Source: Verrucomicrobiota bacterium (GTDB lineage Bacteria > Verrucomicrobiota > Verrucomicrobiia > Opitutales > Seribacteraceae). Taken from it: a stretch of DNA of 64,000 nucleotides. Position 1 is the stretch's first letter, and every line of letters starts with the position of its first letter. Positions 1-64,000 of this stretch are shown piece after piece. The stretch lies in assembly GCA_027622665.1 (NCBI GenBank), contig JAQBYT010000011.1, forward strand, positions 1 to 64,000. Direction: 5' to 3'. The translations under genes and the position numbers were made by a program. The notes under the pieces are model-generated. The model was not told the origin of the DNA. It made no database searches and saw nothing but the letters and a program-made list of their open reading frames with translations.

Positions 1-839
1 CCGGGGTCTGTAAAGTTTCCGTCTCCAGGGTCTGTAAAGTTACCATCACCGGGATCGGTAAAGTTACCATCGCCGGGGTCAGTAAAGTTTCCGTCTCCGG
101 GATCTGTAAAGTTACCATCGCCGGGATCGGTGAAGTTCCCATCGCCGGGGTCTGTAAAGTTTCCGTCTCCGGGGTCTGTAAAGTTGCCATCTCCAGGATC
201 AGTAAAGTTGCCATCTCCGGTGTCTGTAAAGTTACCATCACCGGGATCGGTAAAGTTACCATCACCGGGGTCAGTAAAGTTTCCATCTCCGGGGTCTGTA
301 AAGTTTCCGTCTCCGGGGTCTGTAAAGTTGCCGTCGCCGGGATCAGTAAAGTTACCATCACCGGGGTCTGTGAAGTTACCATCACCGGGATCGGTGAAGT
401 TGCCATCGCCGGGATCTGTAAAGTTACCATCGCCGGGGTCAGTAAAGTTTCCGTCTCCGGGGTCTGTAAAGTTCCCATCACCGGGGTCAGTAAAGTTCCC
501 ATCACCGGGGTCTGTAAAGTTTCCGTCTCCGGGATCTGTAAAGTTACCATCGCCGGGATCGGTGAAGTTCCCATCGCCGGGGTCTGTAAAGTTGCCATCT
601 CCAGGGTCTGTAAAGTTACCATCGCCGGGGTCTGTAAAGTTGCCATCACCGGGGTCTGTGAAGTTACCATCACCAGGATCTGTAAAGTTGCCATCTCCGG
701 GATCGGTAAAGTTTCCATCACCGGGGTCTGTAAAGTTACCGTCTCCGGGGTCAGTAAAGTTACCGTCTCCGGGATCCGTGTAATTCCCATCACCAGTATC
801 GGTGTAGTTCCCATCCCCCGATTCAGTAAAGTTTCCATC
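1..839 (-). repeat. 24-bp coding tandem repeat, 35 units in window, encoding DGN[F/Y]TDPG
   Basis: Asp codons start at 839, 815, ... 23 (period 24). Differences between units are mostly synonymous. The first units are DGNFTESG, DGNYTDTG and DGNYTDPG, and there is one internal DTG variant near 220. Confidence 0.97.
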
Positions 840-2435
840 GACCGTGGCATAGTCACTTACATCGAAAAGATATGTGGAATCGGCCCCAATGGCGCTGACG
901 GCAAGAAAGTCGCCCGAATGAGATATACTGAACCCGAAATTGTCACTCCCCTCACCGTTGGGGGCAACAATTCGCTCGAGGTAGGTAAAAGATCCGTTGT
1001 CCTCAAGGCGATAGAGGTAGGCGGCGCCGGCGTTGGCAACGTTCCCGGGATCAGCGCTTTTGGCGCCTACGACGAGAAGATTCGCCGAGAGAGAGACGGA
1101 ACCTCCAAAATGGTCGTTTGCCGCACCTCCACCGTGATTATTCTTCCAGAGGAAAGTTGCAGTACCGTTTTCCTCCAAACGGTATGTATAAACAGCTCCT
1201 TTGTCGGCAAGAACTCCGGAATCACCTCCAGAATCGGCATATTGGGCGCCGACGGCAAGAATGTTTCCCGATTGGGAGACGGAAATCCCGAATTGGTCCT
1301 CCGACGTGGCGTCGGGGGCGGTTACCTTGGTCAGGTAAGTGGCGCTGCCATTCTGCTCAAGCTTGTATAAATAAGCGGCGCCCGCTGCGGAAACGCCTCC
1401 GGGATCGGACTTGTGGGAACCGACGGCGAGAAGATTTCCCGATAGAGACAAGGAAGCGCCAAATAAATCGCTCGCCCCCCGGTCAGGAGCATAAACTTTG
1501 TCCAGAAAGGTGGCGGTGCCGTTCTGCTCGACACGATATAGATAGGCAGATCCGGAATCCGTTATGCCTCCCGGATCGGAAGTGTGAGCGCCTACGGCAA
1601 GGATATCACCCGATTGGGAAACGGATTTACCAAAATAATCCATCGGCCCACCGTCGGGAGCTATGACCTTGCTCAAATAGGTGGTGCTTCCGTTCTGCTC
1701 CACGCGATACAGGTAGACAGCTCCGGCATCGGAAAAGCCTCCGAGATCGGAACCAAAGGCACCAACTGCCAGAAGGTTTCCCGACTGGGAGATGGAAGAC
1801 CCCAAGAAGTCGTTGGCAGCAGCATCGGGAGCCGTCACCTTTGACAAGTAGGTAGCAGTGCCGTTCTGCTCAGCACGATAAAGATAGGCAGCTCCAACAC
1901 CGCCCGCTGCCCATGAAGCGCCTACGGCAAGAATATCGCCCGATTGGGAGACGGAACCCCCAAATTGCATGTTGGCCGTGCCGTCAGGAGCAGAAACCTG
2001 CGCCATAAAATGAGCAGACAAATTGACCGGGGTCAGGTTTTGGCTCGCGAGATAGCTGTCGATGGCATCCTGATTCGGTAAAACTTGTGGATCGACAATG
2101 TAGTACAACGCAGAAGACACCTCCCACTGCCCATCGAGAAACGTCGTTAGACTGAAACGAATTTCGTCTTGGCCACCGATTACTGCTACTTCCTCAAAAG
2201 TGTAATTACCCTCATAGAGGATATTTACGTTTTCCGCCATGAAGTTGATGTGGGTCGAGTTGAGCTCGAATACAGGAAGCTCGCCTCCGTCGCCCGACAA
2301 GTGCTCGGTTAGTGCAAAATTACTTAAGAGCAAAACGAACAGGAGATGCAACTTGATCCTACAGGAAAAAAACAGCGCCGACTTCGAAATCGTCCGAAAC
2401 ATATTCTTTAGAGAAGAAAAGAAAAATAAATGCAT
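1..2435 (-). CDS. Exported FG-GAP-repeat (beta-propeller) protein with a tandem DGNFTDPG sequon array; C-terminus lies beyond the left window edge
   Basis: Hand translation of the minus strand is open from ATG 2435 (alternative in-frame ATG 2402) to position 1. It shows a hydrophobic N-terminus (LHLLFVLLLSNFAL), seven blades like APDG..D.FG.SVSQSG.ILAVGA...GAAYLY, then the DGNFTDPG repeats. It is absent from the ORF track because there is no stop codon inside the window. Confidence 0.9.
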   Translation of the reverse strand, partial: MHLFFFSSLKNMFRTISKSALFFSCRIKLHLLFVLLLSNFALTEHLSGDGGELPVFELNSTHINFMAENVNILYEGNYTFEEVAVIGGQDEIRFSLTTFLDGQWEVSSALYYIVDPQVLPNQDAIDSYLASQNLTPVNLSAHFMAQVSAPDGTANMQFGGSVSQSGDILAVGASWAAGGVGAAYLYRAEQNGTATYLSKVTAPDAAANDFLGSSISQSGNLLAVGAFGSDLGGFSDAGAVYLYRVEQNGSTTYLSKVIAPDGGPMDYFGKSVSQSGDILAVGAHTSDPGGITDSGSAYLYRVEQNGTATFLDKVYAPDRGASDLFGASLSLSGNLLAVGSHKSDPGGVSAAGAAYLYKLEQNGSATYLTKVTAPDATSEDQFGISVSQSGNILAVGAQYADSGGDSGVLADKGAVYTYRLEENGTATFLWKNNHGGGAANDHFGGSVSLSANLLVVGAKSADPGNVANAGAAYLYRLEDNGSFTYLERIVAPNGEGSDNFGFSISHSGDFLAVSAIGADSTYLFDVSDYATVDGNFTESGDGNYTDTGDGNYTDPGDGNFTDPGDGNFTDPGDGNFTDPGDGNFTDPGDGNFTDPGDGNFTDPGDGNFTDPGDGNFTDPGDGNFTDPGDGNFTDPGDGNFTDPGDGNFTDPGDGNFTDPGDGNFTDPGDGNFTDPGDGNFTDPGDGNFTDPGDGNFTDPGDGNFTDPGDGNFTDPGDGNFTDPGDGNFTDPGDGNFTDTGDGNFTDPGDGNFTDPGDGNFTDPGDGNFTDPGDGNFTDPGDGNFTDPGDGNFTDPGDGNFTDPGDGNFTDP
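860..2010 (-). repeat. Seven FG-GAP-type repeats (~50-60 aa each)
   Basis: Recurrent FG(G/K/A/I/F)S(V/I/L)S.SG.(I/L)LAVG and GA(A/V)YLYR.E.NG motifs on the minus strand. Confidence 0.85.
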
Positions 2436-2659
2436 TATCTATAGGCGAATCACTTGATGAAAGTTGACAACATTACTATTAGCGAGAAAAGGGGAAATCT
2501 TGCATATTTTCAAAAGAAAAAACAAACCCGGAGACTGAATCACTCGCAAGCCGTTGACCGGAGGCAAGTTGGGAAAGTGTAAACATTTCACTTGCGAAGA
2601 AGATTATTGGAACAATAAAAAAGGGACACGGATGAACAGAATATGAGTGCCTGGTGGAC

Positions 2660-5600
2660 TTAACGTAAGACCCGATACACCTTGCCCCATGGCGAAAGGT
2701 AGACCGGAGCAAATAGTTCAGGGTCAAGGTTCTCCATAAGAAATCCTTGTACGAGCAAGGATTGGAATACCTCGTTGGCCATGAAGAACCATGCGGGGAT
2801 TACTTGGTAACCACGCGAGGGTATCTGGATAACCTCTCCCTCGGCGAGCATTTCGCCATCCTCTCGACCCGATGTTTGGGCCAAAGCCAAGGGATTGGCG
2901 CCGTGGCTGGCCGCGATTTGAGCGATGGTCTTGCCTCCGGCCGGGACAGTATAAGTTCGACCACCGAGGAAAGCCGGGAGGTTGCTTTGGATTAAGTGAT
3001 ACTTGGCGCCTTCCACGGGTTTGGGAGGGATTTTCATGAGTTTTCCGGTTTTTGCATCGTGCATGGAGCGATGGAAGGAAAATTTGACGGGTTTAGCCAA
3101 GCCGGGCAATTTGGCCAATCCGGTACCGACGTCAGCCTCGATCTTATAGCCACCACGCATGTTGAGTGTGATTTTGCTACCGGAGGAGGTAACCCAGTCG
3201 GCCTGTGTCATATAGGATTGGCGCTTGAGGTCGGCGGCGGATGCAAAGGAGGGATGGGAATAGGCCTCGGGATCGAAGCGGTCGAGGAGGAATCGCTTGG
3301 CCAAGGTGGAGCGATAGGCATCCGCGGACAAAATGATGAGATCGCGCTGCTCGGGAAGGTAGAGCAAGCGCTGGGGAGAAGACCTTTCGGGGTTTGATGG
3401 TATTCGCAATCCGTCGACTTCGAGGGCGTCGACGACCTTGGCGGGCTCTCCAGGGGCACCTACAATCGACATCGACCCATACGGGGCGACGCCCTTTTGG
3501 TCCTTCGTTCGCAACTTCCCTCGCCGATCGAGACGAAAACCGTTGGCGAAAACAAGGGAATTGCCCTCGCGGCGGGCGTTTCTCAGGATCGACATGGCTT
3601 TGGGCACACGCCCCCCGGGGTATTCACCCAGTTGCTTGTCCATGAACAAGTTTCTAGAACTGAAGCCAATGATGGTGGGAAAGATGCGCATGATTTCGTA
3701 GGGGAAGAAGAGATAGACTTCCCTCGACTTGGTGGGTGGAATATAGTCGGGACTAGCAAGATCGGCCAAGAGTCCCGGATAAAAGCGCAAGTCGGGTGAC
3801 CCGTCCTGAAAGAGAGCTTGAACGGCTGTTGTGTATTCGGATGAGTGTGCCTTGGTGTCGTCGTGAAGGTCCATGTAGGTCTCCGCCTTCAATCGACAAA
3901 GGTTGGCCGCTTTCAGCTGAGAGGTGGAACGCAGGATTTCAGAGGTGAGGAAATTGTCCAAAGTCTGGTGAGCGGGGGAGGTGAAGGTGCGGGCGCCCCC
4001 GTAAAACCAACTGCCTGAACCATAGTCCCACCAAGTAAGGACGAAATCGTCGGGCGCAGCGTCACGATTGAGGGCTTCCAATGCCTCGATGGTCTTACCG
4101 GGATAGACGACGTGTGAATTGTAATTGCGAGCGTGCTGTAAGTTGGGACGAACCAGAAAAACGACGAAACCGCCTACTATGGCCATGGAGAGGATTTTTG
4201 CAGGCCAAGCCGAGGCGGTAAGAAGACTGCTCTTGGGCAAACCCGACAGAGCGGCCCGGACAAGGAACCAGACCACTGCCATAAGGAGAAAAGTAACGCC
4301 CAAGGCGGCGTAGTTGCCAACATGCACGGTGAAGCGAAGACCGACTTTGCCCTCGAAACAATAATAGGCGATGGCGAGGAAGGGGACGGCCATGCAAAAC
4401 TCCCATCTCCAAAAGATAAGGAGTCCCAAACCGAACAGACCGAAGAAGGCAGTGGGAAGAATGGTGGCGTCTTTTCGCTTGGATGCGGGAAGACATCTGG
4501 CGCAAGAACAGGATGGGGTATCGGCGAGAATGCGGTTACGGACAGTCTCGGGAGGAATTTTTCCGGCTTCCCGAATGGTTTGCTTAACGTTGCGGAAATT
4601 CAGTTGGTAATTGGAAGATACCGAAGAAGCGGAAGACACTTTCCCAGGTCCTTGAAGGTAGCTTTCCAGCTTCCCCGTAATTTTTCCGTAAACGCCCCCG
4701 TAAATACCAACGAGCAAGAGGGCGACAGATGCGAATACGACCAAATATTGCGAACGGCGAACGGTGAACGAAGGGGATCGTCGGTCCTGCTCTTTGGCTG
4801 AACTTTTGCCAAGAGACCGGGAGTTAATCTCTGTTTGCGGAACGGTCTCCATAAAACGAAAAACAACAAAAAGAACAGGCAGAAGCAGCAAACCCAACCA
4901 AAAGCGTGTGGGACTCGCCTCGATCATACTGCCTAGGGACCACGCCTCGGCATACATTACCCAAGACAACAGAATGGCGGTTTGACAAGCGAAGCTCAGG
5001 GATGGTGAACGCCCAAAGCTCTTACCCTTTCGATCGATGAGATATTCCAAGACCGACAAGCCGAAACGGTAACCGATGAAAGCTAAGCACATGGTACAGG
5101 TAATGGCCTGACCGGAACCATAAATAAACCTGAATAGATAAAGAGTAACGGCACCTGCCAAAGCAAATTTAAGAGACTCTCTTCTAGAGGCCGCCAGCAG
5201 GAAGAATATCGCTAGAGCCGGCACCGTGATGGAAAACATATCGGTGTCGTAATAACCCGCCAGAGTACGGTTGTAATAACTGTGGGTTACGCCGGCAAGG
5301 CAGGCGGCAAAAAAGCCCCAGAGGGTGGAACCGTATAGGCGACCGATAAGCACGATCGGAATGCAAACGAAACCGGCTACCCACACCGGCAACCACAGCA
5401 GCAATTGCTCAATGGTGAGTGAGGGGAAGAGCTTAAGCAAAGCATAGGGCAAAGCCGTGATTGCTCCCGAGAAAATAGCGGACGGGAGGAGGTTGTTGTT
5501 TTGATGCAAACCCAGATGAGCTTTTTGCAAGATGCTGCCGAAGTAGAAACTGTCGTGCGTGTTGGCCACGGCCACGCCGTCCTTGACCATTTGAGGACGA

Positions 5601-5920
5601 ATTAACTGGGTGTCCCCGTTCGCGTCGACATAAGTGGCCTGGGCAAACTCGATCCACTCCAGTCGTGCATAAAAACTAAGCAAATACGCAAGAAGGATTA
5701 AGATGATGGCGACCGACCAGTGAGTACGATCCTTAGGTAGCTCGATAAGACCGGGGAAAAAACCACGACCACGAACCATCTCGGCGAGGCCTTTGGCGCT
5801 GAAGAATTTCCCGAGCGATTTCCTGATGGACAGATTCAACTCTTCCGAATGCGAGATGGGTACCGCACCAGAATCGGAGGGTTGACCGGAATCATCAACG
5901 GGGTTTTCGTCTTCCTTCAT
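2660..5920 (-). CDS. pglB: Oligosaccharyltransferase, STT3/PglB family, with an extended C-terminus containing a LysM-like domain
   Basis: Multi-TM N-terminal half. Motifs THDSFY, SYYNRTLAGYYDTDM, TIRE, GLRFT, WWDYG (4019-4033) and IMRI, plus a C-terminal KVYRV, all in PglB order. Confidence 0.93.
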   Translation of the reverse strand: MKEDENPVDDSGQPSDSGAVPISHSEELNLSIRKSLGKFFSAKGLAEMVRGRGFFPGLIELPKDRTHWSVAIILILLAYLLSFYARLEWIEFAQATYVDANGDTQLIRPQMVKDGVAVANTHDSFYFGSILQKAHLGLHQNNNLLPSAIFSGAITALPYALLKLFPSLTIEQLLLWLPVWVAGFVCIPIVLIGRLYGSTLWGFFAACLAGVTHSYYNRTLAGYYDTDMFSITVPALAIFFLLAASRRESLKFALAGAVTLYLFRFIYGSGQAITCTMCLAFIGYRFGLSVLEYLIDRKGKSFGRSPSLSFACQTAILLSWVMYAEAWSLGSMIEASPTRFWLGLLLLPVLFVVFRFMETVPQTEINSRSLGKSSAKEQDRRSPSFTVRRSQYLVVFASVALLLVGIYGGVYGKITGKLESYLQGPGKVSSASSVSSNYQLNFRNVKQTIREAGKIPPETVRNRILADTPSCSCARCLPASKRKDATILPTAFFGLFGLGLLIFWRWEFCMAVPFLAIAYYCFEGKVGLRFTVHVGNYAALGVTFLLMAVVWFLVRAALSGLPKSSLLTASAWPAKILSMAIVGGFVVFLVRPNLQHARNYNSHVVYPGKTIEALEALNRDAAPDDFVLTWWDYGSGSWFYGGARTFTSPAHQTLDNFLTSEILRSTSQLKAANLCRLKAETYMDLHDDTKAHSSEYTTAVQALFQDGSPDLRFYPGLLADLASPDYIPPTKSREVYLFFPYEIMRIFPTIIGFSSRNLFMDKQLGEYPGGRVPKAMSILRNARREGNSLVFANGFRLDRRGKLRTKDQKGVAPYGSMSIVGAPGEPAKVVDALEVDGLRIPSNPERSSPQRLLYLPEQRDLIILSADAYRSTLAKRFLLDRFDPEAYSHPSFASAADLKRQSYMTQADWVTSSGSKITLNMRGGYKIEADVGTGLAKLPGLAKPVKFSFHRSMHDAKTGKLMKIPPKPVEGAKYHLIQSNLPAFLGGRTYTVPAGGKTIAQIAASHGANPLALAQTSGREDGEMLAEGEVIQIPSRGYQVIPAWFFMANEVFQSLLVQGFLMENLDPELFAPVYLSPWGKVYRVLR

Positions 5921-5978
5921 GCGTGCTATTCAGCAAAAAGGAAGAGAGTCTGGAGGAACTCGGTCCTAATTGCAAGAA

Positions 5979-7700
5979 TCAGCGAAACTTTAGCTGAAGG
6001 GTTTTCAGGCTCTTGCCGAGGCTTGCCAGAAGGTCGGTGGTCTTGGGGGCGTCAAACGAGTTGCCCAGGGGAGTACGGGTGCCCATGCGGATGCGAGCCC
6101 CGAGGTTTTGTATATGGAAGGCGTAGTCGTTGTTTACCATAATGCCCAAAACTTCACCGCTCTTGGCAAAGACGAGGTCACCTTTGCCCGGATCGAACTT
6201 CCCGGTAATGAAGGTAAAGCGGTTGTGTTTCACGCGAATGTAACGGCCGTCGACGCCATCGCGGATAAAATCGGTTTGCCCAAAGTTCGAGTGACCGACG
6301 TCTACAACCACGGCTTCCGAAAACATGTGCGGATCCTTTGGGGTGCGAAAAAGCTTAACGTCGTTCTTTTCCTCCAGTTCGCGAGGGTTGACGTAGACGG
6401 GAACAATCAGCATGCGGGGATCGTCCATGAAGGCGACTTCGTTAACGAGGATAGGTGTCTTGATACCTTTTCCGGTGATAGTTCCACTGACCTCGATGAG
6501 CTTGCGGTGAAAAGGCTCGAGACGGAAAGGACTGTCTTTGGCATGAACTAAAGTATAGGCAAAGGTTCCATCGACGAGGATAATGGTTTCAGTTTCGTAA
6601 GTGTCCACCTTTTCGGCTCCGAGAAAGCCACCCTTGTGACGAAAAGTCATGGTGAGCTTTACTTTGTTTGCCGCATAATTCGAATAAATTTCGTTGAGTG
6701 ACTTGGCTTGACGCTCGCTGATCTGGTTTAGTGCTTCCTTTTGCTCGGCTACTGCCTCGGTGGTGGTTTCGGCGATATTGGCCACTTGCTGGGTGACGCG
6801 CTGAACCTTATCCCCTACCCCCGCCACTTCCTCACTGACGTTGGTGACGGTAGCTTTTACCCCGGCGACCTCTTGACTCACATTGGAAACGGAAGCCTTC
6901 ACACCGGCCACCTCATCGGTGACGGTGCTGATCTTCTCCCCTACCCCGGCGAGGGAAGTCCCTACATTCTTTAGGCCGGTGCCCACATCCTTGAGACCGG
7001 AATTAAGGGCATCGATGCGCTCGTCGATTGCTGCAGTGGACTTAACTAGTTCGTCCCCTCGCTTTCGTTCGCTGGCAAGAGCCTCCTCAGCCTTTGCCGC
7101 GGCTTCAGTCTTGGCTTTGGCCTGCTCCTCGGCCTTGGCTAAATCGACCCTAGCCGTAGCCACTTCGGATTCGGTGCGCGCTTTTTGAGCAGTCAATTCT
7201 TCGGCCTGCTTCTTAGCATCTATGAGGTTTGATGCAAGTAGTTCGACTTCCTTTTGGGCCGCAGCGTTACGGGCAAGAAGTTCTTCGCGCTTACGCTCGA
7301 TATCTTCATTGGCCTGTTCTAGTTTGGCGGCAGCTTTTGCCGCTTCGTCAATCGCCACTTTGTTGTCGGAGATGACGTCGTCCTTTTGGGCAATTAAATT
7401 CTCCTTCTGCTCCAATTCTAGACGGCGTTCCTCGATTTCTTCCTCGAGACGAAGTTTTTCAGTCACAAGATCGTCTTTGTCTCGCAGAAGGTTCGCTTCG
7501 AGAGTTTCGTTGGTAGCCTCAAGTTCAGCCACGACGTCGTCGTAGTTTTCGCCGTCCGAAATTCTTTCCATTACCTCCTTGGAAACAACTTTTTCCTGAT
7601 TTCGAGCTATATCGGCATCCGCCGGCACATCGAAACGCGCCAAGGAGAGTATGCTCAGCAACAGAAAATCGCAGACAACAAGCAGTAAACTATGGTTCAT
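5979..7700 (-). CDS. Membrane-anchored coiled-coil protein: MotB/TolR/ExbD-like N-terminal TM with Asp, long coiled coil, degenerate trypsin-like C-terminal domain
   Basis: N-terminal LLLVVCDFLLLSIL; E/K/A-rich heptads; C-terminal DPGKGDLVFAKSGEVLGI resembles the trypsin-like PGNSGGPL...GEVIGI motif but lacks the Ser. Overlaps the upstream gene by 11 nt. Confidence 0.6.
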   Translation of the reverse strand: MNHSLLLVVCDFLLLSILSLARFDVPADADIARNQEKVVSKEVMERISDGENYDDVVAELEATNETLEANLLRDKDDLVTEKLRLEEEIEERRLELEQKENLIAQKDDVISDNKVAIDEAAKAAAKLEQANEDIERKREELLARNAAAQKEVELLASNLIDAKKQAEELTAQKARTESEVATARVDLAKAEEQAKAKTEAAAKAEEALASERKRGDELVKSTAAIDERIDALNSGLKDVGTGLKNVGTSLAGVGEKISTVTDEVAGVKASVSNVSQEVAGVKATVTNVSEEVAGVGDKVQRVTQQVANIAETTTEAVAEQKEALNQISERQAKSLNEIYSNYAANKVKLTMTFRHKGGFLGAEKVDTYETETIILVDGTFAYTLVHAKDSPFRLEPFHRKLIEVSGTITGKGIKTPILVNEVAFMDDPRMLIVPVYVNPRELEEKNDVKLFRTPKDPHMFSEAVVVDVGHSNFGQTDFIRDGVDGRYIRVKHNRFTFITGKFDPGKGDLVFAKSGEVLGIMVNNDYAFHIQNLGARIRMGTRTPLGNSFDAPKTTDLLASLGKSLKTLQLKFR

Positions 7701-9984
7701 ATCTCTTTTGTTCAGCCTGCATGATGAGCAAGTGATTCCTATAAGGCCTAACGAAGAAAATTTTCAAGGCGGCCACGAAGAGAATGCCGAAGAGGGTAGA
7801 GGTGTAGGCACCGATTAGCGCATCCTGCTTTATGTCAAGCACGAGCAGAAGAATCAGGGAAAGAACAGTCCCACCCAAACCTACGTAGAGCCCGAGATCG
7901 AAGAGAGTATCCTCGTTATCGAGTAGTTTAACTTTCAACCGAGCGTCAGCCTCTTCACGCTTAACTTGTGAAATACGCAACAAGCAGAAGACGAAGATCA
8001 CCAACTGCATTAGAAGAAACGTACCGGCCACCGCTCCGGTTACAATAGTTAGATTGTTATCCGGCATAGCTTCGTCCTTGGCCGACATAAGTAGATTCGC
8101 AAGCGCAAAATCAAAACCGGCCACGGAAACTTGTCCCCGGGGGGTTTGCAAGAGTGTGGGCTCAAGTAAAAAAAGAACAAGTACGCAGGCCATGGAACCC
8201 ACGGTGAAATTGCGTAAAACACGCAAAATCGGGGAGCCTACGCTTCGACTGTAGTCGGGGTTTGGAAGAAGATTGGCGATGGCGGTGCTGAACAAGGCCC
8301 CCGCGATGAGAAAAAGCGACAACTTCAAAAATATGGCCGTTTTTCGGTAGGCGTGAGAGAACCAGGTCAACAATCCGCCACCGATGACAGGAAACACGGG
8401 TTGAATCGTGCTCAAAACCGGACCCGGATTGTGCAGGGGTTTACGCATTTGCAAAAGATACTTCAACGCTTCGGCCCCATGCCCCATGGCAAACTTCATA
8501 TCATCCAAGGCTGCAACCGTAGCGTTTTCGTCGCCATCCGCATCATAAACCGGGAAACTCTTGACATAGGAAAGAACACCCGAAGGATTTCCCGACAACA
8601 AAGTAGCGGCATAAACGACGGAAAGTTCTCGCTGAAATCGTTTCTCCGTTTCCTCGCGCTCGGAATAGAGGTTTTCAAGCTCAACTTTTTTTCCCTCTGT
8701 TTCCTCGGGAGCCAAGGAGGAAATCTCTCTCCGAGCGGCCTTGATTTTTCCGGCCACCTCGGAAAGGGGACGATTCCGCATGCGGATGAGAGTCGCGAGA
8801 TCGAAGACGCCTTTCAAATCGGGGCAGCGCTTCGTAAGTTCGGCCATCTGAATCAAGTTTAGCTTGCGAGCCAACTGCTGTGCAGCCCAATAAAAAGCCC
8901 TTAATTTTTCTTTCGCTTCCAAATTACCCGCCAACAAACCCTGCGAAAGTTTTCCAAGCTCAAAACCGACGTCGGAGCTAAAATAATCCTTTTCGATAGC
9001 CATGGCCGTACCCACCATCATGGGAACGAGCATCGGATACGGAAGCCAGCGACCATGCTCCTCGAGCTTACCGTCCGGACCGATAACGCCCCCGAGCATC
9101 ACCTCGTAGCCTCCGTCTGCAGTGGGACCGGCTTTGATGATACCGAGGCGCGAAAGGGTCGACGGGTAGTCGAGAAAAGCGAGATCCGCCGCCTCAAGCA
9201 CACTGGCATTGGCCTCCATGGCCATTTCGCGTCCTTCGCGCCTTAGGGTGAACCCCCTGGGCAATGAATTTTCGAGGGCCAAGGATTGCCGAGCTTCGAC
9301 CAAGCAATCATCGCGAATTTCTGCCTCACTCGCATTGGCGTCAATTTCGGCTTTTGATCGTAGCGCGACCGAAACCAACAAACGACGCTGAGGAAAGAAA
9401 CGAAAGTTCTCCAATCGAATAAGCTTAGTTCCGGGAAAGCTGCTCAGATTCGGTTCATTGATAACCTTGGCCCAAAACGCGCCGGGGCGACCTTCCTTTG
9501 GTATACTCGCCAAAATCGCCTGAACGTTCTTGTTCGAGCTACTTTCCTCCAATCGTGTCCAGAGATCTCCTTTTGTTTTCGCTCTGTTGTAGACGAAATA
9601 AGCGGAAAAACGCTTTTGCTCTCTGCTGTATTCGTCGAGACCGCCGAAATACTCCCGAAAGGTCAACAAATCGAAAATACTTCCACCGCCGGAAACTTCC
9701 AAATCACGATTACTTTTCTTTCTTTCGTCTACCTCGGACTTGAATTTCGCGGATTCTTCAGCCGGCAAAAGGGGAAGAAGCATTTCCACTGGGCCCAAGT
9801 TGTTTTCTCGGAGTTGTTGCTCGGCTTGGGTCGACAAGGTAGAACTCCCCTCCCCCACCATTGCCAAGGTGTCTTGCGAGATTGAGGTAAAATAGACGGG
9901 CGAAGCCAAACCAAGCAGTAGAACCAAAGTAGCCACAGGGAACCACAAGGCGTTGCCAAATTTCCCAATTACTCGAAATTTCAT
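7690..9984 (-). CDS. Membrane protein with a large extracytoplasmic domain and a C-terminal MotA/TolQ/ExbB-like channel segment
   Basis: N-terminal TM, ~500 aa soluble region, then several TMs ending in VGLGGTVLSL and GAYTSTLFGI (cf. TolQ/ExbB GLxGTVxG and ALxxTxxGL). Confidence 0.6.
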   Translation of the reverse strand: MKFRVIGKFGNALWFPVATLVLLLGLASPVYFTSISQDTLAMVGEGSSTLSTQAEQQLRENNLGPVEMLLPLLPAEESAKFKSEVDERKKSNRDLEVSGGGSIFDLLTFREYFGGLDEYSREQKRFSAYFVYNRAKTKGDLWTRLEESSSNKNVQAILASIPKEGRPGAFWAKVINEPNLSSFPGTKLIRLENFRFFPQRRLLVSVALRSKAEIDANASEAEIRDDCLVEARQSLALENSLPRGFTLRREGREMAMEANASVLEAADLAFLDYPSTLSRLGIIKAGPTADGGYEVMLGGVIGPDGKLEEHGRWLPYPMLVPMMVGTAMAIEKDYFSSDVGFELGKLSQGLLAGNLEAKEKLRAFYWAAQQLARKLNLIQMAELTKRCPDLKGVFDLATLIRMRNRPLSEVAGKIKAARREISSLAPEETEGKKVELENLYSEREETEKRFQRELSVVYAATLLSGNPSGVLSYVKSFPVYDADGDENATVAALDDMKFAMGHGAEALKYLLQMRKPLHNPGPVLSTIQPVFPVIGGGLLTWFSHAYRKTAIFLKLSLFLIAGALFSTAIANLLPNPDYSRSVGSPILRVLRNFTVGSMACVLVLFLLEPTLLQTPRGQVSVAGFDFALANLLMSAKDEAMPDNNLTIVTGAVAGTFLLMQLVIFVFCLLRISQVKREEADARLKVKLLDNEDTLFDLGLYVGLGGTVLSLILLLVLDIKQDALIGAYTSTLFGILFVAALKIFFVRPYRNHLLIMQAEQKRYEP

Positions 9985-10157
9985 AAGAAGTTAACTCGGG
10001 GCTGCAACCTTGAGGTAAACATACCGAGAAGCAAACGGATTTTACAAAACACTGCACATTTACGTAAGAAAGTCGATTTCTCTCTGTTTCGAAGCGACTA
10101 AGCAAATTGACCTTTGTGCAATCCTGAGGCACAACAAAGGTCAAAATCATTAACAAA

Positions 10158-10751
10158 ATGATCCTTCGCATCACACAGTACGACGAACCCATCCTTAGGC
10201 AGGCCGGAGGGGACGTAACCGTCTTTGACGAGAAACTCGCCAAACTGGCGGAAGACATGGTCGATACCATGCATGGAGCGGAAGGAATAGGTCTAGCCGC
10301 ACAACAAGTGGGTAAGGCGCTCCGCTTTTGCGTAGTGGAGATACCTCACAATCCGGAACATCCGATGACTTGCATCTTCGACGGCAAACCGCTAAATCCC
10401 GACTTGCTCATGCCTCTCGCCTTGGCCAATCCTGAAATCGAGGAATTACCCGGTGACGATATGGTTTACGAAGAAGGGTGCCTATCATTCCCCGATATCC
10501 GAGGCGACGTCGTGAGAGCCGATCGAGTGCGAGTGCGCTACGCAGATCTGCAAGGTACCGAACATTCGCTCGAATGCGATGCTCTCCTCTCCCGTTGCAT
10601 TCAACACGAGACAGACCATCTCGAAGGCATTCTCTTCATAGACCGCATGGAACCTGAAGTTCTAGCCGAGATCAAACCCGACGTAAAAGAGCTTAAAAGA
10701 CTCACAAAAAAAGCCCGCATGCAGGAGTCGAAGCCCCCTCGCGAAAGCTGA
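10158..10751 (+). CDS. def: Peptide deformylase
   Basis: GIGLAAQQ, EGCLS and QHETDHL motifs. Confidence 0.97.
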   Translation: MILRITQYDEPILRQAGGDVTVFDEKLAKLAEDMVDTMHGAEGIGLAAQQVGKALRFCVVEIPHNPEHPMTCIFDGKPLNPDLLMPLALANPEIEELPGDDMVYEEGCLSFPDIRGDVVRADRVRVRYADLQGTEHSLECDALLSRCIQHETDHLEGILFIDRMEPEVLAEIKPDVKELKRLTKKARMQESKPPRES

Positions 10752-10756
10752 CGACC

Positions 10757-11134
10757 ATGGGACGCAGGACACGTCAAGGGACGCTCATTTTGGAAACGAT
10801 CCGCCAAGCCAAGAGACCGTTGACTCCTGCTGAAGTTCACTCGGCCGCCTTGAAGGAAATACCAAACTTGGGTCTGGCCACCGCTTATCGACACGTAAAG
10901 GCTCTCGCGGAACAATCAGTTGTGGTGGGCGTCGACTATCCCGGACAACCGACACGCTACGAATGGGTAGACGGGCAAGACAAGACCCACTTCACCTGTC
11001 GAGGTTGCGACAAGCTTTTTGCCCTAGACCTCCCTCAAACGGATGAATTGCCTGTATTCGACCTACCTCCTGGATTCATAGCGACAGGAGGAGAGTTCAT
11101 CGTGTATGGGCTTTGCCCTAAGTGTTCGGGTTAG
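10757..11134 (+). CDS. Fur-family transcriptional regulator
   Basis: RRTRQ...LGLATAYR HTH region, HFTCRGC and YGLCPKC zinc motifs. Confidence 0.9.
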   Translation: MGRRTRQGTLILETIRQAKRPLTPAEVHSAALKEIPNLGLATAYRHVKALAEQSVVVGVDYPGQPTRYEWVDGQDKTHFTCRGCDKLFALDLPQTDELPVFDLPPGFIATGGEFIVYGLCPKCSG

Positions 11135-12951
11135 AACGAATAACGCAACCCGCCGAACGCCCCGATGCCCAAAGCGGGGAAACCGTCCACCTCTTCGTAT
11201 TCCTCGTCGAACAGATTCTCCACTCGCCCGAAAATACTCAAGGAAGAAGAAAGCTCATAGCTTCCATACAAACGGGCGACGACATAGTCCTCCCCTTCCG
11301 CCAGAGCAAAATCAACTCGATCGGACACCGACAGCCACTCAAATCCGCCATTTGCCTTTTCTCCCTGATAATCAACAGCCACCGAAAAGGTATGCCGAGG
11401 GCGACGAACAAGCCGAGAACCGTCGTTCTTCCTCGCATCCAGATAGGTGTAACCCGAACGAACTTGCCATGCTTGCGTCAAGGTCCGGACCAACGAAAGC
11501 TCCAGTCCACCTGTCTCCGCTTTATCTATATTTTTCATAATTCCAATCCAATCGCCATCGGGATCCCAATACTCGATCAGGTTCTCATACTTTGAGGAAA
11601 AACAAGATACGCTTCCCCGAGTAGTCCCGTCTTTGCCAAAGCGAAATCCAACTTCCCAAGACTTAATCTCTTCCGGCATGAGGTTAACATTCCCTCCCCA
11701 CCCCCACAAGTCGTTACCCGTCGGCACAGCAAAACTTTCGGAGTACCTACCGAACAAAGCAACGCCATCGACAAGCTCTTGCCGAGCAAAGACGGTGCCA
11801 GTCGTTTGCCCACCGTAGATCGAGTAATCTTCTTGGCGAAGTCCTGCGGTGACTTGGCTTCCCTCTGCAAAGGAAAACGCCAGCAGGCCAAAACCAGCCA
11901 AATTATTCAATCCATTGTCGACGGCGCCACCCTCCCTGTTAAAGTGCTGCTCATAATAATTTCCGCCCACTGTTAGGGACAAAGCATCCATCGCATCCCA
12001 AGTCCAGAGCGCGTCCACTTGGTCTCCATGCAAAACATCCGTTTCTCGATTGCGGCCGATTGCGTTCACAATTTCATCCGAAGAATGCGAATATATAAAC
12101 TGCATAGACCAGTTATCCCCTCCTCCACTTACACCGGGAGACAGAAGAAACTGTTCGTTCTCCTGAGAATCGGAAGAAGAAGGGAAAGAAAGAGAGCCGG
12201 GTACACCCATATCTGCGTCATACCCCATGCCCACGAGATCGATCGACCATCCATCCGGTAAGGCTCGAGCAAGTTTAAATGAGCCGAAAACATTCTTATA
12301 ATCCGCGTTGGGACGGTCGTTTTCCGTGGTCGTCCCCGAAAACCCAAGGTTTCCGCTCCATGCTTGCTCACGAAAGGCGGTTCGCAAATCACCGCGAAAA
12401 GTACCGTACGCCCCACCGCTCAAACCCATGTTCGAAGCAACACCCTTTCCGGGGAGTTGTCCACTGCGCAACATCACCGCTCCTCCGGCTCCCTCCGACC
12501 CGTACAAAGTAGAAGCGGAACCACGTAACACCTCCAAGCCCGAAAAGCCATCCATTCCCAGATGCCCCAAATTGTACTGTCCCGAAAAGCCACCGTTCAG
12601 CTTGCGACCGTCGAGCAGAAAAGTCACGTGATTGCTCTTGGCTCCACGACTAAACAAGGAAGTCTGACCACCTACCTGTCCCGAACGAACAACAGCTAAC
12701 CCAGGAATCGTTCGCAGGGCATCTGCCAAAGAGTAAATCTGACGATCGATCAGGTCCTCCGACGAAATAATCGTAACCCAAGGCGAAGCTTGTGAGAGTC
12801 GTTGTGGTGACCGAGTCTCCACAACGACCATAGATGAAAGTTCTCCCGAAGTAGCATCTTCCTGACAAAAGGAAGAAAACGGTACTAAAAAGACGATAAA
12901 TCCACCAAGTATTATCTTTGGAAAATGCATCAGTTCCTTAATGAGAATCAA
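11131..12951 (-). CDS. TonB-dependent receptor (BtuB-like); start may be 12930
   Basis: Plug motifs (LRTIPGL, SLFSRG, LLDG, LEVLRGSASTLYG), NLMPE, ENLFDEEY and C-terminal GLRYSF. Confidence 0.92.
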   Translation of the reverse strand: MILIKELMHFPKIILGGFIVFLVPFSSFCQEDATSGELSSMVVVETRSPQRLSQASPWVTIISSEDLIDRQIYSLADALRTIPGLAVVRSGQVGGQTSLFSRGAKSNHVTFLLDGRKLNGGFSGQYNLGHLGMDGFSGLEVLRGSASTLYGSEGAGGAVMLRSGQLPGKGVASNMGLSGGAYGTFRGDLRTAFREQAWSGNLGFSGTTTENDRPNADYKNVFGSFKLARALPDGWSIDLVGMGYDADMGVPGSLSFPSSSDSQENEQFLLSPGVSGGGDNWSMQFIYSHSSDEIVNAIGRNRETDVLHGDQVDALWTWDAMDALSLTVGGNYYEQHFNREGGAVDNGLNNLAGFGLLAFSFAEGSQVTAGLRQEDYSIYGGQTTGTVFARQELVDGVALFGRYSESFAVPTGNDLWGWGGNVNLMPEEIKSWEVGFRFGKDGTTRGSVSCFSSKYENLIEYWDPDGDWIGIMKNIDKAETGGLELSLVRTLTQAWQVRSGYTYLDARKNDGSRLVRRPRHTFSVAVDYQGEKANGGFEWLSVSDRVDFALAEGEDYVVARLYGSYELSSSLSIFGRVENLFDEEYEEVDGFPALGIGAFGGLRYSF

Positions 12952-13004
12952 TTATCAAAAGACAACCGCAATCATCTTTCATAAAAAGAAAAAAGAGGGG
13001 GTTG

Positions 13005-14144
13005 TTACTTCGCCTCGACGAAGCGAACGCAAACTGGCTTCGGGCTTTCGATCGAACTTCCTGTAGGAGTAAGGGCACCGGTTTTCGCATCAACGCGGAA
13101 AACGGCCACGTTGTTCGTGCTCTGGTTGGCGGCGAGAAGATAGGCGCCCGAAGGATCGATGCAGAAATTTCGAGGGGTCTTGCCACCGGAAGGTTCGTGC
13201 TCAATGAAAGTGAGCTTGCCGGATTTTTCGTCGATGGCGAAAACGGCAATGCTGTCGTGACCACGATTTGAGCAGTAAACGAATTTGCCCATCGGGTGTA
13301 CGCGAATTTCGGCGGTGCTGTTGTTACCCGTAAAATCCTTTGGTAGGGTGGAGACGGTTTGGAGTTCGCTGAGGGCACCCGTTGTCGCGTCGTGGGTGAA
13401 GACGGTCACCTTGGATGTCATTTCGAGGTTAACGTAGGCGAACTTGCCGGATGGATGAAAATTCAGGTGACGGGGACCGCCTCCAGGTTGAGTTTTGGCG
13501 AAGGGAGGATCATTCGGCTTCAGCTTCCCCTTCTTGTTAACCTTGTAAACGAGTACCTTGTCGAGACCGAGGTCGGCGCAATAAGCCCGTTTGTTCGCGG
13601 GGTCGACATTTATGGAATGGGCGTGCGGTCTCTTTTGGCGTCGCTCGTCCACGCTCGATCCTTCGTGCTGAAAAAAGGAAACTGCTTCGCTCAAGGTTCC
13701 GTCCTCGCCGATGCGGAAAGAAGCCACGCTCCCACCACCGTAGTTCGCCACGAATAAGGTCTTCCCCTCGGCATCAATTGTAATGTGGCAAGACCCGGCG
13801 CCTTTGGATGAAACTTGATTGAGTTGGGACAGCTCGCCGGTCTTTGCATCTATGGAAAAAGCCGTGACCGCCCCAGTTGGTTCCCCCTTGAACTCTCCCA
13901 TTTCGTTGGCGGCATATAGAAACTTTTGGGAGGGATGAATTTCGAGAAAGGCAGGATTCGTATGACTACCGAACACCTTCACCTTCTCGAGTTTGCCGCT
14001 CGAACGATCGAGCTTGCACAAGGTAATCCCCTGATCATCTCCCTGGGCATAGGCGCCCAAATATACCCAAGCGGAATTTTCGACGGCAGTCAGATGAGTA
14101 GCTACAGATAAGACAACGGCACTCATAAGGATTTTGAAGGTCAT
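13005..14144 (-). CDS. Secreted lactonase family protein (6-phosphogluconolactonase/YbhE-like 7-bladed propeller)
   Basis: ANYGGG, RQKRPHAH, ADLGLD, GPRH, SNRGHDSI and PRNF motifs; start chosen at ATG 14144 before a signal peptide. Confidence 0.92.
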   Translation of the reverse strand: MTFKILMSAVVLSVATHLTAVENSAWVYLGAYAQGDDQGITLCKLDRSSGKLEKVKVFGSHTNPAFLEIHPSQKFLYAANEMGEFKGEPTGAVTAFSIDAKTGELSQLNQVSSKGAGSCHITIDAEGKTLFVANYGGGSVASFRIGEDGTLSEAVSFFQHEGSSVDERRQKRPHAHSINVDPANKRAYCADLGLDKVLVYKVNKKGKLKPNDPPFAKTQPGGGPRHLNFHPSGKFAYVNLEMTSKVTVFTHDATTGALSELQTVSTLPKDFTGNNSTAEIRVHPMGKFVYCSNRGHDSIAVFAIDEKSGKLTFIEHEPSGGKTPRNFCIDPSGAYLLAANQSTNNVAVFRVDAKTGALTPTGSSIESPKPVCVRFVEAK

Positions 14145-14205
14145 AATGATTAGAAGGTTTACGAGATAGTAATAAAGGGAGAGCCTGGTCGTAAGCTCGG
14201 AAGAT

Positions 14206-14940
14206 TCAATTCGTAAGCGACTCGTGAAACACTCGACATGTAGGTAAAGCGGATTGCAGACTTTTGGCGCCTTCCGACGATATCTTCGTAGCGTAGACAT
14301 GAAGTTCTTGGAGGTTTTTCATTGTGGAAAGAGCTTTTATAGAATCATCGGTAATAGGCAAGTCGTGTAGCCAGAGCTTTTTCAGCCCTTTTAACGCGAG
14401 CAACATGAGAACCCCCGCATCCGTAACCCGAGTCTCGCCCAAATACAAGCCTTCGAGTTTGATCAGTTTTCCAAGAGGCAAGACACCCTTGTCCGTCACA
14501 TCGTTTCCTCGCAACCCCAAATAAGTAAGTTGTTCCATGCGGGAAAGGTGAACGAGTCCCTTGTCCGTCAAGTTCGTCTCTCCGATCGGAATCATCTTCA
14601 AAGATTTCGAATCGGACAAACGCCTCGCGCCTTCGTCACCCACCCAAGTACGATAAAGATTTAGCCACTCAAGCTTGGGAAGCTTTGCCGCATGAACCAT
14701 GCCCGAGTCCCCAACCCGCGTGTTCTCAAGTGAAAGGTCGACCAGATGGGGAAACATGAGCAAAGTCGCCATGTCCCCGTCCTCGACCTGCGTTCCGTTC
14801 AAGACGACCTCGACCACCTTGCCCTTCTTGACGAAAGCCTTACCACCCCACCCCTCCACATGATGCTTTGCCTGCCTCTCGTCCGCCCAAACAAAAGAAC
14901 AGGTGAAACAGGCGAAGGAGAACGCAAAAAAAAGACGCAC
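14206..14940 (-). CDS. Secreted leucine-rich repeat protein
   Basis: Signal peptide followed by 24-aa repeats LxxLxLxxTxVxDxG. Confidence 0.88.
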   Translation of the reverse strand: MRLFFAFSFACFTCSFVWADERQAKHHVEGWGGKAFVKKGKVVEVVLNGTQVEDGDMATLLMFPHLVDLSLENTRVGDSGMVHAAKLPKLEWLNLYRTWVGDEGARRLSDSKSLKMIPIGETNLTDKGLVHLSRMEQLTYLGLRGNDVTDKGVLPLGKLIKLEGLYLGETRVTDAGVLMLLALKGLKKLWLHDLPITDDSIKALSTMKNLQELHVYATKISSEGAKSLQSALPTCRVFHESLTN

Positions 14941-14945
14941 GCCTT

Positions 14946-17900
14946 TTATTTCCCGCCCGCCAGTAAAAACGCCAGCAAATCGTACAGTTCGGTCTCGGAA
15001 ATGGCAAGATCGAGCCCTTGAGGCATGAGGGAGTTGGAGGAGGCCACCTTTTTCGCAACATCGGCAAAGGGAACTCTTGTAACCTTGCCTGCAACGTCTC
15101 GCACCTCGAGCGTCTCGTTACCCACCTCGATCACGATGCCCGAAAGAATGCCTCCGTCCTTGGTCACAATGGAAGTCTGGCGAAATGCAGGATCTACATT
15201 GCGAGAAGGGTCAATCAAGTCTTCCAGCAAGCGTTCGACTCCTCGAACGCTCACGCCATCCAAATCAGGCCCGATTTCGGCTCCTTTACCGCCAATCCGA
15301 TGACATGCGGCGCAATACTTTGCAAATGTCGCGCTTCCGTTGCTCAAAGAGGTTTTCGCTGCTCGAAATCCTGCCGACCTAGAACGAACACGTTCACCTA
15401 ATTGTTCATCGCCGTCAGGCAAGTTCGTGGTCAATCTCTTCAAGCGAATCTCGACTTCGCGAAGCCCCGAACTTAAAAGCAGTTCTCGTATCCCCTTGCG
15501 ATGCAGAAGACGGGCTGAAGCTTTTCCGTGCTCCATGGCTACAAGCAAGATTTCCGCTCCCTGCTTGGAAGTAACTAAATTTGAGGCAAAGGCTTCCTGT
15601 AGTCGTTCAGGCGCAGCGGCGAAAGCGGCGTGAACACTCGCGACATCCTCACTCCCTCCAGTTCCCAGCCAACCGACCATGGCGCTACGCAGTAGCGAGG
15701 GTTGTTCGACATCGGCAACCAATTGGCGAGCCACCGGCCGCGTCCTTTCCTCATCCAGTCGACGACAAGACGCAAGAGCGACCAGTCTAGTTTCCGTCGA
15801 CTCCCCGGCGGAAATCAAAAGAGCAAGCAGGGGATCAAAGAGGTCTACCAGTTTAAGGTCGGCCGCAAGATGAAGAGCGTCTTGCCGAGTAATCGCGTTA
15901 AACTCTAACTCCGCCACGGTCGGCTCAATACGTCCAATAGCCAGCCAAGCATAACCTCCACCAGCATCGCCGTCCGTAAGCTCTAGCACCCCTTGCTTTC
16001 CTGCGTGGTCCTTCAAGTTCCAATCCACCTTGCGAGCGACATCGTTACGAGGCGGAAAAACCCTGAACAGAACTGTGTCATCTTCGGCCAATCGCAGACT
16101 GACAAAATTCTTCTCGTGCGGAGGATTCCCTGGAGAACCTCGATGCCCGGCAATATAGAAACTGAGACGATTGGGAATAGTAAATGGTCGACTCCGATAC
16201 AAGCCGACTAGTTTCTCTCCCTTGGGCAAGCTGCTGAGCATCACCGAATCTCGGCTGTCCACGCATCGACGGGTTTCCTTGGTCCACGGGTTCTCGGACA
16301 GATTTCCCCCAATGGGAACGGGCGTCCAAGAGAGAACACTGCGCTTACCAGTTTTTATCCACTGGCGCACAAGCCTCTCCGACAACGCGCCAAGTTCCTC
16401 GGGGAACTCCTGCCCTCTCCTTTTCGTTCCTTGCCACAATGCGCGCTGGAGGCGGAGGCGGAGGGATATGTCGTCCCCTGCACGTTCGTCGAGCGAACGA
16501 CCGACTCGGACCAAATCCGAGGCATCCACTCTCCCCGACACGAAATCAACCGTCTTCAGGGTAAGCTCTGTCCCTGCGTCCTCCACCTCTTCGAGGTACT
16601 TGAGCGCAGCTTGGGGGGCATGTCCACCCACAGTGACCGTTGCGATAGTGAGGAGATCGTCCGCTTTATTTCCCGCGTGAGTCCAAGGTTCGGCAGGCCA
16701 ACAACCGGCACCGAGCAAATCCCGCAAGGCGATACGCACGACGTGAACTAGATGTGTGTCTTTTTCCACCGCCTCTTTCCATGCCTTCAGCAATGGCGCA
16801 AAATACTCCACTGCGGGATGCCTGCCGGCGGTATCGGCAGCGGCTCTTCGCACGAAAGCGTCCTCATCGTCGAGGAAGTCAGAAACCCACTCTTTCTGCA
16901 AATTACCCAAGGCTTTCCGTTCGCCGAGAATATGACCAAGATGAACACGAACCAAAGGATTTTCGTTTCGACGCAAATCCTCGAAACGCCGGTCGTCCAA
17001 CATCCCGAGACGTTCCAATGCCCATGCCCCGTGGGCCAGTGACTTGGGAGTAGCACTCTTTTCGTTCATCACTTCAGTCAAAACCTCGACCACCTTTTTG
17101 CCTCGCGCAACAAGAAGATTCGTGGCCAGTGTTCGAATGAGCAAGTTCATCTCGCCGAGCTTCGCCGCAAGCCCGGCATCATCCAGCTTCGTCAAGTTGG
17201 CGATGGCAGGTGGCTTCACTTCCTTACGAACAATACGCCAGACTCGCCCGTGTTCGCGATCACGCTTCGGATGATCGAGCTTTACCTCGTAGTGACCGAT
17301 TATCGCGTTGTAAAAGTCCGCTATGTACAAAGCCCCGTCAGGGCCAAGTTGAACGTCCACAGGGCGAAACCAAGGATCATCGCAAGCGATGAAATCGGGT
17401 TGCGTGTCCACTAATCGAGTGGAACCGAAATCGCGCAACTTGTCCCTGTGCACCTTGCCCGTAACGGGATTGCACAAGAAGATATCGCCACGATACTCCT
17501 GCGGGAAATAGTCGGCATCGTAATACGCAACCCCGCATATCCCCGAGGAACCGTGGTTGTGGTCGATCATGTTGGGGCCATAACCCAGCCCGTCGTGCGG
17601 TTTCCCGAAACTCGAATAATAGGCTCCTCGCAAGAGCATCGTAACAGGCTTTGAGTGACAGTCTGCATCGTAGGCATTACCCAAGGAGTCGAAGCACAAC
17701 CCGAAAGGGTTAACCTGGCCCCAAGTTACTTGTTCGAAACGGGAACCATCGGGCCGAAATCGATAGGTATTACCGGAACGCATCTCCGTTACCCGGCCTG
17801 AACCGTCTTTCACGCTGGAAGAATTAGAAAAGCCATGACATCCGTACACCCAGCCATCAACCCAAGGAGTCAACGAGCTAACCATGCCGTGGGTGTCCGC

Positions 17901-18473
17901 GTTTCCGAAACTCCCGTAAAGTTTTTCGCGAATCTCTGCCTTTCCATCACCATCACGATCGACCACACGCCAGATATTAGGAATGGAGTGAACCACCCCC
18001 TCCGAACCGTCTCCAAGCGGAGTTTGCCCTATCGGTATATTCAAGCCCTCAGCAAAACGCGTCACCTTTCTCGGTTTCCCGTCCGCCCCGATGCCCTCGG
18101 CCACCACAAGAAAGTCCCTAGGTTCATGGTCTCCCAATCCTGAAAATCGTCCACGAGGGTCCAAGTCACCCCGAGCCGGAAAGGGATACTCCAGTGAAGA
18201 AGTAACCCACAACCGGCCTTGGGCGTCGAAGTTCAAGTTCATCGGTTGACCGATCAAAGGTTCCGAGAGCACCAGCTGAATCTCAAAACCCTCCGGCAAC
18301 CTGAATTTCTCCTTCTGCTCGTCCGGCGAAAGCGCCTCAGACGGTGCGACAAGTTGCCCCAAAAGCGAGAATGGCGCTCCGCAACACACACCGAAAATCA
18401 AGAAAATGCGAAACAATGACATATCCAAAGGATTTAAAGAAATATCCCAAAACGCCAGCCTGAAGAGAGACAT
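14946..18473 (-). CDS. PVC-type heme-binding CxxCH protein (putative membrane-bound dehydrogenase); start may be 18422
   Basis: FRLPEGFEIQLV..EP, FRPVD..GPDGALYIADFYN..IGHYE propeller, HEAT-like repeats, C-terminal CAACH...IGPDL and SLMP. Confidence 0.88.
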   Translation of the reverse strand: MSLFRLAFWDISLNPLDMSLFRIFLIFGVCCGAPFSLLGQLVAPSEALSPDEQKEKFRLPEGFEIQLVLSEPLIGQPMNLNFDAQGRLWVTSSLEYPFPARGDLDPRGRFSGLGDHEPRDFLVVAEGIGADGKPRKVTRFAEGLNIPIGQTPLGDGSEGVVHSIPNIWRVVDRDGDGKAEIREKLYGSFGNADTHGMVSSLTPWVDGWVYGCHGFSNSSSVKDGSGRVTEMRSGNTYRFRPDGSRFEQVTWGQVNPFGLCFDSLGNAYDADCHSKPVTMLLRGAYYSSFGKPHDGLGYGPNMIDHNHGSSGICGVAYYDADYFPQEYRGDIFLCNPVTGKVHRDKLRDFGSTRLVDTQPDFIACDDPWFRPVDVQLGPDGALYIADFYNAIIGHYEVKLDHPKRDREHGRVWRIVRKEVKPPAIANLTKLDDAGLAAKLGEMNLLIRTLATNLLVARGKKVVEVLTEVMNEKSATPKSLAHGAWALERLGMLDDRRFEDLRRNENPLVRVHLGHILGERKALGNLQKEWVSDFLDDEDAFVRRAAADTAGRHPAVEYFAPLLKAWKEAVEKDTHLVHVVRIALRDLLGAGCWPAEPWTHAGNKADDLLTIATVTVGGHAPQAALKYLEEVEDAGTELTLKTVDFVSGRVDASDLVRVGRSLDERAGDDISLRLRLQRALWQGTKRRGQEFPEELGALSERLVRQWIKTGKRSVLSWTPVPIGGNLSENPWTKETRRCVDSRDSVMLSSLPKGEKLVGLYRSRPFTIPNRLSFYIAGHRGSPGNPPHEKNFVSLRLAEDDTVLFRVFPPRNDVARKVDWNLKDHAGKQGVLELTDGDAGGGYAWLAIGRIEPTVAELEFNAITRQDALHLAADLKLVDLFDPLLALLISAGESTETRLVALASCRRLDEERTRPVARQLVADVEQPSLLRSAMVGWLGTGGSEDVASVHAAFAAAPERLQEAFASNLVTSKQGAEILLVAMEHGKASARLLHRKGIRELLLSSGLREVEIRLKRLTTNLPDGDEQLGERVRSRSAGFRAAKTSLSNGSATFAKYCAACHRIGGKGAEIGPDLDGVSVRGVERLLEDLIDPSRNVDPAFRQTSIVTKDGGILSGIVIEVGNETLEVRDVAGKVTRVPFADVAKKVASSNSLMPQGLDLAISETELYDLLAFLLAGGK

Positions 18474-18477
18474 TGAA

Positions 18478-20565
18478 TCAGGTTACGTGACGGAGGGCAT
18501 CCACCGGGCTCATCGCGGCAGCCTTCCGGGCGGGGTATAGACCAAAGAGAACTCCCGTGGCGACGGCGATTCCAAAGACAAGAGGGAAAGACCACGGCAC
18601 AAGGGATGGCGTCATCTCCTTCATGGATCCGGGAAGCGAGGCATAGGTTTCGGGTGCGAAAGACTCCAGATTGGATAGAAGCATGGAATAGGCAGGTTCG
18701 CAAAGGAAACCGGCAAGCAATCCAAGCAGTCCCCCCGCTGCCGTGAGTGCAATGGTCTCTACCAGAAATTGCTGGGTAACGTCTCGCCGGCGGGCTCCCA
18801 GTGCACGGCGAATACCGATTTCCCGAGTTCGCTCCGTAACGGTTGCAAGCATGATGTTCATTATGCCGATGCCCCCCACCAGTAGTGAAATTGCTGCCAC
18901 GATTCCCATAAGCGCCACGAAGGTAAGGCGGGCTTTTTCGGCCTGCTCCATCAACTCCATAGGTACGGCAATCTGAAAATCCTTCATTCCATGGTCCGTC
19001 TCGAGAATATTCTCAATAAGTTCAGCCACTGCAAAAATCTTGTCGGTATCCTCCATGGTAAACGTGACCTTGGAGTACATGCTCGAACCATCGTACCCTA
19101 GGTAATAGTAATCGAAAACCTTTGCCCAAACCGTCTCGATTGGCACATACACGTTATCCGAGAATTCCTCGCGAAAACCGAGTCGATCATTGTCGTTCAG
19201 ATCCATCCTCTTCCCCACTTCACCAACTACGACATAAAGATTCCCCAGCACATTGACAGTTTTGCCCACGCAATCTCCGAAAGGAAACAGTTTTTGGGCG
19301 ACATTAGCGGACAAAACGCAGACCTCCGATTGCTTTTCGTTATCCTCCTCGGACAAAAAGCGTCCCTGAGTTACCTGAAGATGGTGAAGGTCGCAGAAAT
19401 TGGGAAGGCAGCCCAAGATTTCGGTTCGGCTTTTTCCATCCTTGGTAAAGACGTTGCGACCGTTCAGTTCCCTTGTCGGATAGGCAACGCTAATCCCGGG
19501 AACTGTTTGGAGAATCTTTATCAAGTCTTTTTTCGTGACACCATAGGAATAAAAATTGTCTCCCTTTGACTTTCTCTCTTCATCCGGAGGTCGGAGAGAT
19601 GAAACAATTAGGTTGTTCGCCCCAAGATCCCGTATTTCCGCCTCGGCGCGCGCGGCGATGCCCTCCCCTATTGCCAAAAGCCAGACAACGCTGGCCACGC
19701 CGATGAAAACTCCGAGCGCAGTAAGCCCTGAACGCATGGGATGCGTGAGCATGCTGAGCAAAGCCACCTTGCCGAGGTTCCGCCAAGCTCTTCGCAATCG
19801 CCGAAACGAAAAAACTCCGAGAGTTTGCCTCGCATCGGCATTTGTATCCCGAACATCCTTCGTATCGGCAACAGGACGGAACCGCTCGTCCGACTCAATA
19901 CGACCGTCCTTCATCTTGACCACCCGGCGAGTGCGAGCGGCAACCTCATCCTCATGAGTAACCAGCACGATAGTCTTGCCCTCCGCATTCAGGCGATCGA
20001 GCAGATCGAGAATCTCCTTGGTGGTACGACTATCTAGGTTGCCGGTTGGCTCATCGGCCAAAATGAACACGGGATCATTCACCAGAGCTCTGGCAATCCC
20101 CACGCGCTGCTGTTGACCTCCCGAAAGCTGTTGAGGAAGATGATCGCAGCGATCCCCCAAGCCTACGGCATTGGCCAACTCAATCGGCGCCTCGGAATAT
20201 TGGTCCGCTTGGCGGGAATAGGAACGGGGCATGCGAATATTTTCAAGAGCATCGAGGTAGGGGATCAGATTGTAAGACTGAAAGACGAAGCCGATACGAC
20301 GTCCCCGTATGTCCGATAGAGCGTCATCGGAAAGCTCGGTCACGTCCTCACCCTCCAAAAGGTACTCTCCGGACGTTGGGCGATCCAGGCAACCCAACTG
20401 GTTTAACAGGGTACTCTTGCCCGAACCCGAAGGTCCCATGACCGCAATGTAATCTCCGGCGGGAACGTCGAGGTCGATACCATCGAGAGCACGAACCTCC
20501 TGTTCGCCCACTTGGTAAAAGCGGCACAGCTTACTTACGCGTATGGCAAATTGCGGCTCGGACAT
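18478..20565 (-). CDS. macB: MacB-type ABC transporter, fused ATPase + permease
   Basis: GPSGSGKS, LSGGQQQR, LADEPTGNLD and GGIGIMNIMLATVTERTREIGIRRALGA. Confidence 0.92.
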   Translation of the reverse strand: MSEPQFAIRVSKLCRFYQVGEQEVRALDGIDLDVPAGDYIAVMGPSGSGKSTLLNQLGCLDRPTSGEYLLEGEDVTELSDDALSDIRGRRIGFVFQSYNLIPYLDALENIRMPRSYSRQADQYSEAPIELANAVGLGDRCDHLPQQLSGGQQQRVGIARALVNDPVFILADEPTGNLDSRTTKEILDLLDRLNAEGKTIVLVTHEDEVAARTRRVVKMKDGRIESDERFRPVADTKDVRDTNADARQTLGVFSFRRLRRAWRNLGKVALLSMLTHPMRSGLTALGVFIGVASVVWLLAIGEGIAARAEAEIRDLGANNLIVSSLRPPDEERKSKGDNFYSYGVTKKDLIKILQTVPGISVAYPTRELNGRNVFTKDGKSRTEILGCLPNFCDLHHLQVTQGRFLSEEDNEKQSEVCVLSANVAQKLFPFGDCVGKTVNVLGNLYVVVGEVGKRMDLNDNDRLGFREEFSDNVYVPIETVWAKVFDYYYLGYDGSSMYSKVTFTMEDTDKIFAVAELIENILETDHGMKDFQIAVPMELMEQAEKARLTFVALMGIVAAISLLVGGIGIMNIMLATVTERTREIGIRRALGARRRDVTQQFLVETIALTAAGGLLGLLAGFLCEPAYSMLLSNLESFAPETYASLPGSMKEMTPSLVPWSFPLVFGIAVATGVLFGLYPARKAAAMSPVDALRHVT

Positions 20566-20601
20566 ATCAAGCAGAAACGCGGGTTCTCTTCCCGCAGGAA
20601 A

Positions 20602-22077
20602 TCAATGAGAGATTAAGTCGGTTTCCGAGCTGACGAGAGCAACGCCTTGCCCCGAGGACGAGTTGTCCGAGAAGGTGACAATGTCACGAAACTCACTGGC
20701 GTTCACCACTACCTGCTCGCCTTCGCTGAGGCCGGACTCCACTACGGTGCTGGCATCATTCGCTGAACCTAGCCGGACAGCTCTTGCTTGGAAATCACCC
20801 AGTTCGTCGACTGCAAGGCAATAAGAAGTCCCTTTAACACGCAGAACGGCATGAAGAGGAATCTGCAACGCACTGGGAATTTGCTCGACCAGTATACTAA
20901 CCTTTGCAGTCATGCCGGGACGAAGACCATCGGGGGGATTCTCGATGAGAATTTCAGTGGCGTATTCCTTGATGTGAGCTGTGTAACGACTGGCGGAAGG
21001 GATTGGATAATCTCCCACTTTCACAACCCGGCCATGCAAAACGAGTTTGCGAGACGAGAATATGGATATGTCGACTGGCATACCGGGTTCAACTTGCTCC
21101 ACTCGGCTTTCGTTCACTTTGGCTATGACCCTCATGTTCGAAGGATCTGGAAGTCGAATAATCGCTTGGCGCTCACGCACGGGTCGACCTGCCTCGATAA
21201 GGATGCCGTCTGAAGAAGACGAAGTGCGATTAGCGTAGGTAACCTCGCCCGAGGCAGGAGCCTTGATCAGGCACTTCGATATCTGCTCCTCGATCTCGGC
21301 TTCCTGAGCTACTTCCAGTTCATAGGAGTTGCGACGGGAAAGGAGGCGAGCCTCGGCGGTTAGGATGGAAGCGTTTAGATCGTTCACCTTTGCCTTTCGT
21401 GAATGCACTCTCAACACATCGAGCTTGGTCAAGGAGAGATCAAGATCCTTGCGAGACTTCTCCACCGCGAAGGCATCGGCTCCGAGCTGCGTTTCGGAAA
21501 TATAACCCTTGATCGCCAATTTCTTACTGTAATCATGATATTCCTGGGCACGACGCAAGTTTTCTCGAGCTACGAACACCGCGCCCTCAAGTTGCTGAAG
21601 ATCTTGACGATAGGAGCCTGATAGGTACTCATCCATGGCAAGTGTCGCAGCCTCGACGTCGGCCTCAGCTTGTACGAGCACGGCCTTTGCCTGATGTACG
21701 TCTATGCGTTGAGTAAGTAAATCTTTCTGCAATGCGGAATCGTCCAAACGGACAAGAAAGTCCCCCTCTTTCACTTGACTACCTTCCGGCACGATTTCGA
21801 GGATGTTCACACCTACAGAGTTGCGACTCTTCACCTCGCAAAGTACATCCACGTTATGGGCGCTCTCGATTTCCCCCGGCTCCACTATCTCCAAACGGAA
21901 CTCCTTCCGAACGACTTGTTCGAACAAAGCCTCGGGCAAGACCTCCTCACTCTCACCGCCCGCAAGTAGCCACCAAGCAACGACAACTGCGCCGCCACTC
22001 GCCAAGCCAATAACAGCCTTGGCCGTGGCAAATCCTCTACGGCGTGGTTTTCTAAGGTTTTTGATTTTTGGAATCAT
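20602..22077 (-). CDS. MacA/HlyD-family periplasmic adaptor subunit
   Basis: N-terminal TM, VPEGSQVKEGD lipoyl half-motif, helical hairpin, IKAPASG and LRPGMTAKV. Confidence 0.9.
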   Translation of the reverse strand: MIPKIKNLRKPRRRGFATAKAVIGLASGGAVVVAWWLLAGGESEEVLPEALFEQVVRKEFRLEIVEPGEIESAHNVDVLCEVKSRNSVGVNILEIVPEGSQVKEGDFLVRLDDSALQKDLLTQRIDVHQAKAVLVQAEADVEAATLAMDEYLSGSYRQDLQQLEGAVFVARENLRRAQEYHDYSKKLAIKGYISETQLGADAFAVEKSRKDLDLSLTKLDVLRVHSRKAKVNDLNASILTAEARLLSRRNSYELEVAQEAEIEEQISKCLIKAPASGEVTYANRTSSSSDGILIEAGRPVRERQAIIRLPDPSNMRVIAKVNESRVEQVEPGMPVDISIFSSRKLVLHGRVVKVGDYPIPSASRYTAHIKEYATEILIENPPDGLRPGMTAKVSILVEQIPSALQIPLHAVLRVKGTSYCLAVDELGDFQARAVRLGSANDASTVVESGLSEGEQVVVNASEFRDIVTFSDNSSSGQGVALVSSETDLISH

Positions 22078-22125
22078 CGGAAAAATTGGGCGTAGAATAA
22101 ATGTGTTGGTACAGAGGAGGCAAGA

Positions 22126-24537
22126 TTACGGTGCCGGCATGGGTTCATTTTTTTCCTTGGGCATGAACTTTCTTGCAAGTATCGGACCGGGATCAAGCCA
22201 GAGACCCTCTTCATTGAGGCGCATGGTACCAAGTTCAAAATCAAGCCTCATGCGCAAGGCCTCGTAACCGACCCATACTTGAAGAAATGCGTTGCTGGCA
22301 TCCAGCAAGTCGTTGAGTGCATTGACAAGGTCACGAGCGGTAGTCGCGCCGAACTGGGCGTTCTTTCCGGGTTGTGGAGGTTGCTGCAACCGAAGACGTG
22401 CGAGATCGACTTGGGCGATGGCACCCCGCACCGCGGATCGAGCAAGCTCGAAGTTCAATTGACTGAGACGAGCGATGCGGGCCGTATTGCGAAGGCTGCG
22501 GTAAGCGCCGTCCTGATAGGCTAGATAGTCGCGGCGAGCTCGTTGGTAATTAATCAGAGCCTCCCGATAATCATTACGCTCTGCAAGCTTGGATAAAGGA
22601 GTATCAAATTGCAGGCCGAAACTCAGCCTCCCCTCGTCTGCCTTGAAATGCCCCGCATCAGAACGATTGGAACCGACATCACCTGACAAGACCAAATCCA
22701 AATCTGAACGTAGATCATCCCGAGCAAGAGCAGCGTCGCGCCAGACGTCCACAAGTTTAGCTCGGGCGTTCATCCAGTCCAACCTGCGTTCGCGAGCCAC
22801 CTCCAGAGCCTCCTTCGCCTCCACTCGCACGTCCTCCATCACAATCGCCTCCAAACGAGCGGAGGCTCGGGCAAGTGAAAGCTCGAGCAAGAGACCGGAG
22901 AAATCGGCAAGACCTGCCGCTAGGCGAGAACGAACCTCCTGTACCTCCAGGTTCGGCAAGTCAGCTCGGAGAGTTTCCATGACTTCGCGAGACTTCGTAA
23001 AATCAGCGGTCAACCGCTCTCCGGAAAGCTCCAACTGTTCGGCTATTGCATCAAGATCCTTGTCGCGAAAAGCGTCACCGCTCATCCCTGCCTCCTTCAA
23101 ATCACTTCTATCCCTAAGGCGAAGAAACCATTCCTTACGCTGCGGCAACCGGCGACGAAGTTCAGCTCGATCCTCAATAAATGAACCCAAACTCCTCTTC
23201 TGGCTCGAATAAAACATCAAAGCCTCTTCTAATCGTACTCTCAAGGAATTAACGTCAGGAGAGACCAACGGATCGCGGATGGCATTCAACATATCAACGG
23301 TTTGCTCCTGCAATTCCGCGAGATTTGGATCGGTGAGTCGAAACCGGTCAACGTAAGAAGCATCCACCTTGACCGGCAAATCGGGGGGTAAGCCCAAGGT
23401 CATCTTGAATCCATCCAATCGAGTTTCAAAACCTGCTTTGGAGGCCAACAGTGAACTTTGAGCGTTATAAAGCGCTTGGCGAGCTTGGTCCACTTGCAGT
23501 CGGTTGCCGATGCGGCCTGCATCGAAGGCTGCATCCAATTGGGCGAGACTGTCGCGTAATTTAGCCACATTCGCTTCTTGATTGCGAATCCCTTGCACAG
23601 ACTGGAGCAAGCCGAAGAAACCGCCTACGCCCGATGCCCCTGTGCGACTAGAGGGGAACCCTGCGACTAGCCCCGTGGAAGCGAACCCACCGCCACCTCG
23701 CGACGGTCCCGAAACGGGATTGCCCCCCGTTACCACATCTAAAAAGAATCCTTGGCGAAACTGCTCCATTCGACGAGCATCCACCAATAGAGTGCGCTCC
23801 GCTTGGGATAGGCGTTCGCGATAAATTCTTTTTCCGGCACCACGCAACAAGGGTCGGGTGAGAGTAAGATTGGCCAGAGATCCACCGAAGCTCGTAGCCC
23901 CGTTCGAGAGGTCAAAGGTCAATTGGCTGGCAACCGACGCCACCCAAGAAGTTCCGGCGCCTGCAACGCCCCTCAAGCCGGATCGAACCGAGGAGACGCC
24001 GTCCGTATCACCCGATGCGCCCGATCGCGCCACTTTGGTCGAACCGTCGAGAAAGGGCTTGGGATCAAGGCGAAAACGTTCATAAGTAACGTCCAACGCA
24101 GAAAGGTAAAGGTCTTCCTTTTCCCGTTGAAAATCCGGTGAGTGGGTAAGGGCTAGCTTAACAGCTGCAGGCAAATTCAAGTTGATCTGACCGTCCTTAT
24201 CCAAGGGTAGCCAATCCCGCCAAGTGTCGCTTTCCAACTTGGTTGCGGGATTGCCATCGGGATACACGTCTTTGCCCAAAACGGCTTCAGATACGGAACG
24301 AGCAGCGGAATCGTCGCGCGGGATTGGCGGGAAATCGTCAGTAGCAGGATTCCGCAAACGCGAGGATTCGTTTGCCTCGATGCCGAACTCGGGAATGTCC
24401 TGAAGCAGGGCACCAACTTCATTGTCGGCGTTTTGCCTATAGGCGCTACCTCCGCACGATGCCAAACACCCAGCAGCAACCACGCTAAAGGTAAACGCAG
24501 CTGGATTAGCAGGCAAGTATTGGAAGAGAGAACGCAC
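22126..24537 (-). CDS. TolC-family outer membrane lipoprotein (long PVC type)
   Basis: Lipobox-like LASC, AVKLALTHSPDFQREKEDLYLSAL and LTRPLLRGAG; co-directional with the adaptor and MacB genes. Confidence 0.8.
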   Translation of the reverse strand: MRSLFQYLPANPAAFTFSVVAAGCLASCGGSAYRQNADNEVGALLQDIPEFGIEANESSRLRNPATDDFPPIPRDDSAARSVSEAVLGKDVYPDGNPATKLESDTWRDWLPLDKDGQINLNLPAAVKLALTHSPDFQREKEDLYLSALDVTYERFRLDPKPFLDGSTKVARSGASGDTDGVSSVRSGLRGVAGAGTSWVASVASQLTFDLSNGATSFGGSLANLTLTRPLLRGAGKRIYRERLSQAERTLLVDARRMEQFRQGFFLDVVTGGNPVSGPSRGGGGFASTGLVAGFPSSRTGASGVGGFFGLLQSVQGIRNQEANVAKLRDSLAQLDAAFDAGRIGNRLQVDQARQALYNAQSSLLASKAGFETRLDGFKMTLGLPPDLPVKVDASYVDRFRLTDPNLAELQEQTVDMLNAIRDPLVSPDVNSLRVRLEEALMFYSSQKRSLGSFIEDRAELRRRLPQRKEWFLRLRDRSDLKEAGMSGDAFRDKDLDAIAEQLELSGERLTADFTKSREVMETLRADLPNLEVQEVRSRLAAGLADFSGLLLELSLARASARLEAIVMEDVRVEAKEALEVARERRLDWMNARAKLVDVWRDAALARDDLRSDLDLVLSGDVGSNRSDAGHFKADEGRLSFGLQFDTPLSKLAERNDYREALINYQRARRDYLAYQDGAYRSLRNTARIARLSQLNFELARSAVRGAIAQVDLARLRLQQPPQPGKNAQFGATTARDLVNALNDLLDASNAFLQVWVGYEALRMRLDFELGTMRLNEEGLWLDPGPILARKFMPKEKNEPMPAP

Positions 24538-24610
24538 AGTCAGCTAATGTCCCGATACGCAAAACCTCGGACAAATCCGAGGCCTCGCGAAGAAAAACTT
24601 TCGAGAACCG

Positions 24611-26077
24611 TTAGGCGAACAGTTCCGTGGTGGCTTGAGCCTTCACGAGTTCGCGGGGTTGGTTGAGGTGATTGTAAACGATTGTCTCGGGGTTGATACC
24701 GAAGGAATGGTAGATAGAGGCAAGAAGTTCTCTGGGATGGATCGGTTTGTCGATTGGCGCTGAACCGGTCTTGTCGGATTCACCGTGTACGTAACCGCGT
24801 TTGACGCCGGCTCCGGCAATGACTCCGGTGTAACAATAAGGCCAGTGATCACGACCATCGGCGCTGTTTCCGTTCCCCGAGGTGCTGATACCCATTTGCG
24901 GACTGCGCCCGAACTCTCCAACGCAGACGACGAGGGTCTCGTCAAGGATACCGCGCTCATCAAGGTCCGCGATAAGTCCTGAAAGCCCGGCATCTAGCAT
25001 GGGAGCTGATTGATCCTTCATACGCTTGGGCAAGCCCTTGTGGACATCCCAGGAATGATTGTCGGAGTTTGCTACCTTGGGCCAAATGACCTCAACCACA
25101 CGGGTTCCGGCCTCGACTAAACGACGAGCAAGAAGGCAGCTTTGCCCAAAGGTGTTTCGCCCGTACATTTCTCTAGTGGACTCGGTTTCCTGACCGATGG
25201 CGAATGCCTCGCGAGCTCGCCCTGAAGCAACGAGGCTGAGGGCTCGATCATAGTGCTCGTTCAAGTTATAATGAGAGACAGCCTTGTCTATCACGGGCAT
25301 GGCGTCGTTAATCGCGTTTCGAAGACGAGCTCGACGATGCAGGCGAACACCAAACATGTCGGGGCGCATCTCGAGATCGTCGACCCGGATCTTGTCCATC
25401 TTGTTCATGTCCATGTCTCCACCCGGTGGGTAAAGAGTGTAGGGATCGTAGGCCTTGCCAAGAAAGCCTGCGTCTCCACCCTTCCCTACCACGCCGCTTT
25501 CCTGAAGCGGGCGAGGAAGCATAACGAAGGGAAGCATAGGTTCGGTGGGTGGCTTGAAACGGATGATATTGGAACCGAAATTGGGAAAATCCTTGGGACT
25601 GGGAGGCTCGAGTTGTCCCGAGGGACTCACCTTGTCGGTGGTATAGCCGGTCATCATCTGGTAGATGGCGGCAGTGTGGTTGAAGAGCCCCTTGGGAGTG
25701 TAGCTAACCGCCCGCATCATGGTGAACTTGTCGTTAACTTGGGCAAGCTTGGGCATAAGCTCGGTAAAGTTGACGCCGGGAATCTTAGTCGGTATGGGCT
25801 TGAAGATGCTGCGCACGTTGTCCGGGGCATCAGGCTTGGGATCCCATAAGTCCAAGTGACTTGGACCACCCTGCAAATAAATCATTATTACGCTCTTCGC
25901 CTTTCCCCAACCGGGTCCACCGACGTGGGCGGTTTTGTTTTCTGCCTTGAGCTGTAGCATGGACCCAAGAGTCAACCCAAGCATGCTTGAACCGCCGACG
26001 CGCAGGACGTCTCGTCGGCTCATGGGCAGGTGTGCGTCACAAAGGTCTTTTCCGAGGTCTCCGGGAATGCCAATCAT
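24611..26077 (-). CDS. DUF1501 domain protein with Tat-like signal
   Basis: [36 protein letters not shown] and GRDHWP. Confidence 0.93.
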
Positions 26078-26146
26078 GTTAGTAGTCTCCGATTAAGTAT
26101 TAATGTGCTTAGTAAAATGTGCAGCTAAACGATGATGAGGTCAATC

Positions 26147-29100
26147 TCAACGATTGAAAAGGAAGGACGGTGTGTTAATTAGGGCCCAAGCAATATCTTG
26201 GGCTCCAATCAAGCGTTTCTTACCCAATTGGCCCTTGCTCAAGTCAATGGCGCGTCGCAAGCGGGCGATACGGGTTGAAACCGGCACGGGCTTTTGAGCA
26301 AGCGCCACCATACCCTGCAATTCCTGAACCTTGGGATCGACAGGCAAGGGCTTGCGGGAATCAGCAAGAGCCTTGGCCAAGTTGGCGCGCGCCGAATCCC
26401 CATTCTTAAAAACATCAATAAGCTTTTTCTTCTGGGCATCATTTCGCTTGCCCGCTTCGATCGCAAAGATTGCTTTTGCTTCGGCAGGAACTCCAAAGGT
26501 AATCGGACGCGGAGCATCGGTAACTGCAAGTCGAAAACGCCCAAGCGAATGCTGACCACTCTGAAACTCCTGCTTAAGAGTAAGCATGAGTTCGGTACCC
26601 CCTTTGAATGAAAGGTTTTGCTTCGTCTCAAAAGAAGCGTAATGAGTCTTTCCCATCTGGGGAGCAATTGCCCAACCATTGTTCGTGGGAGCAGTCTTAC
26701 CATCAATTGCGGTGGCTACCGGGTAACCATTCTGGCTAAAAGTGGCGAGCGCGTTTTGAAAGGCGAGCTTAACCGGAGCGTCATTTCCATAGAGTTTAAT
26801 GGATTTGACGATCACCTCCCCTCCCGGGCGAAAACGAAGACCGTTCAAATCCTCGGCGGCAGTAAAGTCGAAGCGATAAGTCTTCCAATCCTCCGACTTC
26901 CCAATAACTACTTCGGCACTCGATCGCTTGTCCTCGTAATTATTATTTGCGTTACTTTTCCAGAAAACCTTGGCCCTGCGTTCTCCCTTCGCCTTCGCCA
27001 CGACCTCTATCGCGACCGATCCCTTTGACGCCTTCGCCTCGGCGATGACAGCCGGCAGAATTTTCGTCTTTGCATCCGCCCTGAAATAAAACCCGGAGGG
27101 GCCTGCTCCATTGTGAATCTTGAGCAAAAGATAATTATCGCCCTTTCTCAGTTTCGCTGTGACTTTCTCTTGATCGGGGGCAGCACCTCGGCCCACGTTG
27201 TTGGCATGGATTTGTTTGCCGTTGAGAAAGACCTTTATGCCATCGTCACTTCCTAGACTGAGTTGAAGATTTCTAGGGGCATCCACAGTAATTACCTTGT
27301 GGAGATAGTTTACGCCATTCACGGCCGAGAAGACAGCAGCGTAAAGCTGACCGTTCTTCCATTCGGGCTTGTGCATCCAGGCGATTTCCTTGTCCCCATG
27401 CTTGAACTGTTGCTTGGAGTCAAAGGAATCCAGACCCTCGGGACCTACCTTTTGCTCGAATCCGACATTCACGAACGGACCCGAATGATAAAACTTACCG
27501 ATGGAAAGAACGCCATCCACGGGAGAACCGGTAATGCTAAGAGCGCCTTCTGCAAAAGTAGTCTTCGCCCCATGTACGCCTTCCCAGTCTTTTTCTTCCG
27601 CCAATTCGTCAAAGGTCCACTCTTTCGCCAATGACCACTTCTTCAAGTCGCGAACAGGACCTGCCGTTGCTTCGATCTCGCTGAGCACGAAATTCCCGTC
27701 AATATTCGCCCGACCGGGTCCCCCTTTGGGTAGTCGCTTGTCCTTAATGGCCTCGATCCTTACGCCCGTGACGTTGGCAAGGTCGGAGGACGCCTTGACG
27801 ACGTAATTCCCCTTGCCGTTCTTTCCCCCGACAAAAACGGAACCGTCTTCCTGTTTTTCAAACTTAATCCCCGCGATATTCGAAGTAACGTCACCCATGT
27901 CCAAGTCCTTCCAAATGGATTTCCCCGCGTGGAAGTCCTTCTCCCAAACGGCAAGCTTGGCAGGCAGTTCCTCGTCGAATGCCTTTAATGCACCGTCCGC
28001 TTTCTTGATTCGGGCATTCCGAGCATCGGTCGCTGTCTTCACCGCCGAAGCTACTTTCTCTTGGTAAGCCTTCAGTGCTTCATCTGCCTTGGCGATAGCC
28101 TCGTCCCGAGCTTTTTCCTTAGCGTCCAGTTCTTCCTTAATACCTTCTTGGGCTTTCTCCATTTGTTTCTCAAGCACTAGGTGATCTCCCTCGATATCCT
28201 TGCCCAACAAACCGAGACTCGCATCAATTTCCTTGTCGGTGGCAGACCTATTTAGGATGCGAAGGAACAACTCGCTTACCAGTTTGCGGTCGTCCTTCTC
28301 CTCTTTGGCGAGCTTTGCGATAGCGTTCGAAGGATCCGAAATGGCGTCGTTCACGGTGGGACCGCTGATGAGGGCCATGATCGGGCCGAGTTGCAAACCT
28401 CCGGATCGCTCGCATTCACAAGCGCTTTCTCGAGCGGGTCGCCCAAAAGTCCCGAGGAATCCGTCGGGCAACCTGACACCGGAATCCGGTAAAGACGCCG
28501 CCCTGGTACCCTGAGGCATACCGGGGAATTTCGACTTGGAACCGGTCACCAAATAGATGGCGTCGAGCAAAGTCTCTGCAGGCAACCTACGAGCGGAAGC
28601 GTGGGAAAAATTGATTTGATCGTCCTCATTCCATTTGTTCGTTCCCACCGAAAGCTGATAGGCCCGAGATTTACAGATAAGTTTCAATACCGTACGAACA
28701 TCGAAACCGCTCTTGATAAACTCACGCTCCAGATATGAAAGTAATTCGGGATTAGTCGGCGGGTTGCCGGCTCGGATGTCGTCGATGGGATCGATTATAC
28801 CGATGCCGAAAAGATAGCCCCAGAGACGATTGACGTAGCTCTTGGCAAAGTAGCGGTTGTCCGGAGCAGTCATCCAGGCCGCAAGGTTTTCACGACGAGT
28901 CGCACCTTCCTTGGCCTCATACTTCACGGGATAAGGAAAAGCAGGCGCGGCGACAGCTCCCGTGCGCTCGTGCTTCATCTCACCCGTCTTGGCATCCGAA
29001 ATAATTTCGTAAAGCGGTTTGCCGCGCTCCACGGCGGTCTTACCTATCTCGCCCTTCCCCGCGGCGGGATCCTTGGCCAATTTAAATTGTGCGAAGTGGG

Positions 29101-32035
29101 CCGACATTTCGTAGTACTGATCCTGAGTCCAACGCTCGAAGGGATGATCATGGCACTTGTTGCAACTAAAGCGCGTGGCCAGAAAGAGATGGGTGGTGTT
29201 CTCCATCGTCTCGGCGGGCTTGCGCAAAATCTTGTAATAGGATGCTGGCGGATTCGTCTTGTTTGACCCGGAAGCCGTTAAAATCTTCCGAGCAAATTCA
29301 TCGTAGGGAGTATTATCATCTACTTCCTTGCGAATCCACTCACGGAGCATCTTAGCGCCTTCGGCTCCAAGGAACTTACGGTTCACCTGCAACAGGTCGG
29401 ACCACTTGTTGGTCCAATACTCGACGAACTCGACATTACCCACAAGCTTGTCCACTACCTCATCACGCTTCTCTCGAGAAGAGCGTTCATCGGCAAGGAA
29501 AGTTAGTACGCTCTCCGGTGTTGGTGGCAAACCCGTAAGATCCAAATGCACACGTCGCAAAAAATCGACGTCCGAACAAAGCTCCGAAGGCAAAATCTTC
29601 ATCCGTTTCCACTTCGCTGCAGCGAGGCGATCGACCTCGTTGTTGGCGGCGGGTTCCTTCCATTCGAAGCCCGTACGGTCTCCCATAACGGTAAGGGTAG
29701 TGGCGGCATAGCGACCCTCGAATCGGGCAAGAATCGGGGCTTCACCTCTGCGCAACGTGGTCATGAGTCCAATCGTGTCGTGTTCGGCGATTTCCTTGTC
29801 CCCACTAGTGACGATAGCCTCGCGGGTAACATCTCGAACGGCCCCATCCGTATAAGTCGCCACCACTCGCACTTGCTGAGTGGAACCAATTTCTTGAACC
29901 ACTGGGTTCGCGGGAAGAAGATCGATCTTGTCAACCTTGGCGCTCTCGGCATCAAGCTTGGCACCGGCTCCGATCCAGTCCCGAATGATCCGGTAGTACT
30001 TGGAATCCTTCTTGGTCACGCCACCGCCTTCGTGAGGGACGATGCCAGCGGGCTTGAGCAACATCAAGCTCTTGTCGGGAGCAGCCACGTTGGTCCTGCG
30101 GGAAGCCATGTCATCGGTAAATGCGCGTAGGTCGTAGATAGCATCGTAACCCCGAAGGGAAAGCTTGAAGCCGTTTTTGCCGTCCTTCGAGCCATGGCAA
30201 GTACCTGCATTACATCCCAACTTCGAGACGACGGGATTAACGTCACGAACATAGCTAGGCACATAGGCCTTATCGAGATCGCTAACCTTAACGGGAATTT
30301 CGATTCGCTTGCCCGAGAACTCGCCAATGATTTTCCCGGCCCCATTCTTGGAAGGATGGAACAAGCCACGTTTGGAAACTTCCCCCAGCCCACCCTCGAC
30401 AGTCCACTTCGCCATGCGGGTAACGTCTGCCTCGGCACCCTCGTTGAGTTTGGCCATGAGGATGATTTGAGCATAATCGATAGCACGAGTTATTTCCACG
30501 CTCTTGGGAAAAGGCTCAAGAAGTTGTACGGAAAAACGCTTGGCCAGAGACTCGACTGCGACCAATTCAGGCTCGGTGTCGATCTTGGTCAAATTGCCCA
30601 ATCCATCAGCCTGCCCTTTCTTGGCAATGTCCACGGGAACAAACACTTTGCGAACCTCACCCGAAGCAACCGCCAGCAAGCGAATCTTGCCGTCGAAACC
30701 GGAGATTGCCAGCGTCTGTCCATCGGGAGCGCAGGCCACCGCAAAAACTCCGGTCTCCTTGACTTCGACCTTCCACATTTCCTTGCCCGAATCGATCTGA
30801 AAAGCTCGCACTTCGCCCGAACCATTCAGACTACTCCCCGCAAAACCAAGCATACCGTCTTTACTGAAACAGACCCCAAATACCCGACCCGGCATCGCTC
30901 CGAACTCCCTGATTTGGTTTGGGTTTCCGCCACCTGCAGGGGCCGCCTTAACGTCCTGTCGAAAAAGTTTCGGCTTGCCGTCGGCTCCGCCTACCAAGAG
31001 TTCATCACGCTTAGGATGGACGTCGATTGAATTTTGGCCACCGCTCAGTACACCTGGAGTATGGGTGGTGATGTTGCCGACGAAACGCTCGGTCGCAACA
31101 TCGGTTTGCTTTACGGTTTTGTCTCTACTCACCGAGAAAACCGACTTTCCGTCCATCGAGAAAACCGTGCCGCGCACCCAATCGTTGTGCCCCGCCATAT
31201 AAGTGACCTGCTTGCCCGTCGCGGATTCGATGACCCTCACCGAATTGTCGGCTCCACCAAAGGCGAGATATTTGCCGTCGGGCGACCACGATGCACCATA
31301 AAGCGTATCGAACGTCACCGACTTGGAAAGTTCCAGTGTCTTCTTTTCAAGATTCCAGATTTGGATCTCTCCCATACGGCCGGGTTGACCACCAGTCACA
31401 GCCAGCAAATTGCCATCGGGCGAAAAGGCGACCGACTCCACCCGTTCCGAAAGCCCCACAAGCCGAGAAACTATGGCTGAACCATCCGACTTGTGAATCA
31501 GAACCTCGTGAAACCCCGTCACCGCCAACAACTTGCCATCAGGGGAAAAGTCCATCGATGTCACAACTGGAGGCATGAAGTACTCGGGCGGATTCTCCAT
31601 TGTGTAAAGAGAACCGGAACCCTCGGGGGAATCATCTTTCGCTCCCTCTGCAATCCAGCGACGCAGCAACTCGATCTCCGTCTCATGCAACGGTTTGGCG
31701 TTCTTTCCCTTGGGCATCTCGTGCTCGCCTTTGTCGTTGGGCGTCACTTGCTTAACCAGATGGCTCTCGTCAGGTTTTCCCGGTACGATTGCAGTTTCAC
31801 CGCTTTCCCCTCCCTTGAGCAAGGTGGCGAAATTCGTCATCACGTACTTGCCCTTTACTTTTGCAGGCTGGTGGCAACCATTACAATTCGCCTGAAACAA
31901 AGGCCGAACATCCTGATGGAAACTCACGGGCTTGACCGAGGGCTTCTGTTCTTCCGCTCGGGCAAAACCACCCCAAACGAGAAACATGACAATAGCCATA
32001 CTTGGAAAAAAAGAATTAGAATGAAAATATTTCAT
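26147..32035 (-). CDS. Large DUF1549/DUF1553 protein with planctomycete cytochrome c, WD40 and inserted carbohydrate-binding-like modules (ORF open to 32074)
   Basis: CNGCH, WD40 repeats (FSPDG), CNAGTCHG, FLRRVHLDLTGLPP, CNKCHDHPF, VNRLWGYLFG.GI and terminal WALINTPSFLFN. Confidence 0.9.
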   Translation of the reverse strand: MKYFHSNSFFPSMAIVMFLVWGGFARAEEQKPSVKPVSFHQDVRPLFQANCNGCHQPAKVKGKYVMTNFATLLKGGESGETAIVPGKPDESHLVKQVTPNDKGEHEMPKGKNAKPLHETEIELLRRWIAEGAKDDSPEGSGSLYTMENPPEYFMPPVVTSMDFSPDGKLLAVTGFHEVLIHKSDGSAIVSRLVGLSERVESVAFSPDGNLLAVTGGQPGRMGEIQIWNLEKKTLELSKSVTFDTLYGASWSPDGKYLAFGGADNSVRVIESATGKQVTYMAGHNDWVRGTVFSMDGKSVFSVSRDKTVKQTDVATERFVGNITTHTPGVLSGGQNSIDVHPKRDELLVGGADGKPKLFRQDVKAAPAGGGNPNQIREFGAMPGRVFGVCFSKDGMLGFAGSSLNGSGEVRAFQIDSGKEMWKVEVKETGVFAVACAPDGQTLAISGFDGKIRLLAVASGEVRKVFVPVDIAKKGQADGLGNLTKIDTEPELVAVESLAKRFSVQLLEPFPKSVEITRAIDYAQIILMAKLNEGAEADVTRMAKWTVEGGLGEVSKRGLFHPSKNGAGKIIGEFSGKRIEIPVKVSDLDKAYVPSYVRDVNPVVSKLGCNAGTCHGSKDGKNGFKLSLRGYDAIYDLRAFTDDMASRRTNVAAPDKSLMLLKPAGIVPHEGGGVTKKDSKYYRIIRDWIGAGAKLDAESAKVDKIDLLPANPVVQEIGSTQQVRVVATYTDGAVRDVTREAIVTSGDKEIAEHDTIGLMTTLRRGEAPILARFEGRYAATTLTVMGDRTGFEWKEPAANNEVDRLAAAKWKRMKILPSELCSDVDFLRRVHLDLTGLPPTPESVLTFLADERSSREKRDEVVDKLVGNVEFVEYWTNKWSDLLQVNRKFLGAEGAKMLREWIRKEVDDNTPYDEFARKILTASGSNKTNPPASYYKILRKPAETMENTTHLFLATRFSCNKCHDHPFERWTQDQYYEMSAHFAQFKLAKDPAAGKGEIGKTAVERGKPLYEIISDAKTGEMKHERTGAVAAPAFPYPVKYEAKEGATRRENLAAWMTAPDNRYFAKSYVNRLWGYLFGIGIIDPIDDIRAGNPPTNPELLSYLEREFIKSGFDVRTVLKLICKSRAYQLSVGTNKWNEDDQINFSHASARRLPAETLLDAIYLVTGSKSKFPGMPQGTRAASLPDSGVRLPDGFLGTFGRPARESACECERSGGLQLGPIMALISGPTVNDAISDPSNAIAKLAKEEKDDRKLVSELFLRILNRSATDKEIDASLGLLGKDIEGDHLVLEKQMEKAQEGIKEELDAKEKARDEAIAKADEALKAYQEKVASAVKTATDARNARIKKADGALKAFDEELPAKLAVWEKDFHAGKSIWKDLDMGDVTSNIAGIKFEKQEDGSVFVGGKNGKGNYVVKASSDLANVTGVRIEAIKDKRLPKGGPGRANIDGNFVLSEIEATAGPVRDLKKWSLAKEWTFDELAEEKDWEGVHGAKTTFAEGALSITGSPVDGVLSIGKFYHSGPFVNVGFEQKVGPEGLDSFDSKQQFKHGDKEIAWMHKPEWKNGQLYAAVFSAVNGVNYLHKVITVDAPRNLQLSLGSDDGIKVFLNGKQIHANNVGRGAAPDQEKVTAKLRKGDNYLLLKIHNGAGPSGFYFRADAKTKILPAVIAEAKASKGSVAIEVVAKAKGERRAKVFWKSNANNNYEDKRSSAEVVIGKSEDWKTYRFDFTAAEDLNGLRFRPGGEVIVKSIKLYGNDAPVKLAFQNALATFSQNGYPVATAIDGKTAPTNNGWAIAPQMGKTHYASFETKQNLSFKGGTELMLTLKQEFQSGQHSLGRFRLAVTDAPRPITFGVPAEAKAIFAIEAGKRNDAQKKKLIDVFKNGDSARANLAKALADSRKPLPVDPKVQELQGMVALAQKPVPVSTRIARLRRAIDLSKGQLGKKRLIGAQDIAWALINTPSFLFNR

Positions 32036-32271
32036 GAATAAAAAACTATTGAACACATCCGATTCGACAAACAAGCAGGCAGGATGAAAATATTTTGCTT
32101 AAATATTTCTTAGCGCGCAAGGAAAACGTCATGCCTAAGCCTAATTTGTAAAACCAAGCCGTTAAGTGAAGCAACCCACGGATTGGAATGGCGCTCACCG
32201 AACTGCGTGGAGTATCCTATGGAAGTGAAGAATCCCGGATACAGTCTCCTCGCCTACTTCTTGCACTACGG

Positions 32272-33585
32272 ATGCGTTACCTGAAAGTAATTCTAGTCGG
32301 ATCCTGCGGATTGGGCATATTGTGGCTATTTATGGTGTGGCTTCTCGCACCCGACGAGGTCACGAATCAATACCTGCCCACAGCACTCCAAAAATCCGAC
32401 GAAGAGAAAAGCGTCGGCGAGATGGTAGTAAAAAAGAAAACGGACGCACCCGTGCCGACGAATCGCCACTCGGCCGAGTTGACCGGAGCAACGGACACCG
32501 CCGTAGAATCCCCGGAGGAAAAGCCCTCACCTGAACCAGCAACCGGTATTGCGGGCAACACTGGCTCCTCAAACAAACCTCATGAACCAAACGAGGAACG
32601 TAATTCAAGCTTCGAGAAAAGGAACGCAGGGCCATTCGACCAATTCAAAAACTCGATGGGGACTTGGACAACGAAGGCGGGAACAGTTCTCATTGACGAC
32701 AAACACTCGAAAACCGGGAAGCAGTGCCTACAGTTGACCGGTGGAGAGAATTCCATCGTCACACTTGAGATAGCCGGCAAGTTTCAAGTGCCTAGCGAAC
32801 TCACCTTCTTTGCAGAACGGTGGACATCTCAGTCTCCCTTTTCCTTCCGCATATCCGTAAACCGAGGGGAGGGTTGGAAAGAGATTTACGATGGCGACAA
32901 GAAAATCCGAGGCTATGGTACCGGAACCCTCGTCAAGATACCACTGAGCGTTGGCATCAAGCGATTGCAGTTCAGTTGTACGAGTCCACCGAAAACAGGT
33001 ATTCTCATCGATGATATGCGCATCGCTCCCTACCATCCCGCAAAAATCGGGAACGAACCCGATGCGGAATCTACGAAACCTCAGGAACCACCACCGGATC
33101 TAGAGGATCGAGCCACCCTTGCCCGTATCCGGGCAAATGCAATCGACGACCGAAAACTGAGATTCCGCACCGCAAACGACAAGGAACAGGTCTTGCAAGA
33201 TGGCAAACCGTTCACGGGCTGGGCAAAACACATGCGTGGAAACAGCGGAAAAGTGGAGAAACTGGGACTGTACCAAAACGGATTGAAGGACGGACCATGG
33301 GCAAAGTGGTTCGCTGGAAAACGATTCCGTGAACTGGGACTCTTTCGTCATGGGAAAAGGCATGGTCTCTACGTCACATGGTACGGTTCGGGCAAAAGGA
33401 AGGACGCCATTCACTACGAAAACGACCTAGAGCACGGTCCAGTCGCGTCTTGGTACAGTTCCGGTAAAAAGAGGAAGGAAGGTCACCACAAGCAGGGAGA
33501 AAAAGACGGAGTCTGGATCACCTACAACACCAAAGGCATAGAAGACATCCGCCAAAGATACGAAAACGGCAACCCGCTCGATTGA
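32272..33585 (+). CDS. Membrane-anchored protein with a beta-sandwich (carbohydrate-binding-like) domain and C-terminal MORN-variant/YwqK-like repeats
   Basis: N-terminal TM, low-complexity linker, GKQCLQL...LIDDMRI sandwich and repeats GxxxGxxxxWYxSGK. Start chosen at ATG 32272. Confidence 0.7.
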   Translation: MRYLKVILVGSCGLGILWLFMVWLLAPDEVTNQYLPTALQKSDEEKSVGEMVVKKKTDAPVPTNRHSAELTGATDTAVESPEEKPSPEPATGIAGNTGSSNKPHEPNEERNSSFEKRNAGPFDQFKNSMGTWTTKAGTVLIDDKHSKTGKQCLQLTGGENSIVTLEIAGKFQVPSELTFFAERWTSQSPFSFRISVNRGEGWKEIYDGDKKIRGYGTGTLVKIPLSVGIKRLQFSCTSPPKTGILIDDMRIAPYHPAKIGNEPDAESTKPQEPPPDLEDRATLARIRANAIDDRKLRFRTANDKEQVLQDGKPFTGWAKHMRGNSGKVEKLGLYQNGLKDGPWAKWFAGKRFRELGLFRHGKRHGLYVTWYGSGKRKDAIHYENDLEHGPVASWYSSGKKRKEGHHKQGEKDGVWITYNTKGIEDIRQRYENGNPLD

Positions 33586-33671
33586 CTACAACCTCCAAAA
33601 GCAGTCTTGATGGAGCACTAGTCCAACGAGAAGCTTCTCGACCCTTGGATCGATAGAGTCAATTATGGGAA

Positions 33672-35108
33672 ATGTTTCAAGTGGAGGTTAACGAAAAAAG
33701 AGAAGTTCATCCGGGGCGTCTGCTCTGTTGCATTACCATAGGTGCGGCGATTTGGCTGTCTCCTACGCCCGAAGGACTTGAAGAAAAGGCATGGCAATGC
33801 TTCGCCGTGTTCGCCGCCACCATTGTCGCCCTGCTGATCAAACCCATGCCTATGGGACCCTCGGTGCTTTGCGGGCTTGTCGTGCTGGCGGCGGGAAACG
33901 TTCTTGGCGAAACATCGAAAGAATCCCTTGCCGCCGCGCTGAGCGGCTATGGCGACACGACTACTTGGTTGGTGGTGGCGGCCTTTCTGCTGGGGAGCGC
34001 GATGGTGAGATCGGGTCTCGGACGACGCATTGCTTTGGGTCTGGCGGTGCTGCTTGGTCGAACCGTGCTCGGACTCGCGTATGCCATAGCGGCAGCCGAA
34101 TTCGTGCTCGGCACGATGATACCCTCGAACACGGCGCGAGGCGGGGGCGTAATGGCCCCGATAGTGAACTCGCTCTCGCATGCCCTCGGTTCTCGGGCCG
34201 ACCACCAACCCCGTCGAGCTGGTGAATATTTGTGCCTCTGCGGAGCGCACCTCAACTTGGTGGCGGCCGCAACCTTTCTCACGGGCATGGCCGCCAATCC
34301 TCTGATCGCCAAGGAAACGGGGATCGATTTCGATTGGGGCACTTGGTTGCTCGGCAGTATAGTACCCGCACTCGTATCCTTTCTCGTACTCCCTCTGTTC
34401 CTGTTGAAGTTGGCTCCCCCTGAGCTGACGGATGCGGGAGACGCTCGCAAGCAGGCCCGATCCGCACTCGACGAGATGGGTCCGTGGACGCGTACGGAAA
34501 AGACCATGCTCGGCGTATTCGTGCTCATGGTCGGATTGTGGGCGAGCAAGCCGCTGCATGGTCTGCACACGACCACGGTGGCCCTTACGGGCGTAGGCAT
34601 CCTGCTGGTTGCCGGAGCGGAAAAGTGGAAGGACATGAAAGGCAATGCCGCGGCTTGGGATGCCTTGATTTGGCTGGGCGGGCTCATATCGATGGCAGAT
34701 GCTTTAAGAGATCTTGGATTCATATCCTGGTTCGCCGAGGCGATGAAGGACGAGGTCGTGGGCATGGATCCGCTCGCCGCACTCTTGGCTCTGGTCCTTG
34801 TCTATTTCTACTCAATGTACGGTTTCTCCATGCTGACGGGGCACATCAAGGCGATGGTGGCGGCTTTCTTTCTGGTTGCAGTTGGAGCGGGAGCTCCGCC
34901 CATGCTGACGGTCGCCCTGCTGGCCTATTTTTCGAACCTCTGCGGTTGCCTGACCAATTACTCGACGGGACCCGTCGTCATTTATTTCGGTCTCGGTTAC
35001 GTGGAGTCGGCCCGCTGGTTTCGCATCGGCTTTCTCGTATCGCTACTCCACATCGCCATATGGTTGGGCGTCGGGCTACCGTGGTGGAAATTTCTGGGAT
35101 GGTGGTAA
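33672..35108 (+). CDS. DASS-family anion transporter (2-oxoglutarate/malate translocator-like)
   Basis: SGLGRRIA, IPSNTARGGG, FLTGMAANP, LTNYSTGP and C-terminal WWKFLG. Confidence 0.93.
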   Translation: MFQVEVNEKREVHPGRLLCCITIGAAIWLSPTPEGLEEKAWQCFAVFAATIVALLIKPMPMGPSVLCGLVVLAAGNVLGETSKESLAAALSGYGDTTTWLVVAAFLLGSAMVRSGLGRRIALGLAVLLGRTVLGLAYAIAAAEFVLGTMIPSNTARGGGVMAPIVNSLSHALGSRADHQPRRAGEYLCLCGAHLNLVAAATFLTGMAANPLIAKETGIDFDWGTWLLGSIVPALVSFLVLPLFLLKLAPPELTDAGDARKQARSALDEMGPWTRTEKTMLGVFVLMVGLWASKPLHGLHTTTVALTGVGILLVAGAEKWKDMKGNAAAWDALIWLGGLISMADALRDLGFISWFAEAMKDEVVGMDPLAALLALVLVYFYSMYGFSMLTGHIKAMVAAFFLVAVGAGAPPMLTVALLAYFSNLCGCLTNYSTGPVVIYFGLGYVESARWFRIGFLVSLLHIAIWLGVGLPWWKFLGWW

Positions 35109-35118
35109 AGCCAGCGCC

Positions 35119-35913
35119 CTAACCGATCTCGGCCTCGCCACGCAAATAAGTCACGGCAGAGCCTTCGAGCCACACTCGATCTTCCCTGATCTCGCAGACA
35201 ATCCTTCCTCCACGAGCGGAAATTTGGCGAGCCTCCATGCGGTTCTTGCCCAAACGCCCCGACCAATAGGGAGCGAGGATGCAATGAGACGAACCAGTGA
35301 CGGAATCTTCATCAACACCTGCTGAGGGAGCGAAAAAACGGGATACGAAATCCACCTTGCGACTATCTGCAGGAGCCGTAGCGATAATGCCGCGAAAGGG
35401 AAGACGACCCAAGAGACGGAAGTCGGGCTGAAGCTCTCGAACGATTTCTTCGGTATCGAAAATGCACAGACAATCCACGCCCACTCGAACCTTCGAAGGA
35501 TACCCCCCAAGCCCTTCCAACAGAAGAGGAGAAACGGAGGCGTTGCGGGTAGCACCACGAGGAAAGTCCATGCCGAGTCCGCCTCTCTCCAAGGGAGAAA
35601 CTTTCAATTCGCCCGAGCGAGAAGTAAAGATGATCTCATCGGGCGCTTCTCCACGTTCCTCATACAAGACGTGAGCGGCGGCCAAGGTCGCGTGACCGCA
35701 CAGATCCACCTCCATCTTGGGCGTAAACCACCGGATGGCCCACTTGCCTCGTTTGCCGGGCATGACGAAGGCCGTCTCGGACAGGTTGTTTTCAGCCGCT
35801 ATCCGTTGGAGACGATTCGTGCCCGGCCAAGCATCCAGCAAGCAAACGGCAGCAGGATTCCCGGAAAAAAGTGAATCCGCAAACGCGTCTACTTGATAGA
35901 ATGGCACTTTCAT
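35119..35913 (-). CDS. PhzF-family epimerase/isomerase
   Basis: QVDAF...GNPAAV, NLSETAF, EVDLCGHATLA and EDSVTGS. Confidence 0.95.
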   Translation of the reverse strand: MKVPFYQVDAFADSLFSGNPAAVCLLDAWPGTNRLQRIAAENNLSETAFVMPGKRGKWAIRWFTPKMEVDLCGHATLAAAHVLYEERGEAPDEIIFTSRSGELKVSPLERGGLGMDFPRGATRNASVSPLLLEGLGGYPSKVRVGVDCLCIFDTEEIVRELQPDFRLLGRLPFRGIIATAPADSRKVDFVSRFFAPSAGVDEDSVTGSSHCILAPYWSGRLGKNRMEARQISARGGRIVCEIREDRVWLEGSAVTYLRGEAEIG

Positions 35914-36032
35914 CGCAAGAAAACAAAAAGGTTCGCTGAAGAACGAGCAACGACATTTTGCGAAAACGGACGAGGTTTGAATCGCTGCTTCTTCGCCCGG
36001 AAAGACTGGCTAAATACAAAGGGTGCAGGGCG

Positions 36033-36764
36033 TTATTTTCGCCCGTCGACAAAAGGATCTCCCGCCTTGCTCTTACGGGATTCGGGAGCGTATAGACGAA
36101 TATTGGAAACCCGACCTGTATCGTCGAAACTGCCGAAACCGACTCGGCCCCAGTCAAATGTCTTATCGGTGGCCCGCATGATGGGCTTCTTCATGTCGTT
36201 GACGTATACCTCGATTTTCCCCGAAGCATGTTCGCGGATGAGGCGGACGTCATGCCAATCCTTGCTCCCCCACTTGTGCCCCTTGGTTGTTTCGTGAGAA
36301 ATCTTCGTCCGTGGCTTATCGTTCACGATGAAGCAGTTATGAGCATGGTTGTCGGTCACGCTGGCGATGTGGGTGTAGTAGAAATGGGAGCGATCCCGGA
36401 AATTATAGAAAATGCACATGTCGCGATGTCCGTATTCCTTGCCTGTCTGACGGAGTTGGGCCTCGAGTACAAAGTCCTTCACCTCGACGTCTGCGACCAA
36501 GGCGATGTTGTAAGGAGACCGAACCTTGTAGTCATACTTGCTATTTCCGAAGTGCTCAATGTATCCATGGTCGTCATCTTTCCCCCATTTCCATACGCGC
36601 TTGTCGGTTGCCACGAATGCATCAAGAGTTGATGGGCCCTTGAAGTCCTGAGCATAAACGAGATGGTAGCCTGCGGGAACACCCTCGGGCACGGGGGCTT
36701 TCTTCTCCGCGAGGAGAGCACATGGGAGAAGTCCTAAAAAGAGAAGAGGAAAAATGGTTTTCAT
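36033..36764 (-). CDS. Secreted hypothetical protein, probable concanavalin-A-like beta-sandwich
   Basis: Signal peptide from ATG 36764; DFVLEA, WHDVRL and GRVGFGSFDD pattern. Confidence 0.65.
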   Translation of the reverse strand: MKTIFPLLFLGLLPCALLAEKKAPVPEGVPAGYHLVYAQDFKGPSTLDAFVATDKRVWKWGKDDDHGYIEHFGNSKYDYKVRSPYNIALVADVEVKDFVLEAQLRQTGKEYGHRDMCIFYNFRDRSHFYYTHIASVTDNHAHNCFIVNDKPRTKISHETTKGHKWGSKDWHDVRLIREHASGKIEVYVNDMKKPIMRATDKTFDWGRVGFGSFDDTGRVSNIRLYAPESRKSKAGDPFVDGRK

Positions 36765-36795
36765 GGTAGGCGCGTTTGTTTTTTCGAGACAAGGA

Positions 36796-37461
36796 TCAAT
36801 GTTTGCGGCAAAACTGGATGCCGTCGGCGATAGGAAGCAAGACGCACTCGATCCGCGAGTCCACCGCCAGCTTGGCATTTAGCTCGCGGATGGCCTTGGC
36901 GCTCTCGTGGTCTGAAAGTCCCTCCAGAACGCGCCCTCCCCAGAGCATGTTGTCAAACAGAATGAGACCGTTCGGGCGGATGCGAGGCAAGATGCGCTCG
37001 TAGTAGGAGTCGTACTCGGTCTTGTCGGCATCGATGAAGGCGAAGTCAAAGGAGGCGTCGGGATCGAGTTTGTCGAGAGTTTCGATTGCAGGGCCAAGGC
37101 GAAGTTCCACCTTATCGGCAACACCGGCCAGTTCCCAGTACTTGCGGGCGATGGGGGTCCAGTCATCGTCTAAATCGAGACACAATAGTTTGCCGTCCTC
37201 CGGTAGAGCTCGGGCCACGCACAAGGCGCTGTAGCCCGTAAATGTGCCCACTTCGATTGCATTTTGCGTCCCGATAAGTTTGGCGAGAATGTATAAAAAC
37301 TGGCCCTGCTCCTCGCTGATTTGCATGCGGGCGTCCTCACCGAGGGTCGCTGTCTCCTCCCGCAGCGAGGCTAGTACGGAATCCCCTGCCCCGCTTCGCT
37401 GACGACGCATAAACTCGTAGAGGTCATCGTTTAGCGGAAGGTATTTGAGATAATCGCTCAC
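36796..37461 (-). CDS. Class I SAM-dependent O-methyltransferase (caffeoyl-CoA OMT-like)
   Basis: MQISEEQG, EVGTFTGYSAL, FDFAFIDADK and DNMLWGG. Confidence 0.95.
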   Translation of the reverse strand: MSDYLKYLPLNDDLYEFMRRQRSGAGDSVLASLREETATLGEDARMQISEEQGQFLYILAKLIGTQNAIEVGTFTGYSALCVARALPEDGKLLCLDLDDDWTPIARKYWELAGVADKVELRLGPAIETLDKLDPDASFDFAFIDADKTEYDSYYERILPRIRPNGLILFDNMLWGGRVLEGLSDHESAKAIRELNAKLAVDSRIECVLLPIADGIQFCRKH

Positions 37462-37494
37462 GAGGGCGAAACAGGTGCAACTGGATGAATGGTC

Positions 37495-38637
37495 TTAGTA
37501 GACATCACGTAAATAGCGCTTTTCCTTTTGCATCGCTTTTACGTAAGCAGCGGCACTGTCCTCGTCCATTCCACCTTCCTTGGCAGTGATGTCCTTGAGA
37601 GCTTGGTCGACGTCCTTGGCCATCCGATTGGCATCCCCGCACACATAGAAAAGAGCTCCGTCTTGAAGCCAATCCCAAAGCTGTTTGGATTTTTCCAACA
37701 TCTTATGCTGAACGTAAACTTTGTCTTGTTGGTCGCGAGACCATGCTAAGTCCAAATCGGCTAAGACACCGTCCTCCTTGTACCTGGTCCATTCGTCACC
37801 ATAGAGATAATCGGTTTTTGCGGACCGATCGCCAAAGAAGAGCCAATTGCGTCCCTTGGCACCAGTGGCAACCCGCTCTTCAACAAATGCCCGAAATGGA
37901 GCGATGCCCGTGCCGGGACCGACCATGATAATCGGGACATCGGGATCTTCAGGTAGTTTGAAATTTTTGTTAGGATGAAAATAGCAAGGTATCAAGCCGT
38001 CAACGCGCTCGGTCAAATAGGTCGAGCAAACTCCCTTGCGAGAGCGTCCCTGAGATTCGTAAGTCACTACGGCCACGGTCAAATGCACTTCATCGGGATG
38101 AGCCTTTAGGCTGGAAGCAATCGAATAAAGGCGGGGTGGCATGGCACGGAGAAAGCCGATCAAGTCATTGGCAGAAAGTTCGGCGGCAGGAAAATCAACC
38201 AACAAGTCTACAAGCTCCCTACCCCATAAGTATTCCTGCAATTGTTCCTTGTTCTCAATGGCAAGCAATCGTTCCAATTCTGAAGATTGAGCAATGGCGT
38301 TGTACTTCTTCAGTAAAATTTTGGTAATCCCGGTACATGCAAAGTCGGATACCAAGGCTTCGCGAAGAGACTTTTGCTCCTCATCAGAAACATTGACGAT
38401 TTCATCTCCCGTAAAGCCACTTCCATTCAAAAGCTCGGTCACGACGGACGGACAATTCGTGGGGATGACTCCCAACGAATCACCGGGATCATATTCTGCA
38501 TCAATACCTTCCAAAGAAATCTCAAAATGACGGGTTTCCTTACCCGAACCTTCTCCGCTCAAGTTTACGTTGATGGATAACGGGGCAAGAAAAGGATTAT
38601 CTTTGGTGAAACCACCATGCTCTGCGCTAATGCTCAT
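37495..38637 (-). CDS. CysJ-like FAD/NADPH reductase (sulfite reductase flavoprotein family) lacking the flavodoxin domain
   Basis: RLYSIASS, GVCSTYL, MVGPGTGIAPFR, YVCGDA and terminal RYLRDVY; only 380 aa. Confidence 0.9.
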   Translation of the reverse strand: MSISAEHGGFTKDNPFLAPLSINVNLSGEGSGKETRHFEISLEGIDAEYDPGDSLGVIPTNCPSVVTELLNGSGFTGDEIVNVSDEEQKSLREALVSDFACTGITKILLKKYNAIAQSSELERLLAIENKEQLQEYLWGRELVDLLVDFPAAELSANDLIGFLRAMPPRLYSIASSLKAHPDEVHLTVAVVTYESQGRSRKGVCSTYLTERVDGLIPCYFHPNKNFKLPEDPDVPIIMVGPGTGIAPFRAFVEERVATGAKGRNWLFFGDRSAKTDYLYGDEWTRYKEDGVLADLDLAWSRDQQDKVYVQHKMLEKSKQLWDWLQDGALFYVCGDANRMAKDVDQALKDITAKEGGMDEDSAAAYVKAMQKEKRYLRDVY

Positions 38638-38766
38638 AAGAACTTTTTTTTCAGTTAATAGGAAACAAACTAGATTTCGGAAAGATAACTTGGTAATGCT
38701 GGACGGCGAGGCGAAAACAGATGAAAAGAGTTTCCGTTTTCTGAATTAAATCCAATTGTATCCTTA

Positions 38767-39042
38767 ATGTCATTTACAAAAGTAGAACTCAGTTCTCAAG
38801 AGTGGCTAATTGCCATCGACGCATCTTCCTTTGGTCCGGAAGAATGGGAAGAAGCGGCATCCCATCTCCTCGAAAAACTTAATTCGGGAAAACTACAAGC
38901 AACATTCCCCGAGATCAGGGAGTATTTGTCCTGCTGCGCTCAAGCCGCAATCGGGAGTTATCCGCTTCCACCTTTCGTAGAAATAGTCACAGAATTTTAC
39001 GATCAATACGGATTGGACTCGGCAAAGCCCTTGAGTGACTAA
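38767..39042 (+). CDS. Small hypothetical protein
   Basis: 91-aa ORF fills the gap between two minus-strand genes with a 4-nt convergent overlap; no motif recognised. Confidence 0.6.
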   Translation: MSFTKVELSSQEWLIAIDASSFGPEEWEEAASHLLEKLNSGKLQATFPEIREYLSCCAQAAIGSYPLPPFVEIVTEFYDQYGLDSAKPLSD

Positions 39043-39566
39043 CCTGCGCGGGCATCATGAGCTGCAGCGACGGCAACGTACTTTTCCGCCCAAGACTTTA
39101 GGGAAGCCTGCTCCTCCTCGCCAAGTGCTCTCTTCACTTTAGCAGGAACACCAGCAACCAAGCTACCCGGAGGGACCTGCATACCTTGGGGCACCAGTGA
39201 ACCGGCAGCCACTATGGAACGACGTCCGATCACTGCTCCGTCAAGAATGGTCGAATTCATGCCGATCAGGCATTCATCCTCCACCACACAGGCGTGAACG
39301 ACTGCGGCGTGACCGACAGTAACGTAGTCGCCGATGACGACGGGGAAATCGTCGGCAAGATGAATGACGGTCCCATCCTGAACGTTTGTGGCTTCTCCTA
39401 TTTGTATGAAGTTGATGTCTCCACGAAGCACGCATCCGTACCACACGCTGCTTCGAGCACCCAAACGGACATCGCCAATGACTGTAGCTCCACGGGCAAT
39501 AAAGACTTCCTCCGCCAACTGCGGTTCCTTGGAAAGAAAAAGGTCGAGCCGTTCCTGAATGGTCAT
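39039..39566 (-). CDS. Gamma carbonic anhydrase-family (hexapeptide repeat) protein
   Basis: VIGDVRLG, VLRGD, NVQDGTVIH, TVGHAAVVHAC and AGVPAK. Confidence 0.95.
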   Translation of the reverse strand: MTIQERLDLFLSKEPQLAEEVFIARGATVIGDVRLGARSSVWYGCVLRGDINFIQIGEATNVQDGTVIHLADDFPVVIGDYVTVGHAAVVHACVVEDECLIGMNSTILDGAVIGRRSIVAAGSLVPQGMQVPPGSLVAGVPAKVKRALGEEEQASLKSWAEKYVAVAAAHDARAG

Positions 39567-39687
39567 CTTACCTTATGGAAGAATCAGGTTCGGCTTGAAT
39601 TTGGAATCTACGCGACACATTCGGGAGTTTGACGTTTTCTGTTTGAGAATTCCAATACTTGTCAGTTTATACTCTATTAATATGTAT

Positions 39688-40047
39688 CTATCGATACTTA
39701 AGCTCTATTCCGAACTGTTGCCAGATATCCTCGCCTAGATGACTTTCAAAGTCTAGCTCTTCCAAAGTGATGTGGAAAGGCCATGACTTAGGGACATCAA
39801 CTCGTAGCGACCTGTACCCTTTCTTAGACACGTCAATCCAACGGGTTCCCTGAATATTGGATGGTACTCTCGCCTCTCCTCTAGCATTAGTTTTTGCTGG
39901 ACCGATGTTCATGGACAGTGAAATCGAGTAAATAAGGGCTTGGGGTATTGGCTTGCCCGTCACATCAGTCACCACAACTTTCGGCGATGCGCATCCTACA
40001 AGGAAAAGTATAAAAATAGTAGTAAGAAGATGATATGCATAACTCAC
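39688..40047 (-). CDS. Hypothetical small lipoprotein (carboxypeptidase-regulatory-like fold possible)
   Basis: Lipobox LVGC; VTDVTGKPIPQA and TNARGE pattern; visibly AT-richer than its neighbours. Confidence 0.6.
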   Translation of the reverse strand: MSYAYHLLTTIFILFLVGCASPKVVVTDVTGKPIPQALIYSISLSMNIGPAKTNARGEARVPSNIQGTRWIDVSKKGYRSLRVDVPKSWPFHITLEELDFESHLGEDIWQQFGIELKYR

Positions 40048-40108
40048 GACACTTCTTCGTTCAAACTGTCAATAATCATAGACAGTCCGTTAAGCATCAT
40101 CTACTTAC

Positions 40109-43100
40109 CTACTGACAAGCTTCGCACTCTTCGCCATTGAGCATGGCTTCTATGCTGCAGGCTTTGGCTTCAGCTTCGGTATATGACTTCTTTGCCGTAG
40201 GTTCAACAGAAACAGAATTCATTTTGGGGTCATTCTGCTTTAAATCAACAGTCGCCTTCTCGATATTCGAAGCACCGAGCGTACGCAAGTAATACGTAGT
40301 TTTGAGACCCTGTCGCCAAGCAGCACGGTACATGTGTGAGAGAGTCTTCATTTTTGCTGAACCAAGGAAGAGATTCACGGACTGGGCCTGATCTATCCAC
40401 TTCTGGCGGCGAGCTGCTGCTGCTATTACATATTCGTATGGGACATCAAATGCAGTCAAGTACTTCTGCTTAAGATCCTCGGGAATCGATTCTATATCCT
40501 TAACCTCTCCATCGAAGTACTTGAGCTGGTCGCTCATCTCCTTACCCCATAAGCCTTTAGCCTTAAGGTCGCGAACGAGATACTGATTGAGAACCATGAA
40601 GTCGCCCGACAAGTTACTCTTGACGAAAAGGTTTTTGTAAGTGGGTTCGATACATGGAGATGAGCCCATGATATTGGAAATTGTGGCAGTCGGAGCAATG
40701 GCGATAACATTGCTATTTCGCATACCATTCTTGCTAATCTTTTCTCGAACCGGAGACCAATCCATTCTACCACCTTTAGGAACCTCAATATCCTGACCTC
40801 GTTCCTTTTCGAGCAATGATATTGAATCTTGCGGCAAGATGCCACGATCCCATTTAGATCCCTTGAAACTCGCATAAGAACCTCGTTCAGCGGCGAGATC
40901 ACTGGATGCTTCATATGTATAGTAGGCAATAGCCTCCATGAATTCGTCGTTGAACTCAACGGCTTGATCAGATGCAAAAGCTATGCCTTTGACATATAGA
41001 GCGTTTTGTAAGCCCATGACACCCAGCCCAATGGGACGGTGACGATTGTTCGAAGTCTTCGCCGCCTCAGTTGGGTAAAAGTTTACATCGATTACATTGT
41101 CGAGCGCCCTCACGGCTATTTGTATGGTCTCTCGCATCTTTTTGTGATCGAGAGAACCGTCGGGCTTGAGGTGAGAATCCAGAACAATCGAGCCTAGGTT
41201 GCACACGGCAGTCTCATCGTGACCGGTATTAAGAGTTATTTCCGTGCAAAGATTCGAACTGTGTATGACCCCAACGTGATCCTGAGGACTGCGAACGTTA
41301 CAAGTGTCCTTGAAGGTGATCCATGGATGCCCCGTCTCGAAAAGCACCTTGAGCATTTGCTTCCAAAGATCGATCGCCGGAATCTGCTCGCTCCAGAGTT
41401 CACCACTTTCAGCCTTTGCTTCGTACTCGATGTACTTTTCATCAAACTCTCGTCCGTAAATCTCGTGGAGATCCGGCACTTCGTTGCTTCGAAACAGGGT
41501 CCACTTTTCTCGAGACTCCATCCGCTTCATGAACAGATCGGGAATCCAATTGGCAGTGTTCATGTCGTGGGTGCGACGACGTTCATCCCCGGTATTCCGA
41601 CGAAGTTCGAGAAACTCCAAGATGTCGTTGTGCCATGTTTCAAGATAGGCACAACCCGAACCCTTCCGCTTGCCGCCTTGGTTTACCGCACAGAGTTGAT
41701 CGTTGTGTAATTTGAGAAAGGGAATGACTCCCTGGCTATCCCCATTCGTACCTTGAATATAGCTGCCTGTACCGCGAACGGATGTCCAACTGCCACCCAA
41801 TCCCCCGGCCCACTTTGAAAGAAATGCGTTTTCCGCAATCCCTCGATACATTATAGACTCAATCGTGTCGTCCACCTTGTAGAGATAGCAGGAAGAGAGC
41901 TGCGAATGCAGGGTGCCGGAGTTAAAAAGAGTCGGTGTCGACGAGCAGAAACGACGACTTTTGTACAAGTTGTATAGATCGATGGCTTTTTGCTCAGCAT
42001 TGTCTTCCTCGTGAGCAAAAAGGCCCATGGCCACGCGCATCCAGAAAAATTGAGGACTCTCCAATCGACGAGGAGTGGCAGAGGTCTTGTCGACAATTAG
42101 GTAACGATCGTAAAGGGTTTGGATGCCAAGATAATCAAAATCCAAGTCTGCGGAAGGGTCTAGGGCAGCCGACAATTGGTCGAGGTCATAGTCACAAAGT
42201 TTCGGATCAAGACGGTCGATCTCTACCCCTCGCTTCAGGTATGCTTTGAACGCTCGCTGATGAAACGTCTTAAGTTGTTCATGGGTGTTGTCCGCCACAT
42301 TCCAACCCAAGACTTCCTCGTAAACGTAGCTCAGGAGGATTCGCGCGGCAAACTTGGCAAAATCCGCATCTCGCTCGATGAGAACCTTTGAGTTGAGAAT
42401 AATGGTGGTCTTAAGATCGCCCTCCTCGATTTCCGAGAAAACGGAACGACGCAGTTCTTCTTCAATCTGGTCGGGAGTAAGACAAAGAGTTAGCCCAATG
42501 GAAGCAAATTCGATTCGTTTTTTCAGGTCGACGCCATCCCAGAAAAAAGTGCTTCCGTCGGCCTTTTGGACCACGATCATGGAATCCTGCTTGATCTCGG
42601 GAAAAGGATTCCGTGAATCTCTTTCCACCCGGCGGCGGGCTCGGTAGAGGATATATGCTTCGGCCACCTTGAAGTGTCCCATCCGCATCAGTTCCTCTTG
42701 AACGAGATCCTGAACGTCCTCGATATTGATGTAGTTTTGTCCTGTGGACAAAGCCTTGCGAGTAACCTCCGCTGAAACCTTAACGGCAGATTCTGAATCA
42801 AAACGAAGTGAAAGGAAAGCCTTTCGAACAGCTACTTCAATCTTGCTGAGACTCCACGGTACGACTTGACCGTTACGGCGGATCAGGCGGAGCGCGGGTG
42901 CGGCGACACTTGAATCAGTTCCGCCGCGACCCGACTTGCTCCCTCCATTGGAACGAGAAAAAACGAGGCTTTTGGCCACATCGTAAGCATCGTTCTCCAC
43001 AAGGACCTTCTCGATAAGTCGATACAGTTCCTCGTAGGTCACACGATCCGAATCGTTATTCTCGTCGCCTATTGCGCGCTCGACCAAACGATCAGCGACA

Positions 43101-43393
43101 CCCCGGGTCGACTCCACCACGAGTTCCCGGTTCTTTTCGTTGTATATATCTTCTTCTTCCCGTGAGATCATCAGGTCGGTCAACGCCTCCCCGATAACCT
43201 CAGCCACCTCCGCGAACTCAAAATCGCGATCACCCGCACCATCATCAATTCGTACCTTCGGCACCTCGAAACTATTATCGCCAAGCGCCCCAGCCCAGTC
43301 GAAACTAGGCTTTTGGTCACGAGGTATTTCGGAAATTTTCTCCAAGATACGATCTTCTTCAAAGGTTAAATTACGCATAGACTCCACTCTCAC
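40109..43393 (-). CDS. nrdA: Ribonucleoside-diphosphate reductase class I alpha subunit with multiple ATP-cone-like domains
   Basis: STPTLFNSG, LSSCYL, SSNLCTEI, AVCNLGS, APTATIS, KTTYYLR and terminal CEACQ. Confidence 0.97.
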   Translation of the reverse strand: MRVESMRNLTFEEDRILEKISEIPRDQKPSFDWAGALGDNSFEVPKVRIDDGAGDRDFEFAEVAEVIGEALTDLMISREEEDIYNEKNRELVVESTRGVADRLVERAIGDENNDSDRVTYEELYRLIEKVLVENDAYDVAKSLVFSRSNGGSKSGRGGTDSSVAAPALRLIRRNGQVVPWSLSKIEVAVRKAFLSLRFDSESAVKVSAEVTRKALSTGQNYINIEDVQDLVQEELMRMGHFKVAEAYILYRARRRVERDSRNPFPEIKQDSMIVVQKADGSTFFWDGVDLKKRIEFASIGLTLCLTPDQIEEELRRSVFSEIEEGDLKTTIILNSKVLIERDADFAKFAARILLSYVYEEVLGWNVADNTHEQLKTFHQRAFKAYLKRGVEIDRLDPKLCDYDLDQLSAALDPSADLDFDYLGIQTLYDRYLIVDKTSATPRRLESPQFFWMRVAMGLFAHEEDNAEQKAIDLYNLYKSRRFCSSTPTLFNSGTLHSQLSSCYLYKVDDTIESIMYRGIAENAFLSKWAGGLGGSWTSVRGTGSYIQGTNGDSQGVIPFLKLHNDQLCAVNQGGKRKGSGCAYLETWHNDILEFLELRRNTGDERRRTHDMNTANWIPDLFMKRMESREKWTLFRSNEVPDLHEIYGREFDEKYIEYEAKAESGELWSEQIPAIDLWKQMLKVLFETGHPWITFKDTCNVRSPQDHVGVIHSSNLCTEITLNTGHDETAVCNLGSIVLDSHLKPDGSLDHKKMRETIQIAVRALDNVIDVNFYPTEAAKTSNNRHRPIGLGVMGLQNALYVKGIAFASDQAVEFNDEFMEAIAYYTYEASSDLAAERGSYASFKGSKWDRGILPQDSISLLEKERGQDIEVPKGGRMDWSPVREKISKNGMRNSNVIAIAPTATISNIMGSSPCIEPTYKNLFVKSNLSGDFMVLNQYLVRDLKAKGLWGKEMSDQLKYFDGEVKDIESIPEDLKQKYLTAFDVPYEYVIAAAARRQKWIDQAQSVNLFLGSAKMKTLSHMYRAAWRQGLKTTYYLRTLGASNIEKATVDLKQNDPKMNSVSVEPTAKKSYTEAEAKACSIEAMLNGEECEACQ

Positions 43394-43432
43394 AGTTTAT
43401 TGTATGTTTCAGCCAGTAGGATTGTAATCGAA

Positions 43433-44518
43433 TCAGAGCTCATCGTCGGAAACTTCGCCCAACGATGATGCTTTCCGATATTCAGTCACCGTACCCTCAA
43501 AGAAATTTTGCTCCTTCGATACATCCATCATCTCAGCCAACCAAGGAAAGGGATTTGTCGCCGATGGATTCAAAGGTTCCAAACCAACGCCGTTTAGCCG
43601 ACGATCAGCAATGTAGTCAATGTACTGGCAAAACTCTTCCGCACTTAGACCAACAGAGTTTTCCGGCAGACAATCCTTTATGAAATCCTTTTCCAAGTCC
43701 ACGGCTTCAACCATCAAGTCGGTCAATTCTTTCTGGAAATCGGGAGTCCAAATCTCTGGGTTTTCATCAATCAAGGCCCGAAACAAATTACGTAGATTTT
43801 CGATATGGTTGGACTCATCTCGCAAAGTATAGCGAAACATCGTGCCAATCCCGGGAAACTTATTCTGCCTGTAGAGGCTTAGAATCATACCGAAAAGCCC
43901 ATAAAACTGTGTGCCTTCCATGCATTGGCCAAAAACAAATATATTTTTCGCAAATTCTTTTTTTTCAGAAACTTGCGTCAAATCCATATCCCTACGCAAA
44001 CCTTTGGAAACTTTGGTCACGAAATCGTTTTTTCGATGAATGCTTTCGACCTGCTCGAACATTGCCTCGCATTCGTGAGGATTGATGCCCAGTGAGCTAA
44101 TCATATACAATAGGCTATCCGCATGGATGTTCTCCTCGTGAGCGTGTCGCCCAAGCACGAGCTTGAGTTCGGGAGCAGTTACCAACTCGCGAATCACATG
44201 CTGCATATTGTCCCCTACTATTCCTTCCGCCGCCGAGAAGTAACCTATGCCCATCATAATTATCCAACGCTCGCTTTCGCTCAGCTCAAACTGGCTTTTC
44301 CATTGCTCGACATCTCTTTGCATTGAGACTTCCTCGGGTTCCCAGTGGTTTGCCTTCATCTTTCGATAGAGATCATAGGCCCACGGGTACTTGAGCGGCA
44401 ACAAATTGAAAGCCATGGTATCCCGCCCATTAATCACCCGCTTGCCCTCGTAGGCAGCGATCGCCTTGCTTTCGTCTAAAACAAAAACTTTTTCCCCGAT
44501 TTTATATGTCTTTTCCAT
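43433..44518 (-). CDS. nrdB: Ribonucleotide reductase beta subunit, class Ic-like
   Basis: LKYPWA, HWEPEEV, SAAEGIV, EENIH, MEGTQFY, RDESNH and NFFE. Confidence 0.95.
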   Translation of the reverse strand: MEKTYKIGEKVFVLDESKAIAAYEGKRVINGRDTMAFNLLPLKYPWAYDLYRKMKANHWEPEEVSMQRDVEQWKSQFELSESERWIIMMGIGYFSAAEGIVGDNMQHVIRELVTAPELKLVLGRHAHEENIHADSLLYMISSLGINPHECEAMFEQVESIHRKNDFVTKVSKGLRRDMDLTQVSEKKEFAKNIFVFGQCMEGTQFYGLFGMILSLYRQNKFPGIGTMFRYTLRDESNHIENLRNLFRALIDENPEIWTPDFQKELTDLMVEAVDLEKDFIKDCLPENSVGLSAEEFCQYIDYIADRRLNGVGLEPLNPSATNPFPWLAEMMDVSKEQNFFEGTVTEYRKASSLGEVSDDEL

Positions 44519-44717
44519 GGCTTTAGCTCTCTATCTTTCGGTGGATTTGACTACTGATTCCACCATTTTAATCATTTTTCGCATTAATTCTATCTAAGTT
44601 CTGTCGAATGTAACACGATAGATTCGCAAACAATTCGCCGTTAGGAAATTGCACCATGAGTTGGCCGGAAGGAAAAGAAAAGAAAAAAAGAAGAAAAAAT
44701 GAAATTCGGGACAACTC

Positions 44718-44765
44718 ACACAATATACATGGTCTAACTCTTTCCGTAAATACTATATATAGGCT
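44718..44765. promoter_or_regulatory. Tandem NrdR-box-like sites upstream of nrdBA
   Basis: atactatatataggct (44750-44765) fits the consensus acaCwAtATaTwGtgt well; acacaatatacatggt (44718-44733) is a weaker match 32 bp away. Confidence 0.7.
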
Positions 44766-44986
44766 TGTGCGTGATTTTTGGTAATTTCGTGAAAATCAAA
44801 ACATGGAAATCCAGGCCCTTTAAAAGGCATCTTAGTCAAGCCATTTTATTGACCCTTTCGCAAGAAAAAGTTGTTCCAAATTGTCCCCGCCTTCTCCCGG
44901 AGTTGTTCACATCGGGCTTCTCGAGGCTAACGCTTGCGAAACAAGTGCCTCTCGCAGGCAAAACAAACTTAAATCACAACGGCTAT

Positions 44987-46300
44987 TCAGACCCAGTCGT
45001 GCAATGGAGCAAGCGGACCTTGGCAATTATTACCCTCGATCCTCGCTAAAACTTCTCCGAGAAGGTAAATCGATCCGGTAACGACAAACGGAACGTCGTC
45101 TGTTTCCACAGATTTAGAGAGAGGGAACTCGCGTACAACAGTAGAGCGGATAACTTTTCCGGAAAACCCTTGGGGTATCGCGTCCTCCAAGATCTCGTAG
45201 GAACAGGCACGGGGTTGACTCGGGACAAGTAGACGAATTTCTCGAGCATAAAGGGCAACTACGTTCATCAGATCTCTCGCTCGATCTGCTCCTAAGGTTC
45301 CGACCAGCACCACGGGCTTTTCTCCCAAACCCTGAAGATGTTCGTCCAGGCACCGGCAACCCTCGGCATTGTGGGTAGCATCAAGAATAACCGTCCTCCC
45401 ACATACCTCTATTTCTTGCCAACGCCCGGGCCATTGGACTTCGACAAGAGCATTGCGGCATTTCGACATTTGCAAAGCAAAACGATCGCGTAATAATTCG
45501 CAGGTGGCGATGGTCACGGCGCCATTTCTTCTCTGATAAGACCCTGCGAGAGAAGTCTTGGGCAATTCCATGCCAAGAAGCCGAGAAGTCACAATCACTC
45601 GGCATTCAAGATCCGCGGCTATTTCGTGCACAACGGCTTCAGCTTCCTCGGGCAACCATCCCAGGACCACTGGTTTGCGCATTTTGAGAATGCCGGCTTT
45701 TTCGCGAGCAATGGAAGCGATGTCATGACCTAGAATATCGCAATGGTCCAATCCTATCGAAGTGATTACGGACACGACCGGATCAACAATATTGGTCGCA
45801 TCCAGTCTCCCCCCCAAACCTGTTTCCACAATAGCGACGTCCACCTGATCACGAGCAAAGACATGAAAGGCCATTGCAGCGATAAACTCAAAAAAAGTGG
45901 GATATAATTCAGGCGAACGAAGTAAACCCTGATCAGCGAGCGGACGCATCCATTCGACACATTCAACGATTTCTTGATCAGAAATGGCTTGGCCGTCGAC
46001 CCGAATGCGTTCACCAAGTCGTACCAAGTGAGGAGAAGTAAAAAGTCCTGTCTTAAACCCGTTCGCTCGAAAACATGCTTCCAGCATAGCGCAAACGGAG
46101 CCTTTGCCGTTAGTTCCTGCAACGTGGATGACTGGATATTGTCGTTCCGGATGCCCCAAAAGTCGGGCAAAGGCCTTCATCCGATCAATCCCAAAAGTAG
46201 ACCCGCGATTTCGCAGGCCAAACAAAAAGCTTACGGCGTCCTCGATCGAGGTAGGCAATCTAGGAACCGGTTCGCCGGCTTCGCGATGGATTCTTGCCAT
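44987..46300 (-). CDS. folC: Folylpolyglutamate synthase/dihydrofolate synthase
   Basis: [38 protein letters not shown] and TGSIYL. Start chosen at ATG 46300. Confidence 0.95.
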
Positions 46301-47234
46301 TCTTAGAGGCAGAAACTTTGGCGGGGGACTTGGTTTTGGCGGCCGAACGTTTCTTTGCTGTGGGTTTGGGTTTAGCAGAAGACTTGTGATGCGTGCCACA
46401 AAATAGATTCAGCAAGTTGCTGATACGTCCACGAAGTTCATGTCGTGAAACAATTTGGTCGATGAGACCTCGATCTAATAGAAATTCTGCAGTCTGGAAG
46501 CCCTCCGGTAAATCTGCTTGAGTGGTTTCCTTGATTACTCGACGACCGGCAAAACCTACGAGAGCTCCGGGTTCTGAAATAATAACGTCTCCCAAAGAAG
46601 CAAAGCTGGCCATAACTCCGGCCATGGTGGGATTAGTAAGCACCGAGACGTAAGGCAGCTTGGCTTTGGCAAGCTTGGACAGAGCTGCACTGGTCTTAGC
46701 CATTTGCATGAGGCTCAAAATACCCTCGTACATACGAGCCCCACCCGAGGCAGAAACGATTATCACGGGCATACTCTCCTCGAGTCCACGTTCGATTGCG
46801 CGCGTAATTTTTTCCCCCACGACAGAGCCCATGCTGCCACCAAGAAAACGAAAGTCCATAACGGCCAGGCTTACCTCGCGGTCGTTCATTTTACCCACGC
46901 CACAAAGTACGGCATCCGGCATGCCGACTTTCTTAATGTTTGCCGCTAGTTTATCTTTATAGGAAGCCGCTCCTATGAAATTCAGTGGATCCTTGGAGGA
47001 AACGCCGGCGTCACACTCGACGAAAGTATCCTTGTCCAACAGCGATTCCACTCGGTCAGGTGCGTGCAAGGGAAAATGATACCCACTGGCGGGAACGACC
47101 ATTAGGTTTTTCTTGAGGTCCTTGACGTAGACCATTTCCCCTGAGCTGGGACATTTGGTCCACATGCCCTTGGGAATACTGTCTCTGGACCTGGCCTTTA
47201 CCGTAGAATATTTAGGTTTTGAAAAAATAGCCAT
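46260..47234 (-). CDS. accD: Acetyl-CoA carboxylase carboxyltransferase beta subunit
   Basis: [33 protein letters not shown] and [11 protein letters not shown]. Confidence 0.97.
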
Positions 47235-47257
47235 GATTCAAAGTTCGTTACTGGATT

Positions 47258-47998
47258 TTAACCGTGACCGAGAGTTGCAACGTCTACCTGCTCCAATCCA
47301 GCTTCGAGAAGGACTCCGGCACAAGCGTCAAGAGTTGAGCCTGTAGTGAAAACATCATCAACAACCACATATCTTCTGCTCTTATCCAAGCGCGTTCTTG
47401 GTTTAAGAGCAAAGGCATTTTTGACATTTGCCATACGAGCCTCTCGACTGAGACGAGTTTGAGTACGAGTATTACGGGTCCGGACAAGGACTTGCTCGAC
47501 ATTCAATCGTATATCAAAGCACGCAGAAAGAGCTTCCGCAATCCAAGCGCTTTGGTTGTAGCCACGGGCTCGCAAGCGTCGCCGATGCAAAGGTACGGGC
47601 ACCAAGACCGCGTCTTTCAAGTGATGGAGAAAGTCGGGACTGTGTTGCAACAGTGCCGGCAAATCACCCAAAAGCGAACGATCACCATGATATTTGACGT
47701 CATGAATGAAACTCCTACCCACTCCGGTCGAAAGAAACAGGGCCCGACCCTTGGCGAAAGAAGGTTGCAAATCCCTGCAGTGGGGACAGTGGCGAGCGAC
47801 CAGGTCCACGCCGGGCGATGGCAAACCGCAACGATCACAAAATGGGCGACGTATCCAGTGAATATTTCCGGCGCACAATTCGCAAACTCGCCGAAAAGGG
47901 CCGTCCTCGACAGGTTCTCCGCATCCGGGGCAATCACCCGGCATCAATATCTCGAGCAGGGCTTGGCCTGTCTGAAGAACAAACTGCGGAAAGTTCAT
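47258..47998 (-). CDS. comF: ComF-family double zinc ribbon / PRTase-like protein
   Basis: Four CxxC, VPVPLH, RGYNQS and VVDDVFTTGST. ATG 47998 overlaps the truA stop (ATGA). Confidence 0.9.
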   Translation of the reverse strand: MNFPQFVLQTGQALLEILMPGDCPGCGEPVEDGPFRRVCELCAGNIHWIRRPFCDRCGLPSPGVDLVARHCPHCRDLQPSFAKGRALFLSTGVGRSFIHDVKYHGDRSLLGDLPALLQHSPDFLHHLKDAVLVPVPLHRRRLRARGYNQSAWIAEALSACFDIRLNVEQVLVRTRNTRTQTRLSREARMANVKNAFALKPRTRLDKSRRYVVVDDVFTTGSTLDACAGVLLEAGLEQVDVATLGHG

Positions 47999-48771
47999 AC
48001 CTTTGGCCTTCGGTAGTACACTTTTTCCAAGCAAAGCCCTCGGGCCGGAGCGGTTTTTACGATTCGCGTTCGTTTACGACTCTCGAGCAGGTCGCGAATA
48101 TCATCCGGTTCAAGTTTACCAATCCCGACGTCGAACAAGGCTCCGGCTATGCTGCGGACCATCTTGTACAAGAAGCCACCGCCCAATGCCTTGATCTTTA
48201 TGCACTTTCCCGACCTGACGACCTCTAGTCGCCATAATTCTTTTATTGGACTCTCCACTTCGCCACGACCGCGAGAGGCTGCAAAGGAAGAAAAATCATG
48301 ACGTCCGACAAGGTGAACAGCACCTTTGCGCATGGATGCAACATCAAGTGTTCGATTATTCAACGAGTGAACATAGCGCATTTCCATGGGCAAAGCATAT
48401 CCTTCCACTGCCCGATAAACGTAATACTTGCCTCTGGCAGAACAAAGGGCGTGAAAGCTTGATGGAATCTCAACCAGTTCGAGAGGTAGGATGTCCTCGG
48501 GCAGTCGAACTCGCAACGCCTTGAGAAGCTTGTCCGAACCGTGCCGCCATGCCGCGTCGAAATGGAAAACTTGACCAAGTGCGTGAACACCTGCATCCGT
48601 TCGTCCTGCCCCTATTGTTTTTATTTTTTGGGTAAAAGTCTGTTGCAGGGCTTGCTCGATACAGCCTTGGACGGACTGCCCTTTGGGCTGTTTTTGCCAA
48701 CCACGGTAATTGGTTCCGTCGTAGGAGCAGAGACACCTCCATCGCCTGGACATGGCATTCGAATCGCTCAA
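47995..48771 (-). CDS. truA: tRNA pseudouridine(38-40) synthase
   Basis: YDGTNYRGWQ, AGRTDAGVHA, FLYKMVR and TAPARGL. Confidence 0.97.
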   Translation of the reverse strand: MSDSNAMSRRWRCLCSYDGTNYRGWQKQPKGQSVQGCIEQALQQTFTQKIKTIGAGRTDAGVHALGQVFHFDAAWRHGSDKLLKALRVRLPEDILPLELVEIPSSFHALCSARGKYYVYRAVEGYALPMEMRYVHSLNNRTLDVASMRKGAVHLVGRHDFSSFAASRGRGEVESPIKELWRLEVVRSGKCIKIKALGGGFLYKMVRSIAGALFDVGIGKLEPDDIRDLLESRKRTRIVKTAPARGLCLEKVYYRRPKV

Positions 48772-49226
48772 GGCTCAAGCTCCGGATAATCCTCGGGGTC
48801 GGGCAAAAGGAATGGGTTCCGTTCCTCCAAAAAGTCTCTCAATATCAATGTCGCGGCGGCGGAATCCAACTCGCCTGTTTCTTTTCCGGGCATTCGTTTT
48901 CGCGATGCCTTCAAGTCTTGCGCCGCGGCATGCGTAGTGAGTCGCTCGTCGACCTTACGGACAGGCAATCCGAAACGTTTCTCAAGTTCGACGACGTAAG
49001 CGTCGACCTCGCGAGCCCTCGTACCCGGAGTGCCATCCATATTCAAGGGATAACCAACTACGAGTTCGTCCGCTTGACGAATGCTTACTGCATTGTCAAG
49101 TTGCTCGAAACTGCCCTCCAACTCGACTCCGAGAATTGCGGATATGGGAATGGCAACGCCAAGCTCATCGGCAAAAGCCAATCCAATCCGCTTGCGGCCA
49201 TAGTCGATTCCAAGATAATTGGTCAT
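48768..49226 (-). CDS. ruvX: YqgF/RuvX family nuclease
   Basis: LGIDYGRKRIGLA, VVGYP.NMDG, VDERLTT and DSAAA. Confidence 0.95.
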   Translation of the reverse strand: MTNYLGIDYGRKRIGLAFADELGVAIPISAILGVELEGSFEQLDNAVSIRQADELVVGYPLNMDGTPGTRAREVDAYVVELEKRFGLPVRKVDERLTTHAAAQDLKASRKRMPGKETGELDSAAATLILRDFLEERNPFLLPDPEDYPELEP

Positions 49227-49249
49227 GGGACAGGAACTAGCAAAACGAA

Positions 49250-50338
49250 TTAAACGAGCTTTTCACCATCTTTGATTTCAACTATCTTTCGAGTAAGTTC
49301 CTTTATGCCTTGAGCCATGTCCTTCCGGCAAACCAAAGTGGCGTCGGCGGACTGCACGACGATGAGATCATCCACACCGAGCAAAGCCACCAAGTGACCG
49401 TCCTCGGCATAGGTCACGTTGCCCTTGGACTTCAAGGCGAGGCCTGCCCCTCGAAAGACGTTTCCCATTTCATCCGCAGGGAAGTGACGCTCGATCGCGG
49501 GCCACTCGCCCACGTCGTCCCAGTCGAACGCGGATTCCAGCACCGCCACGTTCTCGGCCTTTTCCATAACAGCGAAATCCACTGATATCTTGGTCAACGT
49601 AGGGTAAACGGACTGCATGGCTTCGTCTAGAGAAGCCTCTTCGGTCCAGGCATCATCGAGTGCCTTAATACCTTTGGCAAGATCGGGAGCGTGGCTCGCA
49701 ATGGCCTTCAGGATCACCTCGGGGCGCCAGACAAACATGCCGGCATTCCAAAGATAATCGCCTGAGGCAATGTAACTCTCGGCGGTCTCTCGATCAGGTT
49801 TTTCAACGAAGCGAACGGCGTTGTAGAGAGTTCGCCCGCCGGGTTCACCGCAAGGTTCCCCGCGTTGTATATAGCCGTAACCTGTGGCTGGTTCGGTTGG
49901 TCGAATACCTATCGTGACAAGTAAATCCTGAGTTTCGGCCGCCTCGAAAGCCGAATCGAGGATGGTTCGGAAACCTGCGTTGTCCTCGATCACGTGATCC
50001 GCAGGTAACATCGCAAAAGCGGCGGAGGAATTCTCTCGCTGAACAAGCAAAGCCGAAAGAGCAACGGCTGCGGCGGTGTCTCTTCCCTCCGGTTCTCCAA
50101 CTACCCGCTCGGGCAAAAGATTCGGACAAGTTTCAAGCACTGCATCCCGCTGCTCGGAGTTCGTGACCACGAAAATGTTTTCGAGCGGAACCAAGCCGCC
50201 AAGACGATTCACTGTCTGCGCGAGCATGGGCTCGTCTCCCACGATAGGCAAGAGATGCTTGGGACGACGCAAACGGCTTTGGGGCCAAAAACGTTCTCCG
50301 CGTCCGCCCGCCATAATTACCACATATCGGTTGTTCAT
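49250..50338 (-). CDS. Mannose-1-phosphate guanylyltransferase (no PMI domain)
   Basis: IMAGGRGERFWP.SR..PK, EPEGRDTA, PADH, FVEKP, WNAGMF and WDDVG. Start chosen at ATG 50338. Confidence 0.93.
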   Translation of the reverse strand: MNNRYVVIMAGGRGERFWPQSRLRRPKHLLPIVGDEPMLAQTVNRLGGLVPLENIFVVTNSEQRDAVLETCPNLLPERVVGEPEGRDTAAAVALSALLVQRENSSAAFAMLPADHVIEDNAGFRTILDSAFEAAETQDLLVTIGIRPTEPATGYGYIQRGEPCGEPGGRTLYNAVRFVEKPDRETAESYIASGDYLWNAGMFVWRPEVILKAIASHAPDLAKGIKALDDAWTEEASLDEAMQSVYPTLTKISVDFAVMEKAENVAVLESAFDWDDVGEWPAIERHFPADEMGNVFRGAGLALKSKGNVTYAEDGHLVALLGVDDLIVVQSADATLVCRKDMAQGIKELTRKIVEIKDGEKLV

Positions 50339-50508
50339 ATTCTCAGAAGCAACGAATGAATGAACTCTTTGGCGAGAAAAAAGGCCAACTAGGAAAACTC
50401 GAGCATCCCATTGCATGCCTTTTTCGAAAAAATCAAATCCGGCATCGCACTTGCCATGACGCCTGCTTTCTATATGATGCCAAGGCTTTTCCGTATTTCA
50501 AAGAAACT

Positions 50509-52296
50509 ATGAAACGCACTCATCACTGCAACGAACTCCGCAAAGCCGACGCCGGATCCTCCGCCAACATCGCAGGATGGATCGACTCCGTACGAGATCA
50601 CGGAGGAATTCTCTTCATCGACCTCAGGGATCGCGAAGGCAAAACCCAGCTCGTACTGGATCCCGAGAACTCAGAGCTCGCAAAGGTTTTCAGCCAACTG
50701 AAACCCGAAAGCGTAATCCAAGCCTCCGGTGAAGTCCGCGAACGAGATGGTGATACCGTAAACGCCAACCTCCCCACGGGAGAAGTGGAGATCCACGTCG
50801 CCGAGTTGATCATCCACAATCAGTCAAAGACGCCTCCTTTCCCGATGGACGACGAGGGAGACCGGGTAGGCGAGGAGTTGCGACTCGCCCATCGCTACCT
50901 GGATCTTCGAAGACCAAAAAACTTCGAGACTCTCAAACTTCGCCATAAGGCTAGCAAAGCCATCCGCGACTATTTCGACGCCAATGGCTTTCTCGATGTT
51001 GAAACGCCCATGCTATTCAAGAGCACCCCGGAAGGAGCTCGCGAATTCCTCGCCCCCAGTCGCCTCAACCCCGGCAAGTTCTATGCCCTCCCCCAGTCGC
51101 CTCAGCAATACAAGCAGATGTTAATGGTCGCGGGCGTGGAGCGCTACTACCAGTTGGCGCGCTGCTTCCGCGACGAGGATCTGCGGGCAGACCGTCAACC
51201 CGAGTTCACCCAGGTGGACGTCGAGATGTCGTTCATCGACCGCGAAGACATGTACGCCCTGATCGAGGGATTGTTGAAAAGAGTTTGGCAAGAAACTCTG
51301 GGAACTGAAATAGAGACCCCCTTTCTTCGAATGCCCTTTGAGGAAGCCATGAACCGCTTCGGTTCGGACAAGCCCGACATGCGTTTCGGCCTAGAAATAC
51401 AAGACTTTTCCGAAACCTTTCGGGAATCTGATTTCAAAGTCTTCTCCGGTACGATCGCAAGCGGTGGCTCAGTAAAGGCATTCAATGCCAAAGGGTTGGC
51501 CGACCTCACGCAAGGAGAGCTCAAGCACCTTGAGGAAACCGCCAAGTCTCTCGGAGCCAAAGGACTGGCATTCATCAAGTCTGAAAACGGCGATTGGAAA
51601 TCGCCCATCCTCAAATTCCTCTCACAGTCCGAGCAAGACAAGCTTCGGGAAGATCTCTTCGTAGAAGACGGAGACATTATTTTCTTCGCAGCAGGCGACT
51701 GGGAAAGCTCTTGCAACATTCTGGGACGCGTTCGATTGGAATCCGCCACCCTTTTGGAAAAACGAGGCAAGATCGAACGATCTCCGACGGACTGGAAGTT
51801 TCTATGGGTGATCGACTTTCCACTCATGAGCCACGATGAGGAACAAGGTCGCTACGTAGCCACTCACCACCCTTTCACTTCTCCGGTTCCGGAAGACATC
51901 GAATTGCTGGACTCGGAACCCAAGAAGGTAAGGGGCCAACACTACGACATAGTGCTTAACGGTGTCGAACTTGGTGGTGGATCGATCCGCATCCACCAGC
52001 CCGACTTACAAAAGAAAGTTTTCGAGGAAATTCTCGCCATACCTGCCGACGTCGTAAAAAGCCGGTTTGGCTACATGCTGGAAGCTTTTTCCTTTGGCGC
52101 GCCTCCTCATGGCGGGATTGCACTTGGGTTAGATCGCCTCGTCGCCATTCTGGCAGGGAGAGATAGTATCCGAGACGTCATAGCTTTCCCAAAGACTCAG
52201 AAAGGTCAGGATCTAATGACGGACAGCCCAAGCACCGCCACCGACAAACAACTCCGCGACCTTCACATCCGTTCGGTTCTCCCCGAAAGCGATTAA
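50509..52296 (+). CDS. aspS: Aspartate--tRNA ligase
   Basis: MKRTH, RDHGG, STPEGARE, LPQSPQ, FRDEDLRADRQPEFTQ and PPHGGIALGLDR. Start chosen at ATG 50509. Confidence 0.98.
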   Translation: MKRTHHCNELRKADAGSSANIAGWIDSVRDHGGILFIDLRDREGKTQLVLDPENSELAKVFSQLKPESVIQASGEVRERDGDTVNANLPTGEVEIHVAELIIHNQSKTPPFPMDDEGDRVGEELRLAHRYLDLRRPKNFETLKLRHKASKAIRDYFDANGFLDVETPMLFKSTPEGAREFLAPSRLNPGKFYALPQSPQQYKQMLMVAGVERYYQLARCFRDEDLRADRQPEFTQVDVEMSFIDREDMYALIEGLLKRVWQETLGTEIETPFLRMPFEEAMNRFGSDKPDMRFGLEIQDFSETFRESDFKVFSGTIASGGSVKAFNAKGLADLTQGELKHLEETAKSLGAKGLAFIKSENGDWKSPILKFLSQSEQDKLREDLFVEDGDIIFFAAGDWESSCNILGRVRLESATLLEKRGKIERSPTDWKFLWVIDFPLMSHDEEQGRYVATHHPFTSPVPEDIELLDSEPKKVRGQHYDIVLNGVELGGGSIRIHQPDLQKKVFEEILAIPADVVKSRFGYMLEAFSFGAPPHGGIALGLDRLVAILAGRDSIRDVIAFPKTQKGQDLMTDSPSTATDKQLRDLHIRSVLPESD

Positions 52297-52549
52297 CGAA
52301 TACTCGTCTTTCAGAACGAAAACCTCTCCGGAACAAAACAAATTCGGAAAATACAAGTTTCGGGATCAGCCCGAAAAACGAATAGTATAGCATCGTTCGC
52401 TGTTGGGAATCTCGCGCAAGCCGTCTTGGTTGCAATTGATTCGCTTCCGAGTTCGAATCGGCAGCGCGAACTTAATGCTCAGAAAATGAGTCATTATGAA
52501 AAAACATTTTTTGACATATTTTTAGTCAATCTCGATTCTGAGGAACAGT

Positions 52550-52565
52550 TGGCACGGTAGTTGCA
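52550..52565 (+). promoter_or_regulatory. Sigma-54 (-24/-12) promoter upstream of the first amt gene
   Basis: TGGCACGGTAGTTGCA matches TGGCACG-N4-TTGCW, 68 bp before the ATG. Confidence 0.85.
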
Positions 52566-52633
52566 AGATGAGAGCTAGATGGATCAATCCATCCACAAAC
52601 CAACCAACTACAAACTGATAAGAAAGAGAAACC

Positions 52634-54046
52634 ATGTTAAATAAAAAAATTGTGCCATGGTTCGCGGGATCGCTCATGCTAGTGCTCCTCGGACTAATAT
52701 CGTTCACTACTCAAGGGTTTGCCCAAGATAACGCTACAGCAAGCCCTGACGCTCCTGAAGCAGTCGCAGATGCAGCGGCGCCCGCAGATGCCCCAGAAGA
52801 GGTGGCGACCATCGACAGCGGTGACACCGCTTGGATGATCGTGGCAACATTGCTCGTACTCTTTATGACCATTCCGGGACTCTCTCTCTTCTATGGTGGG
52901 CTTGTCAGGTCTAAGAACATTCTTTCCGTACTTGTACAGTGTTTCGCCATCACATCCATAATAACTGTCTTGTGGGTTCTATACGGCTATAGCCTTGCCT
53001 TCAATACGGATGGAATGGAAGCAGGGGTGACGAACTACAACTCCTTTGTTGGAGGCTTGGGTACCGCTCTACTAGCAAACATTAGTTCGGACACAGTAAG
53101 TGGGACTATTCCCGAAGTCGTCTTCATCACATTCCAGATGACATTCGCGATAATCACTCCCGCACTCATCGTCGGAGCCTTCGCCGAACGGATGAAATTC
53201 TCTGCGGTACTCATCTTCACGGTCCTGTGGTTCACTTTTTCCTACGCCCCCATTTGCCACATGGCTTGGTCGGGTGATGGAGCTCTATTCAACACTTGGG
53301 GTGTAATCGATTTCGCAGGCGGCACGGTAGTTCATATCAATGCAGGCATCGCAGGTTTGGTAGCCTGTATCATGGTAGGGAAACGAAAAGGTTTCGGGAG
53401 TGCCAAGCTTACTCCGCACAGCGTGCCCTTGACGGTAATTGGAGCTTCTATGCTTTGGGTCGGCTGGTTTGGTTTTAACGCCGGCAGCGAATTAGCAGCC
53501 GACGGTGTCGCAGGTATGGCCTTGCTGGTCACACAAGTGGCCGCCGCCACTGCCGCCGCAAGTTGGATGTTCGTGGAATGGTTTACCAAGGGTAAGCCGA
53601 CCGCGGTTGGTTTGGCCACGGGAGCCGTAGCAGGTCTCGTAGCCATTACTCCTGCATCAGGTTCCGTAGGTCCGATGGGAGCCATGCTCATAGGAGCGGC
53701 TTCCGCGACAATCTGTTACTGGGCGGCAACTTCCATCAAAGCCAAGTTCGGATACGACGACAGTCTCGACGTTTTCGGCGTCCACGGCGTGGGTGGCATC
53801 GTTGGAGCTTTGCTCACGGGTTGCCTCGTAGTCGATGCCGCTCATGGAGGCGAAAGCTTTGTCATAGGCGACCAGCTTTGGATTCAAGCCAAAAGCGTGC
53901 TCGTCACAATCGCTTGGAGTGGAGTAGTCTCATTTATTGCACTTAAGATCGCAGGTCTCGTTGCCGGCGGCATCCGTTCCGACGAGGATTCCGAAGAAAC
54001 GGGTCTCGACCTTACCGACCACGGCGAAACGGGATATTCCTCCTAA
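52634..54046 (+). CDS. amtB: Ammonium transporter (copy 1)
   Basis: GDTAW, FYGGLVR.KN, FQMTFAIITP, DFAGGTVVH, GWFGFNAGS and DDSLDVFGVHG. Confidence 0.97.
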   Translation: MLNKKIVPWFAGSLMLVLLGLISFTTQGFAQDNATASPDAPEAVADAAAPADAPEEVATIDSGDTAWMIVATLLVLFMTIPGLSLFYGGLVRSKNILSVLVQCFAITSIITVLWVLYGYSLAFNTDGMEAGVTNYNSFVGGLGTALLANISSDTVSGTIPEVVFITFQMTFAIITPALIVGAFAERMKFSAVLIFTVLWFTFSYAPICHMAWSGDGALFNTWGVIDFAGGTVVHINAGIAGLVACIMVGKRKGFGSAKLTPHSVPLTVIGASMLWVGWFGFNAGSELAADGVAGMALLVTQVAAATAAASWMFVEWFTKGKPTAVGLATGAVAGLVAITPASGSVGPMGAMLIGAASATICYWAATSIKAKFGYDDSLDVFGVHGVGGIVGALLTGCLVVDAAHGGESFVIGDQLWIQAKSVLVTIAWSGVVSFIALKIAGLVAGGIRSDEDSEETGLDLTDHGETGYSS

Positions 54047-54055
54047 CCCCACTAA

Positions 54056-54412
<357 letters not shown>

Positions 54413-54453
54413 GCGGAATGTTATCCTTGACCGCCTAATGCGGTCGATTTTTC

Positions 54454-54486
54454 AAGGGCCGATCCTTTCGAGGGTCGGCCCTTTTT
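54454..54486 (+). terminator. Intrinsic terminator after the first P-II gene
   Basis: Stem aagggccgatcct / agggtcggccctt with a TTCG loop and a T-run. Confidence 0.9.
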
Positions 54487-54659
54487 CGTGGGTCACAAGG
54501 GAGTCTAAGAATTCCAGAAAAGAAGAGATTCAATCGCAGTCCATGAATGATTTCATGTTTTGTCTTGAATTTTACTCATAGATCAGTACGAGGATGCCAC
54601 TGCCTATTCACAATAGGCTAAACGACACAAACAAAGTGAAATCCAAAGGAGCAAAAGAT

Positions 54660-56069
54660 ATGGAGATATTCAAACATCAGTCGCTATTTCGCGTATGGCT
54701 ACGAACGATAACAATACTCCCATGCATCATGCTTCTGACTTTGCCGATTGCCGCCCAGGAAGAAGATTCAAAGGATGTGAATGCCGTTACGATTGAATCC
54801 GGCGCAAGCGACCAACAACAATCAAACAGCGCTCCCATCGCGTCAAAGAGTCCTGACAGCGGAAACACTGCTTGGATGCTGACAGCGACTGCTCTTGTAC
54901 TCTTTATGACTCTTCCCGGTCTAGCTTTATTCTACGGTGGGCTCGTTCAATCCAAAAATGTCCTATCGGTACTCATGCACTGTTTCACAATCGCGTGTCT
55001 AGCCTCGATAGTTTGGGTTGCATGTGGTTACAGTTTGGCCCTTACCGAAGGAAGCGAGTGGATCGGGGGAACGGACAGATTGTTTCTCAACGGCTTAACC
55101 GCCGACTCTCTCAATGGCGACTTTCCCGAATCAGTTTGGATCGTATTCCAAATGACTTTTGCGATCATTACTCCAGGACTGATCGTAGGAGCCTTTGTCG
55201 AAAGAATCAAATTCTCGGCAATGATAATTTTCAGCGCTCTTTGGCTTCTAATTGTTTATGTACCAGTTTGTCACTGGGTATGGGCAGAAGGAGGTTGGCT
55301 TTTTGAAGCAGGCGTCATCGATTTCGCAGGCGGTATTGTAGTGCACGCCACCGCAGGTGCTTCCGCACTTACAATCGCCGCAATGCTTGGAAGACGACAA
55401 GGGTTTCCAAAAAACCTTCGACCGCCTCATAGTCCGGGACTGGTAATGATTGGTGCAGCGATGCTTTGGGTGGGATGGTTTGGATTTAATGCCGGTAGTG
55501 CCGCTGCCGCCGATGGGAGCGCAGGAATGGCCATGCTCGTAACTCACATTTCAGCCGCAACAGCGAGTCTAGTATGGATGTTCGTTGAGTGGAAGCAAAC
55601 AGGTAAACCCGGCCTTGTCGGCATAGTCACCGGAATGGTAGCGGGTTTGGCAACGATAACACCGGCGTCAGGCAACGTAGGTCCCATGGGAGCGGTAATT
55701 ATTGGAGCGACTGCAGGAATAGTATGTTACTTCGCATGCGGAATCATTAAGGAGAAGCTTAACATTGATGATGCTCTAGATGTCGCAGCCGTACATGGCG
55801 TGGGAGGTGTCCTAGGAACTCTAATGGTGGCCTTTCTTGGAGTCGAAGGGACTTTGGAAGGACAGGGCATAAACTTGGATAGCGCCGGAGATCAATTCAT
55901 CATTCAAGCTAAAGGGTGTCTCGCCGCAATCACCCTATCGGTAGTAGCCACCTATGTTATCGTAAAGATTACCTCAGCTCTCACAGGAGGCATTCGAGTC
56001 TCCGAAGAAGAAGAAACAAAGGGGCTTGACCAAGCCTCACATGGGGAGAATGGTTACAGTATTCAATGA
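54660..56069 (+). CDS. amtB: Ammonium transporter (copy 2); ORF open from 54594
   Basis: GNTAW, FQMTFAIITP, DFAGGIVVH, GWFGFNAGS and DDALDVAAVHG. Confidence 0.96.
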   Translation: MEIFKHQSLFRVWLRTITILPCIMLLTLPIAAQEEDSKDVNAVTIESGASDQQQSNSAPIASKSPDSGNTAWMLTATALVLFMTLPGLALFYGGLVQSKNVLSVLMHCFTIACLASIVWVACGYSLALTEGSEWIGGTDRLFLNGLTADSLNGDFPESVWIVFQMTFAIITPGLIVGAFVERIKFSAMIIFSALWLLIVYVPVCHWVWAEGGWLFEAGVIDFAGGIVVHATAGASALTIAAMLGRRQGFPKNLRPPHSPGLVMIGAAMLWVGWFGFNAGSAAAADGSAGMAMLVTHISAATASLVWMFVEWKQTGKPGLVGIVTGMVAGLATITPASGNVGPMGAVIIGATAGIVCYFACGIIKEKLNIDDALDVAAVHGVGGVLGTLMVAFLGVEGTLEGQGINLDSAGDQFIIQAKGCLAAITLSVVATYVIVKITSALTGGIRVSEEEETKGLDQASHGENGYSIQ

Positions 56070-56438
<369 letters not shown>

Positions 56439-56449
56439 TTCTTTGTTAC

Positions 56450-57832
56450 CTAGCCTAGCTGGGCAGACAAGTTCCAGACGAGCCAGACAACCGTGGCGTA
56501 AATAGGAAAGGCCATCGCCTGCTTAAAGGATTCCATCCAAGCTCCCGGCTTGGGCAAGCGACTTATCCAGTTCGGCATCAATGATAAGAGCAGATAGGGA
56601 CAGGCCAATCCCAATCCGACGCAGGTGAACACGGCAATGGCAGGCACCCACGCCATCGCCAAGGCAGCACCCACGGCGACACCGAGGAAAGGCGCCATGC
56701 AGGGCGTGGCCACCACTACGGCCAAGACGCCCGAAAAGAAGGATCCCGCATAACCCGATTGCCGGCTAAGCTGGGATCCAGTGCCGATGAGTGACTGCCC
56801 GATCTCGAAAACACCGCTAAGACTCAAGGCGAAAATCAAAAGCACGAGCGCCAAAATAAAAACGAAACCTGGTTCCTGCAATTGAAAGCCCCACCCCAAT
56901 TCCTGCTTCATCGTATTACGCAACCACAGAAGAACACCGACTAAAAGCCAAAAGGAGATCAAGACCCCTGCTGTAAAGATGAAACCGTGACGAGCAATCT
57001 TCTTCCTATCTTCTCCCGCCTGTTTGACAAACCCCATGATTTTTAGTCCAAGCACGGGAAATACGCACGGCATCAAATTCAGGATTAGACCTCCGAGAAA
57101 GGCAAATCCAAGTATAGCTACAAACCCTTGCTCACCCGGTTCCAAGTAAGGTTTTCCCGTCTCAAGAACATCCAATACCATGGCCTCCGTCAAGGCCTCC
57201 GGCATCAGAATAGGCGGGGGGGGCAATGCTTTTGGATCGTGAGCCTTGTGATAGATATTTAGAGGAACGCCCTCGCGCCCATAGCTTTGCAACGCATTAA
57301 GAATGACAGGATTTTTATCCGTCCAATCCGCCTTGAGTAGCACAATATCCAATTCCCGTATCTTACGGATTACGTCTTCGTAATGAAACACGCGCTTGTT
57401 CACCTGACAGCTCCAACACCACTTAGCCGTATAATCGACGTAAACAGCCTGCCCTGCGTCCTGCAGTTCACGCTCGCGGGCAGGAGTCCACTTCTCCCAT
57501 TGAAGTGCGTTCTGATCCTCCTTTTCCGTAGGGTAACCAAGCCAAACGCCGCTAGCCAACAAAGAGAAGGACACGAACCAAGCCTTCCGACGAGTTGGAG
57601 AGGACATCCCAAGACCTCCCCAACGGCCATACACCCAAGTTGCCATAGATGCCAAAACCAAACCTAGAAGTACCCATAACGTCGAATAATCGTCTGTGAT
57701 TACTTCGGGAATGGTAGAAACTTTGGGGGCGGTATCTGAAAAAGCAATCGCTGCCATTCCACACAACAGGCTTCCGAGAAAAAGAAGTCTACGTGAGACC
57801 AGTATCGGCACGGAAAGCATCCTCATCAACAC
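56450..57832 (-). CDS. DsbD-family thiol:disulfide interchange protein, circularly permuted
   Basis: Thioredoxin domain (VDYTAKWCWSCQVN, ADWT, GVP) precedes the TM domain (NLMPCVFPVL, ATPCMAP, LPKPGAWM). Confidence 0.85.
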   Translation of the reverse strand: MLMRMLSVPILVSRRLLFLGSLLCGMAAIAFSDTAPKVSTIPEVITDDYSTLWVLLGLVLASMATWVYGRWGGLGMSSPTRRKAWFVSFSLLASGVWLGYPTEKEDQNALQWEKWTPARERELQDAGQAVYVDYTAKWCWSCQVNKRVFHYEDVIRKIRELDIVLLKADWTDKNPVILNALQSYGREGVPLNIYHKAHDPKALPPPPILMPEALTEAMVLDVLETGKPYLEPGEQGFVAILGFAFLGGLILNLMPCVFPVLGLKIMGFVKQAGEDRKKIARHGFIFTAGVLISFWLLVGVLLWLRNTMKQELGWGFQLQEPGFVFILALVLLIFALSLSGVFEIGQSLIGTGSQLSRQSGYAGSFFSGVLAVVVATPCMAPFLGVAVGAALAMAWVPAIAVFTCVGLGLACPYLLLSLMPNWISRLPKPGAWMESFKQAMAFPIYATVVWLVWNLSAQLG

Positions 57833-57841
57833 GAAACCGAA

Positions 57842-59314
57842 TCAGGGCGTAGTCGCGTTGATGAACGTTAGCTGCCCTTTGGCCATACGTGCAAACTCGC
57901 CCGCAGTCTCCGTCAAATCAGCAGGCCAAGTCACGCCCTCGGGTAAAGCCACAACGAAATGAACGATTGGCAGATGAGTTTCTTCCTTGTTCAAGGCGAG
58001 ACGAAAGTTCTCATAAACATCGTGCCAAGGCCACGAACCACTGGATGACACCCTAGGTTTGGGCGGCAAGGTCATTTGAAGACGGGCCAAGGCAAGAAGT
58101 TCCAATTCATCTTTGGTTGTGGGGGTCACCTCATCAGCCTTCATGGAAGCTAGCAACCATTTGACGGCAGTGAGACGAAGAGTCTTTGTCTGTCGCTCCC
58201 ATTTTTTTAAGTCTTCGGGATCGCTTGCTTCCTTCAAACCAGATTGATCGGACCCGACGACCGCAAAGTCCTGAGGACGCATCGAAGAGCATTCCCCTGT
58301 CAAAACAAAGACCGCATCAGGCTCATAGTTTTTTATCGCACAGTAAAGAGCATACCAGGGACCTACGGTGCCTGGAGGTGGTTTATCCACAATGTCACTA
58401 TCATTAGGACGCCGAATTGAAGCAGCATGCTCATTCTCGTAAGGTTCCCCAATTCCCTTAATCCACTTCAAAGCAAGACTTTTGTTAGCAGAACTGGCTG
58501 GAAGAATGGTTTTGCCGAATATGTCAACTTCCCTCAAGTTACGAAAGATCAAGAGGTTAAAGTAAGACTTTGCAGAAAGTCCGGAGATTGCCAATTGCAA
58601 CTTATTTTTCAATTCGCGAAACTGTTCGACTCGATTACCTCGGGTCATGTAGTCGCTTGCGTCCAAGGCAAAAACGATCTGGCGGCCGAGGGTACGGACT
58701 CCGAAAGCATCGATCTCGTAGGTTGGTCGAGCTCTTCCGGGCAATCCGGAAAACAACGGCGCTGTCGTAGGCGAGGGAACTGAGACCGTATCAACCGGCA
58801 CCGGAGAAGGATCGACCGGAGCGTTCGAACCCGTGGAAGTTAAAGCATCTTGTTCCGCAGTAGAAGATGTTGCCGCAAGCAACAATGACTCCAAAGTTTC
58901 GCCTCCCTTCCGATCGGCACCGGTCAGGGTCGCAGATGAATGACTCGATACGGGAGAAGATGATAGTTCAGCTGTAGATGTCACTTCATGTATCGGCAAA
59001 AAGCTTCCAAAATCGATCCATTTCATTTGCCATGCAAGTGTAGCACTCACGACCGCAAGATTCGCCAAGATGCTGAGAGTCAGGACGAGCTTCGAAAACC
59101 ATCCACCTCCTGAAGATTTGTTCGATTTCGTAGCGACAATACCGTACCCCGGCTCGAAAACTTTCCCGCCATTGGTAACAAGATGTTCACGCCAAGCGTC
59201 GAAATCCGTTTCCGAGCACTCGTATTTCTTGCATTGCTCGTCCTTGGATATACTGCGGATAATCGATTCCAGTACGATCCGCAGTTTTTCTTCTCCACTA
59301 AAATGCTTTGCCAT
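57842..59314 (-). CDS. Hypothetical membrane protein: N-terminal transposase-like HTH, one TM, S/T/P linker, vWA-like domain
   Basis: FSGEEKLRIVLE...YECS....AW; TM LVLTLSILANLAVV; IVFALDASDYM, FNLLIF and DAVFVLTG. Confidence 0.65.
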   Translation of the reverse strand: MAKHFSGEEKLRIVLESIIRSISKDEQCKKYECSETDFDAWREHLVTNGGKVFEPGYGIVATKSNKSSGGGWFSKLVLTLSILANLAVVSATLAWQMKWIDFGSFLPIHEVTSTAELSSSPVSSHSSATLTGADRKGGETLESLLLAATSSTAEQDALTSTGSNAPVDPSPVPVDTVSVPSPTTAPLFSGLPGRARPTYEIDAFGVRTLGRQIVFALDASDYMTRGNRVEQFRELKNKLQLAISGLSAKSYFNLLIFRNLREVDIFGKTILPASSANKSLALKWIKGIGEPYENEHAASIRRPNDSDIVDKPPPGTVGPWYALYCAIKNYEPDAVFVLTGECSSMRPQDFAVVGSDQSGLKEASDPEDLKKWERQTKTLRLTAVKWLLASMKADEVTPTTKDELELLALARLQMTLPPKPRVSSSGSWPWHDVYENFRLALNKEETHLPIVHFVVALPEGVTWPADLTETAGEFARMAKGQLTFINATTP

Positions 59315-59340
59315 TAGAAATCAGTTTACAACAGATATAC

Positions 59341-60078
59341 TTAACCGCCAAATTTTTCGCACGCAACTGCCAATGCGCAAATAGCCGCCGTCTCTACTTT
59401 CATTGTATGAGGGCCCAAGCGGACGGGAACAAACCCTGTATCCTCCGCAAGTTTTTTCTCCGCGTCGGAAAACCCCCCTTCCGGACCGATCGCAAAAGCA
59501 ATGTCCGTTGCGGAACTCTTGGGCAGCGAAGAAACGGAAACTGCATTAACTCCAAGACAGCCGATCAATCGGACACCACCGTCCGGTAATTCTTCCAACC
59601 ACTGATCGAAAGAGAGAGGTTTCCGGATCACGGGCAACCATGGATTCCCCGACTGTTTGCAAGCCTCTGTCGTAATTCGCGACCACTTCCCCATCTTTGC
59701 GTCTACCCGATCCTCCACATTCGCGACCTCGCCGTGTTCCGAAAATAGCGGACTTATAAACGAAACTCCGAGCTCTGTGAGTGGCCGAACGATATCATCC
59801 ATTCTACCACCCTTTGGTAGAGAGACCCCGAGATCGAAGGCCACTCGAGGTTTCTCGACCTGAACGGATTCAAGATTTTTCAGAACAACAACCCTTCCGT
59901 TCACGTCAACGACCTCAGTCCGAAAAATTGACCCTCGCCCGTCCAACACCTCGACCGCATTTCCCACTCCAACCCGTAAAACTCTGGAAAGATGACGACT
60001 GTCCTCTCCCTGCAAGTGAAACATGCCTTCCTCCGATGGAAGGTCAACCGGTATGAATACTCGGTAGGTCCGGCTCAT
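59341..60078 (-). CDS. rsmE: 16S rRNA m3U1498 methyltransferase
   Basis: HLSRVLR, TELGV, EACKQSG, IGPEGGFS and LGPHTMKVETA. Start chosen at ATG 60078. Confidence 0.92.
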   Translation of the reverse strand: MSRTYRVFIPVDLPSEEGMFHLQGEDSRHLSRVLRVGVGNAVEVLDGRGSIFRTEVVDVNGRVVVLKNLESVQVEKPRVAFDLGVSLPKGGRMDDIVRPLTELGVSFISPLFSEHGEVANVEDRVDAKMGKWSRITTEACKQSGNPWLPVIRKPLSFDQWLEELPDGGVRLIGCLGVNAVSVSSLPKSSATDIAFAIGPEGGFSDAEKKLAEDTGFVPVRLGPHTMKVETAAICALAVACEKFGG

Positions 60079-60265
60079 TTTTTGTCGAATGCGATTGACC
60101 ATTCCTGCAGGAATCCGACAACGAGTACAACAAAAAGCACTATCCAAAGACGCTCATCTTAGTAACCAAACAATGATATGAAGTCATTCAGTACTTCAGT
60201 ACCATGAAAACGCATTTAATAAGACCGGGAGTTCCACATCGAAGTTCAATAAATCTTCTAATCAG

Positions 60266-60838
60266 ATGAGAATTTCAGGAGGGAAAGCTAAAGGCATAAA
60301 ACTGAGGATACCGAAAGGCAGTCCCCTGCGACCTGCGGCAGAACCAGTTCGCGAACGTTTATTTTCCTCATTGGGAGATCTCGTGTCAGGTGCGAAATTC
60401 CTCGATCTCTTTGCGGGGACAGGTTCCTATGGATTGGAAGCACTCAGTCGTGGAGCCGAGAGCGGGGTCTTCATCGAGCAAGACTTCAACACGGCATCAT
60501 GCCTTCGAAACAATCTGGCCGCCGTATGCAAGAGCGCCAATGTTTCTCCCGAAAGTTTTGAAGTGATAAGTGGTGATGCCCTCCGAGCCAAACCTCGCCT
60601 AGCAGGACCATTCGAGCTCATATTCGCCGACCCCCCCTACGCCATTCTCATGAAAATTGCTCCAAAGCTCTTTGCTCGGATACTTGAAGACGGTCTGGCG
60701 CACAAAAGTTCCCTGCTCATTTTGGAGTTGCCCGGCGAGGTGGAGCTAGATGCGGAAGGCTGGCAAAGCGAACGTCGATTGGGGAAAGCGCGCAAGGGAG
60801 GGCCAACCCTAGCTCTTTTTCGACCGACTTCCGCCTAA
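60266..60838 (+). CDS. rsmD: 16S rRNA m2G966 methyltransferase
   Basis: MRISGG, LRP...VRE.LF, LDLFAGTGS.GLEALSRGA and FADPPY. Confidence 0.95.
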   Translation: MRISGGKAKGIKLRIPKGSPLRPAAEPVRERLFSSLGDLVSGAKFLDLFAGTGSYGLEALSRGAESGVFIEQDFNTASCLRNNLAAVCKSANVSPESFEVISGDALRAKPRLAGPFELIFADPPYAILMKIAPKLFARILEDGLAHKSSLLILELPGEVELDAEGWQSERRLGKARKGGPTLALFRPTSA

Positions 60839-60842
60839 CCCT

Positions 60843-61562
60843 TCACCAATACTCGGACGAAAGTATTCCTAGAGCGACAACGCAGGCTGTTTCTTCCCGA
60901 AGAACACGAGGACCAAGGTGGCGAAATTCGAATTCCGATTCTCTCAGCAGGTCACGTTCTCGGGCGGACCAACCACGTTCAGGGCCAACGGCGAGCTGGC
61001 ACGAGGTCCGCGAAAGGGCAGAATCAGCAAAAGCCAGCGGGGCAGCGGCTTCGTATACGTCGAGGGCGAAACGGCTACCGGCACGAGGTGATTCGGCAAG
61101 AGCGGCTTCGATATTAGGATGACGGTTCACGACGGGAAGAAAAGAAGAGAAAGCTTGTTCGACGCCACGAAGGAGATGGCGACGCCACTCGCCGGAACTC
61201 CAAAGTTTGCTGTCGGCATAGGAAGGCTCGCCTTTGTCAGTTCCAAAAAAATCCATTGCCTCGACGCCTAAACTGGCTGCCTGCTGAAGGATTTTTCTAG
61301 CCGTCTGTGGTCTGGGAAGACCGACAAGAAGACGAATTGGAATTCGATCGTCCTCAATACTTTCTTGCCAAAGAAAGGAAAGGAGCAATCCAGCGGTACC
61401 ATCCTTCAATATAGTCGCTTTACCCTTGGGACCATTTACGATGGCAACGTCGAAGTCGTCTCCGGGCAAACGTCTCAACACCTCTCTGACATGTACGACC
61501 CGGGGATCTCCAATGGGCAAAAGGATCTCGTTTGCCTGATCTTCAAAGAGTAAAAGGTTCAA
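60843..61562 (-). CDS. Second RsmE-family SPOUT methyltransferase
   Basis: HVREVLR, GLPRPQ, VGPERGWS and LGPRVLREETA. TTG 61562 overlaps the upstream stop (TTGA). Confidence 0.88.
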   Translation of the reverse strand: MNLLLFEDQANEILLPIGDPRVVHVREVLRRLPGDDFDVAIVNGPKGKATILKDGTAGLLLSFLWQESIEDDRIPIRLLVGLPRPQTARKILQQAASLGVEAMDFFGTDKGEPSYADSKLWSSGEWRRHLLRGVEQAFSSFLPVVNRHPNIEAALAESPRAGSRFALDVYEAAAPLAFADSALSRTSCQLAVGPERGWSARERDLLRESEFEFRHLGPRVLREETACVVALGILSSEYW

Positions 61563-63313
61563 AGCGGAGCAAGCCAAAGAGTCTGGTAAGGTCTCAGAAC
61601 AACACCCTCCGGGCCAATGGCGATATCGGAACCGCCTGCAAGATCCCGAACTTTTCCATCGAGAAAAAGTTCCTCGAGATGGATTGCTCCGGGAATAGGA
61701 ACAGGGGCATTCGTGAAATTGAAGAGACAAATAACAGTTTGGGAACCATCGAGAGAAGTGCGCTCGACGGCAAACAGATCGGGACCGTATTCCTTAATGA
61801 CCTGAGGTGCATCAGGATGAAACGCAGGACAGGATGCCCGACGTCGCAGCAGGCGCGACAACCAGTCGAAAACCCGAGCACCGAGACATTCGGCATCATC
61901 GAGAACTTCCGCAAGTTCACCGTGCTCCCATTTTCGGCGGTTGATACTCCGATTGTGGCCGGTTTCCTCAACCCCTTGAACATGGTTGGGAGTTGCGGTG
62001 AGAGAATGGAAATAAACAGCGGGAACCCCTTGCATGGCAAGAGCCACCGCTTGGGAACAAAGGAAACGAGCTTCTCCAACTGCATCGTCTGCCGGTTCGG
62101 CAAGGGCGCCGAAGTAGGTAACATTTAATTCGTAGGGAACCTCGGAACCGTCTTCAAGCGACCTCATGGAGACAAGCCCCCCACGCGCCTCGACCTTTTC
62201 GGCAAGGGCAAGGATTTCTTCTTGTGAAAGTATGCCTTCGAGAGGGCGAACTCCGATTCCGTCGTGACTGGCGGTAAAATTAAGGAAGGAGCAACCGCGA
62301 GGCGGAGGTGCCAAATGGGTCGCCCATTCAGTAAGATGAGCGGCGGTGCCGTTGAGCAAACCGTGCAAGACAAGGGGAGGTAGAGCGAACTGATAAACCA
62401 TGTGAGCCTCGTCACCTCGACCAAAATAACTTATGTTGTCATCATGCGGAACATTGGTTTCCGTCAAGATGATGACGTCGGGGGCAATGACTTCCAGAAA
62501 GTTCCGCAAGAGCTTAACCACCTCGTGGGTCTTAGGCAGATGCAAGCAGTTCGTGCCGATTTCTTTCCAAAGAAAAGCCACCGCATCCAGTCGCAGAATC
62601 CGGCTACCTGCGGAAACGTATTTCATTATAATGTCGAGAAACTCGAAGAGCAGATCGGGAGAACGCCAATCCAGATCGACTTGATCGGAACTGAAAGTGG
62701 TCCACACGTAACGCTCGCCATCGCGTGTGGGGGTAGGAGTAAGGAGAGGAGAAGAACGGGGTCTGACGACAGCCGTGAGATCGGCCTCCGGGTCTTCTTC
62801 TCGAATATAGTTGAGAGCAGGTTCAATTCCGGAGACATAATCCAGAAACCAGTCACTTCCTGCGGAACAGTGATTGAGCACGAGATCGAACATTAGATCG
62901 AACTCACCTGAAAAGCTCCGAACATGCTCCCAATCCCCGTAGCGCTCGTCCACCTCACGATAATCGATGACGGAAAAACCATCGTCGGAAGACCAAGGGT
63001 AAAAAGGCAGAAGATGTACTATGGAAAAGACGCCTTTCAAACGCTCAGTGCAAAAGTGGCGGAGAGTCTCAAGGGGAACCTCGCCTTTTTCGTAAACCAT
63101 GTCGGCATAGGTAATGAGGACGGCGTCCTTCTCGCTCCACAAACAATCTGTCCGAGGAGCATCGATTCCCACTCCATAGCGACCGAGGATGTGATAAAAA
63201 CGCTCAAGCAATTGGTCCGCGACGGTAGCTCCGTATAACTTTTGAAAGCGACGGCGAATAGTCTTCAACTTGGAGTTGGAGACACGCTTCACGATGGACG
63301 AGATGCTGTTCAT
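61559..63313 (-). CDS. GH13_18 sugar phosphorylase, probably glucosylglycerate phosphorylase
   Basis: LITYAD, HLLPFYPWSSDDGF, DLVLNH, RLDAV, TETN, SHDGIG, YELN and NRSINR. Confidence 0.85.
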   Translation of the reverse strand: MNSISSIVKRVSNSKLKTIRRRFQKLYGATVADQLLERFYHILGRYGVGIDAPRTDCLWSEKDAVLITYADMVYEKGEVPLETLRHFCTERLKGVFSIVHLLPFYPWSSDDGFSVIDYREVDERYGDWEHVRSFSGEFDLMFDLVLNHCSAGSDWFLDYVSGIEPALNYIREEDPEADLTAVVRPRSSPLLTPTPTRDGERYVWTTFSSDQVDLDWRSPDLLFEFLDIIMKYVSAGSRILRLDAVAFLWKEIGTNCLHLPKTHEVVKLLRNFLEVIAPDVIILTETNVPHDDNISYFGRGDEAHMVYQFALPPLVLHGLLNGTAAHLTEWATHLAPPPRGCSFLNFTASHDGIGVRPLEGILSQEEILALAEKVEARGGLVSMRSLEDGSEVPYELNVTYFGALAEPADDAVGEARFLCSQAVALAMQGVPAVYFHSLTATPNHVQGVEETGHNRSINRRKWEHGELAEVLDDAECLGARVFDWLSRLLRRRASCPAFHPDAPQVIKEYGPDLFAVERTSLDGSQTVICLFNFTNAPVPIPGAIHLEELFLDGKVRDLAGGSDIAIGPEGVVLRPYQTLWLAPL

Positions 63314-63322
63314 TTCAAACGA

Positions 63323-64000
63323 CTAATAGCCAGTGAGGCTTGAGATAAAGGCTCGCAGGTTACTGCGAACGACAGAGTAGGAGTAAAATTGCCGAGCAAT
63401 CTCGTAGTTGTGATTCACCATTTCGTTTCTGTAAGATTCGTTGTGGAGAACTCGTCGGACGTGGTCGGCAAGGGATGGAGAAACGAAACCGTCCATCGTT
63501 AGCAGGCGAAAGCCTTTCGGTTCGATGTCGCGGACAAAGATGGAATAGCGGTTGATCAGGACGGGTTTGCGGAAATAAACCGCCTCAAGAAGAGCATTGC
63601 CAAAGCCTTCGTATATGCTCGGGTAAGTAACGAAATCAGCGTGAGGATAAAGGTCCCACAGGGTGTACACCTTTCGACCCTTCGAATCACGCTGCCGCAC
63701 TTCGCCCACCCGGTCGGCGACCAAGCGGAGGTCTACGCCTTCTTCTTTGGCGAGTTGCTTGAGCATCCCGTAATACTCGTAACCCTCGTCACCTGCTTCA
63801 TGAGAAATGACCAGTTTGCACTTTGGGTTTTTGAGAAGACTCACCAATTTGATGGATTGCTCGATCCCTTTGCGAGGGACAACCCGAGTTGGCTGAAGAA
63901 TGAAAAAGTCATCGGGAGCCAACCCCAACTCCTGCCGCACGTCGGCGGCGTAGTCGTCGGGCGGCGCGGGTGGGTTGTCGAAATCAAAGACATTGGGAAT
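63323..64000 (-). CDS. GT4 glycosyltransferase (mannosylglucosylglycerate synthase-like); N-terminus lies beyond the right window edge
   Basis: Frame open to 64000 (IPNVFDF...); [13 protein letters not shown] and [16 protein letters not shown]. Confidence 0.85.

Follow-up and report, generated by a model that had tools for sequence, protein, structure and literature searches.

An uncultured marine family of Opitutales very probably possesses a general, Campylobacter-like N-glycosylation system, in which the surface stalk protein encoded next to the oligosaccharyltransferase (OST) gene appears to be one of many substrates. Two genome-derived observations, an enrichment of acidic residues that is specific to position -2 of the N-x-S/T sites of exported proteins and the gain of new sequons by SecDF, argue for such a system. 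A PglB-type OST of the inner membrane would transfer a lipid-linked glycan, an activity that is predicted here, to the Asn of D/E-x-N-x-S/T in many exported proteins. The genes in question were found at one end of the window, the whole 64,000-nucleotide stretch of a Verrucomicrobiota contig that was analysed.

The OST gene, pglB (2660..5920, minus strand; 1086 aa), is present in a single copy and belongs to the core genes of the family. An intergenic region of 224 bp (2436..2659; 40% GC), in which scanning for sigma-70 promoter-like and terminator-like sites found none, separates it from a co-directional gene for an exported stalk protein, the 5' part of which (3..2435, minus strand; 811 aa) starts with the ATG at 2435 and runs off the contig, the end of the window being the contig end. 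The preliminary description had placed and oriented both genes exactly. On the other side of pglB, two genes encoding a coiled-coil protein and a membrane protein with 4 extended sequons (5979..9984, minus strand) are found beside it family-wide; this conserved pair has no assigned function. A search of the flanks of pglB for a pgl cluster found none, which counts against a general system.

The OST matches the Pfam profiles STT3 (PF02516; 71.9 bits, cut-off 24.5) and STT3-PglB_core (PF21436; 74.7 bits, cut-off 23), and its best PDB match, both by sequence and by fold, is C. lari PglB. The structural model (pLDDT 82.8) was matched to C. lari PglB with an E-value of 2e-24 versus 7e-8 for archaeal AglB, and displays the GT-C fold with the STT3 membrane and core domains that identify an oligosaccharyltransferase. 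The score against the NCBIfam PglB equivalog NF050801 (196.6 bits) is below the cut-off of 1300 and is counted against a general system. Residues were mapped by alignment to C. lari PglB (3rce/5ogl) and their invariance was assessed over 51 aligned family proteins, in all of which the equivalents of D56, R147, D154, D156, Y196, E319, R331, R375, WWD and I572 are conserved. The metal-binding and catalytic acids D56, D154, D156 and E319 correspond to D123, D225, D227 and E451, and the phosphate-binding R375 and Y196 to the invariant R529 and Y267. The Ser/Thr pocket, which is defined by WWDYG and the isoleucine of the MI motif (PMC8342417), is likewise retained and invariant (W630-G634 and I746, equivalent to I572). 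The catalytic D123 is preceded by H122 in place of N55 (5552..5557, minus strand; 51/51 invariant). The segment from E451 of the TIxE motif to R463 (4532..4570, minus strand) is bounded by invariant residues, and R463 aligns with R331, described as the residue of C. lari PglB that reads the acidic residue at -2 (PMC4894442); hence, the -2-reading Arg is of the Campylobacter type. Two insertions are present in most of the family proteins. A CxCxxC insert directly follows R463 (4493..4510, minus strand) in 35/51 proteins, opposite a gap in C. lari PglB, and a LysM-like insert (aa 988-1034; 2819..2959, minus strand), modelled as strand-helix-helix-strand, lies in the extended periplasmic C-terminal region of 46/51. 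The Pfam LysM profile scores above the cut-off in the relative P0083 and below it in the OST of the window.

On the donor side, the family departs from Campylobacter. WWDYG (630-634) is followed by S635 at the position of Y468 (4016..4033, minus strand; WWDYGSG in 51/51), a donor-binding residue reported as essential in C. lari PglB (PMC6215017), and TSPAH (647-651; 3968..3982, minus strand; 46/51) replaces, in the alignment, the DGGK-H motif, with TSPAH or a similar sequence in all 51 proteins. The role of DGGK is treated in PMC8342417, and the title of another paper calls the motif essential. Both replacements are counted against a general system; they occur together in 24 of the 25 relatives of the OST outside the family. 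The family-wide loss of Y468 and DGGK hints at an unusual sugar donor and, given the changes on the donor-binding side (S in place of Y468, H in place of N55 and loss of DGGK), the first sugar of the glycan or its mode of binding probably differs from that in Campylobacter. We tentatively entertain a more specific proposal, namely, that an uncharacterized PglB branch devoid of the Y468 and DGGK contacts that select a 2-acetamido reducing-end sugar, and with N55 changed beside D56, might transfer glycans rejected by Campylobacter, for example, hexose-initiated ones, to strict D/E-x-N-x-S/T sites, in which case the brush of this strain could carry at least 47 N-glycans at 8-residue spacing. Owing to the same replacements, the C. 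jejuni glycan used as the only donor could give a false negative result. As for the donor pathway, a PglK-like flippase is encoded elsewhere in the genome (310 bits versus a cut-off of 1000), but strong matches were obtained in just 22/52 family genomes and in none of G022, G025 and G027, which is counted against a general system. Among the 21 proteins scanned on contig C13 are a PglK-like ABC transporter, two phosphoglycosyl transferases, a WecA-like protein, a LegC aminotransferase and glycosyltransferases; none reaches any cut-off of the Pgl pathway (PglC, A, J, H, I, K, D, E, F), and these genes may serve another polysaccharide.

The search of related genomes for STT3/PglB that the preliminary description had proposed recovered the OST in 64/76 genomes of the family, covering 5/5 genera, and in 0/190 genomes from the other families of the order. 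Of five OST-less family genomes that were inspected, three have an upstream gene that reaches the end of its contig, and two lack this gene as well. A sample of the phylum yielded 0/400, which does not amount to absence, since related OSTs bear Verrucomicrobiales and Limisphaerales labels. Proteins so labelled belong to the same OST branch, and marine Verrucomicrobiota may have acquired N-glycosylation on more than one occasion, or earlier than the origin of this family. The OST tree (FastTree, 75 sequences representing the best 75 candidates by rank, without one fragment, rooted at the midpoint) gives no basis for ordering the events, and a search for the OST on phages found none. The four closest OSTs (64-89% identity) come from records titled Opitutia, Opitutales or Puniceicoccaceae which, together with the lineage, bears out the setting in the PVC group proposed earlier. 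Fragments of pglB turn up among the RNA-library contigs of four seawater studies, where DNA carry-over is possible; the same contigs cover little of the array gene and are uninformative about it either way.

Given that R331 by itself does not fix the -2 rule, as indicated by the papers on Desulfovibrio PglBs (PMC4894442, PMC12229607), the proteome counts constitute the stronger evidence. With the array gene left out, D/E occupies the -2 position in 848 of 3082 N-x-S/T sites (27.5%) in exported and membrane proteins, 2.9 times the local shuffle, compared to 10-12% at other offsets and 11.7% for N-x-other. In motif-defined cytosolic enzymes, the count is 36/292 (12.3%, p 0.70). Such enrichment of exported proteins in D/E-x-N-x-S/T is what is expected of a Campylobacter pgl system. 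In the pooled counts from related genomes, which overstate independence, stretches of five OST-positive genomes contain 355/1472 such sites versus 60/776 in five OST-negative ones. Three observations count against a general system: the heuristic cytoplasm-like class is also raised (16.7%), G020 by itself is not significant (27/175), and the enrichment is patchy, with none in 3/8 chunks of the source genome. Among proteins with the same C-terminal domain, 64/168 sites are extended in eleven from the source genome versus 1/43 in five from OST-negative genomes, and the motif recurs in dozens of unlinked proteins. SecDF is a case in point. Across 27 family genomes, it contains 53 sequons beyond a universal motif, with two sites shared by 23/27 and 26/27 genomes, compared to 6 sequons, and none at those two sites, in 28 genomes of other families. 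Judging from these counts, SecDF has gained two family-wide sequons. The DANLT site of SecDF was rejected as evidence because it is universal (27/28 OST-negative orthologues). In protein L213, 147/233 sites are extended across 27 family genomes; no full-length outgroup match was obtained in 31 genomes of other families.

The stalk protein begins with a putative signal peptide, judged by eye from basic and hydrophobic stretches (2304..2435, minus strand), followed by seven FG-GAP repeats of a beta-propeller (855..1973, minus strand), six of which have an extended sequon in the corresponding loop, and by a tandem array of 35 DGN[F/Y]T sequons with an 8-residue period (3..839, minus strand). A sequon is present in 56/78 paralogous FG-GAP blades of the family versus 8/232 in other FG-GAP matches. 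The ORF thus contains 43 extended sequons, 35 within the array and 8 elsewhere, among 45 N-x-S/T in total, exactly as first counted. The unit DGN[F/Y]T-DPG then reported 35 times holds for the 35 sites and their spacing and less so for the unit: DGNFTDPG is exact in 39 of the 46 full units from two contigs, and the other 7 vary at positions 4, 6, 7 or 8, whereas D, G, N and T are kept in all 46. The DNA of 36/46 units differs, and third codon positions hold 131 of the 142 differences from the unit consensus; because of these differences and the constancy of D, G, N and T, the array is, on sequence grounds, neither a chance product nor an assembly stutter but is under protein-level selection.

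The probable second half of the stalk gene (C57:21098-22584) adds 12 sequons, an acidic region, an FN3 domain and a Trp-rich C-terminal domain, bringing the joined protein to at least 55 sites, at least 47 of them in the array. The join between the window contig (C43) and C57 is based on synteny; an attempt to join them by overlap yielded none of 16 nt or longer, and just 2/11 distinct C57 units recur on C43, so that the true repeat number is only bounded (at least 47). Neither Pfam nor NCBIfam names the C57 part, the profile of FN3 and the C-terminal domain has no PDB sequence match, and fold searches placed FN3 alone (best Z 10.6, rmsd 2.4, 94 aligned), with 0 Foldseek matches at E 0.001; an Atlas search returned unlabelled Verrucomicrobiota clusters with low recognition. 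A Cornifin match on the array was too weak for use (0 stretches). The Trp-rich domain is common to many surface proteins of the family and would serve as an anchor or export signal. In the proposed architecture, the N-terminal propeller would be displayed at the tip of an acidic, unfolded spacer, at least 376 residues long, that leads to FN3 and then to the Trp-rich domain. In the source strain, the sequon-bearing spacer would probably become a dense brush of glycans, making the stalk stiffer and shielding it; the spacer is exchangeable between strains.

Arrays in relatives were read from sampled loci, including two sets of 25 loci. On C42, an independent array with a 7-residue period places 31/36 Asn in sequons, the x positions of which vary, and a further independent array with variable x positions occurs in G028. 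The orthologous stalk of G023 consists of sequon-free (GGYQSDD)n repeats and that of G026 starts with a non-sequon unit; the lack of conserved sequon positions in homologous arrays, named at the outset as grounds for refutation, is therefore partly realized. The sequon-free G023 stalk, the short, degenerate array of the G022 orthologue and the Gly/Tyr/Ser/Gln repeats without sequons in most paralogous stalks that were read are all counted against a general system. Together with the absence of sequons in orthologous stalks, from which it follows that the spacer needs no N-glycans, these patterns bring up the possibility, which we regard as rather unlikely, that the system works but the array is partly glycosylated or neutral, a slippage-expanded sequon unit serving as an acidic, possibly cation-binding linker. 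The 8-residue spacing may limit occupancy, a similar DGNxTxP linker is found in the unrelated protein P0392, and G is no less constant than D, N and T, which indicates that selection acts on more than the sequon. However, D, N and T remain constant in 46/46 units while positions 4, 6, 7 and 8 vary, arrays with variable x positions arose independently (C42, G028), and the 7-residue-period array of C. jejuni is reported to take up to 9 glycans (PMC4879521).

There is very little probability that the enzyme exists mainly for the neighbouring stalk, with a functional linkage between the two, as the preliminary description had it, even though the genes are co-directional and 224 bp apart without an intervening terminator-like site, and share their adjacency in G022, G023, G025 and G026. 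The usual downstream neighbour of pglB in the family is a gene for a FecR-domain protein, which comes directly after pglB in G027, a member of the same genus, and in every genome read from genera g3, g4 and g5, whereas the array gene lies between the two in 5/6 readable genomes of genus g1 and in no genome read from another genus. By gene order, the array gene was inserted recently. Sequons are moreover enriched genome-wide and in the housekeeping SecDF, and the G023 stalk has none. The neighbourhood data thus largely refute a natural OST-substrate pair. The OST gene belongs to the housekeeping set of the whole family, and dozens of unlinked proteins bear the motif, although the PglB-type OST with its -2 acidic determinant and the real, selected array stand as first described. 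We also consider it improbable that the OST is inactive or performs other chemistry and that D/E-x-N-x-S/T is a structural motif of turns or of calcium sites in cadherin-like and propeller repeats. The replaced Y468 and DGGK, the many sequons within repeat domains and the one universal, OST-unrelated D-x-N-x-T of SecDF would fit such a view. Yet, the gene is intact and conserved family-wide, outside relatives share the same replacements, the signal singles out position -2, exported proteins and OST-positive genomes, and the FG-GAP blades of other matches are without the motif. A general N-glycosylation system remains the preferred reading.

Compared to the PglBs of C. lari and C. jejuni (3RCE, 5OGL, 6GXC), the OST has the same GT-C fold, two DxD-type sites, TIxE, R331, R375, Y196, WWDYG and I572, and the systems are alike in the predicted D/E-x-N-x-S/T acceptor and the many exported substrates. 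The differences include the phylum, the lack of a pgl cluster beside the OST gene, 22-23% sequence identity, a length of 1086 aa versus about 710, the Y468 to S, DGGK to SPA and N55 to H replacements, and the CxCxxC and LysM-like inserts. The Desulfovibrio PglBs are likewise bacterial single-subunit OSTs outside Campylobacterota, but are described as having a relaxed sequon with a loosened -2 rule (PMC4894442, PMC12229607), whereas the proteome signal here is specific to D/E at -2. Natural tandem extended sequons are reported for the N-terminal repeat of C. jejuni Cj1433c (GlycoTag), with up to 9 glycans on 9 repeats of 7 residues (PMC4879521), compared to at least 47 of 8 residues here, in a surface protein that combines propeller, stalk and FN3 and has 8 additional sites. 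The S-layer of anammox Planctomycetota is similar in being a densely glycosylated surface protein in the PVC group but is described as O-linked (PMC5088730; bioRxiv 10.1101/2020.12.03.409086), and PglB, STT3 and N-linked are terms absent from the main text of the preprint. A literature search for a Verrucomicrobiota PglB system found none and retrieved no PglB paper for the PVC lineage, in line with the novelty suggested earlier; the claim does not extend to natural tandem sequon arrays, which C. jejuni already provides.

Bioconjugate engineering is constrained by the reliance of PglB on a particular reducing-end sugar (PMC11164674), and an OST clade without Y468 and DGGK would be a direct candidate for a wider donor range. 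The array, about five times longer than the single natural sequon array found in the literature (Cj1433c), offers a ready test of the density at which an OST can load an unfolded chain. If the general system is real, bacterial N-glycosylation of this kind, so far mainly found in Campylobacterota and Desulfobacterota, would reach a marine family of Verrucomicrobiota, the proteome of which would have been reshaped after the gain of one enzyme, as suggested by the new conserved sequons of SecDF.

The product of the oligosaccharyltransferase (OST) gene pglB (window 2660-5920, minus strand) scores above the Pfam cut-offs for STT3 and STT3-PglB_core and below that of the NCBIfam PglB model (197 versus 1300); STT3 and K07151 are existing database labels on some family members. 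All four PDB sequence matches are to Campylobacter PglB, and the structural model (pLDDT 82.8) is much closer in fold to C. lari PglB than to archaeal AglB. In the profile alignment, with numbering counted off printed alignments, D123, R218, D225, D227, Y267, E451, R463, R529, W630-D632 and I746 correspond to C. lari D56, R147, D154, D156, Y196, E319, R331, R375, W463-D465 and I572. These catalytic and acceptor residues are invariant in the 51 family proteins aligned, picked out of 120 listed, and on the acceptor side the enzyme is predicted to work like Campylobacter PglB. According to the accessible text of PMC4894442, R331 contacts the -2 Asp, yet does not by itself set the sequon rule. Whereas Campylobacter PglB has Y468 and DGGK, both are replaced in the family OST, and its donor site appears to have been remodelled. 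Because these two donor-side features fail, the protein is best regarded, judging by sequence, as a member of the STT3/PglB superfamily outside the Campylobacter equivalog. The two changes co-occur among 65 outside relatives: a small residue at position 468 coincides with absence of a DGGK-like motif in 24 of 25, and Tyr or Phe with its retention in 31 of 40. One uncharacterised PglB branch (the P0166 cluster and P0168-P0189), including proteins labelled Verrucomicrobiales and Limisphaerales, displays WWD[Y/W]G[S/T] without DGGK. A CxCxxC insert (window 4493-4510, minus strand; 35/51 family proteins) and a LysM-like insert (2819-2959, minus strand; 46/51, with Pfam LysM detected in the protein P0083) could reflect a metal- or disulfide-stabilised or peptidoglycan-tethered OST.

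Within the family, possibly GTDB's MB11C04, the OST gene occurs in 64 of 76 genomes, in 24 of the 26 high-quality ones and in all five genera; none was found in 190 genomes from other families of the order or in a phylum-wide sample of 400. The closest OSTs belong to records titled Opitutia, Opitutales or Puniceicoccaceae (PVC group), and a wider search added relatives labelled Verrucomicrobiales, Limisphaerales and, in one case, Parcubacteria. We infer that the gene was acquired at the family level. Among five OST-negative family genomes checked, three break at the upstream gene and two also lack that gene. In one relative (G020:C8:132832-135957), the OST and adjoining genes contain several stops or frameshifts; as every gene of the stretch is affected, these are probably sequencing errors. 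Contigs from four seawater RNA libraries, which may contain DNA, cover parts of pglB (95-100% identity) as well as the stalk gene's 5' end. A full-text literature search, covering mainly the main text of open-access papers, yielded no publication that describes a PglB system from Opitutales or other Verrucomicrobiota, in agreement with the preliminary description, to which no described PglB N-glycosylation system in a PVC-group bacterium was known. In the accessible portions of the sources, PMC4973528 mentions PglB, Verrucomicrobia and oligosaccharyltransferase, but apart, the term Verrucomicrobia is absent from PMC12229607 and PMC11164674, and anammox glycans are reported as O-linked (bioRxiv 10.1101/2020.12.03.409086).

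No pgl genes flank the OST. A polysaccharide cluster on contig C13 encodes glycosyltransferases, WecA-like and monotopic phosphoglycosyl transferases, a LegC aminotransferase and a PglK-like ABC transporter. Of 52 family genomes, just 22 have a strong match to the transporter. PseB and PseI of the pseudaminic acid pathway, both above cut-off, and an exosortase-like gene (C40:7819-9898 and C39:8257-9960) represent further surface glycan and sorting systems of this genome. Elsewhere, the window carries ordinary PVC-type genes (14946-32074), encoding a DUF7133/cytochrome c protein, an ABC exporter with an outer-membrane efflux protein, a DUF1501 protein and a DUF1549/DUF1553 WD40 protein, as well as ribonucleotide reductase (40109-43393).

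The assembly (4.5 Mb, 66 contigs, 93.5% complete) breaks within the stalk gene, the window beginning at the start of contig C43. The gene starts at 2435 on the minus strand, 224 bp beyond the OST, and runs for 811 codons off the contig. Its 45 N-x-S/T sites include 43 D/E-x-N-x-S/T sequons, two near the N-terminus, six at an equivalent loop position in consecutive FG-GAP repeats and the remaining 35 in the array; the counts of the preliminary description, including the OST ORF and the gap, were all reproduced. Among the contigs of this genome, the repeat recurs at just one other end, that of C57, where the minus strand opens with 12 further sequons followed by an acidic stretch, a domain that a fold search placed as FN3 (best Z 10.6, rmsd 2.4, 94 aligned) and a Trp-rich C-terminal domain. 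The ORF, previously left truncated, thus has a probable 3' part, although C43 and C57 share no overlap and the join relies on synteny: the relatives' FecR-domain gene, which comes directly after pglB, is best matched, for 5 of 5 queries, on C57, 228 bp past the stalk ORF, and the same ATIDL junction closes the array on C57 and in the short stalk gene of G022. If joined, the protein would contain at least 55 sequons, 47 of them in a spacer that spans at least 376 residues. Selection acts on the array at the protein level: its 46 units comprise 36 distinct DNA versions, 131 of 142 differences lie at third positions, and D, G, N and T are invariant. The natural sequon array known in C. jejuni has 9 repeats (accessible text of PMC4879521), compared with at least 47 units here. 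The Trp-rich domain (C57:21098-21400; L001:18514-18813; about 95 aa), which has no Pfam or NCBIfam name, terminates many large exported proteins of the family, with carriers in 74 of its 76 genomes, and recurs in some other Opitutales (3 of 10 other-family genomes tested); it is a candidate anchor or export signal.

Similar repeats occur in other proteins. A second, independent array in this genome (C42:25801-30714), with a period of about 7 over about 270 aa and open at the contig end, has 31 of 36 Asn within D/E-x-N-x-S/T while its x positions vary, and the whole protein has 56 sites. Another protein of this genome (C30:114103-121269) has an N-terminal 16-residue repeat with one [DE]GNQT sequon per unit and 31 sites in total. 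P0392, an acidic protein that is unrelated and has a twin-arginine-like leader, ends in a linker of GDGNxTxP units. The stalks of the paralogous surface proteins L033, L038, L039, L047, L051, L054, L056 and L059 consist of Asn-free Gly/Tyr/Ser/Gln repeats (GGYQSDD, GYHSGD, GYSSP, GYQT), which may be plain spacers or carry O-linked or Tyr-linked modifications.

The adjacency of pglB and the stalk gene had been read as a natural dedicated pair. Yet the conserved surroundings of pglB comprise two upstream genes, deformylase, Fur and a TonB receptor on one side and the FecR-domain gene on the other, an order that the stalk gene interrupts only in G000, G022, G023, G025 and G026; in G027, of the same genus as G000, it is not beside pglB. 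The FecR-domain protein (C57:14463-20870; L001:11879-18286; 2135 aa, Ala/Asp/Glu-rich, FecR domain N-terminal) is almost sequon-free, and a probable outer-membrane protein gene comes next. The stalk gene of G025 is nearly identical to that of G000. That of G022 has a different N-terminus and a short array of four sequons, and that of G023 keeps the eight non-array sequons and one array unit before switching to (GGYQSDD)n; the first unit in G026 lacks a sequon. Many of 24 paralogous loci have sequon-free Gly/Tyr/Ser/Gln repeats, and one (G028) has a D-x-N-x-T array. The stalk is therefore an exchangeable spacer, its sequon version a strain-level variant. The conserved part is the propeller sequons, found in 56 of 78 blades of family paralogues versus 8 of 232 in other FG-GAP hits, those eight mostly in proteins resembling family members. 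Given also that the sequon signature extends across the genome even when the stalk gene is excluded, a dedicated pair is very improbable.

That signature was counted, stalk gene excluded, over 1091 proteins assigned by a heuristic to the exported or membrane class. An acidic residue occupies -2 in 848 of 3082 N-x-S/T sites (27.5%), compared with 10.6-11.4% at offsets -4, -3, -1, +3 and +4, 11.7% for N-x-other, 9-12% with Q, D, S or G instead of N, and 15 of 225 N-P-S/T sites. The heuristic cytoplasm-like class reaches 16.7%, and 169 proteins with cytosolic enzyme motifs stay at background (36/292 versus a background of 11.5%, p 0.70). Giant surface proteins carry 30-80 sequons each. In contrast to the remainder of the genome, some 570 kb on contigs C65 and C4 lack the -2 enrichment (7-11%), perhaps representing later-acquired genes or a class of exported enzymes escaping glycosylation. 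In stretches of five OST-positive relatives, -2 is acidic in 355 of 1472 sites (162/965 in proteins <1000 aa) versus 60 of 776 in five OST-negative ones; the excess is not significant in G020 alone and absent from 3 of 8 chunks of the source genome. The cleanest test of the signature is the comparison of SecDF orthologues, in which two sequon sites with varying x residues are present in 23 and 26 of 27 family genomes, whereas all 28 of the 28 other-family genomes lack both; another site was dropped as universal. Since kin are not independent, this gain is a single evolutionary event observed repeatedly. Overall, the family likely runs a general N-glycosylation system.

Follow-up and report, generated by a model that had tools for sequence, protein, structure and literature searches.

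At the very start of a contig from a marine Verrucomicrobiota bacterium of the order Opitutales, the minus strand encodes a tandem array of an eight-residue peptide in which every unit carries the acceptor sequon of PglB-type oligosaccharyltransferases (OSTs), and the gene directly upstream appears to encode an enzyme of this type. The reading that we favour, with a probability of roughly 0.6, is that at least 47 such sequons make up a stalk, predicted to be flexible and dense in N-linked glycans, of a protein that is likely exported, and that the neighbouring PglB-type enzyme loads them. By "the window" we mean the whole stretch analysed, 64,000 nt of GenBank assembly GCA_027622665.1 (genome G000), whose position 1 is the start of contig C43. 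The features to which the argument refers are the following.

3 to 839, minus strand: DGN(F/Y)TDPG tandem array, 35 units with one D-X-N-X-T sequon apiece, truncated at the contig start.
3 to 2435, minus strand: open reading frame, 5′ part (811 aa) of the array-bearing putative surface-protein gene.
846 to 2000, minus strand: FG-GAP beta-propeller region (Pfam PF14312, seven stretches, E 2.9e-71).
2304 to 2435, minus strand: likely signal peptide by hydropathy, with a basic start and a hydrophobic stretch at residues ~28–42.
2660 to 5920, minus strand: putative PglB-type OST, 1086 aa (Pfam PF02516 and PF21436; Campylobacter lari PglB, E 6e-43; fold match 5ogl, E 1.4e-22).
4016 to 4033, minus strand: WWDYG motif; the next residue is Ser (S635), at the position of Tyr468 in C. 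lari PglB (alignment).
4532 to 4579, minus strand: TIRE motif (T448, E451) and R463, equivalents of C. lari PglB T316, E319 and R331 (alignments).
G000:C57:21098–22582: 3′ part of the gene (494 aa: 12 units, an acidic domain, an FN3-like domain and a Trp-rich C-terminal domain).

The array is real and coding. It runs head to tail in 24-bp units from 839 down to 3, with 34 complete units and one cut by the contig start; Tandem Repeats Finder reports a period of 24, 32.2 copies and a score of 972. The sequon reads DGNFT in 33 units and DGNYT in two, and 27 of the 34 complete units are distinct as DNA. At the end of contig C57 (from 22582 downward) there are 12 further sequon units, 11 with DGNFT and one with DGNIT, in a 494-aa open frame. 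The ends of C43 and C57 share no exact overlap, but gene order in relatives suggests that the two halves belong to one gene, which puts the copy number at 35 plus 12, that is, at least 47. The full protein would then measure at least 1300 aa and contain at least 55 extended sequons, the 811-aa N-terminal part having eight outside the array. DGNFTDPG is read in the coding frame because this minus-strand frame is continuous with the open reading frame carrying the seven FG-GAP_2 matches, whereas the antisense frame sharing its third positions varies freely between Leu (19 of 33 units) and Phe (12 of 33) and contains a stop. The original prediction described units that differ at many third codon positions around a constant peptide, and a codon alignment bears this out: for 41 core units (both contig halves minus the three first and two last units), uncorrected pairwise divergence is 0.63 at synonymous sites (pS) versus 0.005 at nonsynonymous sites (pN). 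The variants it named are also present, with Tyr at position 4 in units 2 and 3, ESG in unit 1 and DTG in units 2 and 26, all leaving D1, N3 and T5 unchanged. The DGNFT unit fits D/E-X-N-X-S/T, and Pro, as predicted, lies outside the sequon, at +4 from Asn. At the DNA level, an exact two-unit pattern of the array had one match in genome contigs and none in metagenome contigs (a looser pattern had two), and it occurred in two of nine genomes of the genus.

The domain order of the protein is a hydrophobic N-terminus, a short domain, the propeller, the array, the acidic domain, the FN3-like domain and a Trp-rich beta-hairpin domain. Either M1 or M12 could be the start, and homologues close the N-terminal hydrophobic stretch with AFA or SVA before Gln; we regard the product as a likely exported surface protein. 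A search of positions 2300–2800 for promoter- or terminator-like sites found none. Six propeller blade turns (at residues 189, 246, 303, 360, 421 and 478) each carry E-X-N-G-S/T. This wording is found in 34 of 44 FG-GAP_2 turns of eight Trp-domain proteins versus 77 of 1269 turns in 112 others, where several of the 77 sit in few proteins that are possibly cut family members. In the 494-aa structural model, the 12 array units have a pLDDT of ~33 and no predicted secondary structure; the alignment was shallow, so the low pLDDT is no proof of disorder, and we describe the stalk as predicted to be flexible. The FN3-like domain gave Z-scores of ~10 to many FN3 chains and filled the fold searches, which barely sampled the fold of the Trp-rich domain, modelled at a pLDDT of 91–96. 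For the latter, there was no Pfam match of note, and the Atlas returned unnamed Verrucomicrobiota clusters only. A Cornifin match in Pfam was set aside as compositional. One query for the C-terminal half had no match in G003, G004 or G006.

The Trp-rich C-terminal beta-hairpin domain (L001:15102–15398, minus strand) recurs in 34 open reading frames of G000, mostly at the C-terminus. It was detected in all 24 genomes of the family and in four of 16 genomes from other families, and it is a candidate anchor or export signal of large surface proteins.

Directly upstream of the array gene, on the same strand, lies the only STT3 match of the genome. Both Pfam domains score above their cut-offs (PF02516, 71.9 bits; PF21436, 74.7 bits), and the best fold matches are PglB structures; against the Campylobacter PglB equivalog NF050801 the protein scores 196.6 bits, below the cut-off of 1300. 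Residues D123, R218, D225, D227 and R529 align with C. lari D56, R147, D154, D156 and R375, and WWD630–632 and I746 with WWD463–465 and I572, the I572-type motif being IxxI rather than MxxI. Equivalents of the catalytic and metal-binding residues D56, R147, D154, D156, E319 and R375 are invariant in all 12 family enzymes aligned. R463 is spaced from T448 and E451 exactly as R331 is from T316 and E319; this equivalence comes from a wider profile that bridges the two enzymes, the segment around R331 being absent from direct HMMER alignments. The roles of the C. lari residues, including that of R331 with Asp or Glu at −2, that of WWD and I572 with Ser or Thr at +2 and that of Tyr468, are described in PMC7226087, and that of R331 also in PMC4894442. 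By its sequence, 2660–5920 encodes a predicted PglB-type OST that keeps the catalytic and −2-reading residues. According to PMC4894442, an Arg equivalent to R331 does not by itself fix the −2 specificity, and therefore the genomic −2 bias described below is the better evidence. The equivalent of Tyr468 is absent: all 12 family enzymes aligned have Ser (WWDYGS for WWDYGY), which may mean a different reducing-end sugar. Searches recovered the OST from 22 of the 24 genomes of the family and from no genome among 16 that belong to other families of the order; its profile matches G000 and G022, but not G030 or G040.

Three further observations concern the enzyme. Just after the R331 equivalent, 11 of 12 family enzymes have a CxCxxC motif (residues 471–476, window ~4490–4510, minus strand), possibly a metal site or disulfides in the loop closing over the acceptor. 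The C-terminal extension (residues ~985–1035, window 2660–3100, minus strand) includes a LysM-like segment, absent in L023 and suggested by weak fold matches to the CVNH-LysM entries 5c8o and 2l9y (E 0.1 and 0.34). The pglB match in G024 (L016, G024:C8:131332–137457) has three internal stops and represents either a frameshifted assembly or a broken gene.

The extended sequon was also counted across the genome. In a crude set of 3100 non-overlapping open reading frames of G000, and leaving the array protein aside, 33 Trp-domain proteins contain 434 D/E-X-N-X-S/T sequons versus 52.0 in shuffled sequences, an 8-fold excess, while N-X-S/T without the acidic residue stands at 0.96-fold. For 243 proteins with P-loop or Rossmann motifs the extended sequons number 46 versus 45.2 in shuffles. 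Ser or Thr follows D/E-X-N in 439 of 678 cases, and among these 439 Pro occurs three times at −1 and twice at +1. At −2, Asp is enriched 5.1-fold and Glu 3.2-fold, and Thr exceeds Ser at +2. The control, 20 Trp-domain proteins from four genomes of other families without an OST match, had five sequons versus 9.2; it consisted of the longest Trp-domain frames (16 of the 27 G030 matches, of which two are truncated, one of two in G028, two of four in G037 and one of two in G040). In 19 Trp-domain proteins of OST-bearing family genomes, the observed and shuffled counts by genus are 75 and 11.3, 200 and 21.5, 62 and 7.5, and 17 and 1.6, a 6.6- to 10.9-fold enrichment in long frames (20 hand-picked among the matches listed, 150 of 497); since these proteins are kin, the counts are not independent. 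There are discordant cases: G016, 91% complete, has 12 extended sequons versus 1.3, yet no OST was found in its assembly, and the 976-aa protein at L120 has no extended sequon. Four other periodic runs in G000 (periods 14–19; four of 28 other runs) contain four to eight sequons each. Statistically, the Trp-domain proteins of the lineage are enriched for exactly D/E-X-N-X-S/T, and the extended sequon has been selected in these surface proteins.

Many extended sequons per protein also occur in giant open reading frames of 13428, 8761 and 4219 aa (G000:C2:14216–54499, C34:8693–34975 and C3:2–12658), with 71, 72 and 80, respectively.

Whether the sequon is the conserved part of the array unit is a separate matter. 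The original prediction held that it is the target of selection, and this stands in part. It is supported by the PglB-type neighbour, by the enrichment in the lineage and by related arrays. When the 8-mer arrays of G000, L133 and G005 (three lineages) are pooled, all 61 units keep D1 and N3, 58 keep T5, and a single one of the 20 variant residue types breaks the sequon (P ~0.002 at a breaking chance of 0.345, a rough figure as the units are not independent). L133, a diverged allele lacking the propeller and with 82% DNA identity in pglB, keeps eight of eight units intact, varying only at X+1 (Tyr/His) and in the spacer (Asp/Gly/Glu). The core units speak against a special status of the sequon: they show just two residue changes, both at Pro7, so that the probability of sparing the sequon by chance is 0.43; G2, F4, D6 and G8 are as invariant as D, N and T, and most variants fall in edge units. 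The whole repeat peptide is constrained for a reason that the sequon alone does not explain. In a rival reading, unlikely in our estimate, the array is an acidic, Gly-rich and possibly Ca2+-binding spacer on which selection acts through its charge, its flexibility and an aromatic side chain, with the sequon incidental, unoccupied or unimportant. The composition of the array (25% Asp plus Glu, neither Lys nor Arg) agrees with it, and so do several homologues. In G005, T5 is replaced by Ala in three of seven units, leaving four sequons; in G006 a single DGNFTDSG precedes DGGYQSD 7-mers, in which 14 of 16 units are distinct as DNA and no amino acid changes. Asn-free 7-mers of this type occupy the same place in G006, P0002, P0003 and P0040, P0045 has the same type, and the stalk of G004 starts with DGNYQ. 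What all repeat types have in common is D/E-G-x-aromatic, not N-x-T. By the comparison of homologues that it set as its own test, the original prediction is partly refuted. Since the Asn-free repeat of G006 is equally scrambled, synonymous scrambling does not point to the sequon; nor was the suggestion that scrambling stabilises the array borne out, as the G003 allele already diverges at unit 4. What tells against a mere spacer, besides the variants that spare the sequon, is that, with the 8-fold enrichment in other surface proteins, one would expect modification of a D-X-N-X-T peptide that is exported and flexible. As for calcium, the RTX nonapeptide has a period of 9 and the pattern GGxGxDxUx; the unit, with a period of 8 and Phe at the Ca2+-binding Asp position, is unlike it, Pfam matches include no calcium-binding repeat, and membership in that family was rejected. 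Taken together, the alleles show that the stalk can do without the sequon and that synonymous scrambling is general to these repeats, and they suggest that a unit present once or a few times elsewhere was amplified into the sequon array in this lineage. Acidic His- or Tyr-rich 7-mers also occur in other Trp-domain proteins, DEGYHTG at L086 (G005:C34) and DGGYQTP at L120 (G021:C84), as members of a wider family of repeats.

The position of the gene bears on a second rival. In 13 relatives, a giant FecR-like gene directly follows pglB; it also follows the C57 half in G000 (relatives were recognised by N-terminal sequence, the G000 copy by Pfam FecR). Four relatives have a gene inserted between the two, as in G000, and in five the contig ends first. 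Among the 18 relatives with a visible 3′ side of pglB, 13 have nothing in the slot; it is filled in four relatives and in G000. The filled slots differ in stalk and in head, which is a propeller, absent in L133 and another domain in G005. Moreover, 994–3093, which takes in the array gene and the 3′-terminal part of pglB, is 99–100% identical in 300-nt bins to L032 (possibly identical to one of the genomes used, and not counted separately), versus 73–88% for most of pglB, with the identity step inside the pglB 3′ end. This points to a recent recombinational exchange of the slot. Both the patchy occupancy and the mosaic identity favour a second rival, that the slot is a variable coat cassette in which the array is glycosylated but serves surface variation or shielding against phage or grazers rather than the spacing of an adhesin head, with alleles with and without glycan swapped between lineages. 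We find this quite improbable as a replacement for the stalk reading: bins of 96–98% identity to L032 also lie upstream, so that exchange may be general between close species, and spacing and shielding are compatible with each other. That the array, or its length or unit order, is an assembly artefact we consider very improbable indeed. Such an artefact could account for both halves stopping at contig ends without overlap, for the lack of any read or contig spanning the array, and for the other path through the units taken by the G003 contig end. This allele is identical in 572 of 579 codons elsewhere, leaves the G000 unit order at unit 4 and matches C57 units exactly over its last 56 nt; this reflects either a shorter allele produced by recombination or an assembly error at the end of the contig. 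An artefact would not account, however, for contigs from public runs of three studies that run from the flank into units 1–9 near-identically and match short inner pieces exactly, although none spans the array and one run is possibly the source sample. Matches over 645–3200 have one and two differences in X3 and X7, respectively, and a match over 721–3070 has one in X1. Nor would it explain related arrays in G003, G005 and L132/L133, or units that differ by ~16% at all lags. Contig depth summed over the array was set aside as a measure of copy number, and RNA run X15, with two short contigs at depth 2–3, was discarded as evidence of transcription.

Other genes around the slot and the possible source of the glycan can be described briefly. 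The FecR-like gene (L001:8467–14916, minus strand) encodes a 2150-aa Ala-rich protein with an N-terminal FecR-like domain and is a conserved downstream partner of pglB; a putative beta-barrel gene and a TPR gene come after it. A coiled-coil gene (window 5979–7700, minus strand), with no specific family match, lies directly upstream of pglB in the family loci visible there. Next to pglB, then, stand the coiled-coil gene, the array gene and one gene of no recognised kind, rather than the donor-synthesis and flippase genes that mark a pgl-type locus. PglC-, PglE-, PglF- and ABC-flippase-like Pfam matches occur instead in a sugar-biosynthesis cluster on C13 (L129/L130, G000:C13:8000–47000), which has two Bac_transf genes, a dehydratase, an aminotransferase, GT4s and an ABC transporter, and which could equally serve LPS or capsule.

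In the stalk reading that we prefer, the signal peptide would take the array protein across the inner membrane, where PglB would move a lipid-linked glycan onto many sites of the unfolded repeat, which offers one per eight residues. The glycans, together with the 25% acidic residues, would stiffen a stalk of at least 376 residues and a contour length of ~130 nm or more. This stalk would keep the FG-GAP propeller at a distance from the likely anchor, formed by the FN3-like and Trp-rich domains at the C-terminus. The array would have arisen by amplification of one sequon-bearing 8-mer, single in other alleles, within the variable slot between pglB and the FecR-like giant gene. A more far-reaching version is speculative and, to us, doubtful: the slot could be a swappable cassette in a marine Opitutales family with N-glycosylation of mucin-like density, its stalk alternating between a glycan bottle-brush of 8-mers and acidic 7-mers that bear no glycan. 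Recombination anchored in pglB would pass the cassette from species to species, and the OST with Ser for Tyr468 could load a reducing sugar unlike that of Campylobacter onto dozens of sites eight residues apart.

The closest known system is the Pgl system of C. jejuni and C. lari, which has the same fold, the same catalytic residues including the R331 equivalent, and the same acceptor rule, D/E-X-N-X-S/T with X not Pro, as stated in PMC4894442 and PMC12229607. In contrast to that system, the host here belongs to another phylum, pglB lies outside a pgl cluster and beside a substrate candidate, single G000 proteins have 50–80 sequons, and one candidate substrate has them in a tandem array. Unlike C. 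lari PglB, the enzyme is 1086 aa long, extends far at its C-terminus, has CxCxxC inserted behind R463 and reads WWDYGS instead of WWDYGY. Four tandem DQNAT motifs have been used on vaccine carriers (10.1101/2022.10.31.514630). Like those unstructured tags, the array places PglB sequons head to tail, in a segment predicted to be flexible; unlike them, it is natural, has at least 47 copies at eight-residue spacing and is internal to the protein. The proposed stalk would also resemble mucin-like and serine-rich-repeat stalks, which likewise have a long low-complexity repeat of variable length between head and anchor, likely stiffened by glycans. Those stalks are O-glycosylated on Ser or Thr, whereas the array would receive its glycans on Asn, by en bloc transfer from an OST. 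The protein resembles FG-GAP_2 (PF14312) surface proteins in its seven Pfam stretches and differs from them in the E-X-N-G-S/T blade turns. In the literature searched, largely outside the subscription journals, we found no description of PglB or N-glycosylation in Opitutales or Verrucomicrobiota, no natural tandem sequon array (the engineered four-copy DQNAT tag was the one such array met), and no per-protein counts of sequon sites. En bloc bacterial N-glycosylation has been characterised in relatives of Campylobacter and in Desulfobacterota (PMC4894442, PMC12229607).

At least 47 natural sequons at eight-residue spacing lend themselves to a test of the glycan density that a single-subunit OST can reach on one chain, a question that limits glycoconjugate tags (four copies in 10.1101/2022.10.31.514630). 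The PglB-type enzyme also adds a candidate to the tools of glycoengineering, and the sequon-bearing and sequon-free alleles provide a natural control for the role of the glycan. If the proposed reading is true, a marine Verrucomicrobiota family with a conserved PglB would extend N-glycosylation to another phylum and to another scale, that of dozens of sites per protein.
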